A DNA stretch of 43,249 nucleotides from NCBI GenBank assembly GCA_032718475.1, contig JAUCBJ010005838.1, positions 1 through 43,249 of the forward strand, in the 5' to 3' direction. The translations under genes and the position numbers were made by a program. This DNA comes from Nemertoderma westbladi. Taxonomy: Eukaryota > Animalia > Xenacoelomorpha. Each line of letters begins with the position of its first letter. Positions within the stretch are counted from its first letter, which is position 1. This document shows, one piece after another, positions 1 to 43,249 of the stretch. The notes beneath the pieces were generated by a model. It ran no database searches. It was not told the origin of the DNA and saw only the letters and a program-made list of their open reading frames with translations.

Positions 1-1445
1 CCCTCCCACCGTCGTACTTAGCGATCCCCCCCCCCCCCCCCCCCCCCCCCACCCACATTCCCGTTACCCTCCACCCCCCAAACACATACAATATTTCAAA
101 ATGTTTCAATCTAGATGTCTGATAAGCAAAAACATACTATTATTTTTCTCTCCAAAACAATAAACAGATGTTACCAATTTGGGGAAAAGAGCAAGTTATG
201 GAGACGGTAAAAATAAGCAATGATGTTATCAAATGAGGGAAATGAGTAATAATAAAATTCTATACACCCATAATGACCCATCTAATGACCCATCTTGAAA
301 GTCAAATCATTGGCCTAACGAAACAGGTAACAGGTAGCAACAGTCAAATAGTAATAGTGATGGTAATACCAACGACTATTCCACATGCTTATCGAACATA
401 AATAATTTGTACTGTAGTTCATTGACGGTTACCCTATGGATTCAGTAAATTAGTTTGGTAGACCTTCAAACGTGGTAATCTCGAAACGGTATGTACTACG
501 GATCCTGGCCCTTCCCCAGAACAAATTGGCTACTACTTGCTGGAATTAACTATTGTTATATGTGACATTTTAGTGCCGGTTAAAGCCATATAATCATGTT
601 TTAAATCCAATCGCATTACGTGACGCATTGCATTGCGCATTCGGACGTTTGCCAAACAAAGGGGCATATTCTGGGCTTCTGTACATGCCTGTTGCCAAGA
701 GCAACAACCCATAGCAGAGGCTTTTAATTCGGCACTACAATAACTTCCACAAAACCAACTCTATTTGATTGGCCGTGTAAATATAAAGAAAATTGTGAAA
801 AAAAGTGTCGGACGTTTGTGAGATTTATAAGAGTTTATTTAACACCAAATTTTCTTTACATGCAAGTATGCACTACCACTTTGTAATAGCTTAATTGATG
901 CAGTAATAGATAACCTTGATATTGGTACCGGAAACATCAATTTATTCCGAGTACTTTAGAAATTATGACGGATCATAAACTGACTTAATTTTGAAGAATT
1001 ATCTCAAAAAATGAGATAGTCTCATTCATTTTACTAAATCTGTACAAACGGCCCTAGTGATGACTTTTTAAATATAATATTCATAATCTATGATAAAAAT
1101 GGCACCAGAAAGTGTATTCAGTGATAACAAATTATGCATTTTATATTTTAAGTTTTTTGCCCGTTTCTTATGGAATTGACCATATGTGTATATGAATAAT
1201 AGTTATTCTAGAACATAGGTCCTATGTAGTTTATATTCCTTAGAAATCTTATAGCTATCAACAAGTACTTACGTACCGTAGCCCTAGCCGAAGATATACA
1301 GTACGAAGCTGTGGTATTCAATTACCGCATACCTAAAACTTACTGTATCTTACAATAGGCCTATGTATATACTGTACTGTATATATATATCACCACCTAC
1401 TGTCTACTCTGCATATTACAATGAAAAGTAATTATAAAATTAATT

Positions 1446-2054
1446 ATGGAAGACAATATCACAGTAACTTTGCAGGAATTCCTCGAAGGATGTGTTTACA
1501 AATCCCGCCATGCTGATAGACTTGCGCTTACACCCTATATGATAGGCAACGGTGAAATTATTTATCACAGAAAAACTGAGACGATTTCTCATCATGAAGA
1601 TGTCACTACAATTGATAACATTATAATCAAACTTAGTGCAGAAGTTGATAATGGCAGACAAGATGAATCGCTAGATGTTAAACCCACTTACTATGAGAAC
1701 TATTTCTGTGTGAATATTGCCATGACAGGCAAGTCATTTATTCTGCACTTGTTTCAGCATCCTGATTCACCCCGTCGCGATCAAAAAAAGCTATTGATCA
1801 CATTTACAGGAATAGGTTATAAGCGCATTGAAAGAAATAAAGTGGTAGTTTTTGTTGAAGATGGAGTGAGCTGCGACGCAAAAGTGTTGTTGTATTTTAA
1901 GAACAAAGGTAAAGTCGATTCAATTGTTGAAAAGTTCCGCTATCATTCCATACTTGAATGGAAATTCTTCAAAACAGCGAAAAAACGTCGCTCTTCGTTG
2001 GGGAGGCATTTATTGCGACTATCTGATGAAAAGGTTCGCCCTATTTGGTTTTGA
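1446..2054 (+). CDS. Intronless hypothetical protein, 202 aa; C-terminal half weakly PH-fold-like
   Basis: Uninterrupted ATG-to-TGA ORF of 609 bp in an AT-rich background, with an upstream TATA-like tract (1380-1390). No family motif recognised with confidence. Confidence 0.5.
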   Translation: MEDNITVTLQEFLEGCVYKSRHADRLALTPYMIGNGEIIYHRKTETISHHEDVTTIDNIIIKLSAEVDNGRQDESLDVKPTYYENYFCVNIAMTGKSFILHLFQHPDSPRRDQKKLLITFTGIGYKRIERNKVVVFVEDGVSCDAKVLLYFKNKGKVDSIVEKFRYHSILEWKFFKTAKKRRSSLGRHLLRLSDEKVRPIWF

Positions 2055-2329
2055 GAACACCCCCTCCAAAATTGATATACATATAATACTTTTTACCTAG
2101 GTTTTTATGGCACTAGGCCCTATAAATACTACTACAGATACAAAGTGTCCCCTCCCCATCTTACCGTAAAATTTTGTATTTCTCTAATAGGTTGGATAGT
2201 CTTTAAATAATTTACAGCTACTTTGAAGCTTTTAAAAACGTCGCAATTTATTGAAAATTTATAATATCACTGCTACAGTGCTACTACAGTAAATAATATA
2301 CCTGTTGTCGTAAGTGTCGTAAGTGAGCC

Positions 2330-2405
2330 AGACCTGTTTTTAACGATAAGCATATAGTATGCCATACTGCTGTGTACTGGTCCAGGTATCGTTAAAAACA
2401 GGTCT
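2330..2405. repeat. Perfect 19-bp inverted repeat (hairpin or MITE-like) upstream of OGFOD3
   Basis: AGACCTGTTTTTAACGATA (2330-2348) and TATCGTTAAAAACAGGTCT (2387-2405), 38-nt spacer. Confidence 0.85.
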
Positions 2406-2432
2406 CTTCAACGATGCCATTTACACATTAAA

Positions 2433-2446
2433 GCGGGAAATTTGAA
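2433..2446 (+). promoter_or_regulatory. E2F-like site abutting a CHR-like element
   Basis: GCGGGAAA immediately followed by TTTGAA, about 200 bp upstream of the OGFOD3 ATG. Confidence 0.3.
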
Positions 2447-2645
2447 TTCAGCAAAGAAGAGCAAACCTATTTCGTATTTTTAACGACACGTGTAAACTAC
2501 CGAACCGCTACCCCTACCCCAGCTGTAAATTTAGTTCTGTTATCAGTATCAGTACAGCAGTAGGCCTACCCCTACAGTATATTACATAAATTAAGATGAA
2601 CCATTAACTTAATTAATTAGGTATATTAACTAGGCCTATTTCATA

Positions 2646-3578
2646 ATGGCGAAACCGAAACTGCGTAACTCAAAGAGTTCCAAAAGTAGAGGCAAACGAT
2701 GGAACTACGCTTTGTATGCGATAGTTATCGCTTCTATCAGTGGACTTCTTTGTTACTATGGGGACCATATACAAATATCAATCTATCATATATTCGAGCG
2801 CCATCTGGCGACACCCGACGGCACTGTAAATCGGAGCCAAGTTGTTCTAGCTTCCGCTTCTAAGTCGGTAGATCTCGCCCATCGCGTAGTAAACTGTTCC
2901 GATGATTACCGCGAGGAGCCGTTCGCAGGCTGCACGCCTACAGTCTGCGGTCGCGGTGTAACCGATACCCTGATCCCACGCGAGATGGCGCTGGTCCTCC
3001 GCGGCCTGGCTTCACGGGGACTCCAACTCGGAGGATCCTCTGGTGGCGTCTCCGTGCTCAACCTCCACACCGGGGCGCTCTCCTACGACGATAAGTTCGT
3101 CGACGTCTATAAACTCATCCGGAAACGTCCCGATTCGGCGACCTACTTCCAGCCGGAGGCCCTCGAAGTCTACGACGAGACAAAAAGGAAGATTAAGCTC
3201 CGGATCGCGAACCACTTTGGCGTGGATCCGACCAAGTTGTTCCTAACGAGTCCGACGTTCTTCTCTCGGATGGAGGGGAAACCGGCACGAACTCTTCACG
3301 ACGAGTACTGGCACAGCCACGTCGACAAGGTCACCTACGAATCCTTCCATTACACCGCTCTTCTCTACCTATCGGACTACGGAACCGACTTCCACGGTGG
3401 CCGTTTCGTTTTCGACGATCTCCATGGCAACACGACTGTGGAACCTCGTCTCGGAAGGGTTTCCTTTTTTACTTCCGGTTCTGAGAATAAACATCATGTT
3501 GAACGCGTTACAGACGGGTTGCGTTACGCCGTTACAGTGGCCTTTACTTGTGATCCTACTAAGGAACTGTTACAATAG
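2646..3578 (+). CDS. OGFOD3: 2-oxoglutarate/Fe(II)-dependent oxygenase, OGFOD3 family, N-terminal membrane anchor, intronless
   Basis: Basic N-terminus plus TM segment (YALYAIVIASISGLLCYY). Family motifs GCTPTVCGRGVTD, GGSSGGVSVLNLHTGALS and LFLTSPTFFSR. HxD in EYWHSHVDK, distal His in ENKHHVE, 2OG-binding Arg in GLRYA. Confidence 0.9.
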   Translation: MAKPKLRNSKSSKSRGKRWNYALYAIVIASISGLLCYYGDHIQISIYHIFERHLATPDGTVNRSQVVLASASKSVDLAHRVVNCSDDYREEPFAGCTPTVCGRGVTDTLIPREMALVLRGLASRGLQLGGSSGGVSVLNLHTGALSYDDKFVDVYKLIRKRPDSATYFQPEALEVYDETKRKIKLRIANHFGVDPTKLFLTSPTFFSRMEGKPARTLHDEYWHSHVDKVTYESFHYTALLYLSDYGTDFHGGRFVFDDLHGNTTVEPRLGRVSFFTSGSENKHHVERVTDGLRYAVTVAFTCDPTKELLQ

Positions 3579-3911
3579 GTCGTCTACCTACCTACTGTAT
3601 TTACTTAATTGTTATTGTTTGGTGTTGTTTATCATGGGTTACTTTTAATTTTAAATAATTAAGTTATCGGTTTATTTTTATATAAAAAATAGGGCAATAA
3701 AAAGAACAATATATTTCAGTCAACAAAAGATACGAACTAAATGCGTATATGATTTTGGGTAGTTTTGACAGGATAGGGCCGAAACGGTCAAAAACTAGTC
3801 AGATGGCGTTAACAATCGTAATCCTTTTATTATTGATCCGTCCTCTTAAAAATATAACAATTTTATGCGATATTGTGAGACGTTCCACATAATGATCTGC
3901 ATTATTATTGC

Positions 3912-3946
3912 CACATACATACACATACATACACATACATACACAT
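3912..3946. repeat. (ACAT/AC)n microsatellite
   Basis: cacatacatacacatacatacacatacatacacat. Confidence 0.8.
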
Positions 3947-4296
3947 CCACGTACAACCACATACCACAACTTGTTAGCGGAACACTTGTATAAATGCATT
4001 CAATAATATCATTGTTAATTTTATTTAATTTAAGGACATCTGGGTTCCTATTCATCATGCTTGATGATACATTCAGTAGTATATTTCGAAACAACAAAAA
4101 AATGCAATTCCAGAATAATTATTGTATAAAGATACCACAATAATTTTTTTATTTTAAATGAATATTTGACTTGTTCTGGAACGTTTTAAAGAGACGTAAT
4201 AAAAAATAGTGTATCAAAAGAAAAGGGTGTTCTCAAAAAAGTTAGATCCAAAAGGTCTATAGGAATGCATTAGACAATAAATTTGATCTCGACGCG

Positions 4297-4770
4297 ATGT
4301 ACACAGATGAAGGAAGTCACATTCCTAACCTCCTTCGAGCTGCAGTAAACTGGGTCGAGACATTCGGCTTCGGTTATGGTGACTTGTATGTAGATCCTCA
4401 CAATAAATTATTCGCAAACGACTTTCGTGTTCGTTGTACGCAAAAATGTAAACGACGATTTCTAAAAAAATTGATAGTGAAGAATACCCTGCCTCTTGGA
4501 AGATATGCACGCGTTCGAAGATTCAGGCATTTGGTCTGTGGCGTGGTGGTTGGGTGTTTTAGAGATCACATTGAGAAGAACAAGTGTGGAGATGGCTTTA
4601 CACTAGCGGACAGCAACATCGAGGTTTGCAAGTTTTTTCAGGAACATATTCAGAAAACATTGGACACTCAGAAAACATTGGACACTCGGAAAGGTAAATA
4701 CGACTGTATGCTACGCCGACAACGTCAAAACGAAACTGTATCCTTTGTGCGCGTGACTGTCGTTTATTGA
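4297..4770 (+). CDS. Intronless 157-aa ORF, divergent or truncated RhoGAP-like domain lacking the arginine finger
   Basis: IPNLLRAAVNWVETFGFGYGDLYV resembles RhoGAP box 1 (vP.iv..ci..ie..Gl..eGiyR). HLVCGVVVGCFRD resembles box 2 (h.va.llK.ffRe). Val sits at the catalytic Arg position. Confidence 0.4.
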   Translation: MYTDEGSHIPNLLRAAVNWVETFGFGYGDLYVDPHNKLFANDFRVRCTQKCKRRFLKKLIVKNTLPLGRYARVRRFRHLVCGVVVGCFRDHIEKNKCGDGFTLADSNIEVCKFFQEHIQKTLDTQKTLDTRKGKYDCMLRRQRQNETVSFVRVTVVY

Positions 4771-5320
4771 TTTGGTTAGAATAACATACAACTGCAACAT
4801 GTTCCTTACCATCAAATGATATTTAACAAAAATTAACATTAATTGATGTTAATTAATGGTTATCAGCAGGTGGTTGTTAGCGAAGCGCTTATATCATGTG
4901 CAATTAATAGTATTACTTTTTTGCATCAGTTACCTTAATATGTGGGTCAATTTTGGATAATTTCAATATCTGACAATGTGATAATGTCAATTTTCGCTTT
5001 AGTTGTGTACTATATATACAGTATCAGGGTGAAATTATTTACTTATTTGTTATGTGTTCAATTATTAATCCATTCAATTTATTAACATCAATAAGTTCAA
5101 TTCAGTTATATAAATTAATTATCTTTCCATATTAAAATAAATATACATTTATATAGCGCCATTTAGCGTTATGGTCAATTAATAATTGTATGCTACAACA
5201 ACTGTACTTCTACTGTAATTACCGAGATATAGCAATTAATAATGTGCTGCAGGTCAGTGTAATGTTTTTCCTTTCCCATTGAGTCTACTGCTTATTACAA
5301 AATTAATTAAATCATTCTGG

Positions 5321-5436
5321 GCTTCTAATTAGGGAACTCTGGTTCGATCCCTAAATGGGGCAGCACAGTTTGGGCGCAGTGCTTTAAATGCTGCAACCTA
5401 GCCCAACCCGGGCGTTCAACCTTCAGAGGTCGATAT
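5321..5436 (+). mobile_element. Short tRNA-derived SINE fragment with TSD
   Basis: B-box-like GGTTCGATCCC (5341-5351). The 3' segment CAACCTTCAGAGGTCGATA resembles conserved SINE central domains. Flanked by 17/18-identical direct repeats TTAATTAAAT[C/T]ATTCTGG (5303-5320, 5437-5454). Confidence 0.55.
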
Positions 5437-6000
5437 TTAATTAAATTATTCTGGAACATCACTATTTCGATAGTATACTTGTTATCCTGCTCTATATTTT
5501 GTTTGACTTATACTGTACAGTATATGTTACATTACAAATTTTTTGGAGTATTTTGAAATTTTACTCATTGTTTGATGTTGCTATTTTTGTGCCCCAATGA
5601 CAATGTCTCACGCAATATTAGTTGTTTTTATGTAAAATTGTTCGCTGGGATATTTAAAAAAACTGGAACAAAATTCCTGAGTCACACCAACCCCTTTGAA
5701 ACCCACCGGGTCTGAAATAAGGGTGTAATATTTGATTCAGCCCATAGCCGACGTGTAGGCCTAACTGTAAACCACTGCAGTAGGCCTACTGTATGTTCGT
5801 AAATTGTATTAATCCAATACTCTGAATTTTTTGTATGCACCATCCCTATTCTAATTAAAACCTCTTTTAAACTTAATAAAATAATAATACACTCATGTAG
5901 GCCTACATACATGTACCTTGTATAATATTTTATACAATATAATATTTGTTATACTATTCTAGGAAGTTCACCAATTTCACTTAACGATTATGATTCAATT

Positions 6001-6474
6001 ATGAATTATGTAAAAACGCAAAACAGTACATACAGAGGAACCCGAAGTCCTTCATACGACCCGATAAGTCAAATGGCAGCATTTAGGGAGGATATCAGAA
6101 TAATATTCGGTTCACACGAGTATGAAGGATATACTAGAAACCGAACTTCTAGTAACACAGATTCATTCGGAACGGAGACCAATCTAGACACCAGCAGTCT
6201 AGATTCCTATACAACGATTTCAAGTCCCAGCCCTAGCAACAGAGATTCCTATGCACCAATGTCCAGTCCCAACCCTGGCATCAGAGGTTCGTATGCGATG
6301 CGTGTCAATCCTGATTCTAGCGACAATTCTTGCGACGGAAGTTCGGGTACTGATGCTGCTATAGTCGATCTCAATTCTAGCCACGGAAGTTCGTGTACTA
6401 CAATGAGTCTCAATATTAACGTTGATAGATTAATCAAAAAGTTGAATGCTAAACTCTCAACAGATCGCCTGTAA
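6001..6474 (+). CDS. Intronless Ser-rich, probably disordered hypothetical protein, 157 aa
   Basis: Open ATG-to-TAA ORF with higher GC than its flanks; internal repeat SSPSPSNRDSYA / SSPNPGIRGSYA. Confidence 0.4.
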   Translation: MNYVKTQNSTYRGTRSPSYDPISQMAAFREDIRIIFGSHEYEGYTRNRTSSNTDSFGTETNLDTSSLDSYTTISSPSPSNRDSYAPMSSPNPGIRGSYAMRVNPDSSDNSCDGSSGTDAAIVDLNSSHGSSCTTMSLNINVDRLIKKLNAKLSTDRL

Positions 6475-6612
6475 TCATTAGTCTCTTTGCTCTTTTCTAG
6501 ATATTTTCAGAGATTTCAAATATAAAACTGCTTCAAATGCAATTTTTTTATTTGGTGGGGGGATTTACCCCCAATATATTCTTTTAGATTACTCCTAAAC
6601 TTTCGATTGTTA

Positions 6613-6726
6613 TTGAGCTCGCTTGGTAAATAGCGTTATTGCAATAATACTTGAGCTCGCTTGGTAAATAGCGTTATTGCAATAATACTTTAGCTCGCTT
6701 GGTAAATAGCGTTATTGCAATAATAA
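6613..6726. repeat. Three tandem copies of a ~38-bp unit
   Basis: TTGAGCTCGCTTGGTAAATAGCGTTATTGCAATAATAC x3, each containing the palindrome TTATTGCAATAA. Confidence 0.9.
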
Positions 6727-7347
6727 TTAAGTATTCTTATAAAATACTAATAGTTATTGCAATTATATTAATTTTATCACAATAATATTATTTTTACTGC
6801 AATGATATTTGGCCCTACCTACTTTAAATAAAAAAATATTATTTAATTAAAATACTAAAACTATACCTTAATATACAGCTATATTCCCACTATTACTATA
6901 GTGGGATTGTCCTTAAATCATCCCGTTGAGTGTTCTCAACCGATTTTGATCAAATTTTCCGAGGTGATGAATATTATCGCAATGTTATTTTTTGAAGTTT
7001 CCTGTTACCATATAAATTGGCTGTTATTTTCCCCACTACTTCGCTACATACTGTACTTCTTATAGAAATGGGGAGGGATGTAATATGTCAGCTCCTTCAG
7101 TAGCTGTAACATTTTAATTTTTCGGTTTTCGAGTTTTAAGGCCATGTAAAACCCTAAATAAATATATAATATTCATCCTTTCGACCATCAATATATAGAG
7201 AAATAAAAACCATTTCTACAGCAGCCTTTAATTCTTCACGGTCTACTTCCATCTGTGAAAAAAGATTTGACATTTTCTTGACAGTGGTACAGTATGTGCC
7301 ATGTACTACTACTACTAGGATCGGCATGCTGCATTGCAGCTGCATTT

Positions 7348-10274
7348 TTAAGAATACTGTGCCGGCTTATCTACAAAATTGCACCGCCACAACTCCCTAT
7401 CACCCATGACATTTGCTAGATCATCCGCATCATCAAGGCCAGTGTCCTTTAAGATGCGTCTCAAGAAAGTCATGTGCTGTCCACCATGCTTATTCACTCC
7501 ATGAGGCTGCCAAAGTACAAGATTATGCACTGGCTGGTCCTCACGGCGAAAGCAATGTCCTGCAAAGCGGAGGCGATTTTGTTCTAGTGTCAAACTTGGG
7601 GGAACCAATGAGACACCGCCAATGTTATATAGTGTCTGGTTGGAGATGTGTGCATTGAACTTGACACAATGAACCCGGCGTAGCATTCTTGTGAATGTGC
7701 CGTCCAGCGATTTGGTGTCCTCAGCAGTTAGAGCCCAGCATGGACTCCCATAGAGGAGTACTGGAACTACTGCTGCTCTAAATAACCGGACCTTAAGTTT
7801 CCGATTAATTCACGGTGACTTCCAAATCCTGGAAAGCCTATTCAAGGCTGCCCATGCCTTTCCCTTACGTATTCGAAGGTCCTCACCTGACTTCCGGTTC
7901 CATGATCTCAGGTAACAGAAGTCATCCACATGCTCAAGCATACCATCTTTTGAGCTTATGCTCATCCGATCAGAGACTTGCTGAGGACTTTCAAAGTTAA
8001 CTGTCAAAATTTTGGTCTTTCTGGAGTTAATAAAAAGACCAACACTAGAAGCAGCATGTTCTAATGAGCTGAGTGAGGAGCCGTTGGGCTCCCTCTAGTG
8101 ATTCTGAGAGTACTCCTAAGTCATCAGCAAAGTCTAGATCAGTTAGATACTTGGCAGGATTTCCTCGACTTCTGGAGCCAGTAGGTAGAGTTATCATCAC
8201 CCCATCATCATTATGATGATAGGACATGCGTAGAACATAGTCAACAACAATTATGAACAAGAATGGTGCAAGTGTGTCTCCCTGGAGGACGCCCCATAAC
8301 ACTTCAAATGGTTCTGTGTCACCGTCAACAGTAGACACAAATGTTGTCGAACCATCGTATACTGATCTGATTGCTGCAATAATTTCATCAGGAATCCCAT
8401 ATAATGAAAGTATGATGAACATACGTGAGCGAGTGACTGAATCAAAGACCTTGAAGAAATCAACAAAGATAACAGCCAGATGCCTGTCTTTCTTTTTTGA
8501 TAACTCTTCAATTATCTTTCTAAGTGCCAAAATGGAATCAATGGTCCCACGACCTTTACGGAACCCATTCTGATTTCCACGGAGCAGTCTCTCAATGGGA
8601 TCCCTGATGCGATTTAATATAATTATATTGTATGTATAGCTTTGCAGCAATCGAGATCAATGAGATTCCCCGAAAAGAACCATGGAGTGTTAGGTTGCCC
8701 TTCTTGGGAACTGGTACCAACTTATTTGTTTTCATTTCTTGTGGGACTCTTGTTGTATGTACGGTACATGTCTACTATGATGGGATAGATGAGCTTTAAA
8801 CACTCAGGTATTTTAAAGACCTCAGGGGGAACACCATCTACTCCACTGGCACGATTGGTCTTAATGCTCTTTGCAGCAGCCTTCACTTCTGCAAAGGAGA
8901 TATCACCAATGGGAATATCTGGGAGTACAGACTCAGACACTTTTACTTCTATAAAGTGATCAGGCAATACCATGTCATTATTGAGGAGCTTTTCAAAGTG
9001 GGCCTTCCAACCATTGAGGCGATCGGCTGGTGATTCAGCCTTAACCTTGGTGGTTGGTTGGCTTTTTCGACCAGCAAGCAAGTTGATCGATCTCGATGCC
9101 TGGGTTGATTGCCTGCTGTCGTCAGCATCATTGATGGCATCAACCTGTTGGTTTATTAGCTCCTGTAAATTAACAGAGTACTGCCTGTTCAGGGACCTAG
9201 ATGCAGCCTTAACTGCATTCTTGGCCGCTGTAGTCTGTTTGAGTCGGGACTCTTTCTGCGTCTTGTAGAGGTCATTTCGGCACTTCTGAATTTTGTTGTC
9301 ATTCCAGGGGGCCCGTTTCCTGTTTCGAGGGTATACAGGAACTGTTTCTGCAGCTGCTGCTGCTAACTTAACTGCCTCTGTGAAGGCAGTATAGTCCTAC
9401 AGTGATCTGCCGCCTCAGAGGCAAGAGCCTCATACCTGTTGCTCAGCTGTAGTGTGAAGCTGGATATCACACTTGGCTGTTGCAACAGGGAGGACCAGTC
9501 ATGCCGCGGCAAGGCAGATTTCGTTGTTCTGCTAGCACGCAGACTAAGTCTTACCTTGGCCAGAATAAGGCGGTAATCACTGGAGAAGGGTCGTAGTGTA
9601 AATGCATTACAGTCTTGTATAGAGCTCCTGTATTTCCTACGAAACAGGATATGGTCTATCTGGGATTTGTGACCACTGGGTCCACTATGAGTCCATAGCT
9701 TTCCAGTTCGCTTCTTGAACTGGGTTCCAGCCGAAAACAATCCATTTCCAGAGATAAAATCCTGAAGATGGACGGAATTTCGGTTAACACTATTGCTATA
9801 GACCCAGGGCGATGTAGGTGAATGATGCAGACTTACATTAAAGTCTCCCAGGAATGTTAAGAATGCATGCTGATCCACTCCATCAGTAGCTGCTTGTAGA
9901 AATTTTCCACCTCCTCTACAGGGGCAACACTAGTTGGAGAGTAGCACACAATCAGAACCACCTTAGGAAACTTCTTAGCCAGTCTACCAGAACATGAGAA
10001 GTGGCAACGGATGATGCGGTTAGAGATTTGGTCTATTTTGTCCAATGCTGCATGTGCAGTTGAATTCATCAATAGACCAATTCCACCATTGCCACTATCA
10101 TCTGCTAAAGCGAGGGCGAGTCGCCAACCGCCCCCCATGCCCTTAATCAGAACCTCATCAGTCTGTCCAGTCTGCATTCGGTGCTCTTGAACACCCACTG
10201 CACTAAGAGAAAGCTTATCTGCCAAGGCAGTCAGCTCACCCGAGTGTTAGGGTGTTTACTGAAGCTAGTCTAGT
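7348..10274 (-). pseudogene. RTE ORF: APE endonuclease plus reverse transcriptase, several frameshifts and stops
   Basis: APE motifs VGVQEHR, VCYSPT, LGDFN, QIDHIL, SDYRL. RT motifs QNGFRKGRGT, FVDFFKVFDSV, GVLQGDTLAPFLF, DLDFADD. RTE-type C-terminus RLRFAGHCFR. Confidence 0.9.
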
Positions 10275-10814
10275 AATCACTTTTATGTATATTAATCACA
10301 TTTTAGCAAATTAAACAAAATTAACCAAAATTAATTCAACGATCAAACAACAATCAATTAATTAATTACAACTATTTAACGCAATCCCAGCCTCGGCTAC
10401 AGCCGCGCTCATGCCGGTGTCCTGCATCGTCTGTCTCGTTGCCAGCCTAGCCTTCGGCATCTGTGCGCCCCGGAGGCACATGATGGAGGAACGGAGGAGG
10501 GCGAAACTCAACCGAGTCCTGATGAGGGAGAGAGTCTCCGAGTAGGGAGTGTCCCGTTTCGCCGACAGTAGGAGCGCGATGCGTGTGAGGAGTGCGTGGG
10601 CTGAGCGGCTGGCCCCACCAGTTGTAGCAATTATAAAAGGCGAGAAGCCGGCGTGCTCGACATCATTGATTCTCTCCTCGTACTTCCTCCATTTCTCTCG
10701 ATCATGTTTGCTGTAAGCCGCATCCATGGAGTGAGGATTGGAAGAGCACAGAGGATTGAATACCTTGACGTCGATATACACCCGCTCGAAACGCCCACCC
10801 CACAGCCCATTCGC

Positions 10815-11081
10815 TGTGAGCGGATTCAATTCCGCCTCACATAACCCCCATAAAGTAGGGAAGTGGCGCCTTTAAGCAATATTGGGGAGTACGAGGTTGA
10901 TTACAATCAACCTCGTATCACCCCCAATAATGCAGACAACACACGGCCCCAAAGAGCCACAGAAAAGAGGTTATAGGTCAAATCTCTTGGGAGAGGGAAA
11001 GTAGCAGCAGCGGGGGGGAAGCACTCCCACAGAGGTGGAGGCGAGAAGTGGGATAACAACCAATGGGAGAGGAGAGCATCC
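10815..11081 (+). repeat. Element B 5' LTR, left part
   Basis: Matches 32312-32578; interrupted at CATCC by element A. Confidence 0.92.
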
Positions 11082-12688
11082 TGTTCGCGGTATTTCAACT
11101 TTCCATAACGCGAGTTGAATATTTTTGTATTTATTTAAAATTGATTATTCCGATATTACTACTGGGTGCGGGACCATGGGTTTTGGGCACATTCAATAAA
11201 CTGGGGGCGATTTATGGGCGAACTTTGGGGCAACTTACAGGGTACGGGAATAATTTCATAGTTATAAGGGCCAGGGGGGATGGAAAATGCAAGCAGTATT
11301 CAGGTTAGCCTGAGTACTATTAGGCCCTGGCCAACTTCCTGCTGCCTGTAGGGGTGGATTTGGTAATGCGCCAGGCCTAAAGGACAAGGACTGCCCTTAG
11401 CGGTCCCTGGCCAACGGCAGCTACTACGAGACTGAAAAGAACTCGGAACGCTGACTGCTTGTGTCAGGGATTTGCGACGGGCACCGACGGCCCCTTAGTA
11501 GCCAAGCCGTTCTGGTTCTCGATGATCGAACCCCGGGGTTCGTGAGGGGTGGAGCGGACACGCGAACAGGTGGCCAACTAACGACTGCCCCCTGACCTAA
11601 GCCGTACTGGTTCTCGATGACCGATCCCTTCGGGGTTCGTGAGGGGTGGGACGGACATGCGAAAGGGCTGGCCACAGGACTGGTTTGACAAGGACTGCCC
11701 TTAGCGGTCTCGGGTCAACGGCAGCTACTACGAGCCTGAAAAGAACTCGGAACGCTGACTGCTTGACTGGGATTTGCGACGGGAACCGACGACAGACCCC
11801 TTAGCCAAGCCGTTCTGGTTCTCGATGATCGTTCCCTTCGGGGTTCGTGAGGGGTGGAGCGGACACGCGACGGGGTCGAAAGACAAAGGACTAGACTCGA
11901 CTAGACTCTACCGGCCTACCGACTGTTCGGAGCAGTTTCTCGGCTGCCGAAGCGACTACGAGCCTGAAACGGACTCGGAAAGCCTAGGTGGTTGGGTTTC
12001 TGTGATGAACTGACGGACCCCTAGCCAAGCCGTTCTGGTTCTCGATGATCGAACCCTTCGGGGTTCGTGAGGGGTGGAACGGACACGCGAACGGGTCCAC
12101 CGACACGACAGACTCCTAGCCAAGCCGTACTGGTTCTCGATGACCGAACCCTTCGGGGTTCGAGAGGGGTGGTACGGATACGCGACAGAGTCTACCGACT
12201 GGACCGACCCTTAGCCAAGCCGTGCTGGTTCTCGATGATCGTTCCCTTCGGGGTTCGTGAGGGGTGGAACGGACACGCGACAGGGTCGACCGACACCGAC
12301 ACTACGGCACTAAGACTGGGACTGAGGGAAAATCTGAGGAACATTAGGTAGGCTAAAATTCTGAGCGAACAGTGGGTTATTAAATAATATACCGTAGGGA
12401 TTTATATTATCGTGTATAATTATTGTGAATATTTGGTGTATATTGATTTGGGGAAGCCCAAAATTATTCTTAATCAGGGTTCAATATTGTTGACAAGGTT
12501 CAACAGAGTTCAGTTACATTAAAGAGTATATCCAACTAATGCAGCTTTTTCTCAACCGCAACCCTGCATCTCAGAAATCATTCCTTCTCCACAATCAATA
12601 TCCGGTGACTGGCCGGGGCTCGGTGGTCTGTTAAGTCACGTCTCCAGCATCGGCGTTTTTCCCCCCTGGTGTAGGAATAACGGCAACA
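11082..12688 (+). repeat. Element A 5' LTR
   Basis: Direct repeat of 23886-25492. Confidence 0.95.
11386..12292 (+). repeat. Array of structured repeats inside the LTR (six ~85-nt K-turn-like modules, three GNRA hairpins, two CTGCC/GGCAG hairpins); duplicated at 24190-25096
   Basis: Core AAGCCGTTCTGGTTCTCGATGATCGAACCCTTCGGGGTTCGTGAGGGGTGGAACGGACACGCGA near 11504, 11599, 11807, 12027, 12122 and 12217. Confidence 0.9.
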
Positions 12689-12690
12689 AA

Positions 12691-12703
12691 ATTAAGAATA
12701 ATT
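12691..12703 (+). promoter_or_regulatory. Non-tRNA primer-binding-site candidate (self-complementary to the LTR)
   Basis: ATTAAGAATAATT, 2 nt after the LTR end, is the exact reverse complement of LTR 12462-12474. No TGG-initiated tRNA PBS at this position. Confidence 0.55.
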
Positions 12704-12942
12704 AATGCGGTTAATTTTGACACGGTGTCAAAATTAAGAATAATTATCGTGGTCAACTTCAACTGGTGGAAGTTGAGAATCCTTCAATACTCTTCAAAAA
12801 CTCTCTACGTGCTTGCCAGCACCCACTACGAGGAAACTCTGGTATTTGAGTTGAGACAAAGTCGTGGTTTAATTAATCAGCAAACTCGATCTAACCAACT
12901 CGTAGTCGGCAGATCACATATTTGGAGAGTTGTTAACAGGGA

Positions 12943-13134
12943 ATGGAAGTATCGATCACACCCATTGATATAATTCAAGTTGAGCCAGGAATCTGGCACG
13001 TCGAAGTTGAGGTACAAGGAACGAACGTCGGACGATTCAGGATTACTGTTCGGGTGGTTCAAGCTGAGTACAATACCTACGAGGAACTGTTTTACGACAT
13101 CGCGTATCTCGCCATCGACGAGGCGTTACAATGA
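12943..13134 (+). CDS. Small acidic 63-aa ORF upstream of gag, stop overlapping the gag start (ATGA)
   Basis: ATG at 12943; TGA at 13132-13134 overlaps the gag ATG at 13131-13133. Confidence 0.4.
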   Translation: MEVSITPIDIIQVEPGIWHVEVEVQGTNVGRFRITVRVVQAEYNTYEELFYDIAYLAIDEALQ

Positions 13135-16100
13135 CAACAAATAACGTATCCGATACCGACGAGATGGATCACCACACAGACTCGGAAGCCGACGAGGTAC
13201 CAAACGTCAAAAACATGACCCGTCGGTTAGGGGCTCTTAAAGGCGGAGTAACCCGAGCGTATCAACGGATGGAGAAACAACTCAAGGGAGTCAAAACCCC
13301 CCTCAATGAGGTACAAACTCAGCTTCAAAGTATCCGAAATATCCTACAGCGGTACGAAAGAATGATACAGGCGTACCAAGAGCTCGTTCCCCCCACCGAT
13401 CTGGAAAACTACCCCAAGCTGGAAGAACACGTTGTACATTAGATGGGTTCCGCAAACAACACCGGAGGACCCTCAGCCTTGTGAGAGGCTATGAGGAACA
13501 GTATTACAAGAGGGCTGAAAGAACAGACGCGGAATCAGTACGATCCTCCAGCATCAGGACAGGAGTACATCGCAAGAGAATGGGGTCCACCAGAAATCAG
13601 CACTCCAGCGCTAGGAGCGAGATATCCGGCTCAGCGTGCAGTTCTCAAGGGGCGCCGCCACTCCGAGACCAACTGCGAGAGCGGAAGGCATTAGCCCTCA
13701 AAGCTCGGATGGAAGATGAGTATATTCAACTGCAAGCCGAGCAAGATGTATTAGCTGCAGAAACCCAAAGGCGAGAGGCCGAACAAGCGGCCGAACGGCA
13801 GGCCGAACAACGTGAACAGGAAGCCGAACAACGCAGGCGAGAGGACGAACAACGCAAACGAGAGGACGAACGACAGGCCGAACAACGCAGGCGAGAAGAC
13901 GAACAACGCAAACACGAGGACGAACGACAGGCCGAACAGCGCAAACACGAGGCCGAACAACGCAAACACGAGGACGAACGACAGGCCGAACAGCGCAAAC
14001 ACGAGGCCGAACAACGCAAACAGGAGGCCGAACAACGCGGACGAGAGGCCGAACGGGAGATCGAACAACGTAAATGGGAAGCAGAAATGCGTAAACAACA
14101 CGCCGAGGCCCAAGCAATTCTCATCCACAAAAAGAACGCGGATATTGCAAAACTCGCGGAATACGAAGCCGCACTTATAGAACGAGATATTCAACTCTAC
14201 GAGGACTGGGAGAGGGATATAGATCAGGAATATGAACCAATCCCGGTACCGGAATTAGAAAAGTCATTTATACCGACAGCGGCGAAACTTCCGAAACCCG
14301 AAATCCCGCCTACCAAACAGTCTACGCTATCGGCACAAGCACCGGTGTTCCATCCACCACCGGCGACGCTAAAGAACGAGGAACCTTATTTCCCATCCAA
14401 CACCACGACAGCGAGTGTACCCAAGTACGAGCCTGAAAAGGACTCGGAACGGGACGCCACTCCCCGATCAAACAACCCATTTACATCAACACCACAAACT
14501 CGTAGCCGCGTCATTATTAAAACTCCGCCTATCATTGATCCATCAAGTATGGGAGTGAGTGCCAATAACTATAACCCTCCGAGTCACTCCAGTTCAGACG
14601 ACGTCAGCATCATCCGGGCGTTGGAGAACCGCCTTGCCATGCCGAAGATGGAGATTCGCACCTTCGAAGGAGATCCCGTCGATTACCTCAGATTCAAGAA
14701 ACGGTTCTTTGCGCAGATTGGATCAACGGACATAGCCGACGCACAGAAATTGGTATATTTATCGCAATACCTGGGTGACAAACCCCGCAGAATTGTTGCA
14801 TGTTTTGAAGGAGGTTCTCATGAGGCATACTATGACGCATGGAAAACTCTAGACAAAAGATACGGAAATACCGGAACTATAATTAATAAAACTCTAGAGA
14901 GACTGATACAGGATGCAGGATCACTAGGGGACCCACAGAACATACAGGAATTCTCCGACTCTATGAAAGATGCCTATTATACTCTGAAGCCCTTAAATAA
15001 GGAGGACCAGGTGAACAACATTCTAAACCTCCGACAGATCGCCCGGAAGTTCCCCGGATGGCTACAAAGTAAGTGGGCTTATAAATGTGTAGATCTCCGG
15101 CGCAGACATCCAGATCGAGATCCTAGCTTCCTTGAAATGTCGGCATTCCTGGACGATATCTCCGAAGCCATGAATGACTCGATGTTTTCAAAACAAAGTC
15201 TCGCAAAGTTGGACGGAATAGAGAGCAACTCTAGGAGTAAGATAACCCCTCCGAAACCAAGATTCCGCCCCCCACCGGTAAGTACGATGGCCATCACCAT
15301 GGCTGAGGATTCCGACGACGAAGACTACGAGGAACCGACATCCGCCAAGGAATGGGCATGTTATCTCGCGAATTGGGCCCCCGAAAGGGAAGGCGTCACA
15401 AATTCCCTACTCTGTCTCTTCTGTGGGGAGAAACATAAAGTGGAATTCTGCAGGAAGTTTCAGTTCGCCGAACTCGTCCCACGTTTCGAGGCGATAATGA
15501 AACACCGAGGATGCTTCCGGTGTCTTGGAACAGGTCACTACGTTCGGGATTGCGACCAAAGGTCGTGCTGTGCTGTCTGTAACGACCAACGCCATCACAC
15601 GCTCCTCCACATCCCCGCGAACTTCGACTTTACTACCCTCCCCTTTCGGATCGAAGCCAGGCGAAGAGGAGAAACAAACCACGTCTTCAAAGGAACCCGG
15701 ACAACCCAACGGAGAGAAACCAACCCGTTTAAAATCTCCACCGCTACACCACAAGTAACAAATATTTCGGCCACGATTAATCTTATAAATCGCCGCTACA
15801 TGGTTTTCGCAAAGGTAATCCCAGTAAGGATCCAAGGAGTCGGCAAATCTTTGACGACACTCGCATTCCTCGATAACGGGTCCGACGGAACCATCATCGA
15901 CCGGGATTTTCTCGAGCAACTCGGCCTAGAATATGAGCCTTGTAAACGGCCCATACAAACCATCACCGATAACAGAGAGGTAGAGTCCGGGGAGGTGCAA
16001 CTCCAGATGGAAGGAGTGATGAAGGGCTACGAAACGGCTAAGTTAACCATAAAGAACGCCTTGGTACACACAGACCTCCGGGTGCGGTTCCGACAATCAG

Positions 16101-19100
16101 CCGAGTACGCCCCCCTCATACAATTGGACCGGGACGATGTAGACCTGAGGTGTCCGCAGTTGGACGTAAACCGTATCACCCTACTGATCGGACTTGATAC
16201 ACCGGAACTACACATCCCCACCGGAGATATCGCCCGATCTATAAACCAGGATGACGGATTTTATGCTGAACGAACAATAATGGGATGGACACTCTGCGGC
16301 ATTAAGGAGGAAACCACGGACACCTATACCTACCTTCCCAAATGTCAGATTAAAGAGAATGTAACCTCCGTGGGTTACTGCTCAGCTTCGGATCTCGACG
16401 AGGATTTGTTTCTGGAAACCGAGAAAACCCAACGAGAGATGACGAAATATTTTAATTTGGAGACCCAGGAGTTCGCGGAAAAGGACGAAAATCCATCCGA
16501 AGAGGACCAATATTGTATGGACGTTCTCGACCAGGCCACGTTTAAAGACGGACACTGGAGTTCACCTATGTTATGGAAGGACCCAAACAAACCAATGGCA
16601 AACAACGCCAGCATGGCACTTAGGCGACTTAAAGGGATTCTACGCCGGTTGAATGACCAACCCGAGATAAAGGAGAAGTATAACACCGTAATCCAAGGAT
16701 ATCTCGATGATGGATTAGCAGAAATGGTACCACGGAACGAACTGCAAGGTGGTAAAAGAACATATTATCTCCCGACCCACTATGTAGTAGAAGCCCGCAA
16801 AGGTGGGAAAATCCGAGTGGTAAATGATGCTGCCGCTATATACCAGGGCGAATCCCTAAACAGTCAACTTTATACGGGACCCAACATATATAGCACACTC
16901 ATCGGCGTATTGATCAGGTTCAGGGAAAACCGGGTAGCATTCACCTGTGACATCAAGGCCATGTTTCATCAAGTTCGTACATTACCAAGAGACTCGGACT
17001 GTCTACGTATCCTATGGACGGATAAAACGCTTACTCAACAGGAGATTAGCCAACTCACGATAAAGGACGTAGACATAATGCGTATGGTCGTCAGGATCTT
17101 CGGCGCTAAGGACTCGCCGGTAGCATGCAGTGACATGCTAAAGAGGACGGCAACCAATTGCGAAAACGAGTTCCCTCCAACCGTCATAGAAACCATTCGA
17201 CGATGCTTCTACGTGGACGACGGATGCGCTGGCGCGGATAATGTAGATGAGGCGTATCAGCTAGCAATGGGGATGGTAGAATGTCTAAAGAAAGGAGGGT
17301 TCCCACTCGTGAAGTTCAGATCCCACGACAAAACACTTATGGAAAAGTTTCCGGAGGATATCCGGCTGGAAAATAACAAGATGTATTCGGAGGATGTGGA
17401 ACATCGTGTACTCGGGATTGAATGGGACATAGAATCAGATGAATTCATCTTCAAATATAAACCCCTACCCAAGCCTATGACAAAAAGGGGATGTTTGTCG
17501 ATAAAAAGTGCAATCTTCGACCCACTAAATTTCATATCTCCAGTAACCTTGGCCGGAATGAACCTGATTAAGGAAATGTGGATAGAAGGACTGGGATGGG
17601 ACGAAGAGCTTCCCCCATACCTTAGCGTCAAATGGAGAAAATGGACGGAGCAACTCGAACACCTACATCTTATGCGGATACCTAGACCGTTCTTCCTCGA
17701 TAAACTGCCCACCGATATCTTCCAGCTCCACACCTTTTCGGATGCTTCAAATACCGGAATCGGCGTAGTAACCTTCTTACGGAGACTAAGTAGCGATGGA
17801 AACGGCGATACAAGCTTCTTATTCTCCAAAGCAAAGACGGTATCCGGGGAATTCGTAGCAACGATTCCGAGACTCGAGCTACAAGCTGCAGTTTGGGCAG
17901 TAAGACAGAATCGCATGGCCATGCGGAACCTACGGATCCCCATAGAATCTCAACACTTCTGGGTAGATTCGAGTATAGTTCTCTATTATCTCCACTCTCC
18001 ATCACGGCGTCACACCACGTTTGTTGCAAACCGAGCCACAGAGATTAAACAGTGTACCGGCCGAGAACAGTGGCATCACGTAAACGGGAAGGAAAACCCA
18101 GCGGACTAATCAAGCCGAGGCGCCACCCCAAAACAACTCGGTAAAAGTAAACTCTGGCTTACAGGCCCGGAATTCCTACGGCAGCCACAGTTAACATGGA
18201 GTACCCGATTCGACCCCGAACTCGATAGCGGAAAATACTCCGAGGACGATAAAGAGATTCGTAAAATCCATCGAAGCAACGCGGTGGAAATTTATAGTTG
18301 CCTGACTGAGCCTGCAAAGGACTCGGGCAGGCACTATAACGTCGCGACGATCACTCAACTAGCGACGTCTTTACATCGGTTGATCGAGCGAACTTCATCC
18401 ATGAGACGGCTCGTCCACCATGTTATAACCCTTCGCAACTTCCTACGGTGGAAAAACAACAAACCGATAGTTCAACGGAATATACAAGAACTCATTATCG
18501 CGGAGAAGTGTATTGTTAGATATGTCCAGAAAGAAAGTTTCCCCGATGAATGGGAACAACTTAGTGCGGGCAAAACGTTGAAACCGGACAGCCCAGTCTA
18601 CCAACTAAGACCAATGATGGGAGAGGACGGACTGATCCGACTGAATACCCGGATGGCAAACGCCCCGGTCGAATATGAGGTTAAATACCCGGCGCTCTGC
18701 CCGGAACGTCGACACTAGCTAAGCTATTAATTCTACAATGTCACGAGGACAACCACCACGCAGGACAGAATTGGATTATAGCTAATATAAGACAAAGATA
18801 TTGGATCACCCATATCCAGCCACTGATCCGGAAAGTGTTGAAACGTTGCTTCACCTGCAGACGTTACCTAGCGCCACCAATCACTCAAAAGATGGCCGAC
18901 TTACCAGCCACCCATCTACAAGCGGATTCCCAGCCATTCTACGTCACCGGGGTGGACTGTTTCGGACCGTTCACGGTTATTGAACGACGATCCAACATCA
19001 AATGCTGGGGAGCCATCTTCACCTGCCTGAGGTCTAGGGCAATTTACCTAGATATCGTGGTAAATCTGACACAACACGCATTCATCAACGCTCTGCGTCG

Positions 19101-19916
19101 GTTCGTGGCGAACAACGGGACATGCCACCACATGTATTCCGATAATGGTACAAACTTTGTGGGAGGAGAAAGGGAACTCAGAGAGGCGATCGAGGGATGG
19201 TTTACCGATAACACACCGCATCCCAAGTCTGGAAGGAACACCAGATACAGTGGCACTTCCAGACCCCCTTAGCCCCCCATACGAGCGGGGTATGGGAGAA
19301 ACTGATCGACCTCGTGAAACGATCCATGCGCGTCGCTCTAGGCGATACCCGGGTAACCCATGATACCCTCCGCACAACATTCTGCGAGATCACGGCTACC
19401 CTGAACAACCGACCTATTGTCCCTATCCGCGACGACCCCACAGACCTGGAGCCCCTCACTCCTAACCACCTACTGGGGAGACCCAAAACCCACGTTCTCC
19501 CGGAAACCATGTTCCCGGATCCCAACGAGATCGCGAAGCATACAAACTGGAAAAAGGCCCAAGCGTTGGCAGCGCATTGGTGGAGAATTTGGGCCCAGGA
19601 ATATCTCATAACCCTCCGGACCAGGAGAAAATGGAACAACACCTACCGGAACGTCGCAGTTGGCGACATGGTACTAGTTAAAGAAGATCTCAAAGACCGC
19701 GTTCACTGGCCTGTGGCGCGGGTCGTGACCATACACCCAAGTAAAGACGGACTTGCGAGGACTGTGACGATACGAACGGCAAAGGGCCACTACCAACGCC
19801 CTATCCAGAAGCTGTGCCTTCTTGAAGGCAATGACAGTGGTGATTCTACGAGAGGTGATAAGATCCCTACTCAAGATCCTGCTGTGGACATTGGTGACAA
19901 TTACAAATCTGTGTAA
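13131..19916 (+). pseudogene. BEL/Pao gag-pol polyprotein, disrupted by frameshifts (~13439, ~18715, ~19230) and a stop (18107-18109)
   Basis: DUF1759-like PKMEIRTFEGDPVDYLRF. Zn knuckles CLFCGEKH, CFRCLGTGHYVRDC, CAVCNDQRHHTLLH. Protease FLDNGSDGT. RT RVVNDAAA, DIKAMFHQV, FYVDD. RNase H LHTFSDAS, TIPRLELQAA, NPAD. Integrase HEDNHH...CFTC, VDCFGP, SDNGTNFVG, APHTSGVWEKL. C-terminal WAQEYLITL. Confidence 0.95.
13770..14100 (+). repeat. Coding tandem repeats (EQRK/EDERQA coiled coil) in gag
   Basis: Repeated GAGGCCGAACAACGCAAAC-type units. Confidence 0.85.
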
Positions 19917-20191
19917 CCCTTCTCATCATGTTGACAAACTCTTATAAACTGTGATTTATCGACAACGAATTATGGACCCCCTTTAAACAACTGTAACCAC
20001 GCAATGGTATTTGTGTTTCCTCGTGTGTTATGTGGAGTCCAGCATCACCCTGCAGATGTTTCGACTGACGCAGGGTCGTTTATGTATTGTTTACCCTGAT
20101 TTTGGTCATCAGGACCTACGATATTGGATTATTGGAAATGGAAAAGATTTGAAGTGGAATTCATTGTATTCATTGCAGTATGTTATGTTGT

Positions 20192-20610
20192 CCGTTGCGT
20201 GCGCAGTTTGGGGCGTAGGCGGTGTAACGAGTCCAGCTGTAGATCCTGGATTGCCGCGCAACACCCCCTCTATCCCGTTATTCTGGTGGGTCCATGGTGC
20301 ATCCACATGACTTCGACGATAGAGGGTTTTATGTTTCTCAGTCGCGTTATTCTGGTGGGACCGTTACGTGGATTTTGGGGCGTAGGCGGTGTAACGAGTC
20401 CAGCTGTAGATCCCAGAATGTTGCGTAACCCCATCCCACATGACTTCGTCGACTGAGCTTTATGTTGTTGGGAGTGTTATTCTGGTGGGTCCCTGGTGCA
20501 TCCACGTGACTTCACTCCTAGCGTCTTCATTGTCCGTTACGTGCGCAGTTTGGGGCGTAGGCGGTGTAACGAGTCCAGCTGTAGATCCCAGATTGCCGCG
20601 TAACACCCCT
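20192..20610 (+). repeat. Interleaved structured repeats between pol and the accessory ORF
   Basis: Motif X TTTGGGGCGTAGGCGGTGTAACGAGTCCAGCTGTAGATCC x3 (20207, 20375, 20549). Motif Y GTTATTCTGGTGGG...CCAC[A/G]TGACTTC x3 (20277, 20346, 20476). Confidence 0.9.
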
Positions 20611-21163
20611 TCCACGACAAAGATTAACCAAAGAAAATGATTGAATATAGTTGGAAATGATGAAAAGGATCAGACAACTCTACTATAAACCTGAATGATG
20701 ACGCGTATGCTGATGAAAATGTGATGATGCGCACCCTGGTGCTGCGCTTATAACAAATGATGATAGCCGGGGGGCTATAAACCCAATGATGATGTGGAAA
20801 TAAATAAATGTGAAATAAATGGTGGAACTAAATGTTGAAATATATGTGGAAATAAATGAAATGAAATGAAATAATAATGAAAGGAAAAAAGACAAAAAAA
20901 AGGTATAAAAGAGGTCAAAGAATATAATTGGAAAAAAAAAAAGGACAAAAAAGTCATAAAAAACTGGTTGGATATTATGTATAGCTATAGTAACTGTAAA
21001 TGCTGAATGTATTAGCAATAAGATGATAGATGCCTATATAGCAATGTTATTTAATAAACTGAATTAAATAAAAAAAAACTGAATTATTCTGCTATCGCTA
21101 TAGTTTCAGACTTTCTGGACTTATAATTAACTGAACTAATTTGTAACGGATATAATCGTAAAT

Positions 21164-23719
21164 ATGGACCCAAATCGCCAAATTATCGGCGAATTACGTA
21201 ACACGATAGATCTACTGGAATATTCGCAACCCGGATCCCCTGACTTTGATACAAATTGGAGCATTCTGCTAAATGAGAACGTATGAGAAGTTAAATTCAC
21301 CGGGCGAGAGGGACCGGATTCTAAGAATCTACGAGCCCTCCGGTTAGCCGATGCTAGTACGAGACTGAAAAGAACTCGGAACGCAAAGGCAACCGGAGGG
21401 GACGATTCGTCGTTTTGGGAAACGTTCCGGCAGAACGTCTACAGATCCCGATGTTTGATCTACGACAACGAGGGAAACGCGACGCCCACCTCGAAAGCGA
21501 TTACGTTGGCGAGATGTCAAAGTTTCGTCGACGACAAGAGTACGTACCTAGCCCACTGGGGAAACCTGTCGGAGTGTACGGCGAAGCTTCGAGAGGAACG
21601 CGTATCGATTATCCAAAACCGCGACGACTACCAGGAAAAGTACGGGGCGAAAGAATACGGTCGATCCTTAGTCGTCGTCCTCGGAACCCTGGACGGTTTG
21701 GTACTGGTGTGCCGAATATTCCCGACACCCAGACAGGAAGTGCAGGCAGCCGGAGCGATCTGGTTGCTGCCTCCGGAAATCCAAAAGATCCTCTTCGACT
21801 TCGACGTCATTAAAATCGGGTCGGATATCAAGGCGGACGTCCGGAACGACTACGCGAACGCTCCCGCAGGAAGAAACCGACGAAACGACCTCAACGCACT
21901 TAGCCATTGCATCGACACTCAAACGCTGCTAGCCTGGTTACGATTCGCCGAGTTCATGCGAGGATTCCAAGAAGTGAGACCGACGAAATCCGGGATCGGC
22001 TACCTCGCTGTGCTCAACGGCGGTATCGACTTCAAACCCCAGAAATTCCGGGACTATAATAAAATATACGGCGGATACCCGGGATTAGAGATAAAGAGCG
22101 AGCGAGAGGGTCGATGGAAGGACGTCGATCGGAAGTGGACGATACACCAAAGGTGGGAGAATCCCGATCGACGGAGCTATATCTACGTCGTTATGGAATG
22201 CTACACCGTCGCTAAGTTTATCTGTAAAACTCTCGATAACCTTATTACGGCGGTCCCCCTTTCCTTCGTCGACTACGACTGGAACGAGGTTATAAACCAC
22301 GCGTTTAAAGCGGTCGAGAACATTACACCGGGAGAATCAAAAACGCCCGCCGTTATTGATTCCTGGGACGAGAGCGGACCTTACGACATCCCTACGATTA
22401 CCGAACTTCTCGGTGCGGAGGAGCCTCTGATCTCCTCGGAAGGGGAAGAGATATGGCTAAACGAGGGTGTTCTACTCTCCACCCCGAAGCGACAACTCGA
22501 GCCGGAGGCCGCGTACGGACCGGCCGCCAAACGGGTCGCCTCGGCCGAACCGATGAAGAGAGCAGGCGTCTACACCCCACGCGGCTCCGGTAGCCCCGCG
22601 AGAGAGGTAGCCACTACGGCTGCATTGAGCGACTTCGGCGACATATGCCAACGGTTATCCCCGTATCCTTTCCCGGGCGGCGAAGATTGGTTGTCGGAGA
22701 TTCCGAGTACCAGCCACCAACGGACCCGCTCAGCGATACTGGTCGAGGAAGGCCCCAGCGATGCGCCGACACCCGACGATCTCCTCGGTATCCCTCCGTC
22801 GAAAACCCCGGCACCTCTTCGCCGACCAGCGGTGGCTACTACACCCGCCGTTCCTCAGGACCCTATGCGACTAACCCGTTGGTACGCCGAGCAAACTGAA
22901 TGGATCCACCGCCAGAAACGGTCATCCGAGTTGAGACCAGCGGGACACAAAGAGGGTTATCGGAGCGAGAACATACTACGCAAAAGCCTAGCATTCCGCG
23001 GGCTACCGACCACCGAGAATATTCCGAAGAGCGACCGACGACTCGAATACTACGTCGGCGTCCCGATTCCGATATTCCCCGGTCGAGAAACGCAGTTGGA
23101 GGTATGCGGCGACTGCGGCTCGGAGCAGTGCCCACGCGGCAGAAGGAATCGGGTTACCGATTCTTGCCTCCAGCTCCTCGGGATACTCTATTGCCCATAC
23201 TGCGCGATATCGGGCCACGACGTTTCGGTCTGTCCGATCCTTTATAACCTCTGCACCACGTGCGGTTTCCGTGGACATTCCGCTATGGGCAATATGGTCA
23301 CGTTTGAGACATACGCAAACAGCCACTTAAAGACCAAGTTTCGGAGAAACACTCGGAATATCGCGCAGGAGATGGCGTGCGGATATTTCTCCTTCCCGGA
23401 ACGCCTCCACACGTCGGCCTCGCTACCCTTCCATTACGTGGATCTGCTACTGAGCGCCGGATTATTCGGTCCATTCGAAGTTATTAGACGATTATACTCG
23501 TATAAAGAGGAGTTCGGTGACGGAGAATGGTTCCTAGAGGCACGCAACTCCGAGTTGGAAAGACGAACCGACATGATCCCGATGCCTTCGAAAGGAAGAG
23601 CCGCCAGGAGATAAGCCGAAGCGTTACTCACAATGGATGTTGACGCTCCTCTACCAGCCATAGCGATCGATGAGAGTCGACGGGCGAAGAGACGAAAGGC
23701 GTACCAGAAAAAGAAATAA
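21164..23719 (+). CDS. Accessory ORF of element A: DEDDy-type 3'-5' exonuclease, disordered linker, CCHC zinc knuckles and basic tail; in-frame stops at 21284 and 23612
   Basis: ATG 21164 is in frame with the 719-aa ORF. ExoI-like IYDNEG. WRN/EXD-like LLPPEIQKILFDFDVIKIGSDIKADV (ExoII), CIDTQ, KSGIGYLA and WENPDRRSYIYVVMECY (ExoIII-like). CPYCAISGHDVSVC and CTTCGFRGH. Reading through 23612 adds ...RRAKRRKAYQKKK. Confidence 0.75.
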
Positions 23720-23885
23720 TGGATTGGGATATTCCAGGAACATTTATCGAACATTTATTTTTATACAAACTCTAGGCCAAATTAATTAAAAACTATGCAA
23801 TATTAAATTTGTGATTTTTTATATTGGGAATGACCTACGCAAACTCAATCGACCGACAGACTTCACGAAGGTCATTGGGGGGGAC

Positions 23886-25492
23886 TGTTCGCGGTATTTC
23901 AACTTTCCATAACGCGAGTTGAATATTTTTGTATTTATTTAAAATTGATTATTCCGATATTACTACTGGGTGCGGGACCATGGGTTTTGGGCACATTCAA
24001 TAAACTGGGGGCGATTTATGGGCGAACTTTGGGGCAACTTACAGGGTACGGGAATAATTTCATAGTTATAAGGGCCAGGGGGGATGGAAAATGCAAGCAG
24101 TATTCAGGTTAGCCTGAGTACTATTAGGCCCTGGCCAACTTCCTGCTGCCTGTAGGGGTGGATTTGGTAATGCGCCAGGCCTAAAGGACAAGGACTGCCC
24201 TTAGCGGTCCCTGGCCAACGGCAGCTACTACGAGACTGAAAAGAACTCGGAACGCTGACTGCTTGTGTCAGGGATTTGCGACGGGCACCGACGGCCCCTT
24301 AGTAGCCAAGCCGTTCTGGTTCTCGATGATCGAACCCCGGGGTTCGTGAGGGGTGGAGCGGACACGCGAACAGGTGGCCAACTAACGACTGCCCCCTGAC
24401 CTAAGCCGTACTGGTTCTCGATGACCGATCCCTTCGGGGTTCGTGAGGGGTGGGACGGACATGCGAAAGGGCTGGCCACAGGACTGGTTTGACAAGGACT
24501 GCCCTTAGCGGTCTCGGGTCAACGGCAGCTACTACGAGCCTGAAAAGAACTCGGAACGCTGACTGCTTGACTGGGATTTGCGACGGGAACCGACGACAGA
24601 CCCCTTAGCCAAGCCATTCTGGTTCTCGATGATCGTTCCCTTCGGGGTTCGTGAGGGGTGGAGCGGACACGCGACGGGGTCGAAAGACAAAGGACTAGAC
24701 TCGACTAGACTCTACCGGCCTACCGACTGTTCGGAGCAGTTTCTCGGCTGCCGAAGCGACTACGAGCCTGAAACGGACTCGGAAAGCCTAGGTGGTTGGG
24801 TTTCTGTGATGAACTGACGGACCCCTAGCCAAGCCGTTCTGGTTCTCGATGATCGAACCCTTCGGGGTTCGTGAGGGGTGGAACGGACACGCGAACGGGT
24901 CCACCGACACGACAGACTCCTAGCCAAGCCATACTGGTTCTCGATGACCGAACCCTTCGGGGTTCGAGAGGGGTGGTACGGATACGCGACAGAGTCTACC
25001 GACTGGACCGACCCTTAGCCAAGCCGTGCTGGTTCTCGATGATCGTTCCCTTCGGGGTTCGTGAGGGGTGGAACGGACACGCGACAGGGTCGACCGACAC
25101 CGACACTACGGCACTAAGACTGGGACTGAGGGAAAATCTGAGGAACATTAGGTAGGCTAAAATTCTGAGCGAACAGTGGGTTATTAAATAATATACCGTA
25201 GGGATTTATATTATCGTGTATAATTATTGTGAATATGTGGTGTATATTGATTTGGGGAAGCCCAAAATTATTCTTAATCAGGGTTCAATATTGTTGACAA
25301 GGTTCAACAGAGTTCAGTTACATTAAAGAGTATATCCAACTAATGCAGCTTTTTCTCAACCGCAACCCTGCATCTCAGAAATCATTCCTTCTCCACAATC
25401 AATATCCGGTGACTGGCCGGGGCTCGGTGGTCTGTTAAGTCACGTCTCCAGCATCGGCGTTTTTCCCCCCTGGTGTAGGAATAATGGCAACA
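23886..25492 (+). repeat. Element A 3' LTR
   Basis: Direct repeat of 11082-12688, preceded by a G-run PPT. Confidence 0.95.
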
Positions 25493-25497
25493 CATCC

Positions 25498-25822
25498 ACT
25501 AGGTACAGAGGCCAAGATACTGTAAGATTAGCCAATGTATATATTATATTGCATGCAGTGAAGTTATTCAGTTATTCCATTCATTAGTGCAGTTAGGTGA
25601 CATTTTCGTACCGTCACCATCATTACCGGTCAGTAGCATCTATATTACTTAACTTATCTTATTACCGTCACCCAGTCAACTGTGCTATTATATCTCATTG
25701 CCGTATATCAATCAACCTGTAACAGCATATCAATATCAGAACAACAAACTATTATCTTCTTTCACAACGAGCGGCGACGCGTAACGAAAACAAACCAGTC
25801 GGGATCCCCTGATCCCATCACA
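25498..25822 (+). repeat. Element B 5' LTR, right part (TATA-like ~25538, Inr-like TCAGTT 25568)
   Basis: Matches 32579-32903; 267+325 = 592 bp reconstitutes the LTR. Confidence 0.92.
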
Positions 25823-25887
25823 GTACGAAAATCTAGACAACTGCTAAAGCTGTGACTGCCAGCCACCAACAAAGAAAGCGTTAAAGG

Positions 25888-28800
25888 ATGAGCGAAGCCC
25901 AAAACCTAGAGGGAGAGACGACACCGTCGCTGACCCCGGACGATACCAACGAAACGATCCATGAGGCCACGACGCGACGGTATTGACCCGCAATGCCGGA
26001 CTCGCCGGAACGGGACGATCCGGTAGCCCAAGCGGGGGGCGGCCGTCTACCAGGATGAGGGAATGAGTCGACGCACAATGGTGATCGACGTACCGATGTC
26101 GCCGGCCAGCCACAGGCCGAGGGCGACGGACGGCCCACCAGAACGGCGACGGTGGGGCCGCCGGTACGACGCCAAACCAGGAGGGGAGGAGGAGAGGTCA
26201 GCGACGAGGATGTCGGAACCAGTGACCGGCTCTGATGAGCCTACAACGCAACAAAGAAACAACTCAAGGAGGCTAGAGAAGGAGTAAAGATAGATCAAGG
26301 GAAGTTGAGCCGGCGACTAGGTGAGTCGAATAAACACTTCAACTAACTAGTTCGCTTCGGGCAGGGAGAACTAGCCAGTTAGAGAGCGAGGGGGGTCGCC
26401 ACCGAACTATTTGAACTGTGGCGATCTGGGATAATGGAGCCACAGATAGTGTACATAGGGCTGTATTTAGTGGATGCTAGGGGAATTAAGTTAGTGGGTT
26501 GGGCAGACCCGCACGAGGGCGAATCCGAGATTAACCCCGAGGATTCGGTCTCGTCGGCTAGCGAGAACCCCAGAAAGCGGGGGAAAGTTAGTAGGACAGA
26601 GAGGCGACGGGAGTCCATCGCAACCGACAAGTCCGCTACATCCTCCGCAAAAGCAAGAAGGGTGTTAGAAATAGATCCGGCGTGTCAGTTGGATATGGTG
26701 GTGCTAGACCAGAAAGAGTTAGAGAGGCAGTTGGAAGAGGGAACTGCGTTGTTGGAAAGAGAGAGAGAACTGGCGAGAGAGAATAAAGAGAGGGCTGAGA
26801 GGGTCGCGAGAAACTTTAGAGAGTGTGAGGAGATATAAATAAGGGAAGGAAAGGAGCGAGAAGAGCGAGAGGCGAAAGAGGCGAGCGAACGTAAGGAGCG
26901 AGAGGCGAAAGAGGCGAGCGAAAGTAAGGAGCGAGAGGCGGAAGAGGCGAGCGAACGTAAAGAGCGAGGGGCGAGAGAGGAGAGTGAACGTAAAGAGCGA
27001 GAGGTGAGAGAGGAGAATGAACGCAAAGAGCGAGGGGCGAGAGAGGAGAATGAGCGTAAAGAGCGTGAGGCGAGAGGGGCAAGCGAGTGAAAAGAGCGTG
27101 AGGCGAGACGGCTTGAGAGGATTGCGAGAGAGGCGGAATTGGCCGAGCAGAGTTTGCGAGAGGATAGGGAGAGAGAGAGAACGGGAAAGCGTGTGCGGGA
27201 TGATATGCACGCCCGGTTGAGGGGGCTTATGCAATATCAGGCCAAACAGAAGCGCAGTTGGGGCTGTCAGAGAGTGAGGCTGGCTCGGGTAGTGTTTACG
27301 AGGAGCCAGAAGTTATGGAAACGTTTGTTATTACCCCACTTACAGGGACCGGACGACATACCCAAGACTGGTGTAACCGTACGGGCGGGGAGGGGGGGGG
27401 GGTAATAATAATACGTTAGAAAACGTTAATATTAATAGTACCGTAGTGGATAACCCTAATCAAACTTTCATTGCAGCAAATAACATTTTGCCCGGTAATA
27501 GTAATTTAAATCCGAATGATCCTAATTTAAATGTAGAAAATGATTCAAATAATCTAGATTCGAATATACAAAATAATTAAATTAATTTAAATTTAAATAC
27601 GCAAATAATCTAAATAATAATCTTACTTCAAACGAACAAAATAACCCCAATTCTAACCAAAATATACGAAATAATTTAAATAATAATCCGAATTCAGAGA
27701 ATAATTCTAATAATTTCAATAATTTCAATAATAATATTGATAACGGGGCTATTAATAATAACATGGAAGACACAGGTGGGCCGGCCAACCGAAGCCTGCA
27801 AGGCAACGTAGTTAGTACGCAGGGAGTAGCGGGGGTGAGTGACCCCGACGGGAGCCTGCAAGGCCACGTAGTTAGGCAGGGAGTAGCGGGGGTAAGTCAA
27901 CCCGACGGAAGCCTGACAGGCTACGCAGTTGCACAGGGAGAGGTGGGGGTGAGTAGAACCAGCCGCAGTAGAGACAGTGCGTCGACTAGAGAGGGGTGTA
28001 GAAGCGAAGTAGGAGGTAGTGAAGTTAGAAGTGGCGAGTGGGGGGGGGGGGGGGCTACGGGCGCCCCACCACGGAAGATTAGTGGCGAGAGAGGGGGAGC
28101 AGAGAATGGAGCAGAGTCAGTGGGGTCGAACTCCGGGAGATTGCCGTCGCCCTGGAGAGACACACCGCACGCCGAGAGAGGGGTACAGAATGTACCGATA
28201 CGAAGACGAGAACAGGAGAGGGGATCGAAGAGAAACTTCCCGATGGGATATAGCTGCCGATCGAGAGTACGGTAGTCGCAGGGAGATTCGAGATTCGAGA
28301 AGATTAAACTTCGGTTCGGGAAGGGCACATGCAGACTGCAGGACATGCTGTAGGACTTACTGCACATACTATTATAGGCCATGCTGGGAGAGATAGTGTG
28401 GCGATAGGGTAGCGCGAACGACGGGATTAGATCCGGGAGTCGCGGAGTACATGCCAGTAGGTAGGCAAGAAGTGGATAGGCTTATATCGGTACCAGCACA
28501 GCAGCATGACTATAATATGCAGGGACATAACATATATCCAGGGGAGGGGAGAGTTATTGCAGATAGATGTATGGGCCCCAATATATTAACATCAACCCCA
28601 GTACCAAACATACCGATGGGGGGGGGGGGGGGGGGACAGGGTGACATTCCCCCATTACATTATCAACAATACACTCAAACAGGAATAAGAACATCGAATC
28701 CCCTGGATGAGGACAGGTCGTGCGACACGGAAATATGGAGGGGGCCGCTACCCCCAATGATATATCCGAGACAGAGAGAGTCAACAGGCCCGATGGGCGG

Positions 28801-31146
28801 ACCGCACCCAACAGGAGAATCTGTACAGCATCCCTCGAACCCATTGGAAGCACAGGCAATGGGAATGGCGGCACTAATTGATGCACTAAAGACCAGGATC
28901 GAGTTACCACCAGTCGAGCCATTTAAATTCGACGGAAGTAGGCCGGAAGAATACCTGCAATTTCGGCGCATGTACAGCAATGAAATATTGACAAAGAACC
29001 TGACGCAGGCGGAGTGCCTAAAATATTTAAAGGTATATACAGGAGGCCAAGCAAGCGTACGACATCGTGAGGCAGTATCAGGGCATCGAGGGCGGCTTCA
29101 CGACTGCATGTAGGGCCCTAGACAGGGAATACGGACACCCAGCCAAGATCATCCGGCAAACCCTGAGGGGTATAACATCGGGTGGCCTACAGGATAACCT
29201 TGTCAGCATAAAGACGTTTGTGAACAAAGTCGAGAAGGCGTTAATCATGCTGAAGACGCTAGACGCGCCATACGAACTCAACGCATCTAATAACATCACC
29301 ACGATAGCGCAGGCACTGCCGATCTGGCTGCAGAGCAAGTGGAGGAAGATCGCCTTCTCCACACGGGAGAAGAAAGGTGCGGAGCCAGGGCTAGAGGAAA
29401 TGTCAAACTTCCTCAACTACGAAGCAGAGTTGATCACAGACCCAGTCTAGTGAGGATAGTTTGGGGAAGGCGCCAAAGACCGAATACAACAGGCCTAAAC
29501 CCGAACATAATCCTGCAGATCCATTCCCGAGAGTAAGACAGTTGCTACCACACGCGGCCACACAGGGGGCTACAAGCCCACAGTTAGCTGGGAGTAGGGC
29601 CACACCGTGGCAGGGACAGAAAGAAAATAACAACACAAATAAGCATAATCCCAACATACCCAGTAGGCCGAGTCCAGATAACCAAAACACTAAATCGGTA
29701 GATATAAACCTACGCGCGATACGTGAGGGACTATACAGGGAACGCTATAATCCAGGATTCGAATGTCAATTACATCAGGACGGAACCCATAAGACCATGA
29801 GTTGTAAGCACTGGCAAGCGTTGCCCAAACAAGATCATATAGCCTACACAGACGCAAACGGACTATGTCATCATTGTGTGGTAGAAGGACACAGATCCGG
29901 AGAGTGTAGAGAAACAGCAATCGGAGACGATGAGACTGGAGGCCAAACAATGGCTACAAGCACCACAGGAGTAAGGAAAAAGAGGAAAGTACTACTCGGG
30001 GTAGTACCAGTGAAGATATCAGGAAAGGGCGGTCGATCAGTAACGACATTAATGCTGGTCGACAGCGGAGCAGCCTTCACGCTGGTGGAGAATTGGGTGG
30101 CCGAAGAGATAGGGCTAAAGACGAGGCCGAATAGGATGGCGGTAACTACCGTCTCAAGTAAGGATGAGGTCCTGGAGATGAGGACGGGGCGGTGCAAGAT
30201 AGCAGCGATAGCACCGGGATGCGATTATGGGGCGACGATCGACCCCATCCACGTGATAGAATCGATAAATATCAACGCCAGGCGACCAACCAACATTGAA
30301 GTCGAACAATATAGATTCCTGGACAGTATCGATTTCTCAATACCAGAGGTGGACGTTAGGAAGGTATCCATTATAGTAGGAATGGACTGCCCGACGGCCC
30401 ACGAGAGAATGCAGACGGTCTTCGGCGAAGACAGACAGCGGGATCCGACGGCGATCCTCACGCCGTTCGGATGGACGCTTAGCGGCCCAGTTAAAACCAA
30501 GATTCCATCCAGGGTGACAGAGACATCAGGGTGCATGTTACCAGGCACCGTAGACGCAGAGGACGAAGAGAAGAAACCGGAGATGGTAGATGAGCCAGAC
30601 GGGGAAGTAACAGTAGGAGAGTGGGCGGAGGAGAATGGATTTGACGTGGAAGACTTAGAGGCAATGAGATGGAACAAGGGTCCCAGCAAGTATTGGTATG
30701 GGGATGGAGAGGAGCAGACGGCTAGATGTCCGGAGGACAACCCGGAGGAGCGGACGGCGAGATGTCCGGAGGACAACAGTCTGGGGGAGTGTCCGGAGGA
30801 GTGTTCGGAGGAGTGTCCGGAGGAGTGTCCAGAGGAGTGTCCGGAAGAGACGCCGGTCCGGTTGAAAGGCATACCGACAAGGGGGAGGTCGAGTAAGAAG
30901 ACAGGATGGAAAGGGATAGGATTACTATTGTCCGTTCTGTTTTATCTATTCTTCCGATTTCTTTTCATTCTACCGCCAGGAGACGATCAGATGAAGGGTG
31001 GCATTTTACTGCCAGGAAATGAGGAAATTAAGAAGGCGGCTGAGAGACCCGACTTTAGGGTGGCAGAAGAGGGAGAAGCAATTCCTAGAGGATTGGAATT
31101 GGCGAAGAGAGGGTGGCGAAGAATAAGAGGACGTATAGGGGGGTAG
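25888..31146 (+). pseudogene. Element B gag-protease remnant, multiple frameshifts and stops, no RT/RH/IN
   Basis: INPEDSVSS, ERE-rich coil, DUF1759-like IELPPVEPFKFDGSRPEEYLQF, WLQSKW, knuckle CHHCVVEGHRSGEC, protease MLVDSGAAFT, PTAILTPFGWTLSGP. Confidence 0.85.
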
Positions 31147-31249
31147 TGGGAGAGTGCCTACTGGAAGAAGGGGCACCTTAGAGTTTAGTCGTCCAATATT
31201 TTGGACTGAGGGGGGTGGGAATGAGGGCGAGACGCCCTTCCCATGCACA

Positions 31250-32060
31250 AAATAATTATTTAAATAAAATAATAAAAATAATTAAATAATTAAATAAGAA
31301 GAAAGTTAGGAAGTAATAGTTAGTAGAAGATAGTAAGTAGAAAGTTAGAAGTATGAAAGTTAGTAGAAGATAGTAAGAAGTTAGTAGTCAGATAGTTAGT
31401 AGTTAGAAGATAGTAAGTAGTAGTCAGAAAATTAGTTAGAAAGTTAGTATGAAGATAGAAGTCGGCGGGTATAGGGAGTGTGGTATATAGACATACCACG
31501 GGAGTAGAGGGGTACGTGGTACAGTTAGAAGTCGGCGGGTAAGGGAGTGCGGTATATTAACATGCCACGAGTAGTAGTAGAGGGGTTGTGGGCACCGTAA
31601 GCGGCACGTAGAAAGTAGTAGTAGAGTGGTTGTGGGCACCGAAAGCACCACGTAGATGGAGGTAGTAACAGAGTGGTTGTGGGCACCAAAAGCGCCACGT
31701 AGTTAGAAGTGTTGGTAGAGTTAGAGAGTTCTAGTTAGGAGTTAGAGAGTTAACAGAGTTAGGAGTTAGTTAGAGTTAGTAGAGTTAAGAGTTAGTTAAA
31801 GTTAGTAGAGTTAGAGAGCTAGTTAGAGTTAGTAGTAAGTAGTAAGTAAGTAAGTAGTAAGAGAGTTAGATAGTGAAGAAGTAAGTAAGTAGATAGAATG
31901 ATAGCACAGGGGTAACATAAGAGATTTAGCACCTTTGAATGCGAGAGAGAGTGCAGACGAGTGCGATCAAGGTGTGGGGAGAGAGCAGACTGGAGTTAGA
32001 GTGGAGCAGAGAGAGATTAAGATAGAGTTAGAGTGAGAAGTTAGAGTTTGAGTGAGAGAG
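31250..32060 (+). repeat. Strand-biased low-complexity (AGTT/AGTA/AG) tract with embedded short repeats in the 3' region of element B
   Basis: Long C-poor runs; GGTTGTGGGCACC...CACGTAG x3; GAAGTCGGCGGGTA...GGTATA x2. Confidence 0.85.
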
Positions 32061-32311
32061 CTTTTAAAAATTGTGTGAGAGAAATCCACAATTGTCTCAA
32101 ACCGAGACGCCAGATGTCTTGGTGCAACATAGGTTGCTTTTGCACCAAGAAGGGGTAGTAACATCATACCCAGAGGGAGCGGCCTGGAAAGCCGACTCCA
32201 AGTAAGAAAACTCCACCCCACACCCGATAGTAGATCGGGTTCCAGCAGAATTGAAGCGCACTCATAGAGGTTGATGCTATCTTCTCACCGGGAAGATAGC
32301 ATGGAGGGGAG

Positions 32312-32903
32312 TGTGAGCGGATTCAATTCCGCCTCACATAACCCCCATAAAGTTGGGAAGTGGCGCCTTTAAGCAATATTGGGGAGTACGAGGTTGATTA
32401 CAGACAACCTCGTATCACCCCCAATAACGGGGACAACACACAGCCCCAAAGAGCCACACAAAAGAGGTTATAGGTCAAACCTCTTGGGAGAGGGAAAGTA
32501 ACAGCAGCGGGGGGGAAGCACTCCCACAGAGGTGGAGGCGAGAAGTGGGATAACAACCAATGGGAGAGGAGAGCATCCACTAGGTACAGAGGCCAAGATA
32601 CTGTAAGATTAGCCAATGTATATATTATATTGCATGCAGTGAAGTTATTCAGTTATTCCATTCATTAGTGCAGTTAGGTGACATTTTCGTTCCGTCACCG
32701 TCATTACCGGTCAGTAGCATCTATATTACTTAACTTATCTTATTACCGTCACCCAGTCAACTGTGCTATTATATCTCATTGCCGTATATCAATCAACCTG
32801 TAACAGCATATCAATATCAGAACAACAAACTATTATCTTCTTTCACAACGAGCGGCGACGCGTAACGAAAACAAACCGGTCGGGATCCCCTGATCCCGTC
32901 ACA
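32312..32903 (+). repeat. Element B 3' LTR
   Basis: TGTGAG...GTCACA, preceded by the PPT at 32303-32311. Confidence 0.93.
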
Positions 32904-33351
32904 CTCGCCGCAACGTCCAGACGGGCCTCCGGGTCTACCGATCTCAGATCTCAGGCGGAATGACTCGCCCTCGATCGGCTGGAGATGGGGTTCCACCTCG
33001 ACGTCATGTGCGACCTCGCTGAGGATTGGATAGGCTCCCATAGGGCAGTGAAGGGAGTGGGAGATGGTGAATACAGCACCACAGGAGCAGTTGGCGGGCA
33101 GCCTCGGGGGCTCCCACCCAAATCGCAGACACAACGCATCCCAGAAAGCGGATTTGTGTAGGGAAAAGTTGTATCTGGAAATGGGTAGGGCCAAGAGCCA
33201 TGCCGATGCTCCACGCTCCTTCGCCAGTGTCCGATGGTAGAGGGCGTCTCCGGACAGTTGAGCATCAACCGCCGCACATCGAGTCTTCACAGCCTCATCC
33301 TGCTCCTTCGGATCTCACGCAGGATGGTCTGCTGTGTTGTACGAGTGGCTG

Positions 33352-33719
33352 GCTAGTCTAGTTACTTGCCTCAGATTCACCAATGGCTTTGTTGGTCGGG
33401 GTGGAACATGAGAGTAGCCTCCAACTCCAGAATCCCTCTCCCCCTCACAATCTGGCCTCCGTGGTGACCCAGGGTTTGGGCCAGAAAGGTCATCAGGAAA
33501 GGGACTCAAAGAATTGTTTGCCGCTCTCTCTCCAGTAGGGGGTGAGACAGGCAGCCGGTCAGGAGATAACTGACACCTGTGAGGCCGATTGTGTCCAGTC
33601 ATTCCACTGGCCTCTAGTGGCTGGACCTCCGCATTACTAATGTAATCCATAGTGGGGGTTGGGTGGTGCTTTTTCGCCGAGTCAGCTCTCGGGGCAAATA
33701 CCACACCCTGGTTTGCCAT
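33352..33719 (-). pseudogene. N-terminal extension of the RTE ORF
   Basis: MANQGVV...PLVNLRQVTRLAS joins VNTLTL at 10263 once the CRE-like insert is removed. Confidence 0.75.
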
Positions 33720-34147
33720 TCCACAGGGTGGGTGTCGCAGTGGAGTCAGATATGAGGCCCATCACCCATATCTACTCTCGCGCACATGACCCACCATTGG
33801 CTGTGCAGCTCATCTGCTGGGTCATGCCCTGTACCCCTGCTGCCAGGTGCAGGTCGCAGTGAAGTGCACTCAGAGTGGACATGAGAACACTCTACTCCTG
33901 ACCAGCCATTGGTAGATCACCATCTGCCTAGCCAGGCCATATACCCCAGCAGCCAAGTATATGGGTCCTTAATCCAGGACCAAGGGCATCCTTATCCCAG
34001 AACGAAGGGGGTCCTAGTTACAGGACCAGATTTGCCCTAGTAAGAGGGTCTATGCAGCTACAGGTGGCCCCTCCTTTATGCTGCATGGAGGTGGCAAGTT
34101 TTCTTGATCAATGACCTAGAATATGACCTGACCTGAGGGTGTGACCA

Positions 34148-34768
34148 TGTAACAGTAGCGACTAAGGCTACAGGATAATTTTAAGCAATAATAAAGCGGC
34201 CTCGGAGGGAAACCAATCCAGATATTGGCAAGCCAAGAACAACAATGGTAGATTCGGTCGATATAGAACTACCGAATCTACCACAAGGAAGGGAAAGTAT
34301 CTCACCCAATAAACCTCACGGGAAGCTTATAGGTTAATATAGAACATTATTGTGTGCTAGCAGAGATAGGGCCACGCTTGGCAGCTGAACACTAACAGCT
34401 GACTCAGACGCTGGGCCAATCACAGCCTCGGTTTGAGAAGCCAGTAGCATATTGGGTATAACTATTTAAACCCGTGAAATACCTTTATTAGTTCAGTTGT
34501 GTGCAAGCATGGTATCAGATGGATAGGGTGTGTTAGTGAAATTAGTTCCGGTCAACTTTAGTACGTTATCAATATCAGTTAGTGCAATATCAAGGTGGCA
34601 ATTTAACATCAGTAAATTCTATTAGCGATCAATATATATTATAGTCCATTGAAACCTCAGACTTTTAACCACTGTATACTCACGTCTGGCTGTCTGGCAG
34701 GCCGTGTAGAGACGCACACTTTCACACGCTTACGGCACGGCGCGCAGAGGCACAACTCTACCGTAACA
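34148..34768 (+). mobile_element. Solo LTR (about 620 bp); its original first bases lie at 7302-7305
   Basis: TGTAACA...CGTAACA termini, CCAAT boxes, TATTTAAA followed by TCAGTT. Near-TSD TGCCA (7297-7301) / TGCCG (34769-34773). Confidence 0.7.
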
Positions 34769-35741
34769 TGCCGTCTTCTTTAAGATAGCTCCTTTACTAA
34801 TACCAAATAAACAGATGGTTGCATCGCAACCACACAGAGCGTGGAGCACAAGGAGCTGACTAATTTAAACTCCCAAGACATTGTCGAAGTCGCGATATAT
34901 CCCTGGTTTTCTGTTTCGCATTTCGTTTCTCTGCCTGTAAGTAAACTTGTATCTCGTAGGTTCATTTCCTCTATGAATTCCACTCTCGCACCAGGTATCC
35001 CATCTATCCTACGCTCCTGGTATGCATTGCTTTGTGGTCGCGTTTCCATATCCATCAATAAATAAAAACTACATGGGAGTTTGAGTAGCGTTTAACCTAT
35101 TTCACATAGCTGTTAGCAACATCTGCAAAGCTTTGCAGCTTTTCCCATGTCAGAGTATGACTCCGCTCTTCTGGGAGGGCTTCAAGCTGAGCCTTCACAT
35201 GCGCACGTATTCGACCATATTGGTCGAACAGTGATGATGGATGGCTGGCTAACTCATATTGTAAAATACCTCTGGAATTCTGTTACCCTGAAAAATGATA
35301 ACCAGTTTAAGAAATGATATTCAGAATGAGAAAAAAAACAATCACTTTCTATGGTAACAGGAAATGCGTACTAAGGGTCAATTTACAAAAAATAAACGCC
35401 TATCAGCCTATTGAGATTATAAAAACAGCACCAAATAATAAACTACAAAATTAAAGCTAATTATTATAAAGTGATCAATTGATATGTATTTATGAACAAT
35501 GAAAAGATTTGGTAGATCTAATTACAAATATTTAGGATTTTACTTGCTCCACTGTAATTCGGAGCAACTTGATAGACGTATTTTCTAGACAAGGTCGCTT
35601 TGAGTTGTGGCGTTCGGTTCCTTTGTTTATTGTTTATTTATAGTAGTCCTTGAGTAAAGGTAAATAAATATTGCCAACAAACATGAACCCAAATCTGAAG
35701 TCTGAAAGACAGTACGGCAGAACCGTTAAGGTACGGTAAAT

Positions 35742-35925
35742 TGGGGGAAAGGGGCAGGTTACAGAGGCGGGATTTTCTAACCAAAACAATAAACAGTCGC
35801 TTTACAAAATGAAGGAAAGGAGCAGGTTACAGAGGCGGGCCTTTCTAACCAAAACAATAAACAGTCACTTTACCAAATCAGGGAAAGGAGCAGGATACAG
35901 AGGCGGGATTTTCTAACCAAAACAA
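35742..35925. repeat. About 2.7 copies of a ~69-bp unit, related to 145-210
   Basis: GGAAAGG[G/T/GA]GCAGGTTACAGAGGCGGG...CTAACCAAAACAATAAACAG repeated; CCAAAACAATAAACAG also at 152-167. Confidence 0.8.
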
Positions 35926-36086
35926 CCGGTCAGCCGGTAGGCCTACCATAGTACCGTATTTAAATGGTAGGCTACACAGTAGGCCTACATAGCAGTACCG
36001 GTGCCGGTACCGGTACTAAAATACCTAAAATACCTGCTTTATACCTACATCTGTACATGCAATACTGCAAAATAGTGCTCTATATA

Positions 36087-36281
36087 CTAATACCGGTACT
36101 GATAGCCTGAGAGAACAGCAGTAGAGAAACCGGTAGCATGGAACCTAACGGTAAATTTCTGGAGGACATAAAAAGTAAAAAAAAACTAATACCGGTACTG
36201 TGATTGCCTGAGAGAACAGCAGTAGAGAAACCGGTAGCATGGAACCTAACGGTAGATTTCGGGAGGACATAAAAAGTAAAA
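36087..36281. repeat. ~99-bp tandem duplication
   Basis: CTAATACCGGTACTG...GCCTGAGAGAACAGCAGTAGAGAAACCGGTAGCATGGAACCTAACGGTA...GGAGGACATAAAAAGTAAAA x2. Confidence 0.9.
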
Positions 36282-36346
36282 TAAAAAGGACAAAAAAAGG
36301 ATTTAAACGGACAATAAAAATTATTGCGGATCCTAACTACGTAGGT

Positions 36347-36491
36347 GAACTTAGATCCTAACTAGGTGCAAACTTAGATCCCATATTATGCTATTAAAAG
36401 CCTTTGGTAATCATCATGCTAGCCGCGAAGCGAACTTAGATCCCACGTTGTTATCAAAGCGAACTTAGATCTTAGGTGGACTTAGATCCCA
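36347..36491. repeat. Cluster of five ACTTAGATC motifs
   Basis: ACTTAGATC(C) five times within 145 bp. Confidence 0.75.
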
Positions 36492-38620
36492 ATTTAGACA
36501 AACAGGAAACATTATTCGAATACGCGTAGGTATGCATACGCCTATGTCAAATCGCTCAATGTAATGTATAGGTACGTGGATACGTACGCACATACGTGGA
36601 TACGAACGGCATACGTTGAAAAGTAAAACTCAATTCTGTATGTACCATTACAGGACCTATGTTCGATGACTGTGAGTACTGCAGTACTGTACTGTAACAG
36701 TGTTGGCTTATGGAAAGTATTATTAAAATGAAAGTAAAATACAATCTGAACGTAATTTGTACCGGTATTTGATTACTACAAGCAGACAAGGCAAATGTTT
36801 AAAGAAGATGCATGGAACCAGAAAATGTTTGTGTAAAAATGTAAAATTATTACTAATGAAGTACAATTTCCTCCGAATAATTGGGTAGGCGAGACCCACG
36901 TTTGGGTAGGCCTGTAGGCGGCGCCTACCTTCACCTTATATACTGGCTACGGGCCTGTGTCCAGTATCAGTGTAATCGTGGCCTTTTTTCATTTTTAATA
37001 TTAATGATACCGGTACCGGTAGTTACTGAGTTATCCCAACGATAGGATTCTACAAATCCAGGATTCTCCAATTAATTTATACAGAATTTTATGGCGATTC
37101 TAATGGTCAGATGGCTGAATGCTGGAATGGTGAATGGCATACCAGAAGCCTAATTTATACTGTAGCTGTATAGAATGCCAATGTCTGGCTGTCTGAATGT
37201 ATAAAATTTCACTGCCGATTTTCAAATGAAATTTAGCATTGTTTTCTATGGCGAAATTTCACTCTCGGTTCTCGGACACATTCTGCTGTTCTGACTTTAG
37301 GCCTAATCTGTAGCCTAAATTGTAAATTGGATAAATTGTTACCAGTCAGCCAGTGTCCCTAGTTCCTGCCTGTAGTAACTACTATCGGCTCATCGGTACA
37401 ATATTACGTAGGTACGTATGACAGTATGACAGTATGACGTAAATTCCACATTCGGCTCTCGGCTGTTCAGTGTTCTACGGCATACGGTACGCGGGCACCC
37501 GGTAACTGACTAATTACATAATACAGTAATGTTGCTAATGCAAATGCTGTAATGGTTTGGAATTGCAAAGCTATACAGTTGTACTGCTATAGCTGTATAG
37601 GCCTACATGCGTAGGCCTTATTATTTGAGATGGATTGATTGGCTGATTGGTTTCAATGAATTTTGAAGACATTGTTGCTGCTGCAATCCGGTGACGTTCT
37701 ACTGTTCTAACGTTTATTTATATCATCAGAACAAATCATACCGGTATGCCAATGCCACAAAAGACAACGCAGTGCAGATGTGCGTTAGGCCTAATTGGTA
37801 AGTACAGAAGTCAGTAAGTAAAGTGTGTGCGCGATAACATTTCTCAAATACAGACATAATGTAGCAAAACGACTTGTTGTGTTGACTCTGTGGGCCTATG
37901 TTGTGGAGACAAAATTCAATTCGCCAAAAATCATAATTAGCTCTTTCAAGTTGTTTACGCGATGTTTAACTACGTTTATTTTTATAATTATTGCCCTCGC
38001 TTTCTATAGTCAGGAAATATTTCACTCATGTCGGTTGTCGCTGTCGGTACCGTAACGCCTGAGCGCTCTATAGACTCTATATTTTATAAACATCTTTTGA
38101 CATTTTTTAGATACGGAATCTACAGACGAAGGCGGTTCGAATTAAATCTAGATCACATTCCATCCAAAGACGAAAAATAACACTGACGGAGGTTGTAAGT
38201 TTTGCTGAATAGATATTTTAAACACCCCGTAAATAATTTGAAAATTGAAAAATCCGACCAGGCCATCAGTAAGAAAAGGTGTCGAAGTCGAAAGTCTTGC
38301 TTTAAAAAAAGTTTTTATATATCAAGGGTGATTAGTAATTAGGTTGACAATCCAATAATCACCATGTCCTGGAATATAGTGTCTTTATATACAAAAGTCA
38401 AAGCACAAAATACATATACTCTTTAATTCGGACTAGCCGACAATACGGTCAATAAAATTTACAACATACATTTACAATTAATTCACAATGAAAGTAGATT
38501 AATCACGACATAGAGCGTGAAATGAATAAAACCAATTGAATTAAAGTTATTGAATATTCCGAATAAAATGATGTGGCTAAAAAAGCAGTAAAAATCGATC
38601 TAAAACCGATTAAAATACGA

Positions 38621-40093
38621 CTAAATGATGGCATAAAATTCCTTTATTCGTTTCAGTTTTTCCCGCAATGTTAGCGATTGGAGGTCGAAGCAGGCCGCAA
38701 TGAAATCAGCGTTCCCAATATCTGTGAAGGTCGGCGCGCCCATAACCATCCGGTTTAAGATGGAGTCCTTCGCGTAGCGGTATATTAGAATGGACTCGAG
38801 CCGTGGTAGAGGGTGCTCGGTGGAGGCCGCTCTGTAGCCGCCGAGAACCCCTGGGTAGGAGCCTCTCCCCCGTCTCCCGGACAGGCTGGCGATTGCCAGG
38901 GATGCAAACGCGCTCTGGAGGGCTTTGTTGGGGCACTCGTTGTACCGCACGAGTGTACCAACCGATAGCCGGAAAGCCTCCAGCGAGATGGGTTTCAGCT
39001 GGGTTAGGTGGTAGAGTGTTGAGTTCCCAATGTACGGTCCAACACACAGCAGACTCCTGAGGGCGTTCCTGTAAACCACGTCGAGTTTTCCCAATTCAGT
39101 TTGAGTGAACGCCCCGATGTTGAGTTTCAATGAGTACAGGGCAGCCGGTAGAGCGACGGCGCGCCACAGGTTGGCAACGGTCGCCGCCGGCAGCCACCGG
39201 GTCGTCCAGCCCTTCGCCTGGAACATCCGTGCGAGGGCGATTATCTTCTGGGCCGAGGCGCCCATAGGGTTGGTCTGCGACTGGGCCAGGTTATAGCCGA
39301 GGAAGGTCCAGGATTTACTGCGCGGGAACAGCGGTTTGCCAAGCCGGAGGAAGGACGGTTGGTGTCAATTCCTTTGGTTTGAAAATACCGTCCACTTAAT
39401 TTTACTAGATTCGACCGACAGTTTTATATCATTGGCGGACTTGCTGAAGACCATAAATAGAGTTTCCATATCTTTTGGATTGTTCGTCATTAGCAAGAAA
39501 TCGTCCGCATATGATATGGCTCCCAACCATATTGAATTGATTGTATACCCTACATGGGATTCCTCTAGGTTGTCCAGTATGCTTCTTGTGTACAGGTTGA
39601 ATAGGATCGGTGATAACAAGGATCCCTGTTTAACGCCTCGTCGAACAGAGATTCCGTCACGATCGATCAGGCCGTCGAACTTTAGGTACAAGGTGCTGGC
39701 CATGTAGTAATTGAGCACGGTGGCGACGATGTGAGGGTTAACGAACTCCATCATCTTCCGACCCAATGTATCATAGTCCACGGAGTCGAACGCAGCCTCT
39801 ATGTCTAGCTGGCAGATGTACAATTGGGACCCTCTCACTAAGTTACTCTCAATGCTTTCCAGAACTGTAGCTATGGCGATGTCGCACCCAATCCTGCTGC
39901 GATACGCTGTCTGATTGTCGTGTAGTTTTATACCGCCCAGAAACTCTGCAAGTATCACCCGCTCAAAGACCTTTGCCCAGATGCTAATCGAGGCAATTGG
40001 TCTGTATGACCCTGTACAAAATAGATCCCGCTGTTTTCCTTTGTACAGACTCGAGATTACTGAGTTGCCAAACAGCGTCGGTACTTGTTTCAG
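38621..40093 (-). pseudogene. 5'-truncated non-LTR retrotransposon RT fragment (APE-type LINE, clade uncertain)
   Basis: SYRPIASISIWAKVFERVI, QTAYR, LDIEAAFDSV, GVKQGSLLSPILFNLY, AISYADD. Frameshift near 39350; C-terminal LPAALYS...YRNALRSLL. Confidence 0.85.
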
Positions 40094-40258
40094 TATACAT
40101 TATACAAATATATCATCTTATATGTAATTTATATTTTCTGGAATGCCCTTCCCTTATATTGTTATATATATTTTATTATTTATTATAGATAATCTATAAT
40201 TATAGTTTCGTTGAATTACACCTACTGTATTATACAAGACAATTTTATATTACAGTAG

Positions 40259-41108
40259 CATTAGGGCGACGATTTTGAACATTACTTCGGCGAAGACGGC
40301 GAAATTTTGCAAACGTCGCGATTTTTTCTAAGATTGTCCACCTACAGTATAGTATTCGTAAACACAAAATTTCGCGAAGATCTCGACGTTTGCGAAGTTA
40401 AATTTTGTGTTTACCAACATTGTGGAGCTTCGCAAACGTCGCGATCTTCGCGAATGTTCTAGAAGATTTTTAAAAAGTAAGAAAATCTATAATTAAAAAT
40501 ATATTTTTAAAATTTTTCTATAACAAAATATATTTTAGTTCTAGATAAAAAATATTTTTAAATAACATAGCTAACATGTTCTATAGTATATATTAGTATG
40601 ACATTAGTATGACAGATTAGTATTGTTCACAGAATGTTATGGTACCGGTATATTTATTATACATGTTATACAGATGGTCTAAAAAAATATTCTAGAAGTC
40701 CATGAATGAATTCGTTAGGTTTGGGTTTAAGTTTGGTTAGGGTTTTGTGGGTTTATATTTATATGGGTTTATGGTTAGGGTTAGTGTTAGGGATAAGGAT
40801 AGAGTTCGGGTTAGGGTTGGGTTTGAAAATATTCTAGAACATATTAGCGATTTATTTAAAAATACGTTTTTCCCTAGACCTAATATATTTTGTTCCAGAA
40901 CAGTTATAAAAAATGTTTGTTAGTTATCGATTTTCTTACTTTTATAAAATATTCTAGAACATTCGCAAAGATCGCGACGTTTGCGAAGCTCCACCTATAG
41001 TATTGGTAAACACAAAAGATCAGTTGATCAGATCAAAAAAAAAAATCGCGACGTTTGCTAAATTTCGCGATCTTCGCCGAAGAAATGTTCAAAATCGTTG
41101 CCTTACTC
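40259..41108. mobile_element. hAT-like MITE with long TIRs and a degenerate (TTAGGG)n core
   Basis: 8-bp TSD TACAGTAG (40251-40258 / 41109-41116). TIR TAGGGCGACGATTTTGAACATTACTTCGGCGAAGA versus TCTTCGCCGAAGAAATGTTCAAAATCGTTGCCTTA. GGTTAGGGTT-like tract at 40715-40825. Confidence 0.8.
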
Positions 41109-41166
41109 TACAGTAGTCCATTCGACATTAATTTAGATGCATTTGGCAATGAATCCTTGGAGCCAT

Positions 41167-41348
41167 ATGCAGAGATGTGTAGAGAATAGATTACTTACTT
41201 CCCATTCTCTTTATGCAGAGATGTGTAGAGAATAGATTACTTACTTCCCATTCTCTTTATGCAGAGATGTGTAGAGAATAGATTACTTACTTCCCGTTCT
41301 CTTTATGCAGATATGTGTAGAGAATAGATTACTTTCTTCCCGTTCTCT
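41167..41348. repeat. Four tandem copies of a 46-bp unit
   Basis: ATGCAGAGATGTGTAGAGAATAGATTACTTACTTCCCATTCTCTTT at 41167, 41213, 41259 and 41305. Confidence 0.92.
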
Positions 41349-43249
41349 GTCAAGAGATTAACAACTGTACTTGGTACGGCTCCATGGATTCATAGCCAAA
41401 GGCATGTTAAAGTCGAATGGACTATACTGTAATATTTGTGTAGTATAATACAGTACATCAACGAAATTATAATTATAGATTAACTATAATAAATAATAAA
41501 ATATATAAGGGCATTCCAGAAATATATATATATAAATTATAAGATAATATTTATGTATTTTGCAAGGTAGGTGTTCTAGAACTACAAGGCCATGCACATG
41601 CAGCCGTGCGGGACTGGAGGCAAACTATTTTTTATTATATTTCATAATTTATAATCACTCATTTTACCAACACTATAACAAATTTAGGAAAATTATATTC
41701 TAGAAATATAATTATTATAAATTCATTATTGCGTTGTACATATTTTCGATAAGGCGTTCTAAACTGTAGGTCATGACGGCGGAGTTTACAAAGCAAAACC
41801 ACACTGGAAATTTAATATAAATGCCAAATAAAAACACCTCTGCATATTAATAAATTGAACATTCATTTTTGTTCCTCAAACGCTAACCAAAACCAAATCA
41901 AATTGATTGCATGTTAAACATTCTAGAACGTTAGCTAGTACTAAATATTAGTAGTTCTAGAACGCCTTGGTATTTTGACTTTTGACTGGATAATGTAAAA
42001 GCGTCCTAAGTCCTAAGTAAGCTCTCATTTATTTTTTCCCTCATTATTTAGCTACAAGCGTTTGAAAAATTGGTCCCCGTCGATGTTGCACCAATTACAC
42101 CGCAGTTATTCGTCCCCCGTAAATAAACACACCATATTCTGGAACATTTTGTTAATGTATGGGTAAACTACGTAACAGTATGATTAAAGAGGTATTACTT
42201 TGTTGCCCATCTACATAGGAGAACAAAATGTTCCAAAATATGGTGGTGTATTTATTAAATCTAATAATTTGGAATAGATTGAATAGGCAACATTAAAAGC
42301 AAGAATATCAGGGAAAGCGTGTTTTAGGGATGGACTGGCGCAGTTTGGATGTAGTGAATACACATTCGTGCGTGGGGCCTTCGCGCAGCACGGGGCTCAG
42401 TTATGAGATACAAATTAAAATTGACTGATTCAGTCACAAAATGGCAAAACCGCCAATTAACCAAACCGTAAATTATCCAAATCGCCAATTAATCAAAAGA
42501 GGGAATCGTCTCTCCCATTCAACATCTTAATCTCCTGCACCCCAACCCAAAGTCGCAAAGAGGATTGATGTAAGGCAGGTATTGACAGAAAATTTGTGTT
42601 TTAAAAGTTATATATTTTAGGCGTCGAGGTGACCTAATTTGTAAGAAATATTAAATCATACCTTAAGCCGATAGTATTGATACTGAAATATTAATTTATC
42701 ATGTCAACACCTCAACGAAATTATTCAGCTAATTATTCTAAAGAATCACGATTAAATACTCAGCCAATCATTTTGTGAGATAAACAACAAAACAAGCATA
42801 TTAATCTGGCTACTTATACTGCTGAGTGCTACCTGTCATATAGATGAAATTACCCCCCCCCACCCCACCCCACCCCCAGTCGCACCATTTAGTATCCATA
42901 TTCAATAATTTAATACGAGTGATATTATTGATAGTTTTAAATGATTTTTGCCATGCCGAATTATTTCGTTTGATATTATTGGTCATTTTAAATAATGTTT
43001 TCCAACTTAATTATTACGTTTGATATTATTGATCGATTTAAATAATGTTTCAAAACAATGCTTAATATTATAGGTTGATTTAAAACATAAATACAGCTAG
43101 TCTCTGCTGTCCTGTACTCAGATACTGCAGTACTACTGGTATAGTGCACAGTGGTACCGGTACGGTAAAGTGAAGAATGTATAGAAGCAGAGAAGTGAAT
43201 CATTAAGAGATCAGCTGATTTAATAACTACATTTAATATTTATTTTTTA

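Follow-up and report, generated by a model that had tools for sequence, protein, structure and literature searches.

Priming of reverse transcription by an element's own RNA is already known: it has been demonstrated in Tf1, and predictions of it exist for Tf1/sushi, Tcn1 and plant TAR (Ty1/copia; Houba, Osr-1) elements (excerpt of PMC6317226). In Tf1, the self-primer corresponds to the first 11 bases, with an RNase H cut between bases 11 and 12 (excerpt of PMC7175516). For the Belpaoviridae, the ICTV describes tRNA priming at an 18-nt site that pairs with the 3' end of a tRNA-Arg or tRNA-Gly (PMC8742986).

The window analysed here, i.e. the whole stretch of 43,249 nt of Nemertoderma westbladi DNA, contains element A (11082-25492), a BEL/Pao LTR retrotransposon of 14.4 kb inserted within the 5' LTR of a second element, B (10815-32903). 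We consider it quite likely, from the arrangement of their sequences, that A and B start reverse transcription from a 5' fragment of their own RNA and not from a tRNA. The features of A are as follows.

11077-11081, plus strand: target site duplication of A (5 bp, CATCC), second copy at 25493-25497
11082-12688, plus strand: 5' LTR of A, 1607 nt, TG..CA, with tandem units of ~95 nt in U3
12439-12444, plus strand: TATA-like motif of A, with others at 12403 and 12415
12462-12474, plus strand: candidate self-primer site of A, contiguous and intron-less, 3' LTR copy at 25266-25278
12510-12515, plus strand: initiator-like TCAGTT of A, downstream of the candidate site
12518-12523, plus strand: ATTAAA of A, candidate poly(A) signal, 44 nt past the site
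12691-12703, plus strand: primer binding position of A, complementary to 12462-12474
12733-12745, plus strand: second 13-mer copy (primer binding) of A, within a 42-nt tandem unit, its start folded in a hairpin
12943-13134, plus strand: leader ORF of A, 63 codons, its stop overlapping the gag ATG at 13131
13131-19916, plus strand: gag-pol of A (DUF1759 Gag, protease, RT with YVDD, RNase H/Peptidase_A17, integrase Zn finger, DUF5641)
21287-23614, plus strand: extra ORF of A, 775 codons, N-terminal part 3'-5' exonuclease-like (lead only), C-terminal part Cys/His-rich
23877-23885, plus strand: polypurine tract of A
23886-25492, plus strand: 3' LTR of A

The two LTRs of A (1607 nt each, TG..CA ends) differ at 4 positions, i.e. 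they are 99.75 % alike, and A is a young element. Its LTRs, target site duplication, polypurine tract and Pao-type domain order assign it to BEL/Pao (Belpaoviridae); this placement relies on protein domains, the priming trait departing from the ICTV description. A shares with the Belpaoviridae a metazoan host, LTRs, a polypurine tract, the gag-PR-RT-RH-IN order and Pao-type Pfam domains, but the 18-nt tRNA site of the ICTV description is absent from it, its LTR (1.6 kb) and total length (14.4 kb) exceed the ICTV ranges (PMC8742986), and it carries an extra ORF that is not env.

The first-pass annotation had reported that A lacks a TGG-starting primer binding site and that the corresponding position is complementary to its own LTR, and both observations were confirmed. 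Positions 12691-12703, which begin 2 nt past the LTR end, are the perfect reverse complement of 12462-12474. This self-complementary primer position is real and non-random: a 13-nt match was obtained in 1/3000 global and 1/3000 local dinucleotide shuffles of the whole LTR (P ~3e-4). No TGG occurs within 60 nt of the LTR end, the first one in the leader (12750) lying 62 nt from the LTR, and ARAGORN predicted no tRNA within the window. The TGG at 12750 was considered as a tRNA site and rejected, given its distance from the LTR, its position inside a hairpin and its lack of conservation (its T is a C in other copies of A's family). The leader further contains a second copy of the 13-mer, overlooked in the first-pass annotation, the two copies arising via a 42-nt tandem unit (12687-12728 and 12729-12770) that duplicates the LTR end together with the primer site. 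This duplication is polymorphic in A's family, other copies having one unit, or two with an altered spacer. Across 12687-12790, each 42-nt unit ends in a hairpin covering the start of the next, and a third, degenerate unit follows. Upstream, TATAT starts at 12439, i.e. 23 nt before the candidate site, and the TATA-like motifs at 12439, 12403 and 12415 are candidate promoter motifs. The TCAGTT at 12510, not recorded in the first-pass annotation, is initiator-like, and the TATA-like and TCAGTT motifs of B are likewise candidate promoter and initiator motifs. No GT[AG]AG donor was found in 12300-12790 of A, and no intron was found at the site of either element. A weaker hairpin may enclose the site of A.

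The features of element B are listed below.

10815-11081, plus strand: first part of the 5' LTR of B, interrupted by A
25498-25822, plus strand: second part of the 5' LTR of B, with TATA-like 25538-25547 and TCAGTT 25568-25573
25602-25611, plus strand: candidate self-primer site of B (hairpin loop, 6-bp stem)
25823-25832, plus strand: primer binding position of B, at offset 0 from the LTR end
28397-31146, plus strand: gag and protease remnants of B, BEL/Pao-like, non-autonomous
32312-32903, plus strand: 3' LTR of B, 592 nt, differing from the two 5' parts at 14 positions

B indeed displays the arrangement of A, as had been claimed: 25823-25832 is the reverse complement of 25602-25611 (10 nt, offset 0), a match reached in 6-11/3000 shuffles. 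The copy of the site in the 3' LTR of B has one mismatch (32691), which had escaped notice. No TGG lies within 38 nt of the LTR end of B, and its best TATA and initiator pair, judged by motif positions only, puts the site ~33-42 nt inside the transcript. The gag and protease remnants matched 21 and 24, respectively, of 80 BEL/Pao loci, and Pfam detected no RT in B. The site of B lies within the 11-nt loop of a 6-bp hairpin (25596-25618). A second polypurine-like run followed by TG was seen at 31210-31225, ~1.1 kb before the 3' LTR, and a long G/A-skewed simple-repeat stretch extends downstream of it.

A and B resemble Tf1/Tf2 and the Tf1/sushi chromoviruses, as excerpted, in having no tRNA site and, next to the 5' LTR, a 10-15 nt primer position complementary to their own LTR RNA. 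Tf1/sushi elements belong to Ty3/gypsy, whereas A and B represent a different superfamily in which the complement apparently lies inside the transcript; moreover, it is usually split by an intron in BEL/Pao relatives (see below), unlike in Tf1/sushi. The Pfam search returned no chromodomain for A, and the Ty3/gypsy chromovirus proteins by which the Tf1/sushi group is recognised are absent from it. The three-duplex 'pretzel' of Tf1 (excerpt of bioRxiv 2022.12.06.519325) also differs, since its flanking duplexes were not found in A or B, where candidates were no better than shuffles (p 0.27-0.94); duplex extension was likewise weak (mean z -0.64, 16 sets). Under the self-priming rule excerpted from PMC6317226, i.e. 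at least 10 nt within 0-5 nt of the LTR, A (13 nt at offset 2) and B (10 nt at offset 0) would both be predicted to self-prime, as are plant TAR and Tcn1 elements, which belong to other superfamilies and another kingdom and for which the excerpted text mentions no splice junction. The fungal GalEa copia elements also lack a tRNA site past the LTR and have a conserved hairpin at the site, A having leader hairpins too; the authors of that work, in the excerpt of PMC5445492, found no complementary LTR sequence, whereas one is present in A.

Related BEL/Pao families were retrieved by an alignment-based scan, in which 478 loci qualified and 80 were kept; the RT-RNase H of these is 32-39 % identical. 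LTRs whose end could be set by a direct repeat had no tRNA-type site after them, and an AG preceded by pyrimidine-rich sequence lay immediately upstream of the short own-LTR matches. When any GT was allowed as donor, the best junction was GTAAG in 7/8 families (the eighth being a tie) as compared with 16/369 GT sites. With one rule applied to 25 families, an own-LTR complement of 10-15 nt was found at the primer position in 25/25, the LTR end having been located with help from the match itself in 15/25 and two ends having been set 1-2 nt off. The complement starts 0-6 nt past the LTR end in A, B and all 25 families. In 20 of these it is complete only when a canonical GT-AG intron-like segment of the LTR (71-426 nt) is removed, and in the other 5, as in A and B, it is contiguous, so that the 27 sets comprise 20 split and 7 contiguous ones, with 26 distinct cores. 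None of the 27 has TGG in the first 10 nt of the primer position, and the site ends 3' in AC (24) or AT (3). After swapping of pairs between sets, at least 10 nt was reached in 30/702 cases, 22 of them between kin (8/680 without kin). The covariation among relatives that had been named beforehand as a check therefore extends far beyond A and B, each of the 26 cores being matched by its own LTR.

An independent test was restricted to LTR ends set by repeat boundaries alone, i.e. 12 own pairs (10 relatives, A and B); L015 and L076 were dropped because the repeat was coding sequence and not an LTR end, and L005 because its 11-nt junction match had no adjoining CA. At least 10 nt was found in 11/12 own pairs, all 10 relatives and A having 10-15 nt and B having 8 on the 3' LTR and 10 on the 5' part, as compared with 7/132 swapped pairs (6 between kin) and 7/1032 downstream windows. 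Two of the 47 loci without a match were resolved later, and 23 of the other 45 were examined by eye: 4 (3 further families, with 14-16 nt) were positive, 3 had one matching half, 1 (L077) had a mismatch in the visible half of its site, and the remainder lacked the needed LTR part or gave no call.

On an RT tree obtained by a quick search, with L071 left out and no labelled reference lineages, contiguous forms were scattered among split ones (6 separate changes), as intron loss would give, and in L061 one site is present twice, once with an acceptor and once without the intron. Members of a clade share the downstream half of the site, whereas changes of the upstream half go along with changes of the primer position. 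The branch of A is long, its identity to the loci reaching 40 % at most, so that the relatives' logic is extended to it by inference; the smallest well-supported group around it includes split families. A poly(A)-like hexamer lies between the site and the LTR end in 10/12 cases checked. In A, the site lies 214 nt before the LTR end, ATTAAA is at +44 and the duplex has -9.8 kcal/mol, a geometry within that of the relatives (74-216 nt, hexamer at +12 to +97, -8.8 to -15.4 kcal/mol). In the LTRs of L011, L014 and L046, an AG precedes the donor by 13 nt and, in L014, follows a pyrimidine tract; it possibly delimits a 13-nt micro-exon and a second intron.

We also lean, with less assurance than for A and B themselves, towards a wider reading in which a broad animal BEL/Pao lineage has replaced tRNA priming by a primer built by the spliceosome. 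In both readings, transcription would start upstream of the site, the spliceosome would join its two halves in intron-bearing families, and an earlier intron loss would have left it ready-made in A and B, which would be descendants of such families. The site would then pair with the primer position, at about -9 to -15 kcal/mol, and the element's RNase H would cut after the conserved AC/AT end to give a 3'-OH, as in Tf1. RT would copy U5 and R up to the cut and jump to the 3' LTR, the intron being inherited from the unspliced RNA of that LTR. The primer would be copied in plus-strand synthesis, so that the primer position would be rewritten at each cycle and both sites would stay matched. In the wider reading, with an intron splitting the primer, reverse transcription could be started by spliced RNA only, and the unspliced 3' LTR would hand the intron on. 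Persistence of the introns suggests that the template 3' LTR is usually unspliced and hence that the spliced primer would derive either from the 5' end or from an independent short LTR transcript; contiguous families, A and B among them, would result when the template is occasionally spliced. If spliced primers are copied, the expected trace is a splice junction in inverted copy beside the LTR end, as found in many unrelated sequences, and we see no simpler route to it.

The first-pass annotation had proposed that the extreme 5' end of the transcript folds back and primes the minus strand, as in Tf1. Its tRNA-independent, self-complementary site is retained and is backed by the relatives, the splice-junction nature of the complement in most of them having been missed. 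That the site is the extreme 5' end receives no support: the motif pair of B places it inside the transcript, and 20/25 relatives have an upstream exon and an intron. With TCAGTT downstream of the site in A and the site at about +33 in B, a Tf1-like 'first 11-13 nt' is unproven and the primer may be longer; the start near 12462-12466 suggested in that annotation is likewise unproven and would not be required for self-priming of A.

Among other explanations, priming could occur in trans, a short RNA from within one LTR (5', 3' or solo), spliced if there is an intron, being packaged and priming unspliced genomic RNA. This would be the simplest account of intron survival in 20/25 families and fits both the hexamer after the site within the LTR (10/12) and the lack of a cis 'pretzel', but the repeated precise loss of introns implies that spliced RNA is at times the template and the Tf1 precedent acts in cis (excerpt of PMC7175516); we regard it as improbable, yet worth keeping in view. 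It is clearly less probable that the pairing serves as a conserved RNA structure, which would control polyadenylation in the 5' LTR, translation or packaging or would sense splicing, and that another primer is used. The location of the site inside the transcript, away from any proven 5' end, and the short, AT-rich duplexes would suit such a structure; against it, the partner always starts 0-6 nt past the LTR end, which is where a primer has to end, tRNA-type sites are absent, and the conserved AC/AT end fits a defined 3' end.

For A only, the site might be an unused relic in U3, with transcription starting at TCAGTT 12510, which we hold to be slightly less likely still. TCAGTT followed 8 nt later by ATTAAA would make a plausible short R. 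The contigs of four DNA runs contain many divergent copies of A's family (1312 contigs in X1), and a copy type with a changed LTR site was present in three runs, at loose contig ends. No matching change of the primer position was seen among the 40/109 rows listed, from unphased contigs subject to edge effects, and these contigs lend no support to covariation of site and primer position within A's own family. On the other hand, A is a young element, its LTRs differing at 4 of 1607 nt, it offers no alternative primer site, its match is 13/13, and its distances to the hexamer and the LTR end agree with those of the relatives. Within 12479-12641, 28 places had listed substitutions, whereas both 13-mers were free of any, a weak argument as variants near the ends of a stretch are under-reported. 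That a host tRNA fragment or other small RNA primes, the LTR match being an AT-rich chance, is barely credible: half-tRNA priming exists in copia lineages (excerpt of PMC6317226) and the primer position of L001 begins with TGG, but L001 has a 14-nt match to its own junction, and the shuffle, swap and sliding controls and the 26 distinct cores, each matched by its own LTR, all speak against it.

The literature searched, which includes excerpts of PMC8220671, PMC5443660 and PMC12451622 for self-priming or splice junctions, yielded no report of BEL/Pao self-priming or of a splice-built primer, although subscription papers, supplements and Repbase or GyDB entries may hold remarks; a term look-up in PMC554778, PMC3118150 and PMC12440569 returned no mention of a primer site. 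If self-priming with a splice-built primer is true, the tRNA-primed reference description of BEL/Pao would be overturned for a large part of the group, and a third superfamily would join the self-priming elements. Reverse transcription would be tied to splicing, which was found in no paper searched. It would also account for the missing recognisable primer site in the annotation of such elements and provide a sequence rule to locate LTR ends, R and introns.

Regarding coding content, the Pfam search on A returned DUF1759, protease, Peptidase_A17, Integrase_H2C2 and DUF5641, and the 74 homologs listed for its protein are mostly PF05380, Pao-type, at 26-39 % identity; no relative was found among the viral contigs searched. 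The gag-pol of A is interrupted in gag (13442), by a stop after RNase H (18109) and by frame changes in integrase, the RNase H region being present in one frame. All 5 variants listed for the leader ORF in A's family (5/5) are synonymous third positions, and it therefore looks like a real small protein. In the extra ORF, residues 60-345 show similarity to 3'-5' exonucleases of the DNA_pol_A_exo1 type (Atlas 0.93; 42 % of members carry the family), Pfam gave no significant match, and the single-sequence fold had a pLDDT of 32. DEDDy ORFs occur in rotifer LTR elements (excerpt of PMC5408684); that the exonuclease-like ORF of A might trim the primer is only a guess. The U3 of A (11383-12303; 24187-25107) carries several GC-rich tandem units of ~95 nt, their core resembling a hairpin, and a 47-nt piece related to them is found again at 14406 and 21338. 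Three repeats of ~170 nt occupy 20188-20612, where non-coding sequence separates pol from the extra ORF.

Elsewhere in the window, an intron-less OGFOD3-like host gene (2634-3578, plus strand) shares 45-59 % identity with its homologs in many animal phyla. On the minus strand, 7348-9929 and 38621-40099 contain fragments of elements of non-LTR type, which gave RT and endonuclease matches, and nested MITE-like inverted repeats enclose a 46-nt tandem array at 40102-41558.

Follow-up and report, generated by a model that had tools for sequence, protein, structure and literature searches.

Which RNA structure is repeated six times inside the long terminal repeat (LTR) of a retrotransposon of Nemertoderma westbladi, and what might it do for the element? 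This is the question raised by the 43,249-nt stretch of DNA analysed in our study, which we call the window. A sequence-only reading had described six covarying modules resembling kink-turns (k-turns), had placed them in U3 and hence in the 3' UTR of the genomic RNA, and had proposed for them either a multivalent protein-binding scaffold or a catalytic role.

A BEL/Pao element and its hairpin families

The whole element spans positions 11082-25492 and combines the features by which BEL/Pao retrotransposons are recognised: a DUF1759 gag, a protease, a reverse transcriptase (RT), Peptidase_A17, integrase/DUF5641, direct LTRs and a target-site duplication. The set of Pfam domains in its gag-pol (Table 1) therefore identifies it as a BEL/Pao element, a class reported only from animals (PMC3118150). 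It shares domain content and order, TG...CA LTRs and a 5-bp target duplication with other Belpaoviridae, whereas its 1.6-kb LTR with a 0.9-kb hairpin array and its exonuclease-like/zinc-knuckle accessory gene set it apart. The two LTRs show 4 differences and the 5-bp duplication CATCC stands on both sides of the element, which indicates a recent insertion; its target was the LTR of an older element, of which positions 10815-11081 and 25493-25792 match 32312-32873. In the copy studied, gag-pol is split over several frames, and an in-frame stop at 21284-21286 interrupts the accessory gene. The closest RT-RNaseH relatives share just 41-42% identity, and the lineage is thus isolated in the databases. 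A check for a tRNA primer-binding site found no TGG directly after 12688; the sequence there is AT-rich and duplicated and includes an inverted repeat. The 43,249-nt window contains no tRNA gene.

The six modules of about 88 nt, here called A1 to A6, are real: all of them were located on the + strand, and the second LTR holds a further copy of each, displaced downstream by 12,804 nt. When the six are built into a covariance model, it recovers exactly these 12 sites in the window (E <= 6e-22, these being self-matches by construction), the next match having an E-value of 2.1; a gapped pattern detects 10/12 copies and has no match in 100 shuffles. They constitute one of at least three hairpin families in the element; the other two, B and C, were absent from the sequence-only reading. 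Along the LTR the modules follow the order B-A-A-B-A-B-A-A-A, and the array grew by block duplication, with a 304-nt unit and a 95-nt spacing. Linkers of the ACCGAC type occur 8 times in the LTR against 1.1 expected, a count that is not independent of these duplications. Two further candidates were rejected, namely an enrichment of m6A (DRACH) sites in the array, with 36 observed and 31.9 expected, and a hammerhead-like region at 10495-10570, which has no stem I by eye, a folding z of -0.71 and no match in Rfam.

Table 1. Positions in the window of the element's parts, candidate transcription signals and hairpin modules
Feature	Position	Strand	Folding z	Remarks
5' LTR of BEL/Pao retrotransposon	11082..12688	+		TG...CA, 1,607 nt; compared with 3' LTR
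TATA-like TATAAG (11263) and initiator-like GCAGT (11293)	11263..11297	+		candidate start site upstream of array
B1	11412..11458	+	-4.31 (long hairpin)	loop-E-like loop, 4-bp stem, bulged A, UGAAA cap; tip of long hairpin ~11388-11485
A1	11488-11575	+	-1.72	k-turn hairpin; bulge 11521-11523; no UUCG cap; AGUA/GAA loop at base
A2	11586-11672	+	0.49	most divergent of the six; C.U as third k-turn pair; loop CCUAAG/CAUG
B2	11716..11762	+	-2.21 (long hairpin)	tip of long hairpin
A3	11793-11881	+	-2.22	k-turn hairpin; third pair U.U
B3	11944..11990	+	-2.23 (long hairpin)	same B core, different long stem
A4	12013-12100	+	-3.39	k-turn hairpin; third pair U.U; best folding
A5	12108-12196	+	-2.93	third pair C.A; middle and outer stem each with two-sided changes
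A6	12203-12293	+	-0.55	k-turn hairpin; third pair U.U
ATTAAA, then GU-rich sequence	12379..12384	+		candidate poly(A) signal downstream of array
gag-pol, BEL/Pao type	13131..19916	+		Pfam: DUF1759, aspartic protease, Peptidase_A17, DUF5641
B in gag coding sequence	14413..14459	+		codon phase 0
B-like hairpin in pol	18292..18339	+	-4.76	same apical part, GCAA-type cap, no loop-E-like loop
Three module-C hairpins (20188, 20355, 20530)	20188..20604	+		invariant 37-nt core; between pol and accessory gene
Accessory gene	21164..23614	+		3'-5' exonuclease-like N-terminal part and CCHC-like zinc knuckles
B in accessory gene frame	21345..21391	+	-6.60 (21330-21400)	codon phase 2
3' LTR	23886..25492	+		second A1-A6 and B1-B3 copies at +12,804; polypurine tract just before

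Each A hairpin is built, from the base upwards, of an outer stem, a UA/GA loop (AGUA/GAA in A1) that we take to be loop-E-like, two G-C pairs, a 4x4 loop reading CAAG/ACAC in four copies, an 8-bp stem, a 2-nt bulge, four pairs, the GAU bulge with GA/GA, a third pair, C-G and G-C pairs and a short stem at the tip. The UUCG cap that had been described for every module is found in five of the six and is missing from A1; likewise, the proposed 8x8 internal loop is exact in 4/6 copies but folds in 5/6 as two loops parted by two G-C pairs. Folding is more stable on the + strand than on the - strand in all six copies, and z falls below -2 in three of them; among 100-nt windows, only 2 over the array reach z <= -2, and 9/215 do over the element. 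As for the claimed covariation, the four quoted outer stems and the copy-5 change in the middle stem are all present, and three two-sided changes lie in the hairpin, but none falls in the k-turn and the signal is thin overall. In the inner part, where all six copies can be compared, 1/21 pairs changes on both sides, which is reached by 236/500 shuffles, and with the outer stem of A3-A6 (A1 and A2 were left out, their outer stems not being alignable) the count is 3/27 pairs, reached by 14-26 of 500 shuffles. A2 and A6 show purine mismatches where copy 5 has its compensatory change. All of this evidence comes from paralogous copies within one element, the scans described below having found no independent homologs. 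The A hairpin is thus supported, while the k-turn itself is invariant and is backed by its pattern, not by covariation.

The B family, three copies of which tip long hairpins in each LTR, extends into the coding sequences, where its copies are read in phases 0, 0 and 2. In an alignment of the LTR, gag and accessory copies, 24/47 columns are invariant, and the flanking stem covaries at 2 pairs (3 cells), a result reached by 2/500 shuffles; the pol copy, apical only and capped by UGCAA, is found by the B model at E 0.072. B is the strongest sign of selection on the structure of the element's RNA, and it shows such selection independently of A. Its cap (UGAAA in 5/6, UGCAA in 1/6) agrees both with GNRA and with the T-loop pentaloop consensus YGNRA, as given in the available text of bioRxiv 2022.12.26.521914, and it places one base before the closing C-G, where T-loops usually have two extruded bases. 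In the C family, 1/21 pairs covaries, an uninformative count that 181/500 shuffles reach.

These data bear on an account of the array according to which it consists of neutral tandem duplications or of DNA-level enhancer repeats of the LTR, its folds being incidental. Repeats are common in LTRs, the array plainly grew by block duplication, and the inner covariation is weak; however, the outer and middle stems of A and the flanks of B carry two-sided changes, the B core persists on stems that are unrelated and in two different reading frames, folding is asymmetric between the strands, and five of six A copies retain a UUCG cap. We consider this account highly improbable.

The kink-turn match of module A

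The k-turn features were checked against PMC8191799, PMC5689011 and PMC1874613, as far as the available parts of these sources describe them, and the sequence match holds in all six copies. Every copy has a GAU bulge of 3 nt with U at L3 and tandem G.A/A.G pairs (GAU-GA opposite GA), C:G at -1b:-1n, a C helix of four pairs of which two are G.U, and C:G at 4b:4n followed by G:C at position 5. The third pair, 3b:3n, is U.U in four copies, C.U in one and C.A in one, and is never Watson-Crick. Such a pattern is rare by chance: in 200,000 hairpin-preserving shuffles the k-turn descriptor occurs 984 times in its relaxed form and 132 times in its strict form (0.07-0.5%), and among 210 internal tiles the counts are 1 and 0.

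What the identification of the k-turn meets with is the energy model, which disfavours the kinked form. A competing register of the same strands, with a 5-nt bulge, is 4.0-6.0 kcal/mol more stable in 6/6 copies, and the pair probability of the k-turn register is at most 0.005 in all of them, both according to a Turner model that has no term for k-turns; the two registers fit all six sequences. Given the greater stability of the bulged helix, kinking probably needs protein. The variation among the copies leans the other way. Among the 23 junction columns, only 3b and 3n vary. The k-turn register sets these two sites opposite one another, which the competing register does not; of all 253 site pairs, 9 are opposed in this way in the k-turn register. 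When 55 core columns are considered, the k-turn map gives 3 pairs of opposed variable sites (p 0.015) and the other map 2 (p 0.15), in a test that is post hoc, treats copies of shared ancestry and assumes a symmetric reading of the 4x4 loop. We read this pattern as leaning towards the k-turn register.

Published rules also bear on the matter. In the available text of PMC5689011, which gives Lilley's rules, C:G at -1 and C:G at 4b:4n both favour folding by metal ions without protein, a prediction that would fit an architectural role no less than one that depends on protein. According to the portion available of PMC6298567, all k-turns tested fold upon L7Ae binding, and the GAU-bulge k-turns of archaeal l7ae leaders change their fold when bound. 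We hold it fairly probable that the k-turn forms in vivo.

The modules themselves match no Rfam family, a comparison that the sequence-only reading had proposed. With regard to the catalytic function that it had also suggested, we found nothing in support: no Rfam 15 ribozyme matches at the gathering threshold over the window, nor at E <= 10 over 10400-13200 and 18200-21500. In favour of a self-cleaving ribozyme of an unknown kind are the frequency of ribozymes in retroelements, such as retrozymes, and the resemblance of invariant loops on variable stems to catalytic cores. It is important to consider, however, that A does not branch, consists of structural motifs that can be recognised and shows no evident conserved loop-loop complementarity, and that cleavage at 6-12 sites within the LTR portion of the RNA would sever the template of reverse transcription; we regard this explanation as extremely unlikely.

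Relatives of the element and probable position of the array in the transcript

The accessory protein, whose AlphaFold model has a mean pLDDT of 35.8, was the route to related elements. Word-indexed protein searches with the protein and with its alignment as queries returned no relatives, whereas a full HMMER search identified 7 among 1.84 billion representatives, and a scan using three of these led to 9 loci. Four of the nine (L004-L007) have a BEL/Pao pol just upstream, and three extend to the 3' LTR. Neither the A model (best E 0.41) nor the B model (best E 3.7) matches any of the 9 loci; there are thus distant BEL/Pao relatives with the accessory gene and without the array, so the array is not needed by the clade. 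Pattern scans for module A gave 0 matches in metagenomes, 0 in viral contigs (1 with a looser pattern, L011) and 1 in prokaryote genomes (L010); the two hits were rejected as chance matches, their folds being unlike A and their model E-values at least 0.36. Module B gave 0 matches in viral contigs and 0 in prokaryote genomes, and module C 0 in viral contigs. So far, the array appears specific to this lineage. In the literature searched, we found no description of a BEL/Pao clade with an exonuclease/zinc-knuckle accessory gene.

The placement of the array in U3 is probably wrong. A TATA-like box at LTR offset 182, followed 30 nt later by GCAGT, which we take to be initiator-like, lies upstream of the array, and the first ATTAAA that follows the box, at offset 1,298, lies downstream of it; a pair of the TATAAG/GCAGT type occurs in 96 of 2,000 shuffled LTRs. 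In the related LTRs of L006 and L007, whose limits were set by the same polypurine-tract/TG junction, the offsets of TATATAA are 193 and 190, respectively, and those of AATAAA 462 and 466. The present LTR therefore has some 830 nt extra between these signals, about the length of the array, and the offsets suggest that the array expanded inside R. We hold it rather likely that the array lies in R and hence at both ends of the genomic RNA, and the position of the signals suggests that a single LTR could yield a 1.1-kb RNA. The array would stay in U3 if transcription began instead at TCAGTT (12510), which has a second ATTAAA nearby at 12518. A further AATAAA is located at 11195.

With a start near 11295, the leader up to the first gag ATG (13131) would measure 1,836 nt and contain 12 upstream ATGs, six of which sit in the k-turn bulges. 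An array within such a structured 1.8-kb leader could recruit ribosomes or initiation factors for gag, by an IRES or by shunting, and loop-E-like loops are frequent in IRESs. Yet some B copies sit inside genes, remote from any start, the start site is itself a candidate, and an ATG in each module follows from the GAU-GA sequence of the k-turn; a translation element is, in our estimation, very unlikely.

The distribution of the families could also point to the element's own proteins. If the hairpins were sites for the zinc knuckles of Gag or for the accessory protein, serving packaging or transport, A would act in its bulged register and its match to the k-turn would be incidental. This bulged register is the predicted ground state; B is spread across the LTR, gag, pol and the accessory gene; C is confined to a region that splicing to the accessory gene would remove, given a candidate splice acceptor near 21107; and the element encodes extra zinc knuckles. 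Against this reading stand the rarity of the k-turn pattern by chance, the variation falling at 3b/3n, and the relatives of the accessory gene that lack both A and B, and we judge it unlikely.

A putative docking platform and its known counterparts

The explanation that we prefer, while placing it a little below even chances, is that the A array would be a multivalent docking platform for a host protein of the L7Ae family, most likely Snu13/15.5K, which keeps the proposal of a protein-binding scaffold made in the sequence-only reading. In the SELEX experiments with Snu13p, as far as the available text of PMC1874613 reports them, the selected RNAs carried U at L3 and a closed bulge of 3 nt, nearly always together with a U.U third pair, and no other requirement on sequence emerged. 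The A modules fit this selection and miss the needs of SBP2, namely a large loop and a purine-pyrimidine fourth pair. The kink would probably serve as a binding site and not as a hinge that docks the tip, because the loop and stem of the apical arm vary and no conserved docking loop is present. On binding, Snu13/15.5K would convert each bulged helix into a kinked hairpin, a switch like that of the archaeal l7ae leader; the protein would coat the element's RNA and give it a compact end, and this coated end would favour export, protection and stability, or packaging, with B and C acting as further cis signals. Each step, from transcription of the array and formation of the kink to the identity of the protein and its effect downstream, is one that we infer.

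The closest structural counterparts are the k-turns bound by Snu13/15.5K (U4 5' stem-loop, U3 B/C, box C/D) and the L7Ae-bound l7ae leader, with which A shares the bulge with its L3 U, the tandem G.A/A.G pairs, C:G at -1 and a third pair that is not Watson-Crick. The archaeal leader also shares the GAU bulge, and a further parallel is a fold that may be protein-dependent. Unlike these known k-turns, those of the array stand six in a row in an LTR, capped by hairpins and with no guide, and have additional conserved 4x4 and UA/GA loops below the kink. In box C/D snoRNAs, box C reads UGAUGA and box D reads CUGA. The Rfam family sR36 is matched at an E-value of 3.7, far short of the threshold, and a box C/D identity was rejected on the 4b:4n pair, which is C:G in 6/6 copies and not the G:C that, according to PMC5689011, accompanies a U.U pair at 3b:3n in the box C/D motif. 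SECIS elements share with A a non-Watson-Crick quartet with tandem GA (AUGAN/NGAN; here of the AUGAU/UGAG type) in a hairpin of an untranslated region. We rejected a role in selenocysteine read-through nonetheless: judged by the available text of PMC1874613, A has a closed 3-nt bulge, no large internal loop and a UUCG cap without AAR, its upper helix is short, and its pyrimidine-purine (C-G) fourth pair disfavours SBP2. No SECIS match was obtained with Rfam.

Cis-acting ribonucleoprotein elements are known in retroviruses, among them the Rex-response element (RxRE) of HTLV, located in R, the RRE of HIV and the CTE of MPMV. These likewise are structured RNAs in or near an LTR, probably with repeated protein-binding loops by which the fate of the RNA is directed, and a location of the array in R would parallel the RxRE; here, in contrast, the structures are k-turn hairpins, the proposed partner is a host protein of the L7Ae family, and neither Rfam nor sequence similarity connects them. 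The closest functional precedent, as described in the available text of PMC4033767, is the tandem-GA transport motif of BC1/ID elements, which acts with hnRNP A2 as a transport signal in retroposon RNA. In both cases tandem G.A/A.G pairs lie in a stem-loop of a retroposon and would act through a host protein; BC1/ID RNAs, however, are mammalian, of the SINE type, and bear one motif per RNA, while the present LTR element bears 6 full-consensus k-turns per LTR.

The 4x4 loops and the B caps invite a different explanation, that the RNA assembles with itself as a natural tectoRNA: B caps would dock into the 4x4 loops, the k-turns would bend the arms, and compaction or dimerisation would proceed without a host protein. 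Each LTR has six receptor-like loops, and six B-type caps are spread along the element. As the 11-nt GAAA tetraloop receptor is described in the sources available, all six A loops keep its C2:G10, its AA step (an AA/AC platform) and its A8, A2 has in addition U3 and U9, and A5 has G6.U7; moreover, UGAAA and UGCAA fit T-loops as well as GNRA, and by the k-turn rules ions should fold the modules at least in part. Nevertheless, G6:C7 is found in 5/6 copies, and in the available data of PMC2275092 a change from G6:U7 to G:C costs 4.33 kcal/mol and changes of C1:G11 at least 1.73. We rejected membership in the 11-nt receptor class (C1:G11 in 0/6, U3 in 1/6, G6.U7 in 1/6, and an inserted A in all); the lost features, costing 1.7-4.3 kcal/mol according to the same data, make the 4x4 loop at best a weak receptor variant. 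In addition, T-loops have as receptors a URA/RA internal loop or a YNANA loop, and CAAG/ACAC misses the URA/RA consensus; one B cap is closed by U.C, and read as a T-loop the cap extrudes a single base where two are usual. Self-assembly seems to us as unlikely as binding by the element's own proteins. A broader picture, which we find more doubtful still, would join docking to the favoured protein platform: the R region, from TATA-like box to poly(A) signal in each LTR, would be a 1.1-kb modular non-coding RNA whose six k-turns load or sponge host 15.5K and whose T-loop/GNRA-capped arms dock into the 4x4 loops, a scaffold hijacking a core snoRNP/U4 protein that would have no described counterpart.

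The component motifs, and the kind of system, a cis-acting structured RNA in a retroelement, are already known; a literature search, conducted mainly outside subscription papers, found no k-turn array in an LTR. The element constitutes a natural set of modular hairpins, with k-turn, loop-E-like, receptor-like and T-loop/GNRA parts that are kept even inside coding sequence. The array bears on how RNAs of the little-studied BEL/Pao class may be exported, protected and packaged. If its k-turns bind 15.5K, this would be a case, not found by us in print, of a mobile element using a core protein of snoRNPs and the spliceosome as an adaptor for its RNA.

LTRs of the BEL/Pao element and their divergence

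The two LTRs of the element differ at four positions; at three of these (11812, 12127 and 12681 in 5' LTR coordinates) the 3' LTR carries a CpG-type transition, a pattern hinting at methylation-driven decay since insertion. Two of the three occupy the same stem position, in the k-turn-matching hairpins A3 and A5. No TGG primer-binding site was found directly 3' of the 5' LTR (12689-12790); this interval contains an AT-rich 17-mer in two copies and an inverted repeat of 11 bp, followed by a second hairpin. We also observed a further nested hairpin at 11236-11345 (10-bp stem, z -2.0), which covers the putative TATA box together with the proposed start site.

Internal hairpins and neighboring features

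The three module C hairpins share a 37-nt core that is invariant in all of them and includes a symmetric GUA/GUA loop and a 10-nt apical loop; an Rfam search with this region returned no match. Elsewhere in the window (see table), the nested inverted repeats surround AT-rich DNA with 46-nt tandem repeats and are MITE- or foldback-like, and the oxygenase ORF lies between the arms of an imperfect 40-nt inverted repeat (2580/3652). Within the older LTR element, repeats rich in G and A form a tract at about 31300-32050.

Features of the window and their coordinates
Feature	Position	Remarks
Single ORF	2646-3578	2OG-Fe(II) oxygenase domain
Non-LTR retrotransposon fragments	8045-9878 (-), 38621-39958 (-)	RT, endonuclease
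Older LTR element	10815-11081 + 25493-32873	Decayed, gag/protease-only; its LTR is the insertion target
Module C, three hairpins	20188-20604	Upstream of candidate splice acceptor near 21107
Accessory gene	21164-23614	3' of pol; exonuclease-like and CCHC-like parts; also in L004-L007 (loci outside the window)
Nested long inverted repeats	40165-41507	Arms 55-113 nt, 86-93% complementary

The accessory gene and its BEL/Pao clade

At locus L001, a relative of the accessory gene stands alone: it has direct repeats on its flanks, no pol nearby, and a long imperfect inverted repeat (L001 positions 8070-8470) immediately 5' of it. The L007 accessory protein passed the Pfam DNA_pol_A_exo1 cut-off (26.1 bits vs 23.6), and the accessory-family profile weakly matched EXD2 and a CCHC-domain structure (E about 0.001); the first acidic motif of the relatives seems to be absent from the window's copy. 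Our literature search for a BEL/Pao clade with an exonuclease-like/CCHC accessory gene found no description. The BEL/Pao clade thus described has its accessory gene located after pol, with a predicted 3'-5' exonuclease-like domain and CCHC-like knuckles.

Follow-up and report, generated by a model that had tools for sequence, protein, structure and literature searches.

Why would a retrotransposon carry almost the same short predicted hairpin in both of its LTRs and inside three of its coding regions? The question is raised by element A, which lies in the window (the whole stretch of DNA analysed here, 43,249 nucleotides) and which is a BEL/Pao LTR retrotransposon by its Pao-type pol domains, the TG...CA ends of its LTRs and a 5-bp target-site duplication. 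A domain search of its ORFs matched Peptidase_A17, DUF1759, DUF5641 and Integrase_H2C2 in gag-pol. The duplicated CATCC stands just before the 5' LTR (11082..12688, + strand) and after the 3' LTR (23886..25492, +); words that might serve as TATA box, initiator or poly(A) signal are present at both LTR ends. The two LTRs differ at 4 of the 1606 positions compared, thus the insertion is young. Contigs with 80-100% likeness to the element number 9823 and 4780 in two sequencing runs under the same organism label, and element A is therefore part of a diverse family. The copy in the window is broken: gag-pol (13310..19916, +) is left in four ORF pieces, with a stop at 18107-18109, a change of frame at about 18.7 kb and another at about 19.2 kb, and a gag start apparently near 13131, in another frame. 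The accessory ORF (21164..23614, +, ATG at 21164) has an in-frame stop at 21284-21286, 40 codons on.

Copies of the motif and their confinement

The original prediction was that a hairpin recurs nine times across the element, and the count holds. A 19-nt core is matched nine times within 2 mismatches, always on the + strand, with starts at 11427, 11731, 11959, 14428, 18307, 21360, 24231, 24535 and 24763; in each of 100 dinucleotide shuffles it had 0 matches. The nine are not all independent: the 3' LTR trio duplicates the 5' LTR trio, and the independent sites number six. The LTR array may lie in U3, R or U5; six of the hairpins would be expected on a genomic RNA, and nine only if the array lies in R. 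A covariance model built from the six copies recovers all nine at 46-65 bits (by construction), and its best match in the rest of the window, among the 16 matches listed, has 11.7 bits (E 0.3); with no other match beyond this score, the motif is confined to element A within the window.

Three hairpins stand in the 5' LTR, all of them, like the coding ones, on the + strand. LTR1 (11400..11475, core 11427-11445) has a long stem with a predicted loop E of the form ACUA/GAA, a 4-bp helix, a 1x2 loop and the cap UGAAA-A (folding z-score -4.4). LTR2 (11704..11777, core 11731-11749, z -2.5) is 95% like it over 79 nt, and LTR3 (11932..12003, core 11959-11977, z -1.8) ends in the cap UGAAA-C. The gag hairpin (14413..14462, core 14428-14446, z -2.6) lies in a low-complexity linker and combines a predicted loop E of the form AGUA/GAA with a single bulged A and the cap UGAAA-A. 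The pol hairpin (18280..18346, core 18307-18325, z -4.0) has a paired stem in place of loop E, and its cap is UGCAA-A. The accessory hairpin (21332..21404, core 21360-21378, z -6.1), near the start of its ORF, has the AGUA/GAA form again, a 1x2 loop and the cap UGAAA-A.

The coding copies are situated where they had been reported: one is in gag, one in the part of pol that separates RNase H from integrase, and one in the accessory ORF, all within poorly conserved linkers. They are indeed read differently: YEPEKDSE in gag and TEPAKDSG in pol belong to one common frame, TRLKRTRN in the accessory ORF to another. A motif at the peptide level is ruled out by the two reading frames together with the non-coding copies. 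We agree with the prediction that conservation is at the nucleotide level, in a sense-strand RNA motif; variability at the gag site is low as well (see below). Neighbouring independent sites of the LTR and the ORFs are 2469, 3879, 3053 and 2871 nt apart. A spacing of 2.5-3.9 kb has P=0.0075 for three random points, a post hoc value, and this evenness may just reflect where tolerant linkers lie.

Invariant letters might also be read as DNA, if inverted CGAG-N11-CTCG half-sites were recognized by a transcription factor or a chromatin protein and the copies in LTR and ORFs served as enhancer repeats. The sequence of the 4-bp arms is constant, with no covarying pairs, and three copies are clustered in the LTR, as one would like to see. 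However, 6/6 independent sites have the sense orientation, and asymmetric loops on long flanking stems are sensible only for a single strand. In our opinion, a DNA-level site is very improbable.

It had been proposed to scan related BEL elements for the motif. Among the best 80 of 520 metagenome BEL loci, which are distant (30-42% identity), a structural descriptor found 0 full motifs, and on the same best 80 of 520 the top score of the covariance model was 16.1 bits (E 0.19), in a match without the helix. Identity to the closest homologues of gag-pol is no higher than 29-38%, and the viral contigs gave no relative. The exact motif pattern was found 0 times in the viral contigs, metagenome contigs and prokaryote genomes scanned. 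The motif is thus lineage-specific and not a general BEL signal. Rfam assigned no family to the region 10500-26000; its two matches (E 0.87 and 1.5) are far below the gathering scores and lie off the motif. A literature search, with subscription papers mostly outside its range, listed no paper that describes a BEL/Pao element with a module of this sort.

Predicted fold of the hairpin and of its neighbours

Under the 4-bp helix, N-A-(G/C)-U-A stands opposite G-A-A-N in 8/9 copies (5/6 independent copies), the exception being the pol copy at 18307, and motif rules argue strongly that this is a loop E. The flanks are those that had been described: AGUA...GAA is present at 14424 and 21356, and the LTR copies have ACUA. 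The AGUA flanks had been taken for the bulged-G/loop E signature of the sarcin-ricin loop, and this is supported only as far as loop E is concerned. In the sarcin-ricin loop a GNRA tetraloop is stacked directly on a single C-G pair above loop E; here a 4-bp helix and a further loop stand there instead, and we rejected a mimic of the sarcin-ricin loop. The lower closure of loop E has its 3 bp complete in 6/9 copies, and 2 bp in the LTR3 pair.

The bulged base is either G or C. Both G-U-A and C-U-A triplets have been described for loop E, the latter in a modelled variant of PSTVd (PMC6633198), and because the C form is such a variant, the switch between AGUA and ACUA supports a real loop E. What the element has in common with loop E of 5S rRNA and PSTVd, as the same paper presents it, is the 5x4 loop between helices. 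It differs in being repeated in retrotransposon RNA, and in having the 4-bp helix and a six-base cap for the ribosomal tetraloop.

Each copy tops a stem of 50-75 nt whose sequence is not common to the other copies, with z-scores of -1.8 to -6.1 in hand-chosen windows. In an unbiased 70-nt scan of the element ORFs, the coding copies rank 1 (pol), 3 (accessory) and 10 (gag) of 358 for folding z-score. Pairing is kept in the lower stems although their sequences differ, two of the three pairs under loop E changing on both sides. This covariation scores 0.192, a value reached by 5/500 shuffles; however, sliding the partner by +1 still gives 0.175, nearly the same, and the core 4-bp helix is invariant, with no covariation between copies, and for these two reasons covariation supports the stem weakly. 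A hammerhead, whose core requires CUGANGA, was rejected by eye.

The cap had been described as a GNRA loop on a short stem with a bulged A. The GNRA letters are there in 9/9 copies (GAAA in 8/9, GCAA in 1/9), but only 2/9, those at 14428 and 18307, have all three pairs of the stem together with one bulged A. In the CCU-GAAA-AGG stem the first pair is A.A or C.A in 5/9 copies and the closing pair is U.C in 2/9; no standard pair could close a GNRA in the LTR3 cap UGAAA-C, and the GNRA model has no covariation across the copies. The six independent copies agree without exception in GAG/CUC, the C-G pair, U-G-x-A-A and, ahead of CUC, a single unpaired A. A UG(A/C)AA pentaloop with invariant U and terminal A is found in 9/9 window copies, and so is a C:G closing pair with one bulged base, A or C.

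These letters are closer to another known motif. The T-loop consensus in riboswitches is UGHAA, and the intercalation of adenine is near-exclusive in T-loops (bioRxiv 2022.12.26.521914). A T-loop is closed by a reverse-Hoogsteen U.A that leaves a gap for the intercalating base (PMC4810234). Apical T-loops are reported with 1-3 bulged bases, and the one-bulge cases are mostly C:G-closed (PMC2615604). The caps UGAAA and UGCAA match this consensus, and the C:G closure with a single bulge is that of most one-bulge cases. In our opinion, the cap is somewhat better read as a predicted, C-G-closed T-loop than as a GNRA, and motif rules allow moderate confidence in such a fold. The base after UGxAA, which is A or C in the window, is G in a common family variant, with 21-28% of the summed depth at the gag site in three runs, and in the sole contig of a fourth. 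This variant counts against the T-loop, since G is disfavoured at the bulge of folded UA_handles (PMC2615604), and a U.G pair would suit the closing of a GNRA. The cross-loop Watson-Crick pairs treated in PMC3884659 leave the choice between the two undecided, as far as the available part of that source goes. The likeness to type I UA_handles (FMN and cobalamin riboswitches, rRNA, tRNA) consists of UGHAA, the C:G closure, a variable third base and the 3' bulge; the FMN and cobalamin T-loops have two bulged bases, whereas the motif has one, with a disfavoured G variant.

The LTRs contain hairpins of a second kind, six of them at 11495..12295 (+; starts 11495, 11590, 11798, 12018, 12113 and 12208) and six in the 3' LTR. 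If the motif is written T and the second kind K, the order along the LTR is T-K-K-T-K-T-K-K-K. A kink-turn has a 3-nt bulge, then tandem G.A/A.G pairs between two helices, with U at L3, and by this definition 12/12 copies of both LTRs have the sequence pattern. The pair after the tandem G.A is U.U in 8, C.U in 2 and C.A in 2 of the 12. Covariation in the kink-turn-like hairpin is not above shuffles (the score was reached by 254/500), and its minimum-energy fold is an alternative U-A pairing.

Is it possible that no dedicated protein is needed, and that RNA-RNA docking alone compacts or dimerises the RNA, a T-loop taking up the adenine of another copy or of a kink-turn-like hairpin? T-loops are reported to take part without exception in ligand binding or in long-range contacts (PMC2615604), their intercalation of adenine was mentioned above, every copy has the invariant unpaired A, and the two kinds of hairpin alternate in the LTR. 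However, the idea hangs on the T-loop reading, itself only somewhat better than even; no receptor sequence of the FMN or cobalamin type was found, and loop E would be superfluous. We consider docking alone rather unlikely.

Variation among family copies at the gag site

Contigs of four runs (three samples) were aligned on 14340-14530, and a place was called variable at 2% or more. There are 22 variable places in this stretch of gag. The count was restricted to 14371-14500, because variants known to lie nearer the edge are missing from this set. A check of synonymous sites had been suggested for the coding copies and was made for the gag copy: third positions vary at 0/9 places inside the motif and at 16/35 outside (one-sided P=0.0097). 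Over all positions, 1/26 vary inside and 21/104 outside (P=0.035). Under a stricter cut for depth dilution, in which an outside variant is counted only if it would still be visible at the greater depth of the motif, 11 outside variants are left, and third positions give 0/9 and 11/35 (P=0.054). Of 105 windows of 26 nt, the 3 with <=1 variable place are all on the gag motif, which is the least variable stretch tested among the family copies. The result is tempered by nine consecutive third positions just upstream (14389-14413), which are invariant as well.

The sole change inside the gag motif is at the variable cap base and turns Lys into Arg. In the lower stem a variant at 14416 changes U.G into C-G, and a rare one at 14452 (1-3% of depth) breaks a pair. 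None of the 40 variants listed, of 743, falls in the pol or accessory copies, a number too small to gauge conservation there. Several contigs with 13-20 differences begin to align at 14412-14422, which is the 5' edge of the hairpin. These alignment starts give a weak hint that diverged subfamilies keep the gag hairpin. The summed contig depth is highest on the gag motif; depth itself is not interpretable.

The repeat could still be a neutral by-product, an LTR segment that template switching moved into tolerant linkers, where it was kept by descent only. The accessory copy and LTR1 have 26 exact nt in common, the coding copies all lie in poorly conserved linkers, and the constraint is modest and comes from one site, gag. 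However, every copy stands on its own long pairing stem, which the others lack, variability is lowest exactly on the gag motif, and three copies survived in frame across two frames. A neutral origin of this sort seems improbable to us, and the motif is probably a selected RNA structure of some function.

Possible readers of the repeat

Gag has three zinc knuckles of the CCHC type. In the accessory ORF there are two, one of them full and the other degenerate, placed behind a region faintly like DEDDy 3'-5' exonucleases. This likeness is a weak lead from sequence comparison. The Atlas lead for the ORF is 0.93, with PF01612 on 42% of members, a relative (P0123) has a weak PF01612 match, and of 4 library matches 3 lie over the DEDDy-like region, while the remaining one, a repeat protein, is unrelated. 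The first acidic motif seems to have been altered. The ORF has no homologue near its own length, no Pfam match and no PDB sequence match; its two structure models have pLDDT 38-40, and a fold search with these low-confidence models gave no match at E<=0.001. DEDDy ORFs do occur in rotifer LTR elements (PMC5408684), of which Juno and Vesta resemble element A in an extra ORF after pol with an exonuclease-like region and a Cys/His motif; the available part of that report describes no RNA hairpin array and contains no statement of BEL/Pao membership.

The prediction spoke of packaging, dimerisation or export. We infer a role of this kind, and the results fit all three alike. Our tentative preference, to which we would give somewhat less than an even chance, is that the motif serves as a tag, dispersed and multivalent, by which the zinc-knuckle proteins of the element itself would select the RNA and compact it for particle assembly. 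The module, at six sense-strand sites, would offer a long stem, loop E, an A left unpaired and a cap that is probably a T-loop. Either Gag, which has three CCHC knuckles, or the exonuclease-like/CCHC protein of the accessory ORF may bind the flipped A and the groove that loop E widens. A T-loop normally requires an adenine docked into it, and those of the motif might let copies touch each other or the kink-turn-like hairpins; both binding and compaction could thereby become cooperative along the genome. We favour this tag because there are 9 copies on one strand, confined to the element, with stable coding windows and low variability in gag, and because Gag and the accessory ORF both encode CCHC knuckles. 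Any subgenomic RNA would likewise carry the accessory and LTR copies, and for selective packaging of the genome this is less than ideal.

The analogy that had been drawn with phage operator hairpins fits less well if a single operator is meant than if dispersed multivalent signals are. MS2, PP7 and STNV have multiple similar hairpins with an unpaired A along their genomes, coding sequence included, and in this the element is alike. It differs in being an LTR retrotransposon whose module is much longer, near-invariant and composed of predicted non-canonical 3D motifs.

A host factor might be the reader instead, and the repeat a signal for nuclear export or for cytoplasmic transport to the germ line. 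The signals read by Egalitarian have a shape in common, with little common sequence, and an RNA has one or two of them; in element A, by contrast, some 17 positions are the same in all copies. The 50-75-nt bulged stems resemble in length the 40-65-nt stem-loops that Egalitarian reads (K10 TLS, and one in the I factor retrotransposon), and these bulged localisation hairpins are bound by a DEDDy-fold domain, according to bioRxiv 2025.08.03.668247, while element A encodes a DEDDy-like ORF. GA/kink-type motifs are reported to act as transport codes (PMC4033767). Further, the copies would mark genomic and subgenomic RNA alike. All in all, we regard a host signal as an unlikely explanation.

Could the repeat be a self-mark against the element's own exonuclease-like protein, so that tagged RNA is spared or loaded and untagged or small RNAs are trimmed? 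The resemblance of the accessory ORF to DEDDy exonucleases and the rotifer precedent would suit this. However, the domain call is weak, with the altered acidic motif and the poor models described above, and internal tags are no block to a 3'-end nuclease. This idea we find far-fetched.

To our knowledge, RNA selection, export and dimerisation by LTR retrotransposons outside yeast are largely unmapped, and a near-invariant 28-nt module running through coding sequence is a small, directly testable substrate for all three. The 3D motifs of which it would consist have been described before, and so have dispersed RNA signals. One may speculate further that the element has a riboswitch-grade RNA assembly code made of ribosomal-type modules, with loop E/T-loop hairpins every 3 kb in gag, pol and the accessory gene and box C/D-type kink-turns between them in the LTR. 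T-loop docking would fold and dimerise the genome, and an element-encoded exonuclease-fold/zinc-knuckle protein would read the code, as a viral counterpart of Egalitarian or Rev. We think this quite unlikely. A composite loop E/T-loop/kink-turn array in a eukaryotic transposon would extend motifs of ribosome, riboswitch and viroid to mobile elements.

Apart from the motif and the kink-turn-like hairpins, the interval from pol to the accessory ORF contains three more structured repeats.

A second hairpin in the LTRs

Each LTR of element A, the young BEL/Pao retrotransposon, carries six copies of a second hairpin (11495-12295 and 24299-25099), which is interleaved with copies of the motif, the repeated hairpin predicted to combine a loop E (in most copies), an unpaired A and a cap. 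It consists of a CCG stem, a 3-nt bulge with tandem G.A pairs, which is the pattern of a kink-turn, and a UUCG loop, with a purine-rich 4x4 loop beneath. In 8 of the 12 copies in both LTRs, the pair that follows the tandem G.A is U.U. Covariation across the copies was tested and was not significant. Snu13/L7Ae-type proteins could be binders of this putative kink-turn.

Non-coding and accessory parts of element A

Between pol and the accessory ORF there are three structured repeats (20188-20270, 20355-20437 and 20530-20612), which share a core of 40 nt that does not vary. In each the core sits on a long predicted stem, with a compensatory change from G-C to A-U; the internal loop is GUA/GUA and the apical loop has 10 nt. 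A heptamer in the core is complementary to the 3' arm of the motif in three of its six variants, which may be due to chance.

The accessory ORF itself (21164-23614) contains CCHC knuckles and a DEDDy-exonuclease-like region, the latter a weak lead, and its layout is matched by that of a relative, P0123 (648 aa, 31% identity). The literature passages covered mention no ORF of this kind in a BEL/Pao element. A tRNA primer-binding site is not evident directly 3' of the 5' LTR (12689-12760). The end of the LTR contains an 11-nt sequence that recurs 42 nt downstream.

Element B and an ORF elsewhere in the window

Element A is flanked by the two parts of an LTR-like repeat (10815-11081 and 25493-25792) that has an intact match at 32.3-32.9 kb (32312-32873). 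This repeat, into which element A is inserted, looks like an LTR belonging to another LTR element, B, which is the older of the two. A covariance-model scan of the window did not find the motif in element B, the 3' non-coding part of which holds three tandem small hairpin-like repeats (31571-31710). Elsewhere, a single-exon ORF (2634-3578) encodes 314 aa with a 2OG-Fe(II) oxygenase domain.

Follow-up and report, generated by a model that had tools for sequence, protein, structure and literature searches.

Two triplicated stem modules between pol and an exonuclease-like ORF of a BEL/Pao retrotransposon in Nemertoderma westbladi

What could be the role of a series of repeated, self-complementary sequences placed between pol and an additional open reading frame (ORF2) of a retrotransposon? 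The question is raised by contig JAUCBJ010005838.1 of the Nemertoderma westbladi assembly GCA_032718475.1, whose 43,249 nucleotides, read on the forward strand, are the window analysed here. An initial, sequence-only reading had noticed at positions 20192 to 20610 an invariant core carried on exchangeable stems, and had proposed four possible functions for it: an IRES or translation enhancer for the downstream ORF, an export element, an exonuclease-blocking structure or a novel ribozyme.

The array and its host element

The array starts 276 nt 3′ of the pol stop and consists of three X hairpins and three Y stems, all on the forward strand, which in the predicted fold follow each other in the order X1, Y1, Y2 holding X2, Y3 and X3. 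The threefold occurrence of an identical X core of about 40 nt was confirmed: 37 nt are exactly repeated at 20210-20246, 20377-20413 and 20552-20588, and 40 nt are identical when the preceding TTT is counted. None of 100 shuffles gave any match to the core at three mismatches or fewer. X1 (20194-20262, z −2.8) is predicted to form 25 pairs, with its core at 20207-20246, a 10-nt apical loop at 20223-20232 and a GUA/GUA internal loop. The second and third cores belong to X2 (20363-20429), nested in Y2, and X3 (20536-20604, z −4.3). The stem swap that had been pointed out, GUUGCG/CGCAAC in X1 versus GUUACG/CGUAAC in X2 and X3, is present.

Motif Y was likewise found three times, as GTTATTCTGGTGGG at 20277, 20346 and 20476, each time with a CCAC-RUGACUU partner, for an expected count of 0.23 at two mismatches. 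Y1 (20266-20326, z −2.8) has the constant internal loop UUAUUCUG / AUGACUU. In Y2 (20337-20457, z −4.1) the apical part is replaced by X2, so that the middle Y does enclose an X module in the predicted fold, and Y3 (20469-20520, z −1.5) has a third, unrelated outer helix. The repeats of motif Y thus stood, but the structure first drawn for them, a GUUAU/RUGAC helix with a UCUG bulge, did not: ViennaRNA prefers a two-part internal loop (UUAU/CUU, a 2-bp UC/GA helix, then UG/AU), with an energy for Y3 of −18.6 kcal/mol, versus −12.8 for the bulged-helix form. The array is followed by an A-rich spacer (20620-21100, forward strand, 46% A, no predicted structure). Within this tract, AAGTCAT at 20949-20955 is complementary to the Y 3′ strand AUGACUU, which may be due to chance.

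The host of the array is a young BEL/Pao LTR retrotransposon of 14.4 kb (11082-25492). Its LTRs (5′ LTR, 11082-12688; 3′ LTR, 23886-25492, with a G-run just upstream; both on the forward strand) have TG...CA ends, and a 5-bp target duplication, CATCC, is present at 11077-11081 and 25493-25497, two features that characterise BEL/Pao elements. Since the LTRs differ at just 4 sites and CATCC flanks both ends, the insertion is recent. The gag-pol gene (13068-19916, forward strand) is split into five frame pieces in this copy, with a final stop at 19916. Pfam domains DUF1759, aspartyl protease, Peptidase_A17, Integrase_H2C2 and DUF5641 were detected in these pieces; the gag-pol domains are of the Pao type (DUF1759, Peptidase_A17, DUF5641) and the integrase comes last, as in BEL/Pao. 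At least 120 relatives of pol were found, at most 41% identical among the matches listed, and those that bear a name are from animals. Contigs from four sequencing runs of one organism (3 samples) span the whole array, and their summed depth, far greater than that of the low-depth contigs, suggests many copies of the element in the organism, depth in these sister contigs being, by the tool's own warning, no copy number.

Several other observations were made in the window. No TGG-type primer site follows the 5′ LTR; 13 nt at 12691-12703 are complementary to the LTR-internal segment 12462-12474, an arrangement like that of self-priming elements such as Tf1. The BEL/Pao element is inserted in what looks like one LTR of a second LTR element (10815-11081, 25493-25822 and 32312-32903). 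The interior of the latter (26000-32300) is strongly G-skewed and contains tandem repeats as well as an ORF for an aspartyl protease. Two broken reverse-transcriptase elements, one with an endonuclease match, lie on the minus strand (7348-9929 and 38621-40099). Long inverted repeats are found at 40165-41507, and an ORF at 2634-3578 has a 2OG-Fe(II) oxygenase domain.

Two further repeated modules were seen in the element itself. A third hairpin module, GAG-M-CUG-NAAN-R-ACUC, matches 9 times on the sense strand (0.01 expected), at 11428, 11732, 11960, 14429, 18308, 21361, 24232, 24536 and 24764. Three of these 9 copies are inside coding frames, in two phases, as expected of dispersed RNA binding sites. 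The module was absent from the 127 loci searched. The most stable tiles of the element are those at 18282 and 21282 (z −4.3 and −4.6). A fourth module consists of 6 repeats per LTR (11495-12295 and 24299-25099), with covarying stems and a GAUGA/UGAG junction that resembles the kink-turn consensus; five of its copies start with the A-box-like TAGCCAAGCCGT, at one mismatch.

Folding, strand bias and selection

The array folded better than shuffled sequences on the sense strand (z −4.10, 0 of 100 shuffles as good), and less so on the antisense strand (z −1.18, 8 of 100). All five modules fold better in the sense than in the antisense orientation, Y1 barely, and 21 of the 130 pairs in the modules are G-U. 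This strand bias, together with the G-U pairs, points to RNA rather than a DNA cruciform as the acting form. With fixed 120-nt windows the array was not flagged (best z −2.5), and none of the 4 tiles among 120 with z ≤ −2.5 is within it, meaning that the stability signal depends on module borders, which were picked from the fold.

Comparison of the copies with each other was more telling as to selection. Between X1 and X2, the arms differ at 9 of 30 aligned sites and by a gap, versus 0 of 37 sites in the cores (Fisher p 3×10−4); the same contrast gave p 0.015 for X2-X3 and 0.04 for X1-X3. The outer stems of the Y modules are three different sequences, which pair with their own partners at −15.0, −12.1 and −8.3 kcal/mol and more weakly when crossed (best cross pair, −6.8 kcal/mol). 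The X arms are less partner-specific, the 5′ arm of X2 pairing better with the 3′ arm of X3. In RNAalifold alignments of three sequences for each module, both partners of a pair had changed in 2 of 25 cases for X and in 4 of 17 for Y.

Sister contigs of the four runs gave 14 substitutions at a frequency of at least 2% across the array. Nine of them inside modules and one just outside were examined, the 4 flank ones being omitted. Five of the nine module substitutions are at paired sites, and the pair is kept in all five; when 20259, possibly cross-mapped from X3, is dropped, 4 of 4 are kept (p 0.12). Because 160 of 272 transitions at paired sites keep a pair anyway, this is by itself a weak sign. 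Two of the four variable unpaired sites, 20571 and 20574, are in the X apical loop: the core, identical among the three copies of the array, is therefore not strictly invariant across the family. As cores are repeats, these loop variants are not assignable to a single copy. Module content also varies, since low-depth contigs run from the 5′ flank straight into a Y or an X module, and some sister contigs are less than 90% identical. One further run, X6, presumed to be RNA, gave no cover of the array, from which nothing follows.

Altogether, constant cores, stems that differ and yet pair, and the sense-strand bias in folding make selection on RNA structure likely. Support for the earlier proposal, a functional RNA whose cores stay constant while its stems are exchangeable, comes from the contrast between arms and cores, the partner specificity of Y and the sister variants.

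Expression of ORF2 and distribution of the array

ORF2 (21164-23614, forward strand) encodes a DEDDy-exonuclease-like N-terminal domain and a C-terminal Cys/His zinc cluster, and is interrupted in this copy by an in-frame stop at 21284-21286. Its description as an exonuclease ORF was borne out as a likeness (Atlas score of 0.93 to a cluster in which 42% of members have PF01612), but not by a Pfam match. The Cys/His cluster is invariant, with an Atlas score of just 0.85. The D-x-E stretch is missing from ORF2 of this copy; homologs P0001, P0004 and P0007 carry it, so that no family-wide claim of a dead-nuclease binder can be made. A search with ORF2 yielded 7 representatives. No match to ORF2 was found in the word-indexed database or in viral contigs, and a search of the PDB by sequence gave nothing under E 0.04. 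The AlphaFold model of ORF2 has a pLDDT of 32, too low for use.

How might ORF2 be expressed? From the end of the array to its ATG there are 553 nt (up to 21163), with 30 ATG and 6 AATAAA. A candidate 3′ splice acceptor, recognised from the sequence, is present at 21088-21109 on the forward strand: a pyrimidine run followed by CAG, after which the next ATG is the start of ORF2. Its AG, at 21109 and 55 nt before this ATG, is joint first of 3 in pyrimidine richness among 52 AG. A search with the ORF2 zinc cluster retrieved five loci, L123 to L127. A BEL pol is directly upstream in L125, L126 and L127, with spacers between pol and ORF2 of 218, 94 and 230 nt; no pol match was found in L123 and L124. 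In L123, L125, L126 and L127, the AG that ranks first in pyrimidine richness within the stretch examined is 3-26 nt from the ORF2-like ATG, on its 5′ side. L124, where the contig begins at the ORF, is left out of this comparison, and L126 is an easy case, its spacer being without any other ATG. Because an acceptor-like AG precedes the ORF2 start in this element as in four related loci, splicing of ORF2 is likely, which would make the array intronic, within the part removed. Extra ORFs of LTR elements are typically made from spliced messages, according to the excerpted text of PMC5408684. A stable fold (z −4.0) was also seen at 8410-8530 of L123, upstream of the ORF2-like gene of this locus devoid of a pol match.

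No repeat array was found in the pol-to-ORF2 spacers of L125, L126 and L127. As these three related BEL elements, with the same type of ORF2, have short array-less spacers, the family as a whole does not depend on the array. Models of X and Y run over the window and the five loci (99,130 bases) gave good scores only for the 3 + 3 source copies, the next-best hits outside the array having E values of 0.43 (X) and 0.74 (Y). Exact X patterns were absent from viral, metagenome and genome contigs, and blastn of the array against phages gave none. The Y pattern had a single match in viral contigs, in L128 (19 bits, without the outer stem), which was taken as chance. X and Y thus appear to be two new motifs, so far confined to one retrotransposon family.

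In L127, positions 7042-7054, at the equivalent spacer position, match the Y 5′ strand for 13 nt (11 of 5000 shuffles as good). Sister L125 differs there, and the match folds weakly (−7.7) and is absent from the hits of the Y model. In this part of the spacer (L127 7042-7089, L125 8020-8071) the Y-like 13 nt stand just before CTAAC, a pyrimidine run and AG; the match could be chance, or an ancestral tie of Y to a splice acceptor.

Candidate functions of the array

Among the four functions first proposed, an export element would fit best. We tentatively propose, with slightly less than an even chance, that the array is a multivalent protein-binding export or fate element of unspliced genomic RNA, which would work like the MTE of musD or the CTE of MPMV. 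The element would be transcribed through the array, and ORF2 would be translated from an mRNA spliced to the acceptor at 21109, from which the array is removed; as splicing takes it out, the array would mark the unspliced RNA. The X apical loop, the GUA/GUA loop and the Y internal loop would be binding sites and the stems spacers, three copies giving a higher avidity. Candidate partners are a host export factor, Gag or the ORF2 protein, and docking would lead to nuclear export of the genomic RNA in unspliced form for translation and packaging. A kissing contact between X and Y loops may organise the fold. The X loop pairs over 6 bp with the Y 5′ strand, and 562 of 20000 shuffled loops pair as well; for the Y 3′ strand 7689 of 20000 do so, and both X-loop variants fall in this second pairing, which is therefore doubtful. 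The modelled kiss is a hint only.

Export elements of this sort are described in the excerpted sources as follows. The musD MTE is a multi-stem-loop of about 400 nt with a kiss between a loop and an internal loop (PMC4588558; PMC5767303), and the MPMV CTE has two duplicated internal loops that bind NXF1 (PMC4338338). The direct repeats of RSV have effects that span export, stability and packaging (PMC3856414), and retroelement export elements need not have sequence in common (PMC11379458). Cer1, an invertebrate LTR element, needs a dedicated route for export of its unspliced RNA (PMC10309623).

The array has repeated conserved internal loops on replaceable stems, as in the CTE, where they are duplicated, and its size of about 420 nt and predicted fold agree with a multi-stem-loop of a few hundred nt such as the MTE, which is likewise non-coding, 3′ in its LTR element and with a possible kiss; a presumed intronic position would place the array in the unspliced RNA. 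It differs from both in its BEL/Pao host, in its likely intronic site between pol and an additional ORF rather than next to the 3′ LTR, and in having two module types in triplicate. Rfam revealed no sequence likeness to known export elements. Bdelloid LTR retrotransposons likewise have an extra ORF after pol, a DEDDy exonuclease ORF3, spliced as a rule (PMC5408684); the present element is different in being BEL/Pao with an added zinc cluster, and the excerpted text mentions no RNA array for the bdelloid elements. At the sequence level, export, packaging and localisation would be indistinguishable here.

If the partner were the ORF2 protein, a circuit of the Rev/RRE type could operate, in which this protein, made from the spliced message, would bind the X/Y array in its own intron and switch the balance from spliced to unspliced RNA, as part of a four-module RNA code across the element's genome. 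We consider this unlikely as a whole. A related case is Cer1 of C. elegans, which exports its genomic RNA via CERV, a Cys-rich protein whose message is spliced (PMC10309623): ORF2 is likewise probably spliced and has a Cys/His cluster, and there would be an unspliced RNA to export. In contrast, the excerpted Cer1 text describes no RNA response element or stem-loop, and ORF2 is exonuclease-like. Egalitarian binds bulged stem-loops in pairs, partly through an exonuclease homology domain (PMC13186709), so that its signals (ILS of the I-factor, TLS of K10) resemble the array in their paired bulged stem-loops and exonuclease-homology protein; according to the same excerpt, these signals have shape rather than sequence in common and are bound by a host protein, whereas X and Y keep an exact sequence.

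An alternative that we also hold unlikely on balance is that of a stability or 3′-end element, which would shield the RNA from decay or govern the six downstream AAUAAA, for example for a shortened gag-pol mRNA. The six AATAAA and the 46% A tract are indeed 3′ of the array, and the element encodes a 3′-5′ exonuclease-like protein, but the A-rich composition would by itself account for the number of AATAAA. The Y internal loop contains U, and some transposons have stability elements whose loops are U-rich (PMC7583470, in part). An ENE stability element was nevertheless rejected: the Y loop strands, UUAUUCUG and RUGACUU, have two adjacent U on the 3′ side, versus the five or so U-A-U triples formed by the U-rich loop of the PAN element in the same source, and no Rfam match was found.

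A largely neutral origin, in which template switching would have multiplied a hairpin cassette and gene conversion would have kept its copies uniform, we regard as rather improbable. Each module is present in three copies only, in a very young element, related elements lack the array, module content varies among low-depth contigs, and the pairing test on sister variants is not significant. Conversion can keep cores alike, but it would not produce three unrelated self-complementary outer stems or the sense-strand and G-U bias, and all 29 bins of the array were covered in all four runs, with no more than 14 substitutions at a frequency of at least 2%.

Is one of the modules a ribozyme, as suggested at the outset? 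Neither Rfam nor the twister-sister tests supported it. Rfam scans gave two sub-threshold matches in 10500-33000, none of them in the array, two sub-threshold matches in 20150-20650 with nothing at or near the cut-off, and none in L123-L127; ARAGORN found 0 genes. The lack of an Rfam match also bears on the proposed exonuclease-blocking structure. By eye, the array may resemble the 5′ ends of tRNAs, the Alu domain of SRP and, in antisense, loop A of the hairpin ribozyme, likenesses for which Rfam and ARAGORN were the tests; the X apical loop may have a T-loop-like fold, on which a literature search found nothing. Twister, in which two pseudoknots, T1 and T2, arise from loop L4 according to the excerpted text of PMC6154101, was rejected: it had no Rfam match, and the X loop would pair only weakly with the strands of its internal loop (−2.3 and −1.3 kcal/mol).

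The comparison with twister-sister (RF02681) was made with the residues named in the excerpted text of PMC5660989 and with real examples fetched by pattern. X resembles it in the letters of the P4 hairpin (GGUG.AA...GUCCAGC) and in having a GC..AG loop strand; it differs by the lack of a P3/P5 junction and of a C-A scissile step, and by a 10-nt loop with 3 extra bases. The RF02681 model had no hit in the array even with E values of up to 10 allowed, and in the positive control gave 11 matches, of 75-88 bits, in 9 of 20 loci. According to PMC5660989, a three- or four-way junction lets SL4 dock on L1; 36 twister-sister-like sequences have junction spacers of 20-26 and 19-28 nt, and X has 3 and 2 nt at these places. 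The conserved residues taken together were matched as well by 3078 of 10000 shuffles (p 0.31). The L1 strands (G5-C6-A7-A8-G9 and G59-C60-U61-C62-A63-U64) are present as partial letters, with 9254 of 10000 shuffles scoring as well, and there is no C-A step in the X 3′ loop strand. For the SL4 loop (G29-U30-G31-C32-A33-A34-G35-U36-C37), 8 of 9 letters are found by eye with a 3-nt insertion (loop alone, p 0.50), and the local alignment of X to twister-sister was equalled by 1040 of 5000 shuffles. With its junction absent, motif matches at chance level and no Rfam score, X was rejected as a twister-sister member; a shared loop fold without catalysis would be the simpler reading.

A variant, in which X would be a junction-less twister-sister relative cleaving in trans, its apical loop docking on the internal loop of another X, is very unlikely. 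By eye, the X letters GC-GU-AG, G-UG-U-AA-CGA-GU-C and GCU come in the order of G5-G9, G29-C37 and G59-U61 (PMC5660989, in part), 20574 alternates U/C as does the Rfam model there, and the core matched the P4 hairpin of one real twister-sister, chosen after the fact, better than 9931 of 10000 core shuffles did (69/10000, p 0.007). Junction-less twister-sister-like ribozymes are reported in PMC11620745, and PMC13725137 indicates that self-cleavage can drive cap-independent translation (both excerpted). Against these stand, besides the silence of Rfam on the array, the short spacers, the shuffle-level motif matches and the missing C-A step, the fact that efficient cleavage would split the genomic RNA mid-way, with 30 AUGs downstream.

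Small-RNA precursors, in the manner of the Pol III pre-miRNA cluster of bovine leukemia virus, are highly improbable. X1 and X3 are hairpins of about 70 nt with 25 predicted pairs, but the consensus A-box and B-box are absent within one mismatch and the hairpins are not ended by T-runs, so that such a cluster was rejected; the conserved part is the loop end and not 22-nt arms, and X2 is nested in Y2. Retroviral pre-miRNA clusters are known, as excerpted from PMC4378190. Least probable of all is an IRES or translation enhancer for ORF2: the array does have structure and an ORF on either side along the coding strand, but an IRES adjoins the start codon or leaves a scannable path to it, and here the 30 ATG and 6 AATAAA intervene, with an acceptor-like AG before the start in this element and in four related loci, one having a spacer of 94 nt.

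The array has several implications. Much is known of export and fate elements from vertebrate retroviruses and from musD, and none was found for BEL/Pao in a literature whose coverage here is incomplete. X and Y, as two naturally triplicated new motifs with built-in stem swaps, are easy to test. Should X cleave, it would be a twister-sister-like ribozyme without a junction, and should the ORF2 protein be the binder, the unexplained exonuclease-like ORFs of retrotransposons would gain a role. X and Y could reveal how unspliced RNA is dealt with in an element of invertebrate type that has an additional, spliced gene.

Follow-up and report, generated by a model that had tools for sequence, protein, structure and literature searches.

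The window (the whole stretch of 43,249 nt that was analysed) holds a BEL/Pao LTR retrotransposon that carries an additional gene, here called ORF3, behind its gag-pol gene. The features of the element are the following.

11077–11081, + strand: left copy of the 5-bp target-site duplication (TSD) CATCC; right copy at 25493–25497
11082–12688, + strand: 5' LTR, 1607 bp, TG...CA, with six kink-turn-like/UUCG hairpins and three GAAA-loop hairpin motifs inside it
12462–12474, + strand: LTR stretch, exact 13-nt complement of the primer-site position and candidate self-primer; copy in the 3' LTR at 25266–25278
12691–12703, + strand: primer-binding-site position, 2 nt after the LTR, with no TGG start; repeated at 12733
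13310–19916, + strand: gag-pol of BEL/Pao type (DUF1759, zinc knuckle, protease, RT with YVDD, Peptidase_A17/RNase H, integrase H2C2, DUF5641)
20188–20612, + strand: an 83-nt unit repeated three times in the non-coding stretch that separates pol from ORF3
21164–23719, + strand: ORF3 (exonuclease-like domain, low-complexity linker, zinc module, basic tail)
21358–21384, + strand: exact 27-nt copy, within ORF3, of the GAAA-loop hairpin motif of the LTR
21410–22333, + strand: DEDD-type 3'-5' exonuclease-like domain of ORF3 (codons ~83–390), unbroken in the window copy
23105–23443, + strand: Cys/His zinc-knuckle module of ORF3 with a conserved C-terminal extension (codons ~648–760)
23868–23885, + strand: polypurine tract region, with seven G (23877–23883) and 2 nt before the 3' LTR
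23886–25492, + strand: 3' LTR, with 4 mismatches to the 5' LTR

The first-pass annotation of this DNA had named the carrier of ORF3 as a BEL/Pao element, and the Pfam domains and the LTR structure agree with this identity. Pfam matched Peptidase_A17 (E = 2e-37), DUF1759 (E = 2e-14), DUF5641 (E = 2e-30), an aspartic protease and the H2C2 domain of integrase; the YVDD motif of RT and the RNase H motifs were readable by eye, and Pfam and motif reading together gave the order protease, RT, RNase H, integrase. The gag-pol gene is broken in the window copy by a stop at 18107–18109 and by frame changes near 13439, 18695 and 19211. The element is nested in a second LTR element (the 'host' element, end at 32903), within the 5' LTR of the latter. 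The empty site (joint 11076–25493) was seen in two of the four sequencing runs compared, and the insertion is therefore recent. The family to which the element belongs is young, many-copy and recently active.

ORF3 occupies the env position inside the LTRs, after the integrase/DUF5641 ORF (end 19916) and before the G-rich tract at 23877–23883, as expected from the earlier description of a sense ORF between integrase and the polypurine tract. That description gave it about 850 codons; the frame does comprise 852, but it is closed by two internal stops, at codon 41 (21284–21286) and in the region of codon 817 (23612–23614), and the longest uninterrupted stretch in the window copy is 775 codons. 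In addition, the third zinc knuckle lacks approximately 30 nt at 23285. All contig depth at the two stop sites reads non-stop in every covering run, and extra sequence at 23285 was found in four of four runs; the two stops and the 30-nt gap therefore look private to the window copy. No strict polypyrimidine splice-acceptor pattern was seen upstream of ORF3. The gene had also been described as free of transmembrane segments and thus not env. A hydrophobic 19-mer does exist (residues 168–186, Kyte-Doolittle mean 2.08), the sole hydrophobic window of the protein, but in alignment with the homologues described below it falls on their exonuclease beta-hairpin, where it probably belongs, and Pfam matched no env family in the protein.

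Sister copies were sampled as contigs from four of the nine sequencing runs; these contigs are short, none of them spans pol, ORF3 and LTR, and their depth was not equated with copy number. ORF3 was covered by 1431 and 2829 contigs in two DNA runs, with identities of 80–100% falling into bands from <90% to >99%, and one contig bridges the spacer and ORF3 (20759–21864). Contigs that continue from ORF3 into unlike sequence amounted to at most 1% in two deep runs and to 7% in the shallow run X4. We rejected ORF3 as a secondary insertion into the element, as no direct repeat of 8–20 nt brackets it and no clean removal of ORF3 was found among the joints listed (15 of 41); a TSD of its own, which the annotation had suggested looking for, is thus not seen at this length.

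The differences between ORF3 copies were predominantly synonymous: 22 of 34, where 31% was expected from the codons of ORF3 itself and the share of transitions observed (binomial P about 7e-5), the count being a biased subset with sites classed singly and not a dN/dS. The 34 are what was left of the best-supported 40 of 307 differences after six had been removed: two that lay beyond the frame, two at or next to the first stop, and one each for the second and the final stop. In a sister approximately 83% identical to the ORF3 of the window, a cluster of indels has a net length of +3 nt and is in-frame. Because of the synonymous excess, the view that ORF3 has been kept under selection across the BEL/Pao family is supported. 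Together with the embedded LTR motif and the missing bracketing repeat, the same excess speaks for the earlier view of ORF3 as integrated rather than freshly captured. The alternative that ORF3 is a captured passenger, of no benefit to the element and carried along by recent amplification, would suit the finding that ORF3 and pol are both broken in the window copy, and other types of rotifer ORF3 are described as near neutral in intragenomic variation (PMC5408684). Against the passenger explanation stand the synonymous excess and the in-frame indels of the diverged sister as well as the lack of flanking 8–20-nt direct repeats and the embedded LTR motif, and we regard it as very unlikely.

Pfam reported no family at E<=0.1 for the ORF3 protein, and its assignment as a nuclease therefore rests on remote homology. 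A phmmer search of 1.84 billion representatives returned seven homologues at E<=0.001, none of them with an informative name and the best of them P0001 (E = 9e-16). Both an exonuclease-like N-terminal region and a C-terminal Cys/His module are present in five of the seven, the exonuclease only in P0007 and the module only in P0002. Word-index searches with the ORF3 protein and with alignment A1 gave no further relatives, and P0001 found only itself; there was no match either when metagenome contigs were scanned with P0006 and P0008, or viral contigs and phages with the ORF3 protein. ORF3 and its homologues are an unnamed protein family.

Four weak lines of evidence, which share the same few homologues, bear on the fold of the N-terminal domain: a Pfam score, Atlas clusters, profiles and model searches. 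P0001 scored 11.9 bits against DNA_pol_A_exo1 (PF01612), below the gathering cut-off of 23.6. Its three nearest Atlas clusters are all DNA_pol_A_exo1 (0.86, 0.77 and 0.77, graded as leads by the tool), and among its clusters one has CCHC knuckles and one is EXD1-like. When the family profiles were compared with PDB, they matched Egalitarian (E = 9e-4), EXD2 (E = 0.23 and 0.011) and also trypanosome RNase D; the homologue-only profile A4 matched knuckle regions only, and single-sequence phmmer against PDB gave only DJ-1-like noise (E>=0.15). The predicted structure reached a pLDDT of 31 from the single sequence and of 36, the best model, with 8 sequences, and Foldseek with the latter returned no match at E<=0.001. 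In a wide fold search, 16 of the 50 rows listed exceed 110 aligned residues, and all of these are nucleases or polymerases, 14 of which we take, by their titles, to be of DEDD/DnaQ type. The top rows are two Nibbler EXO domains (Z 3.9 and 3.8, rmsd 4.8 and 5.8), and the remaining 34 are short matches of 36–62 residues. Thus, the DEDD exonuclease domain proposed in the annotation has no Pfam or Foldseek match to its name, but P0001, the profiles and the long fold matches agree on it. On sequence and model comparison, the N-terminal domain of ORF3 very probably has a DEDD fold, which is well supported from strand 2 to the ExoIII helix; the evidence points weakly to a place with the Egalitarian/EXD2/Nibbler/RNase D group.

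The identity of these neighbours also bears on an idea put forward earlier, RT proofreading, here taken to include the trimming of cDNA. EXD2, Pol III epsilon, TREX1 and the exonuclease domains of polymerases are indeed among the structural neighbours. However, ORF3 is a separate gene, unfused to the RT, its leading matches (Egalitarian, Nibbler, RNase D) belong to the RNA side, and the sister copies are highly diverse. Proofreading thus found no support, and we consider it extremely unlikely.

The three active-site motifs that had been named are all present as text in ORF3, YDNEG at 21461, SDIKAD at 21821 and YVVME at 22184, as are the LPPEIQKILFD segment and the basic, NLS-like tail. The candidate acidic residues are D101/E103 for ExoI and D225 for ExoII, with Y341...E345 as ExoIII. 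The three motifs fared differently in alignment. D225 aligns with an Asp of P0001, P0004 and P0007 and with the ExoII helix of EXD2/Egalitarian. ExoIII reads Y341-x3-E345 (YxxxE) and not the Y-x3-D of DEDDy enzymes; the Glu is also found in P0001 and P0004, and P0007 has Asp. All four acidic residues are kept in only three of the six exonuclease-bearing homologues.

ExoI is the uncertain motif. The ExoI Asp of the homologues lies 16–25 residues before the strand-2 anchor (48 in P0005) and YDNE lies 73 before it, so YDNE as ExoI needs a 55-residue insertion. The ExoI helix-plus-strand block of the homologues scores best on YDNE among all positions with two scoring schemes, and the F-x3-V-x-R spacing is kept; shuffles reached this score in 17/2000 cases with five homologues, 189/2000 with four, and 373/2000 and 101/2000 with HMM emissions (p 0.009–0.19). 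An hmmsearch with the short ExoI block reported no domain in ORF3. In hhalign, ExoI was placed colinearly on RVSIIQN, without the acidic pair, in a register 15 bits below YDNE, and in the predicted structure the ExoI strand is unplaced. The edge strand of the homologues also scores best on RVSIIQN, after YDNE, and an edge strand that follows ExoI would mean a permuted strand order. We lean towards YDNE as the true ExoI, which would complete a D-E-D-E site.

Conservation within the protein is highest in the zinc module, where the majority of the 23 invariant columns of alignment A2 lie. The CCHC knuckles reported for it are borne out for one knuckle only, a canonical CX2CX4HX4C (C677–C690); the first knuckle departs from this pattern, and the 30-nt gap interrupts the third. 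The module weakly matches the knuckles of Lin28 and nucleocapsid, and is predicted to bind RNA.

The hairpin motif that the annotation had noted at 21360 is indeed that of the element itself, exact over 27 nt, and a copy with 3 mismatches lies in gag at 14426. When four copies of the motif were folded, they shared an inner stem, three had the GAAA loop, and the outer stems differed yet paired. Two of the four folded better than shuffled sequences (z -3.1 and -2.8), and the ORF3 copy did not (z -1.3). Covariation in the six LTR hairpins was not significant, with one two-sided change that was reached by 242/500 shuffles, and an Rfam search gave one chance match (E = 0.86).

These hairpins and the state of the active site raise the question of whether ORF3 is a nuclease at all. 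In EXD1 and Egalitarian, a nuclease fold with little or no remaining activity serves as an RNA adaptor. ORF3 might likewise be a dead or near-dead nuclease fold that binds the hairpin arrays of its own element or host factors, and that protects, localises or packages RNA or acts as a decoy. The best profile match is Egalitarian, the acidic set is missing in three of the six exonuclease-bearing homologues, the cluster of P0002 and P0008 is zinc module only, and the colinear hhalign register would give ORF3 a dead ExoI. Furthermore, the element has hairpin arrays, one motif of which is copied into gag and ORF3 with outer stems that still pair, and EXD1 and Maelstrom are described as inactive DEDD derivatives (PMC5408684). 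On the other hand, ORF3 keeps the ExoII Asp, the ExoIII Tyr/Glu and the YDNE block, and three homologues have four acidic residues. An adaptor role is rather doubtful in our judgement, although it is a serious alternative and the most probable one to the reading that we prefer (below).

The sequence behind the 5' LTR bears on how the element is primed. A TGG start after the LTR is the usual mark of tRNA priming; this element lacks it, and no tRNA gene was found within the window. The 13-nt primer-site position has a perfect complement 227 nt from the end of the LTR, and 13 nt were reached by 2/5000 block shuffles and, among 100 downstream control windows, only by the one holding the duplicate of the primer-site motif; the test was designed after the first match had been seen, and the region is AT-rich. 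The host element, which serves as the real check and is borderline alone, has an 8-nt complement at the same 2-nt offset, 221 nt from the end of its LTR (252/5000 shuffles; none of 100 controls reached 8 nt). The polarity of the complement fits minus-strand priming. The perfect LTR complement and the same geometry in the host element suggest that the BEL/Pao element may self-prime from its own LTR sequence. The 2-nt spacer between LTR and primer site has a counterpart at the other end of the element, where 2 nt likewise separate the G tract from the 3' LTR.

Self-priming as such has precedents. In Tf1, the RNA primes itself with its first 11 nt, and RNase H alone suffices (PMC7175516); self-priming has been predicted for some plant LTR lineages (PMC6317226). 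Like Tf1/sushi elements, as described in these papers, the present element has a primer site complementary to its own LTR and no tRNA-type site. The carriers there are Ty3/gypsy chromoviruses or some copia lineages, whereas here the carrier is BEL/Pao; and in the account given of Tf1, RNase H frees a complement made up of the first 11 nt of the RNA. For the present element, the candidate signals for the transcription start conflict. We found no description of self-priming in BEL/Pao elements in the literature searched (a scope outside which subscription journals and Repbase fall), and if confirmed, it would be the first such case as far as that literature reaches.

With such a primer, ORF3 could be a primer maker: LTR-derived RNA would anneal to the primer site and the nuclease would trim its unpaired 3' tail back to the edge of the duplex, which would replace tRNA priming. 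The absence of a TGG site, the perfect 13-nt complement 2 nt after the LTR with the right polarity, and the 8-nt complement at the same offset in the host element are in keeping with this. But Tf1, as noted, needs only RNase H to self-prime (PMC7175516), the host element has the geometry and yet no such gene was detected in it, and the AT-richness and the late design of the test weaken the match itself. We therefore judge primer making to be unlikely, though a serious alternative. Still less likely is the full combination, in which a BEL/Pao lineage without tRNA priming has its own LTR-derived RNA trimmed to a primer by a permuted-strand exonuclease, and the kink-turn arrays of the LTR recruit host RNA-binding proteins. 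If true, a self-primed, exonuclease-trimmed BEL/Pao element would mean that animal LTR elements have a further, new way to replicate.

The reading that we prefer, plausible though somewhat short of probable, is that ORF3 trims host small RNAs or their precursors and so blunts the silencing of the element. LTR and Penelope-like elements prime differently, and since DEDD cargo is found in both, a job common to all retroelements is favoured over priming. Action on host small RNAs is favoured because the closest folds are factors of small-RNA and transposon control and the cargo recurs across classes of element. ORF3 would be expressed from a separate subgenomic RNA, its knuckle module would bind RNA, and its exonuclease domain would trim this presumed substrate in the 3'-5' direction; if host small RNAs or their precursors were trimmed in this way, silencing of the element would be weaker. 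A separate subgenomic message is described as typical of ORF3s (PMC5408684), Nibbler is reported to trim miRNA ends and to alter piRNA length (PMC4406673), and MUT-7 to act in germline small-RNA production (PMC11347159). As a counterpoint to a silencing role, Rodriguez et al. describe no clear link between DEDDy ORF3s and copy number (PMC5408684). Counter-defence of transposons against piRNA silencing has often been proposed and rarely shown. A young and successful family that keeps a Nibbler/EXD-like nuclease offers a soluble domain that is open to direct assay.

The Juno and Vesta carriers are Ty3/gypsy-type elements. DEDDy-exonuclease ORF3s with a DEED tetrad have been described in the bdelloid rotifer elements Juno, Vesta and Athena/Terminon (Rodriguez, Kenefick and Arkhipova 2017, PMC5408684), and the description is restated in reviews (PMC6431247, PMC6338049, PMC5718144). 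RNA 3'-end processing or silencing was proposed for these ORF3s, their activity being untested there (PMC5408684). An exonuclease ORF in a BEL/Pao element was not found in the literature searched, outside which lie subscription journals, Repbase, Dfam and GyDB. The main text of the BEL/Pao survey PMC3118150 contains neither 'exonuclease' nor 'primer', and its supplements may hold such elements; 'exonuclease' is likewise absent from PMC13524379, and in PMC3601003, as far as its text describes, BEL/Pao LTRs are not modelled. Hence, the earlier statement that such a gene is not a standard BEL/Pao component holds in that no BEL/Pao case was found, but it has to be narrowed, since rotifer LTR and Athena elements have already been reported to carry DEDDy ORF3s (PMC5408684). 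As far as our searches reach, exonuclease cargo is known in other retrotransposon groups, and the BEL/Pao carrier is what is new. BEL/Pao thus joins the LTR elements of rotifers and the Penelope-like elements as a carrier of such cargo, which suggests repeated independent capture.

Egalitarian/EXD1, EXD2 and Nibbler/MUT-7 (PDB 9uju, 6k17, 7jw2 and 7jw6) gave ORF3 its best matches in profile and fold comparison, over the part between strand 2 and the ExoIII helix. The similarity is remote only (E 9e-4 to 0.23; Z 3.9), however, Pfam detected none of their other domains in ORF3, and a long insertion after ExoI is needed. The RNase D of Trypanosoma brucei (PDB 7c42 and 7c45) has a DEDD domain followed by CCHC knuckles, the arrangement that ORF3 probably shares, and is matched by both family profiles and by the fold search, but it is an enzyme of the host and lacks both the long linker and the conserved post-knuckle extension, and most of its profile score comes from the knuckles. 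In comparison with Juno, Vesta and Athena, ORF3 is likewise a third ORF of its own that follows pol in the env position and encodes a likely DEDDy-type exonuclease with an altered tetrad; unlike them, it has D-E-D-E where they have DEED, and, as far as the published description sets the two apart, it is carried by a BEL/Pao element and encodes a protein of approximately 850 aa with a multi-knuckle module.

The Cys/His zinc module of ORF3 lacks a partner domain in P0002 and P0008 and occurs twice in P0003, all three being remote protein homologues of ORF3. Since it is found both alone and in duplicate, the zinc module is a mobile unit in its own right; it had no Pfam family match at the cut-off.

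A recurrent hairpin motif, with a GAAA loop in most copies, was located within the BEL/Pao element at the following positions:

11425, 11729 and 11957, in the LTR
14426, in gag
21358, in ORF3

The sequence of its outer stems varies between copies while the pairing is kept, and the motif is a candidate signal for packaging or dimerisation. The LTRs of this element also carry a second type of hairpin:

11503-12277, six kink-turn-like hairpins in the 5' LTR
24307-25081, six kink-turn-like hairpins in the 3' LTR

The core consists of C, a 3-nt GAU bulge, tandem GA/GA, U.U or a variant, and two Watson-Crick pairs, which is kink-turn-like by the consensus for that motif, and a cUUCGg loop closes five of the six hairpins. 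Folding of one hairpin unit gave a z of -3.4, and pairing was present in 94% of cells; covariation across the six hairpins was not significant, and Rfam returned no match to them. L7Ae-family proteins could be binders of these hairpins.

Further features of the window are:

2634-3578 (+), host-like 2OG-Fe(II) oxygenase ORF
7348-9929 (-) and 38621-40099 (-), remnants of two non-LTR retrotransposons, both broken and both with RT matches, one also with an endonuclease match
20188-20612, three 83-nt repeats in the spacer between pol and ORF3 of the BEL/Pao element
40102-41558, nested inverted repeats enclosing a 46-nt tandem array, possibly a foldback or MITE-like element
10815-11081 and 25498-32903, host LTR element with 592-bp LTRs

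The host LTR element is flanked by TTCGC/CTCGC, a one-base difference, and encodes gag-like and protease ORFs. Pfam detected no RT in the four ORFs scanned, and the element is probably non-autonomous.

A TGG primer site is absent from both LTR elements. In each, the primer-site position is instead complementary to a stretch of the element's own LTR, with an identical offset and a near-equal distance:

12691-12703 with 12462-12474, BEL/Pao element
25825-25832 with 32683-32690, host element

Self-priming is thus possible in BEL/Pao-like elements. In the leader of the BEL/Pao element, at 12689-12750, the primer-site motif is repeated around a palindrome.

About 51 nt of this leader are missing from some sister contigs, which retain the first motif copy alone.

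Follow-up and report, generated by a model that had tools for sequence, protein, structure and literature searches.

The window, i.e., the whole analysed stretch of 43,249 nt of animal-type DNA, contains two LTR retrotransposons on the plus strand, one nested in the other, with element A inside element B. Element B extends over positions 10815-32903 and is flanked by a target site duplication with one mismatch (TTCGC at 10810-10814, CTCGC at 32904-32908). The LTR length of 592 bp given in the original prediction holds for the uninterrupted 3' LTR (32312-32903), while the 5' LTR is split into a left part (10815-11081), which starts with TGT and ends where element A was inserted, and a right part (25498-25822), which ends with CACA. 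The left part differs from its 3' LTR counterpart (32312-32578) at 10 of 267 nt (96% identity) and the right part at four positions (99%). Element A (11082-25492) is a BEL/Pao element with LTRs at 11082-12688 and 23886-25492 and with the target duplication CATCC at 11077-11081 and 25493-25497. Because its LTRs diverge less, at 4 of 1607 positions against 14 of 592 in B, A is younger than B. Elsewhere in the window lie a 314-aa ORF with a 2OG-Fe(II) oxygenase domain (2634-3578; Pfam E-value 2e-9), two minus-strand remnants of a reverse transcriptase (RT) of the non-LTR type (8045-9929, with an endonuclease piece, and 38621-40099), and nested inverted repeats around a 46-nt tandem array (40102-41558) that resemble a foldback or MITE element. 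No tRNA was found in the window.

Element A carries the Pfam domains DUF1759, Peptidase_A17, Integrase_H2C2 and DUF5641 of BEL/Pao elements; the RT, RNase H and integrase are of the BEL/Pao type, and its pol is interrupted by a stop and frameshifts. Between pol and the 3' LTR there is a 775-aa ORF (21287-23614) without a Pfam match and with a cysteine-rich C-terminal part, which has a short DNA repeat in common with the LTR of A. Tandem repeats of 95 nt and longer in U3 (11383-12300 and 24187-25105) account for the LTR length of 1607 bp.

The coding remnants of element B (28397-31146) comprise gag in several frames and a zinc-knuckle/aspartic protease ORF (29434-31146, Pfam Asp_protease_2), and a polypurine tract (PPT), GGAGGGGAG, adjoins the 3' LTR at 32303-32311. 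The polyprotein of A matched B in tblastn only in gag (33%, E-value 2e-11) and protease (24%, E-value 2e-13), and the protease ORF of B matched 48 of the 80 BEL loci described below, themselves the best of 530 confirmed (best E-value 6e-18). No RT, RNase H or integrase was detected in B by Pfam or by tblastn with the proteins of A, and no YxDD motif in the frames scanned; B is therefore a non-autonomous BEL/Pao derivative and cannot be placed on an RT tree. From the BEL/Pao characters it has the TG..CA LTR ends, the 5-bp target duplication, the PPT and gag/protease, and it lacks the Pol-type RT/RNase H/integrase and the 18-nt primer-binding site (PBS) complementary to a tRNA 3' end. A database search with the protease region, a weak test, gave no match among 1357 longer candidates, and no relative was found among 120 candidate viral contigs. 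Behind the protease ORF, AG-rich short repeats (31146-32300) occupy the place where pol would be.

Directly behind the end of the 5' LTR of element B (..CACA, 25822), at the primer-binding position and with no spacer, stands GTACGAAAAT (25823-25832). As originally observed, it is over 10 nt the exact reverse complement of ATTTTCGTAC (25602-25611) in the LTR, and the duplex has a predicted energy of -9.7 kcal/mol. The predicted cut of this primer-like segment, after 25611 (AC followed by C), lies 211 nt before the LTR end. The lack of a TGG-type PBS was also borne out, with no TGG found within 78 nt behind the LTR. A published working criterion for self-primers asks for at least 10 nt complementary to the element's own LTR, 0-5 nt behind the 5' LTR (PMC6317226), and B has such a match at offset 0.

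When the right part of the 5' LTR was shuffled with its dinucleotide content kept, a 10-nt match at offset 0 arose in 3 of 5000 sequences, and in 5 of 5000 with offsets 0-3 allowed. The chance first estimated at about 6e-4 was reproduced by an empirical count, in which 22 of 41,682 10-mers of the window (5e-4) have their complement in the two LTR halves. The match in B is beyond chance. The view that it is a coincidence, or that a single inverted duplication produced it in this copy, can point to a match of 10 nt only that was found post hoc and to the 3' LTR copy (32683-32692), where the mismatch already described is a T at 32691; measured against the 3' LTR alone, the site reaches 8 nt, which 138 of 5000 shuffles equal. 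We regard this view as highly improbable, given the rate of 3 in 5000 shuffles, the agreement of B with a GT/AC rule and a distance range learned from other families, and the location of both sites in stretches common to the subfamilies of B without a listed variant. Two spliced alternatives were discarded: the best splice-built match for B is 6 nt against 10 contiguous, and a 14-nt match obtained by removing 25503 to 25601 has a piece that ends with AC, not AG, and involves positions 25834-25836, which vary among subfamilies.

Further copies of the B family were collected from Logan contigs of three DNA runs of the same organism (X1, X2 and X3, from two studies); runs X4 and X5, with one partial contig each, were left out. 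The family is present in the three runs as many diverged subfamilies, which have the stretches of about 25586-25621 and 25790-25822 in common, and diverged contigs start to align at 25538. The variant table contains no other letter at 25602-25611 or 25823-25830 and the flanks are variable, with both sites located near stretch ends, where divergent contigs may be clipped. Since the T of 32691 is absent from the contig variants, it looks private to this copy. Among the loose ends, two changes would offset each other, one in the LTR at the position of 25603 (X1) and one behind the LTR at 25831 (X2, X3), and they are not linked on one contig. The further helix proposed between GCAGTT and AACTGC is present in B and is not credited with conservation, because 25593 and 25595 differ in many contigs and 25834-25839 vary among subfamilies. 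The original prediction had named, as evidence that would count against it, other B copies with a normal tRNA PBS or a match that is not conserved; neither was encountered in these contigs, and among the loose ends shown there is no post-LTR start with TGG.

The primer-like segment lies, as first described, just downstream of a TATA/TCAGTT arrangement. The predicted core promoter (25538-25573) consists of a TATA-like run from 25538 and an Inr-like TCAGTT at 25568-25573, with a TATA at -32 from the Inr A and a predicted start at 25570, and a similar spacing is seen in the relative L042. Judged from these motifs, transcription would start 32 nt upstream of the primer segment. The segment itself falls in the 11-nt loop of a 6-bp hairpin, GGTGAC/GTCACC (25596-25618, -8.6 kcal/mol), whose edges coincide, as seen post hoc, with the edges of conservation, the subfamilies differing at 25595 and 25619 and the loose ends beginning behind 25618. 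A second hairpin, GGGATC/GATCCC in U5 (25801-25816), lies just before the LTR end, occurs in most folds and has the highest subfamily-contig depth.

The local hairpin at 25596-25618 competes with the long-range 10-bp pairing, for which the predicted pair probability ranges from 0.93 to 0.00 depending on the fragment folded (0.93 for 25567-25860, 0.09 for 25567-26000 and 0.01 for 25591-25860). Dominance of the pairing for some fragment ends only counts against a stable cis fold, and the folding energy of the B region is no better than that of shuffles (z -0.78). The instability in longer fragments would suit a primer supplied in trans, whether by the other genome in the particle, by a short LTR transcript or one from a solo LTR, or by an LTR-derived small RNA, as would the contigs, in which LTR ends are far commoner than LTR-leader joints. 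We nevertheless consider such a supply improbable, as the precedent of Tf1 is a fold within the element's own RNA (PMC7175516).

In element A, a contiguous match of 13 nt was found between the LTR segment 12462-12474, whose 3' end lies 214 nt before the LTR end, and the post-LTR site 12691-12703, and it was equalled in 2 of 5000 shuffles; the spliced alternative (offset 5) is shorter, with 11 nt. The leader of A (12687-12747) also contains a second copy of the post-LTR site, in an 18-nt repeat near 12730-12747, overlapped by a 13-bp perfect hairpin (about 12711-12737). With this hairpin, the predicted probability of primer pairing falls from 0.98 to about 0.25, and the hairpin may for this reason act as a switch. 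The LTRs of A and B are dissimilar, as had been claimed, with no similarity of their ends above that of shuffles (best local match 9 nt). The geometry of the two elements is similar, and the claim that it is the same does not extend to the details, since A has 13 nt, a 2-nt spacer and a site starting with AT, and B has 10 nt, no spacer and a site starting with GT. The two can be called independent cases in the sense of different families; otherwise shared ancestry is the simpler reading. The near-equal distances to the LTR end (214 and 211 nt) were dismissed as a special feature, because relatives span 71-257 nt.

Metagenome contigs were scanned with a BEL/Pao Pol alignment, and the best 80 of 530 confirmed loci, with 36-41% identity to A, were analysed. 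Terminal repeats were present in 35 of the 80, and the 3' end of the LTR could be fixed in 14 loci where the copies diverge; after removal of L021, a twin of L019, 13 families remained. Many loci have accession series in common, and the hosts may be few. In 11 of the 13 families, a site 0-4 nt behind the LTR pairs over 10-14 nt with the family's own LTR. Nine of them (L010, L011, L019, L023, L027, L032, L035, L048 and L071) reach 10-14 nt only across a predicted GT-AG intron of 71-164 nt, with 0-2 of 150 shuffles each doing so, and the donor is GTAAG in eight of the nine even though any GT was allowed. L064 and L077 have contiguous matches of 10-11 nt (0 of 150 shuffles). The site starts with GT in all 11 families, with any start allowed; the partner therefore ends with AC, and the next base is C or T (11/11). 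Partners lie 71-234 nt from the LTR end in the 11 families and 86-257 nt in the contiguous relatives, where, as in B, AC is followed by C. B follows the rule of its relatives, with GT at offset 0, AC followed by C, and a distance of 211 nt from the LTR end. TGG-type sites occur in L020, the single such case among the 13, and in L025. In L073, the 3' LTR offers no match of 10 nt, and each of the two LTR copies retains, as judged by eye, half of the pattern seen in the related L019.

A match that exists solely across the joint of a splice has to function at the RNA level, and a family-specific site that is matched to its own LTR, stands at the primer position and is mostly completed by a predicted splice speaks for an RNA duplex from which minus-strand synthesis is primed. 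The family specificity bears on a further possibility, namely that B is primed by a tRNA half or by a fragment from inside a tRNA, with the LTR match of secondary importance. Half-tRNA primers without TGG are known from Ty1/copia lineages (PMC6317226); a tRNA primer, however, would keep the site constant across families, whereas each site matches its own LTR and not those of the others, 10 nt being reached in 5 of 182 cross-pairs. We judge tRNA-derived priming of B quite improbable.

In a blind scan, run on the 57 loci whose upstream sequence was long enough, matches were found in 28, against a shuffle mean of 9.5. Examples picked from it by eye and not counted are the contiguous L039, L042, L046 and L056 and the AT-type L051. 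The latter (LTR end 2754) is of the spliced type and has the site ATTA and a partner in which TAAT is followed by C, exactly as in element A, i.e., an AT variant of the GT rule. A fixed distance from TATA to primer was not found across families, as a TATA-like word was present up to 110 nt upstream in 5 of 20 relatives, at mixed distances. L048 and L041, the two families with a recognisable PPT in which the primer site lacks a spacer, also lack one between the PPT and the 3' LTR, unlike the other 13 loci scored, and are possibly families with untrimmed cDNA ends. The correlation between the two spacers was not significant (rho 0.38, p 0.16, 15 loci), and a comparison of zero with non-zero spacers yielded p 0.03, a value for which L079 had been scored on a wrong second PPT match.

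These spacers and positions also matter for the explanation that the pairing has a structural role, as a helix of the R leader in packaging, dimerisation or the control of translation, and that another RNA primes. Long-range helices are a feature of retroviral leaders, and in B the partner is inside the predicted transcript, in a hairpin loop that could switch. Against this explanation speak the location of the helix, which in 11 of 13 families falls exactly where a primer would bind (0-4 nt behind the LTR) and invariably has a GT start, the missing TGG in the 78 nt behind the B LTR, and the tendency of the PPT spacer to track the site spacer, which is expected if the site sets the cDNA end. 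We find a purely structural role unlikely, though not negligible.

A quick RT-RNase H tree was built from 29 labelled loci, element A and 12 database proteins. The contiguous L039, L042, L046, L056 and L077, four of which came from the blind scan, form one clade with the Esox protein P0004 (support 97). This clade is nested among spliced types and L064 stands apart from it, which suggests repeated intron loss. The TGG-type L020 and L025 are near the base of the tree, among self-complementary elements, and A is on a long branch. A FastTree of the protease region put A and B in an open cluster with L011, L020, L006 and L032. Branches are long, and neither tree places A or B with confidence. Because L020 and L025 are interspersed with the self-complementary elements in both trees, these elements do not form an exclusive clade, as had been considered in the original prediction. 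Its notion of a lineage-wide mechanism is not supported in that form, and what stands is that 11 of 13 distant families repeat the geometry, each with a sequence of its own. The putative self-priming signature is widespread, not universal, in BEL/Pao.

Taken together, element B is a non-autonomous BEL/Pao element in which the sequence at the PBS position is complementary to the element's own LTR in place of a tRNA end, and a piece of its own RNA probably serves as the primer, in the manner of Tf1. We propose that the RNA of B would start near 25570, with the TATA at -32, and that its bases at about +33 to +42 would fold across the U5 hairpin onto the primer-binding position. A nuclease would then cut after AC (25611) and free a 3'-OH; by analogy with Tf1, this could be RNase H, as part of an RT that an autonomous relative provides in trans. 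The RT would copy U5 and R back to the cut. What lies upstream of the cut in the LTR would then come from the 3' LTR copy of the RNA, and this would account for the intron that relatives retain there. For most relatives, formation of the primer would have to await splicing of the predicted LTR intron, A and B being contiguous forms, and splicing of the 3' LTR copy in the RNA could yield intron-less forms such as B. We are evenly divided about the broader proposal that a large part of BEL/Pao self-primes with a primer cut internally at a conserved AC before Y, assembled mostly by splicing and with several intron losses, that A and B belong to it, and that B presents its primer in a loop.

A close comparison is Tf1, in which the initial 11 bases of the RNA anneal to the PBS and are separated from base 12 by an RNase H cut (PMC7175516). 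Self-priming is on record for Tf1/sushi, and it has been predicted for Tcn1 and for TAR copia elements of plants (PMC6317226, PMC4600332). Like Tf1/Tf2 of Schizosaccharomyces pombe, Tj1, Tf1/sushi and Tcn1, B has no tRNA site, and the sequence behind its 5' LTR matches its own LTR (10-14 nt in these elements); in the Tf1 group, too, a U5 hairpin adjoins the site (PMC7175516, PMC4600332). The Tf1 group is Ty3/gypsy with a chromovirus-type Pol, whereas the Pol of A is BEL/Pao and the remnants of B match BEL loci. The Tf1 primer is at +1 and the B segment is predicted at about +33 to +42, and the BEL/Pao relatives differ in their GT starts (11/11) and in the predicted splice that 9 of 13 need. 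The TAR lineage (Houba, Osr-1), in which self-priming was likewise proposed from sequence with the same criterion, is Ty1/copia of plants, and the passages of PMC6317226 consulted mention no intron-built primer.

The 2021 ICTV profile of Belpaoviridae (Semotivirus) describes tRNA priming with an 18-nt PBS for host tRNA-Arg or tRNA-Gly (PMC8742986). A with its BEL/Pao Pfam set, and B with its TG..CA LTRs, 5-bp target duplication, PPT and BEL/Pao gag/protease, resemble this family, but A, B and 12 of the 13 relatives have no TGG site and B lacks RT, RNase H and integrase. B most likely works like Tf1 from outside the Tf1/sushi group, and it departs from the tRNA-PBS description of BEL/Pao. Our literature search, which covered mainly the openly available main texts, found no report of self-priming or splice-built primers in BEL/Pao. 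The terms 'PBS', 'tRNA' and 'priming' do not occur in the text of PMC3118150 and PMC554778, and the accessible parts of PMC3601003, PMC3286476, PMC8220671 and PMC13524379 do not report BEL/Pao self-priming.

If the proposed priming is true, BEL/Pao would be the third superfamily with a self-primer, after Ty3/gypsy with the Tf1 group and one predicted lineage of Ty1/copia, and its elements would be freed from tRNA supply and from control by tRNA fragments. It would also explain the failed PBS searches on many BEL/Pao elements and provide a simple rule for the annotation of LTR ends. The GT/AC rule predicts an exact cut site in B, after 25611. The splice-built form, for which the literature searched held no precedent, would couple the onset of reverse transcription to splicing by the host.
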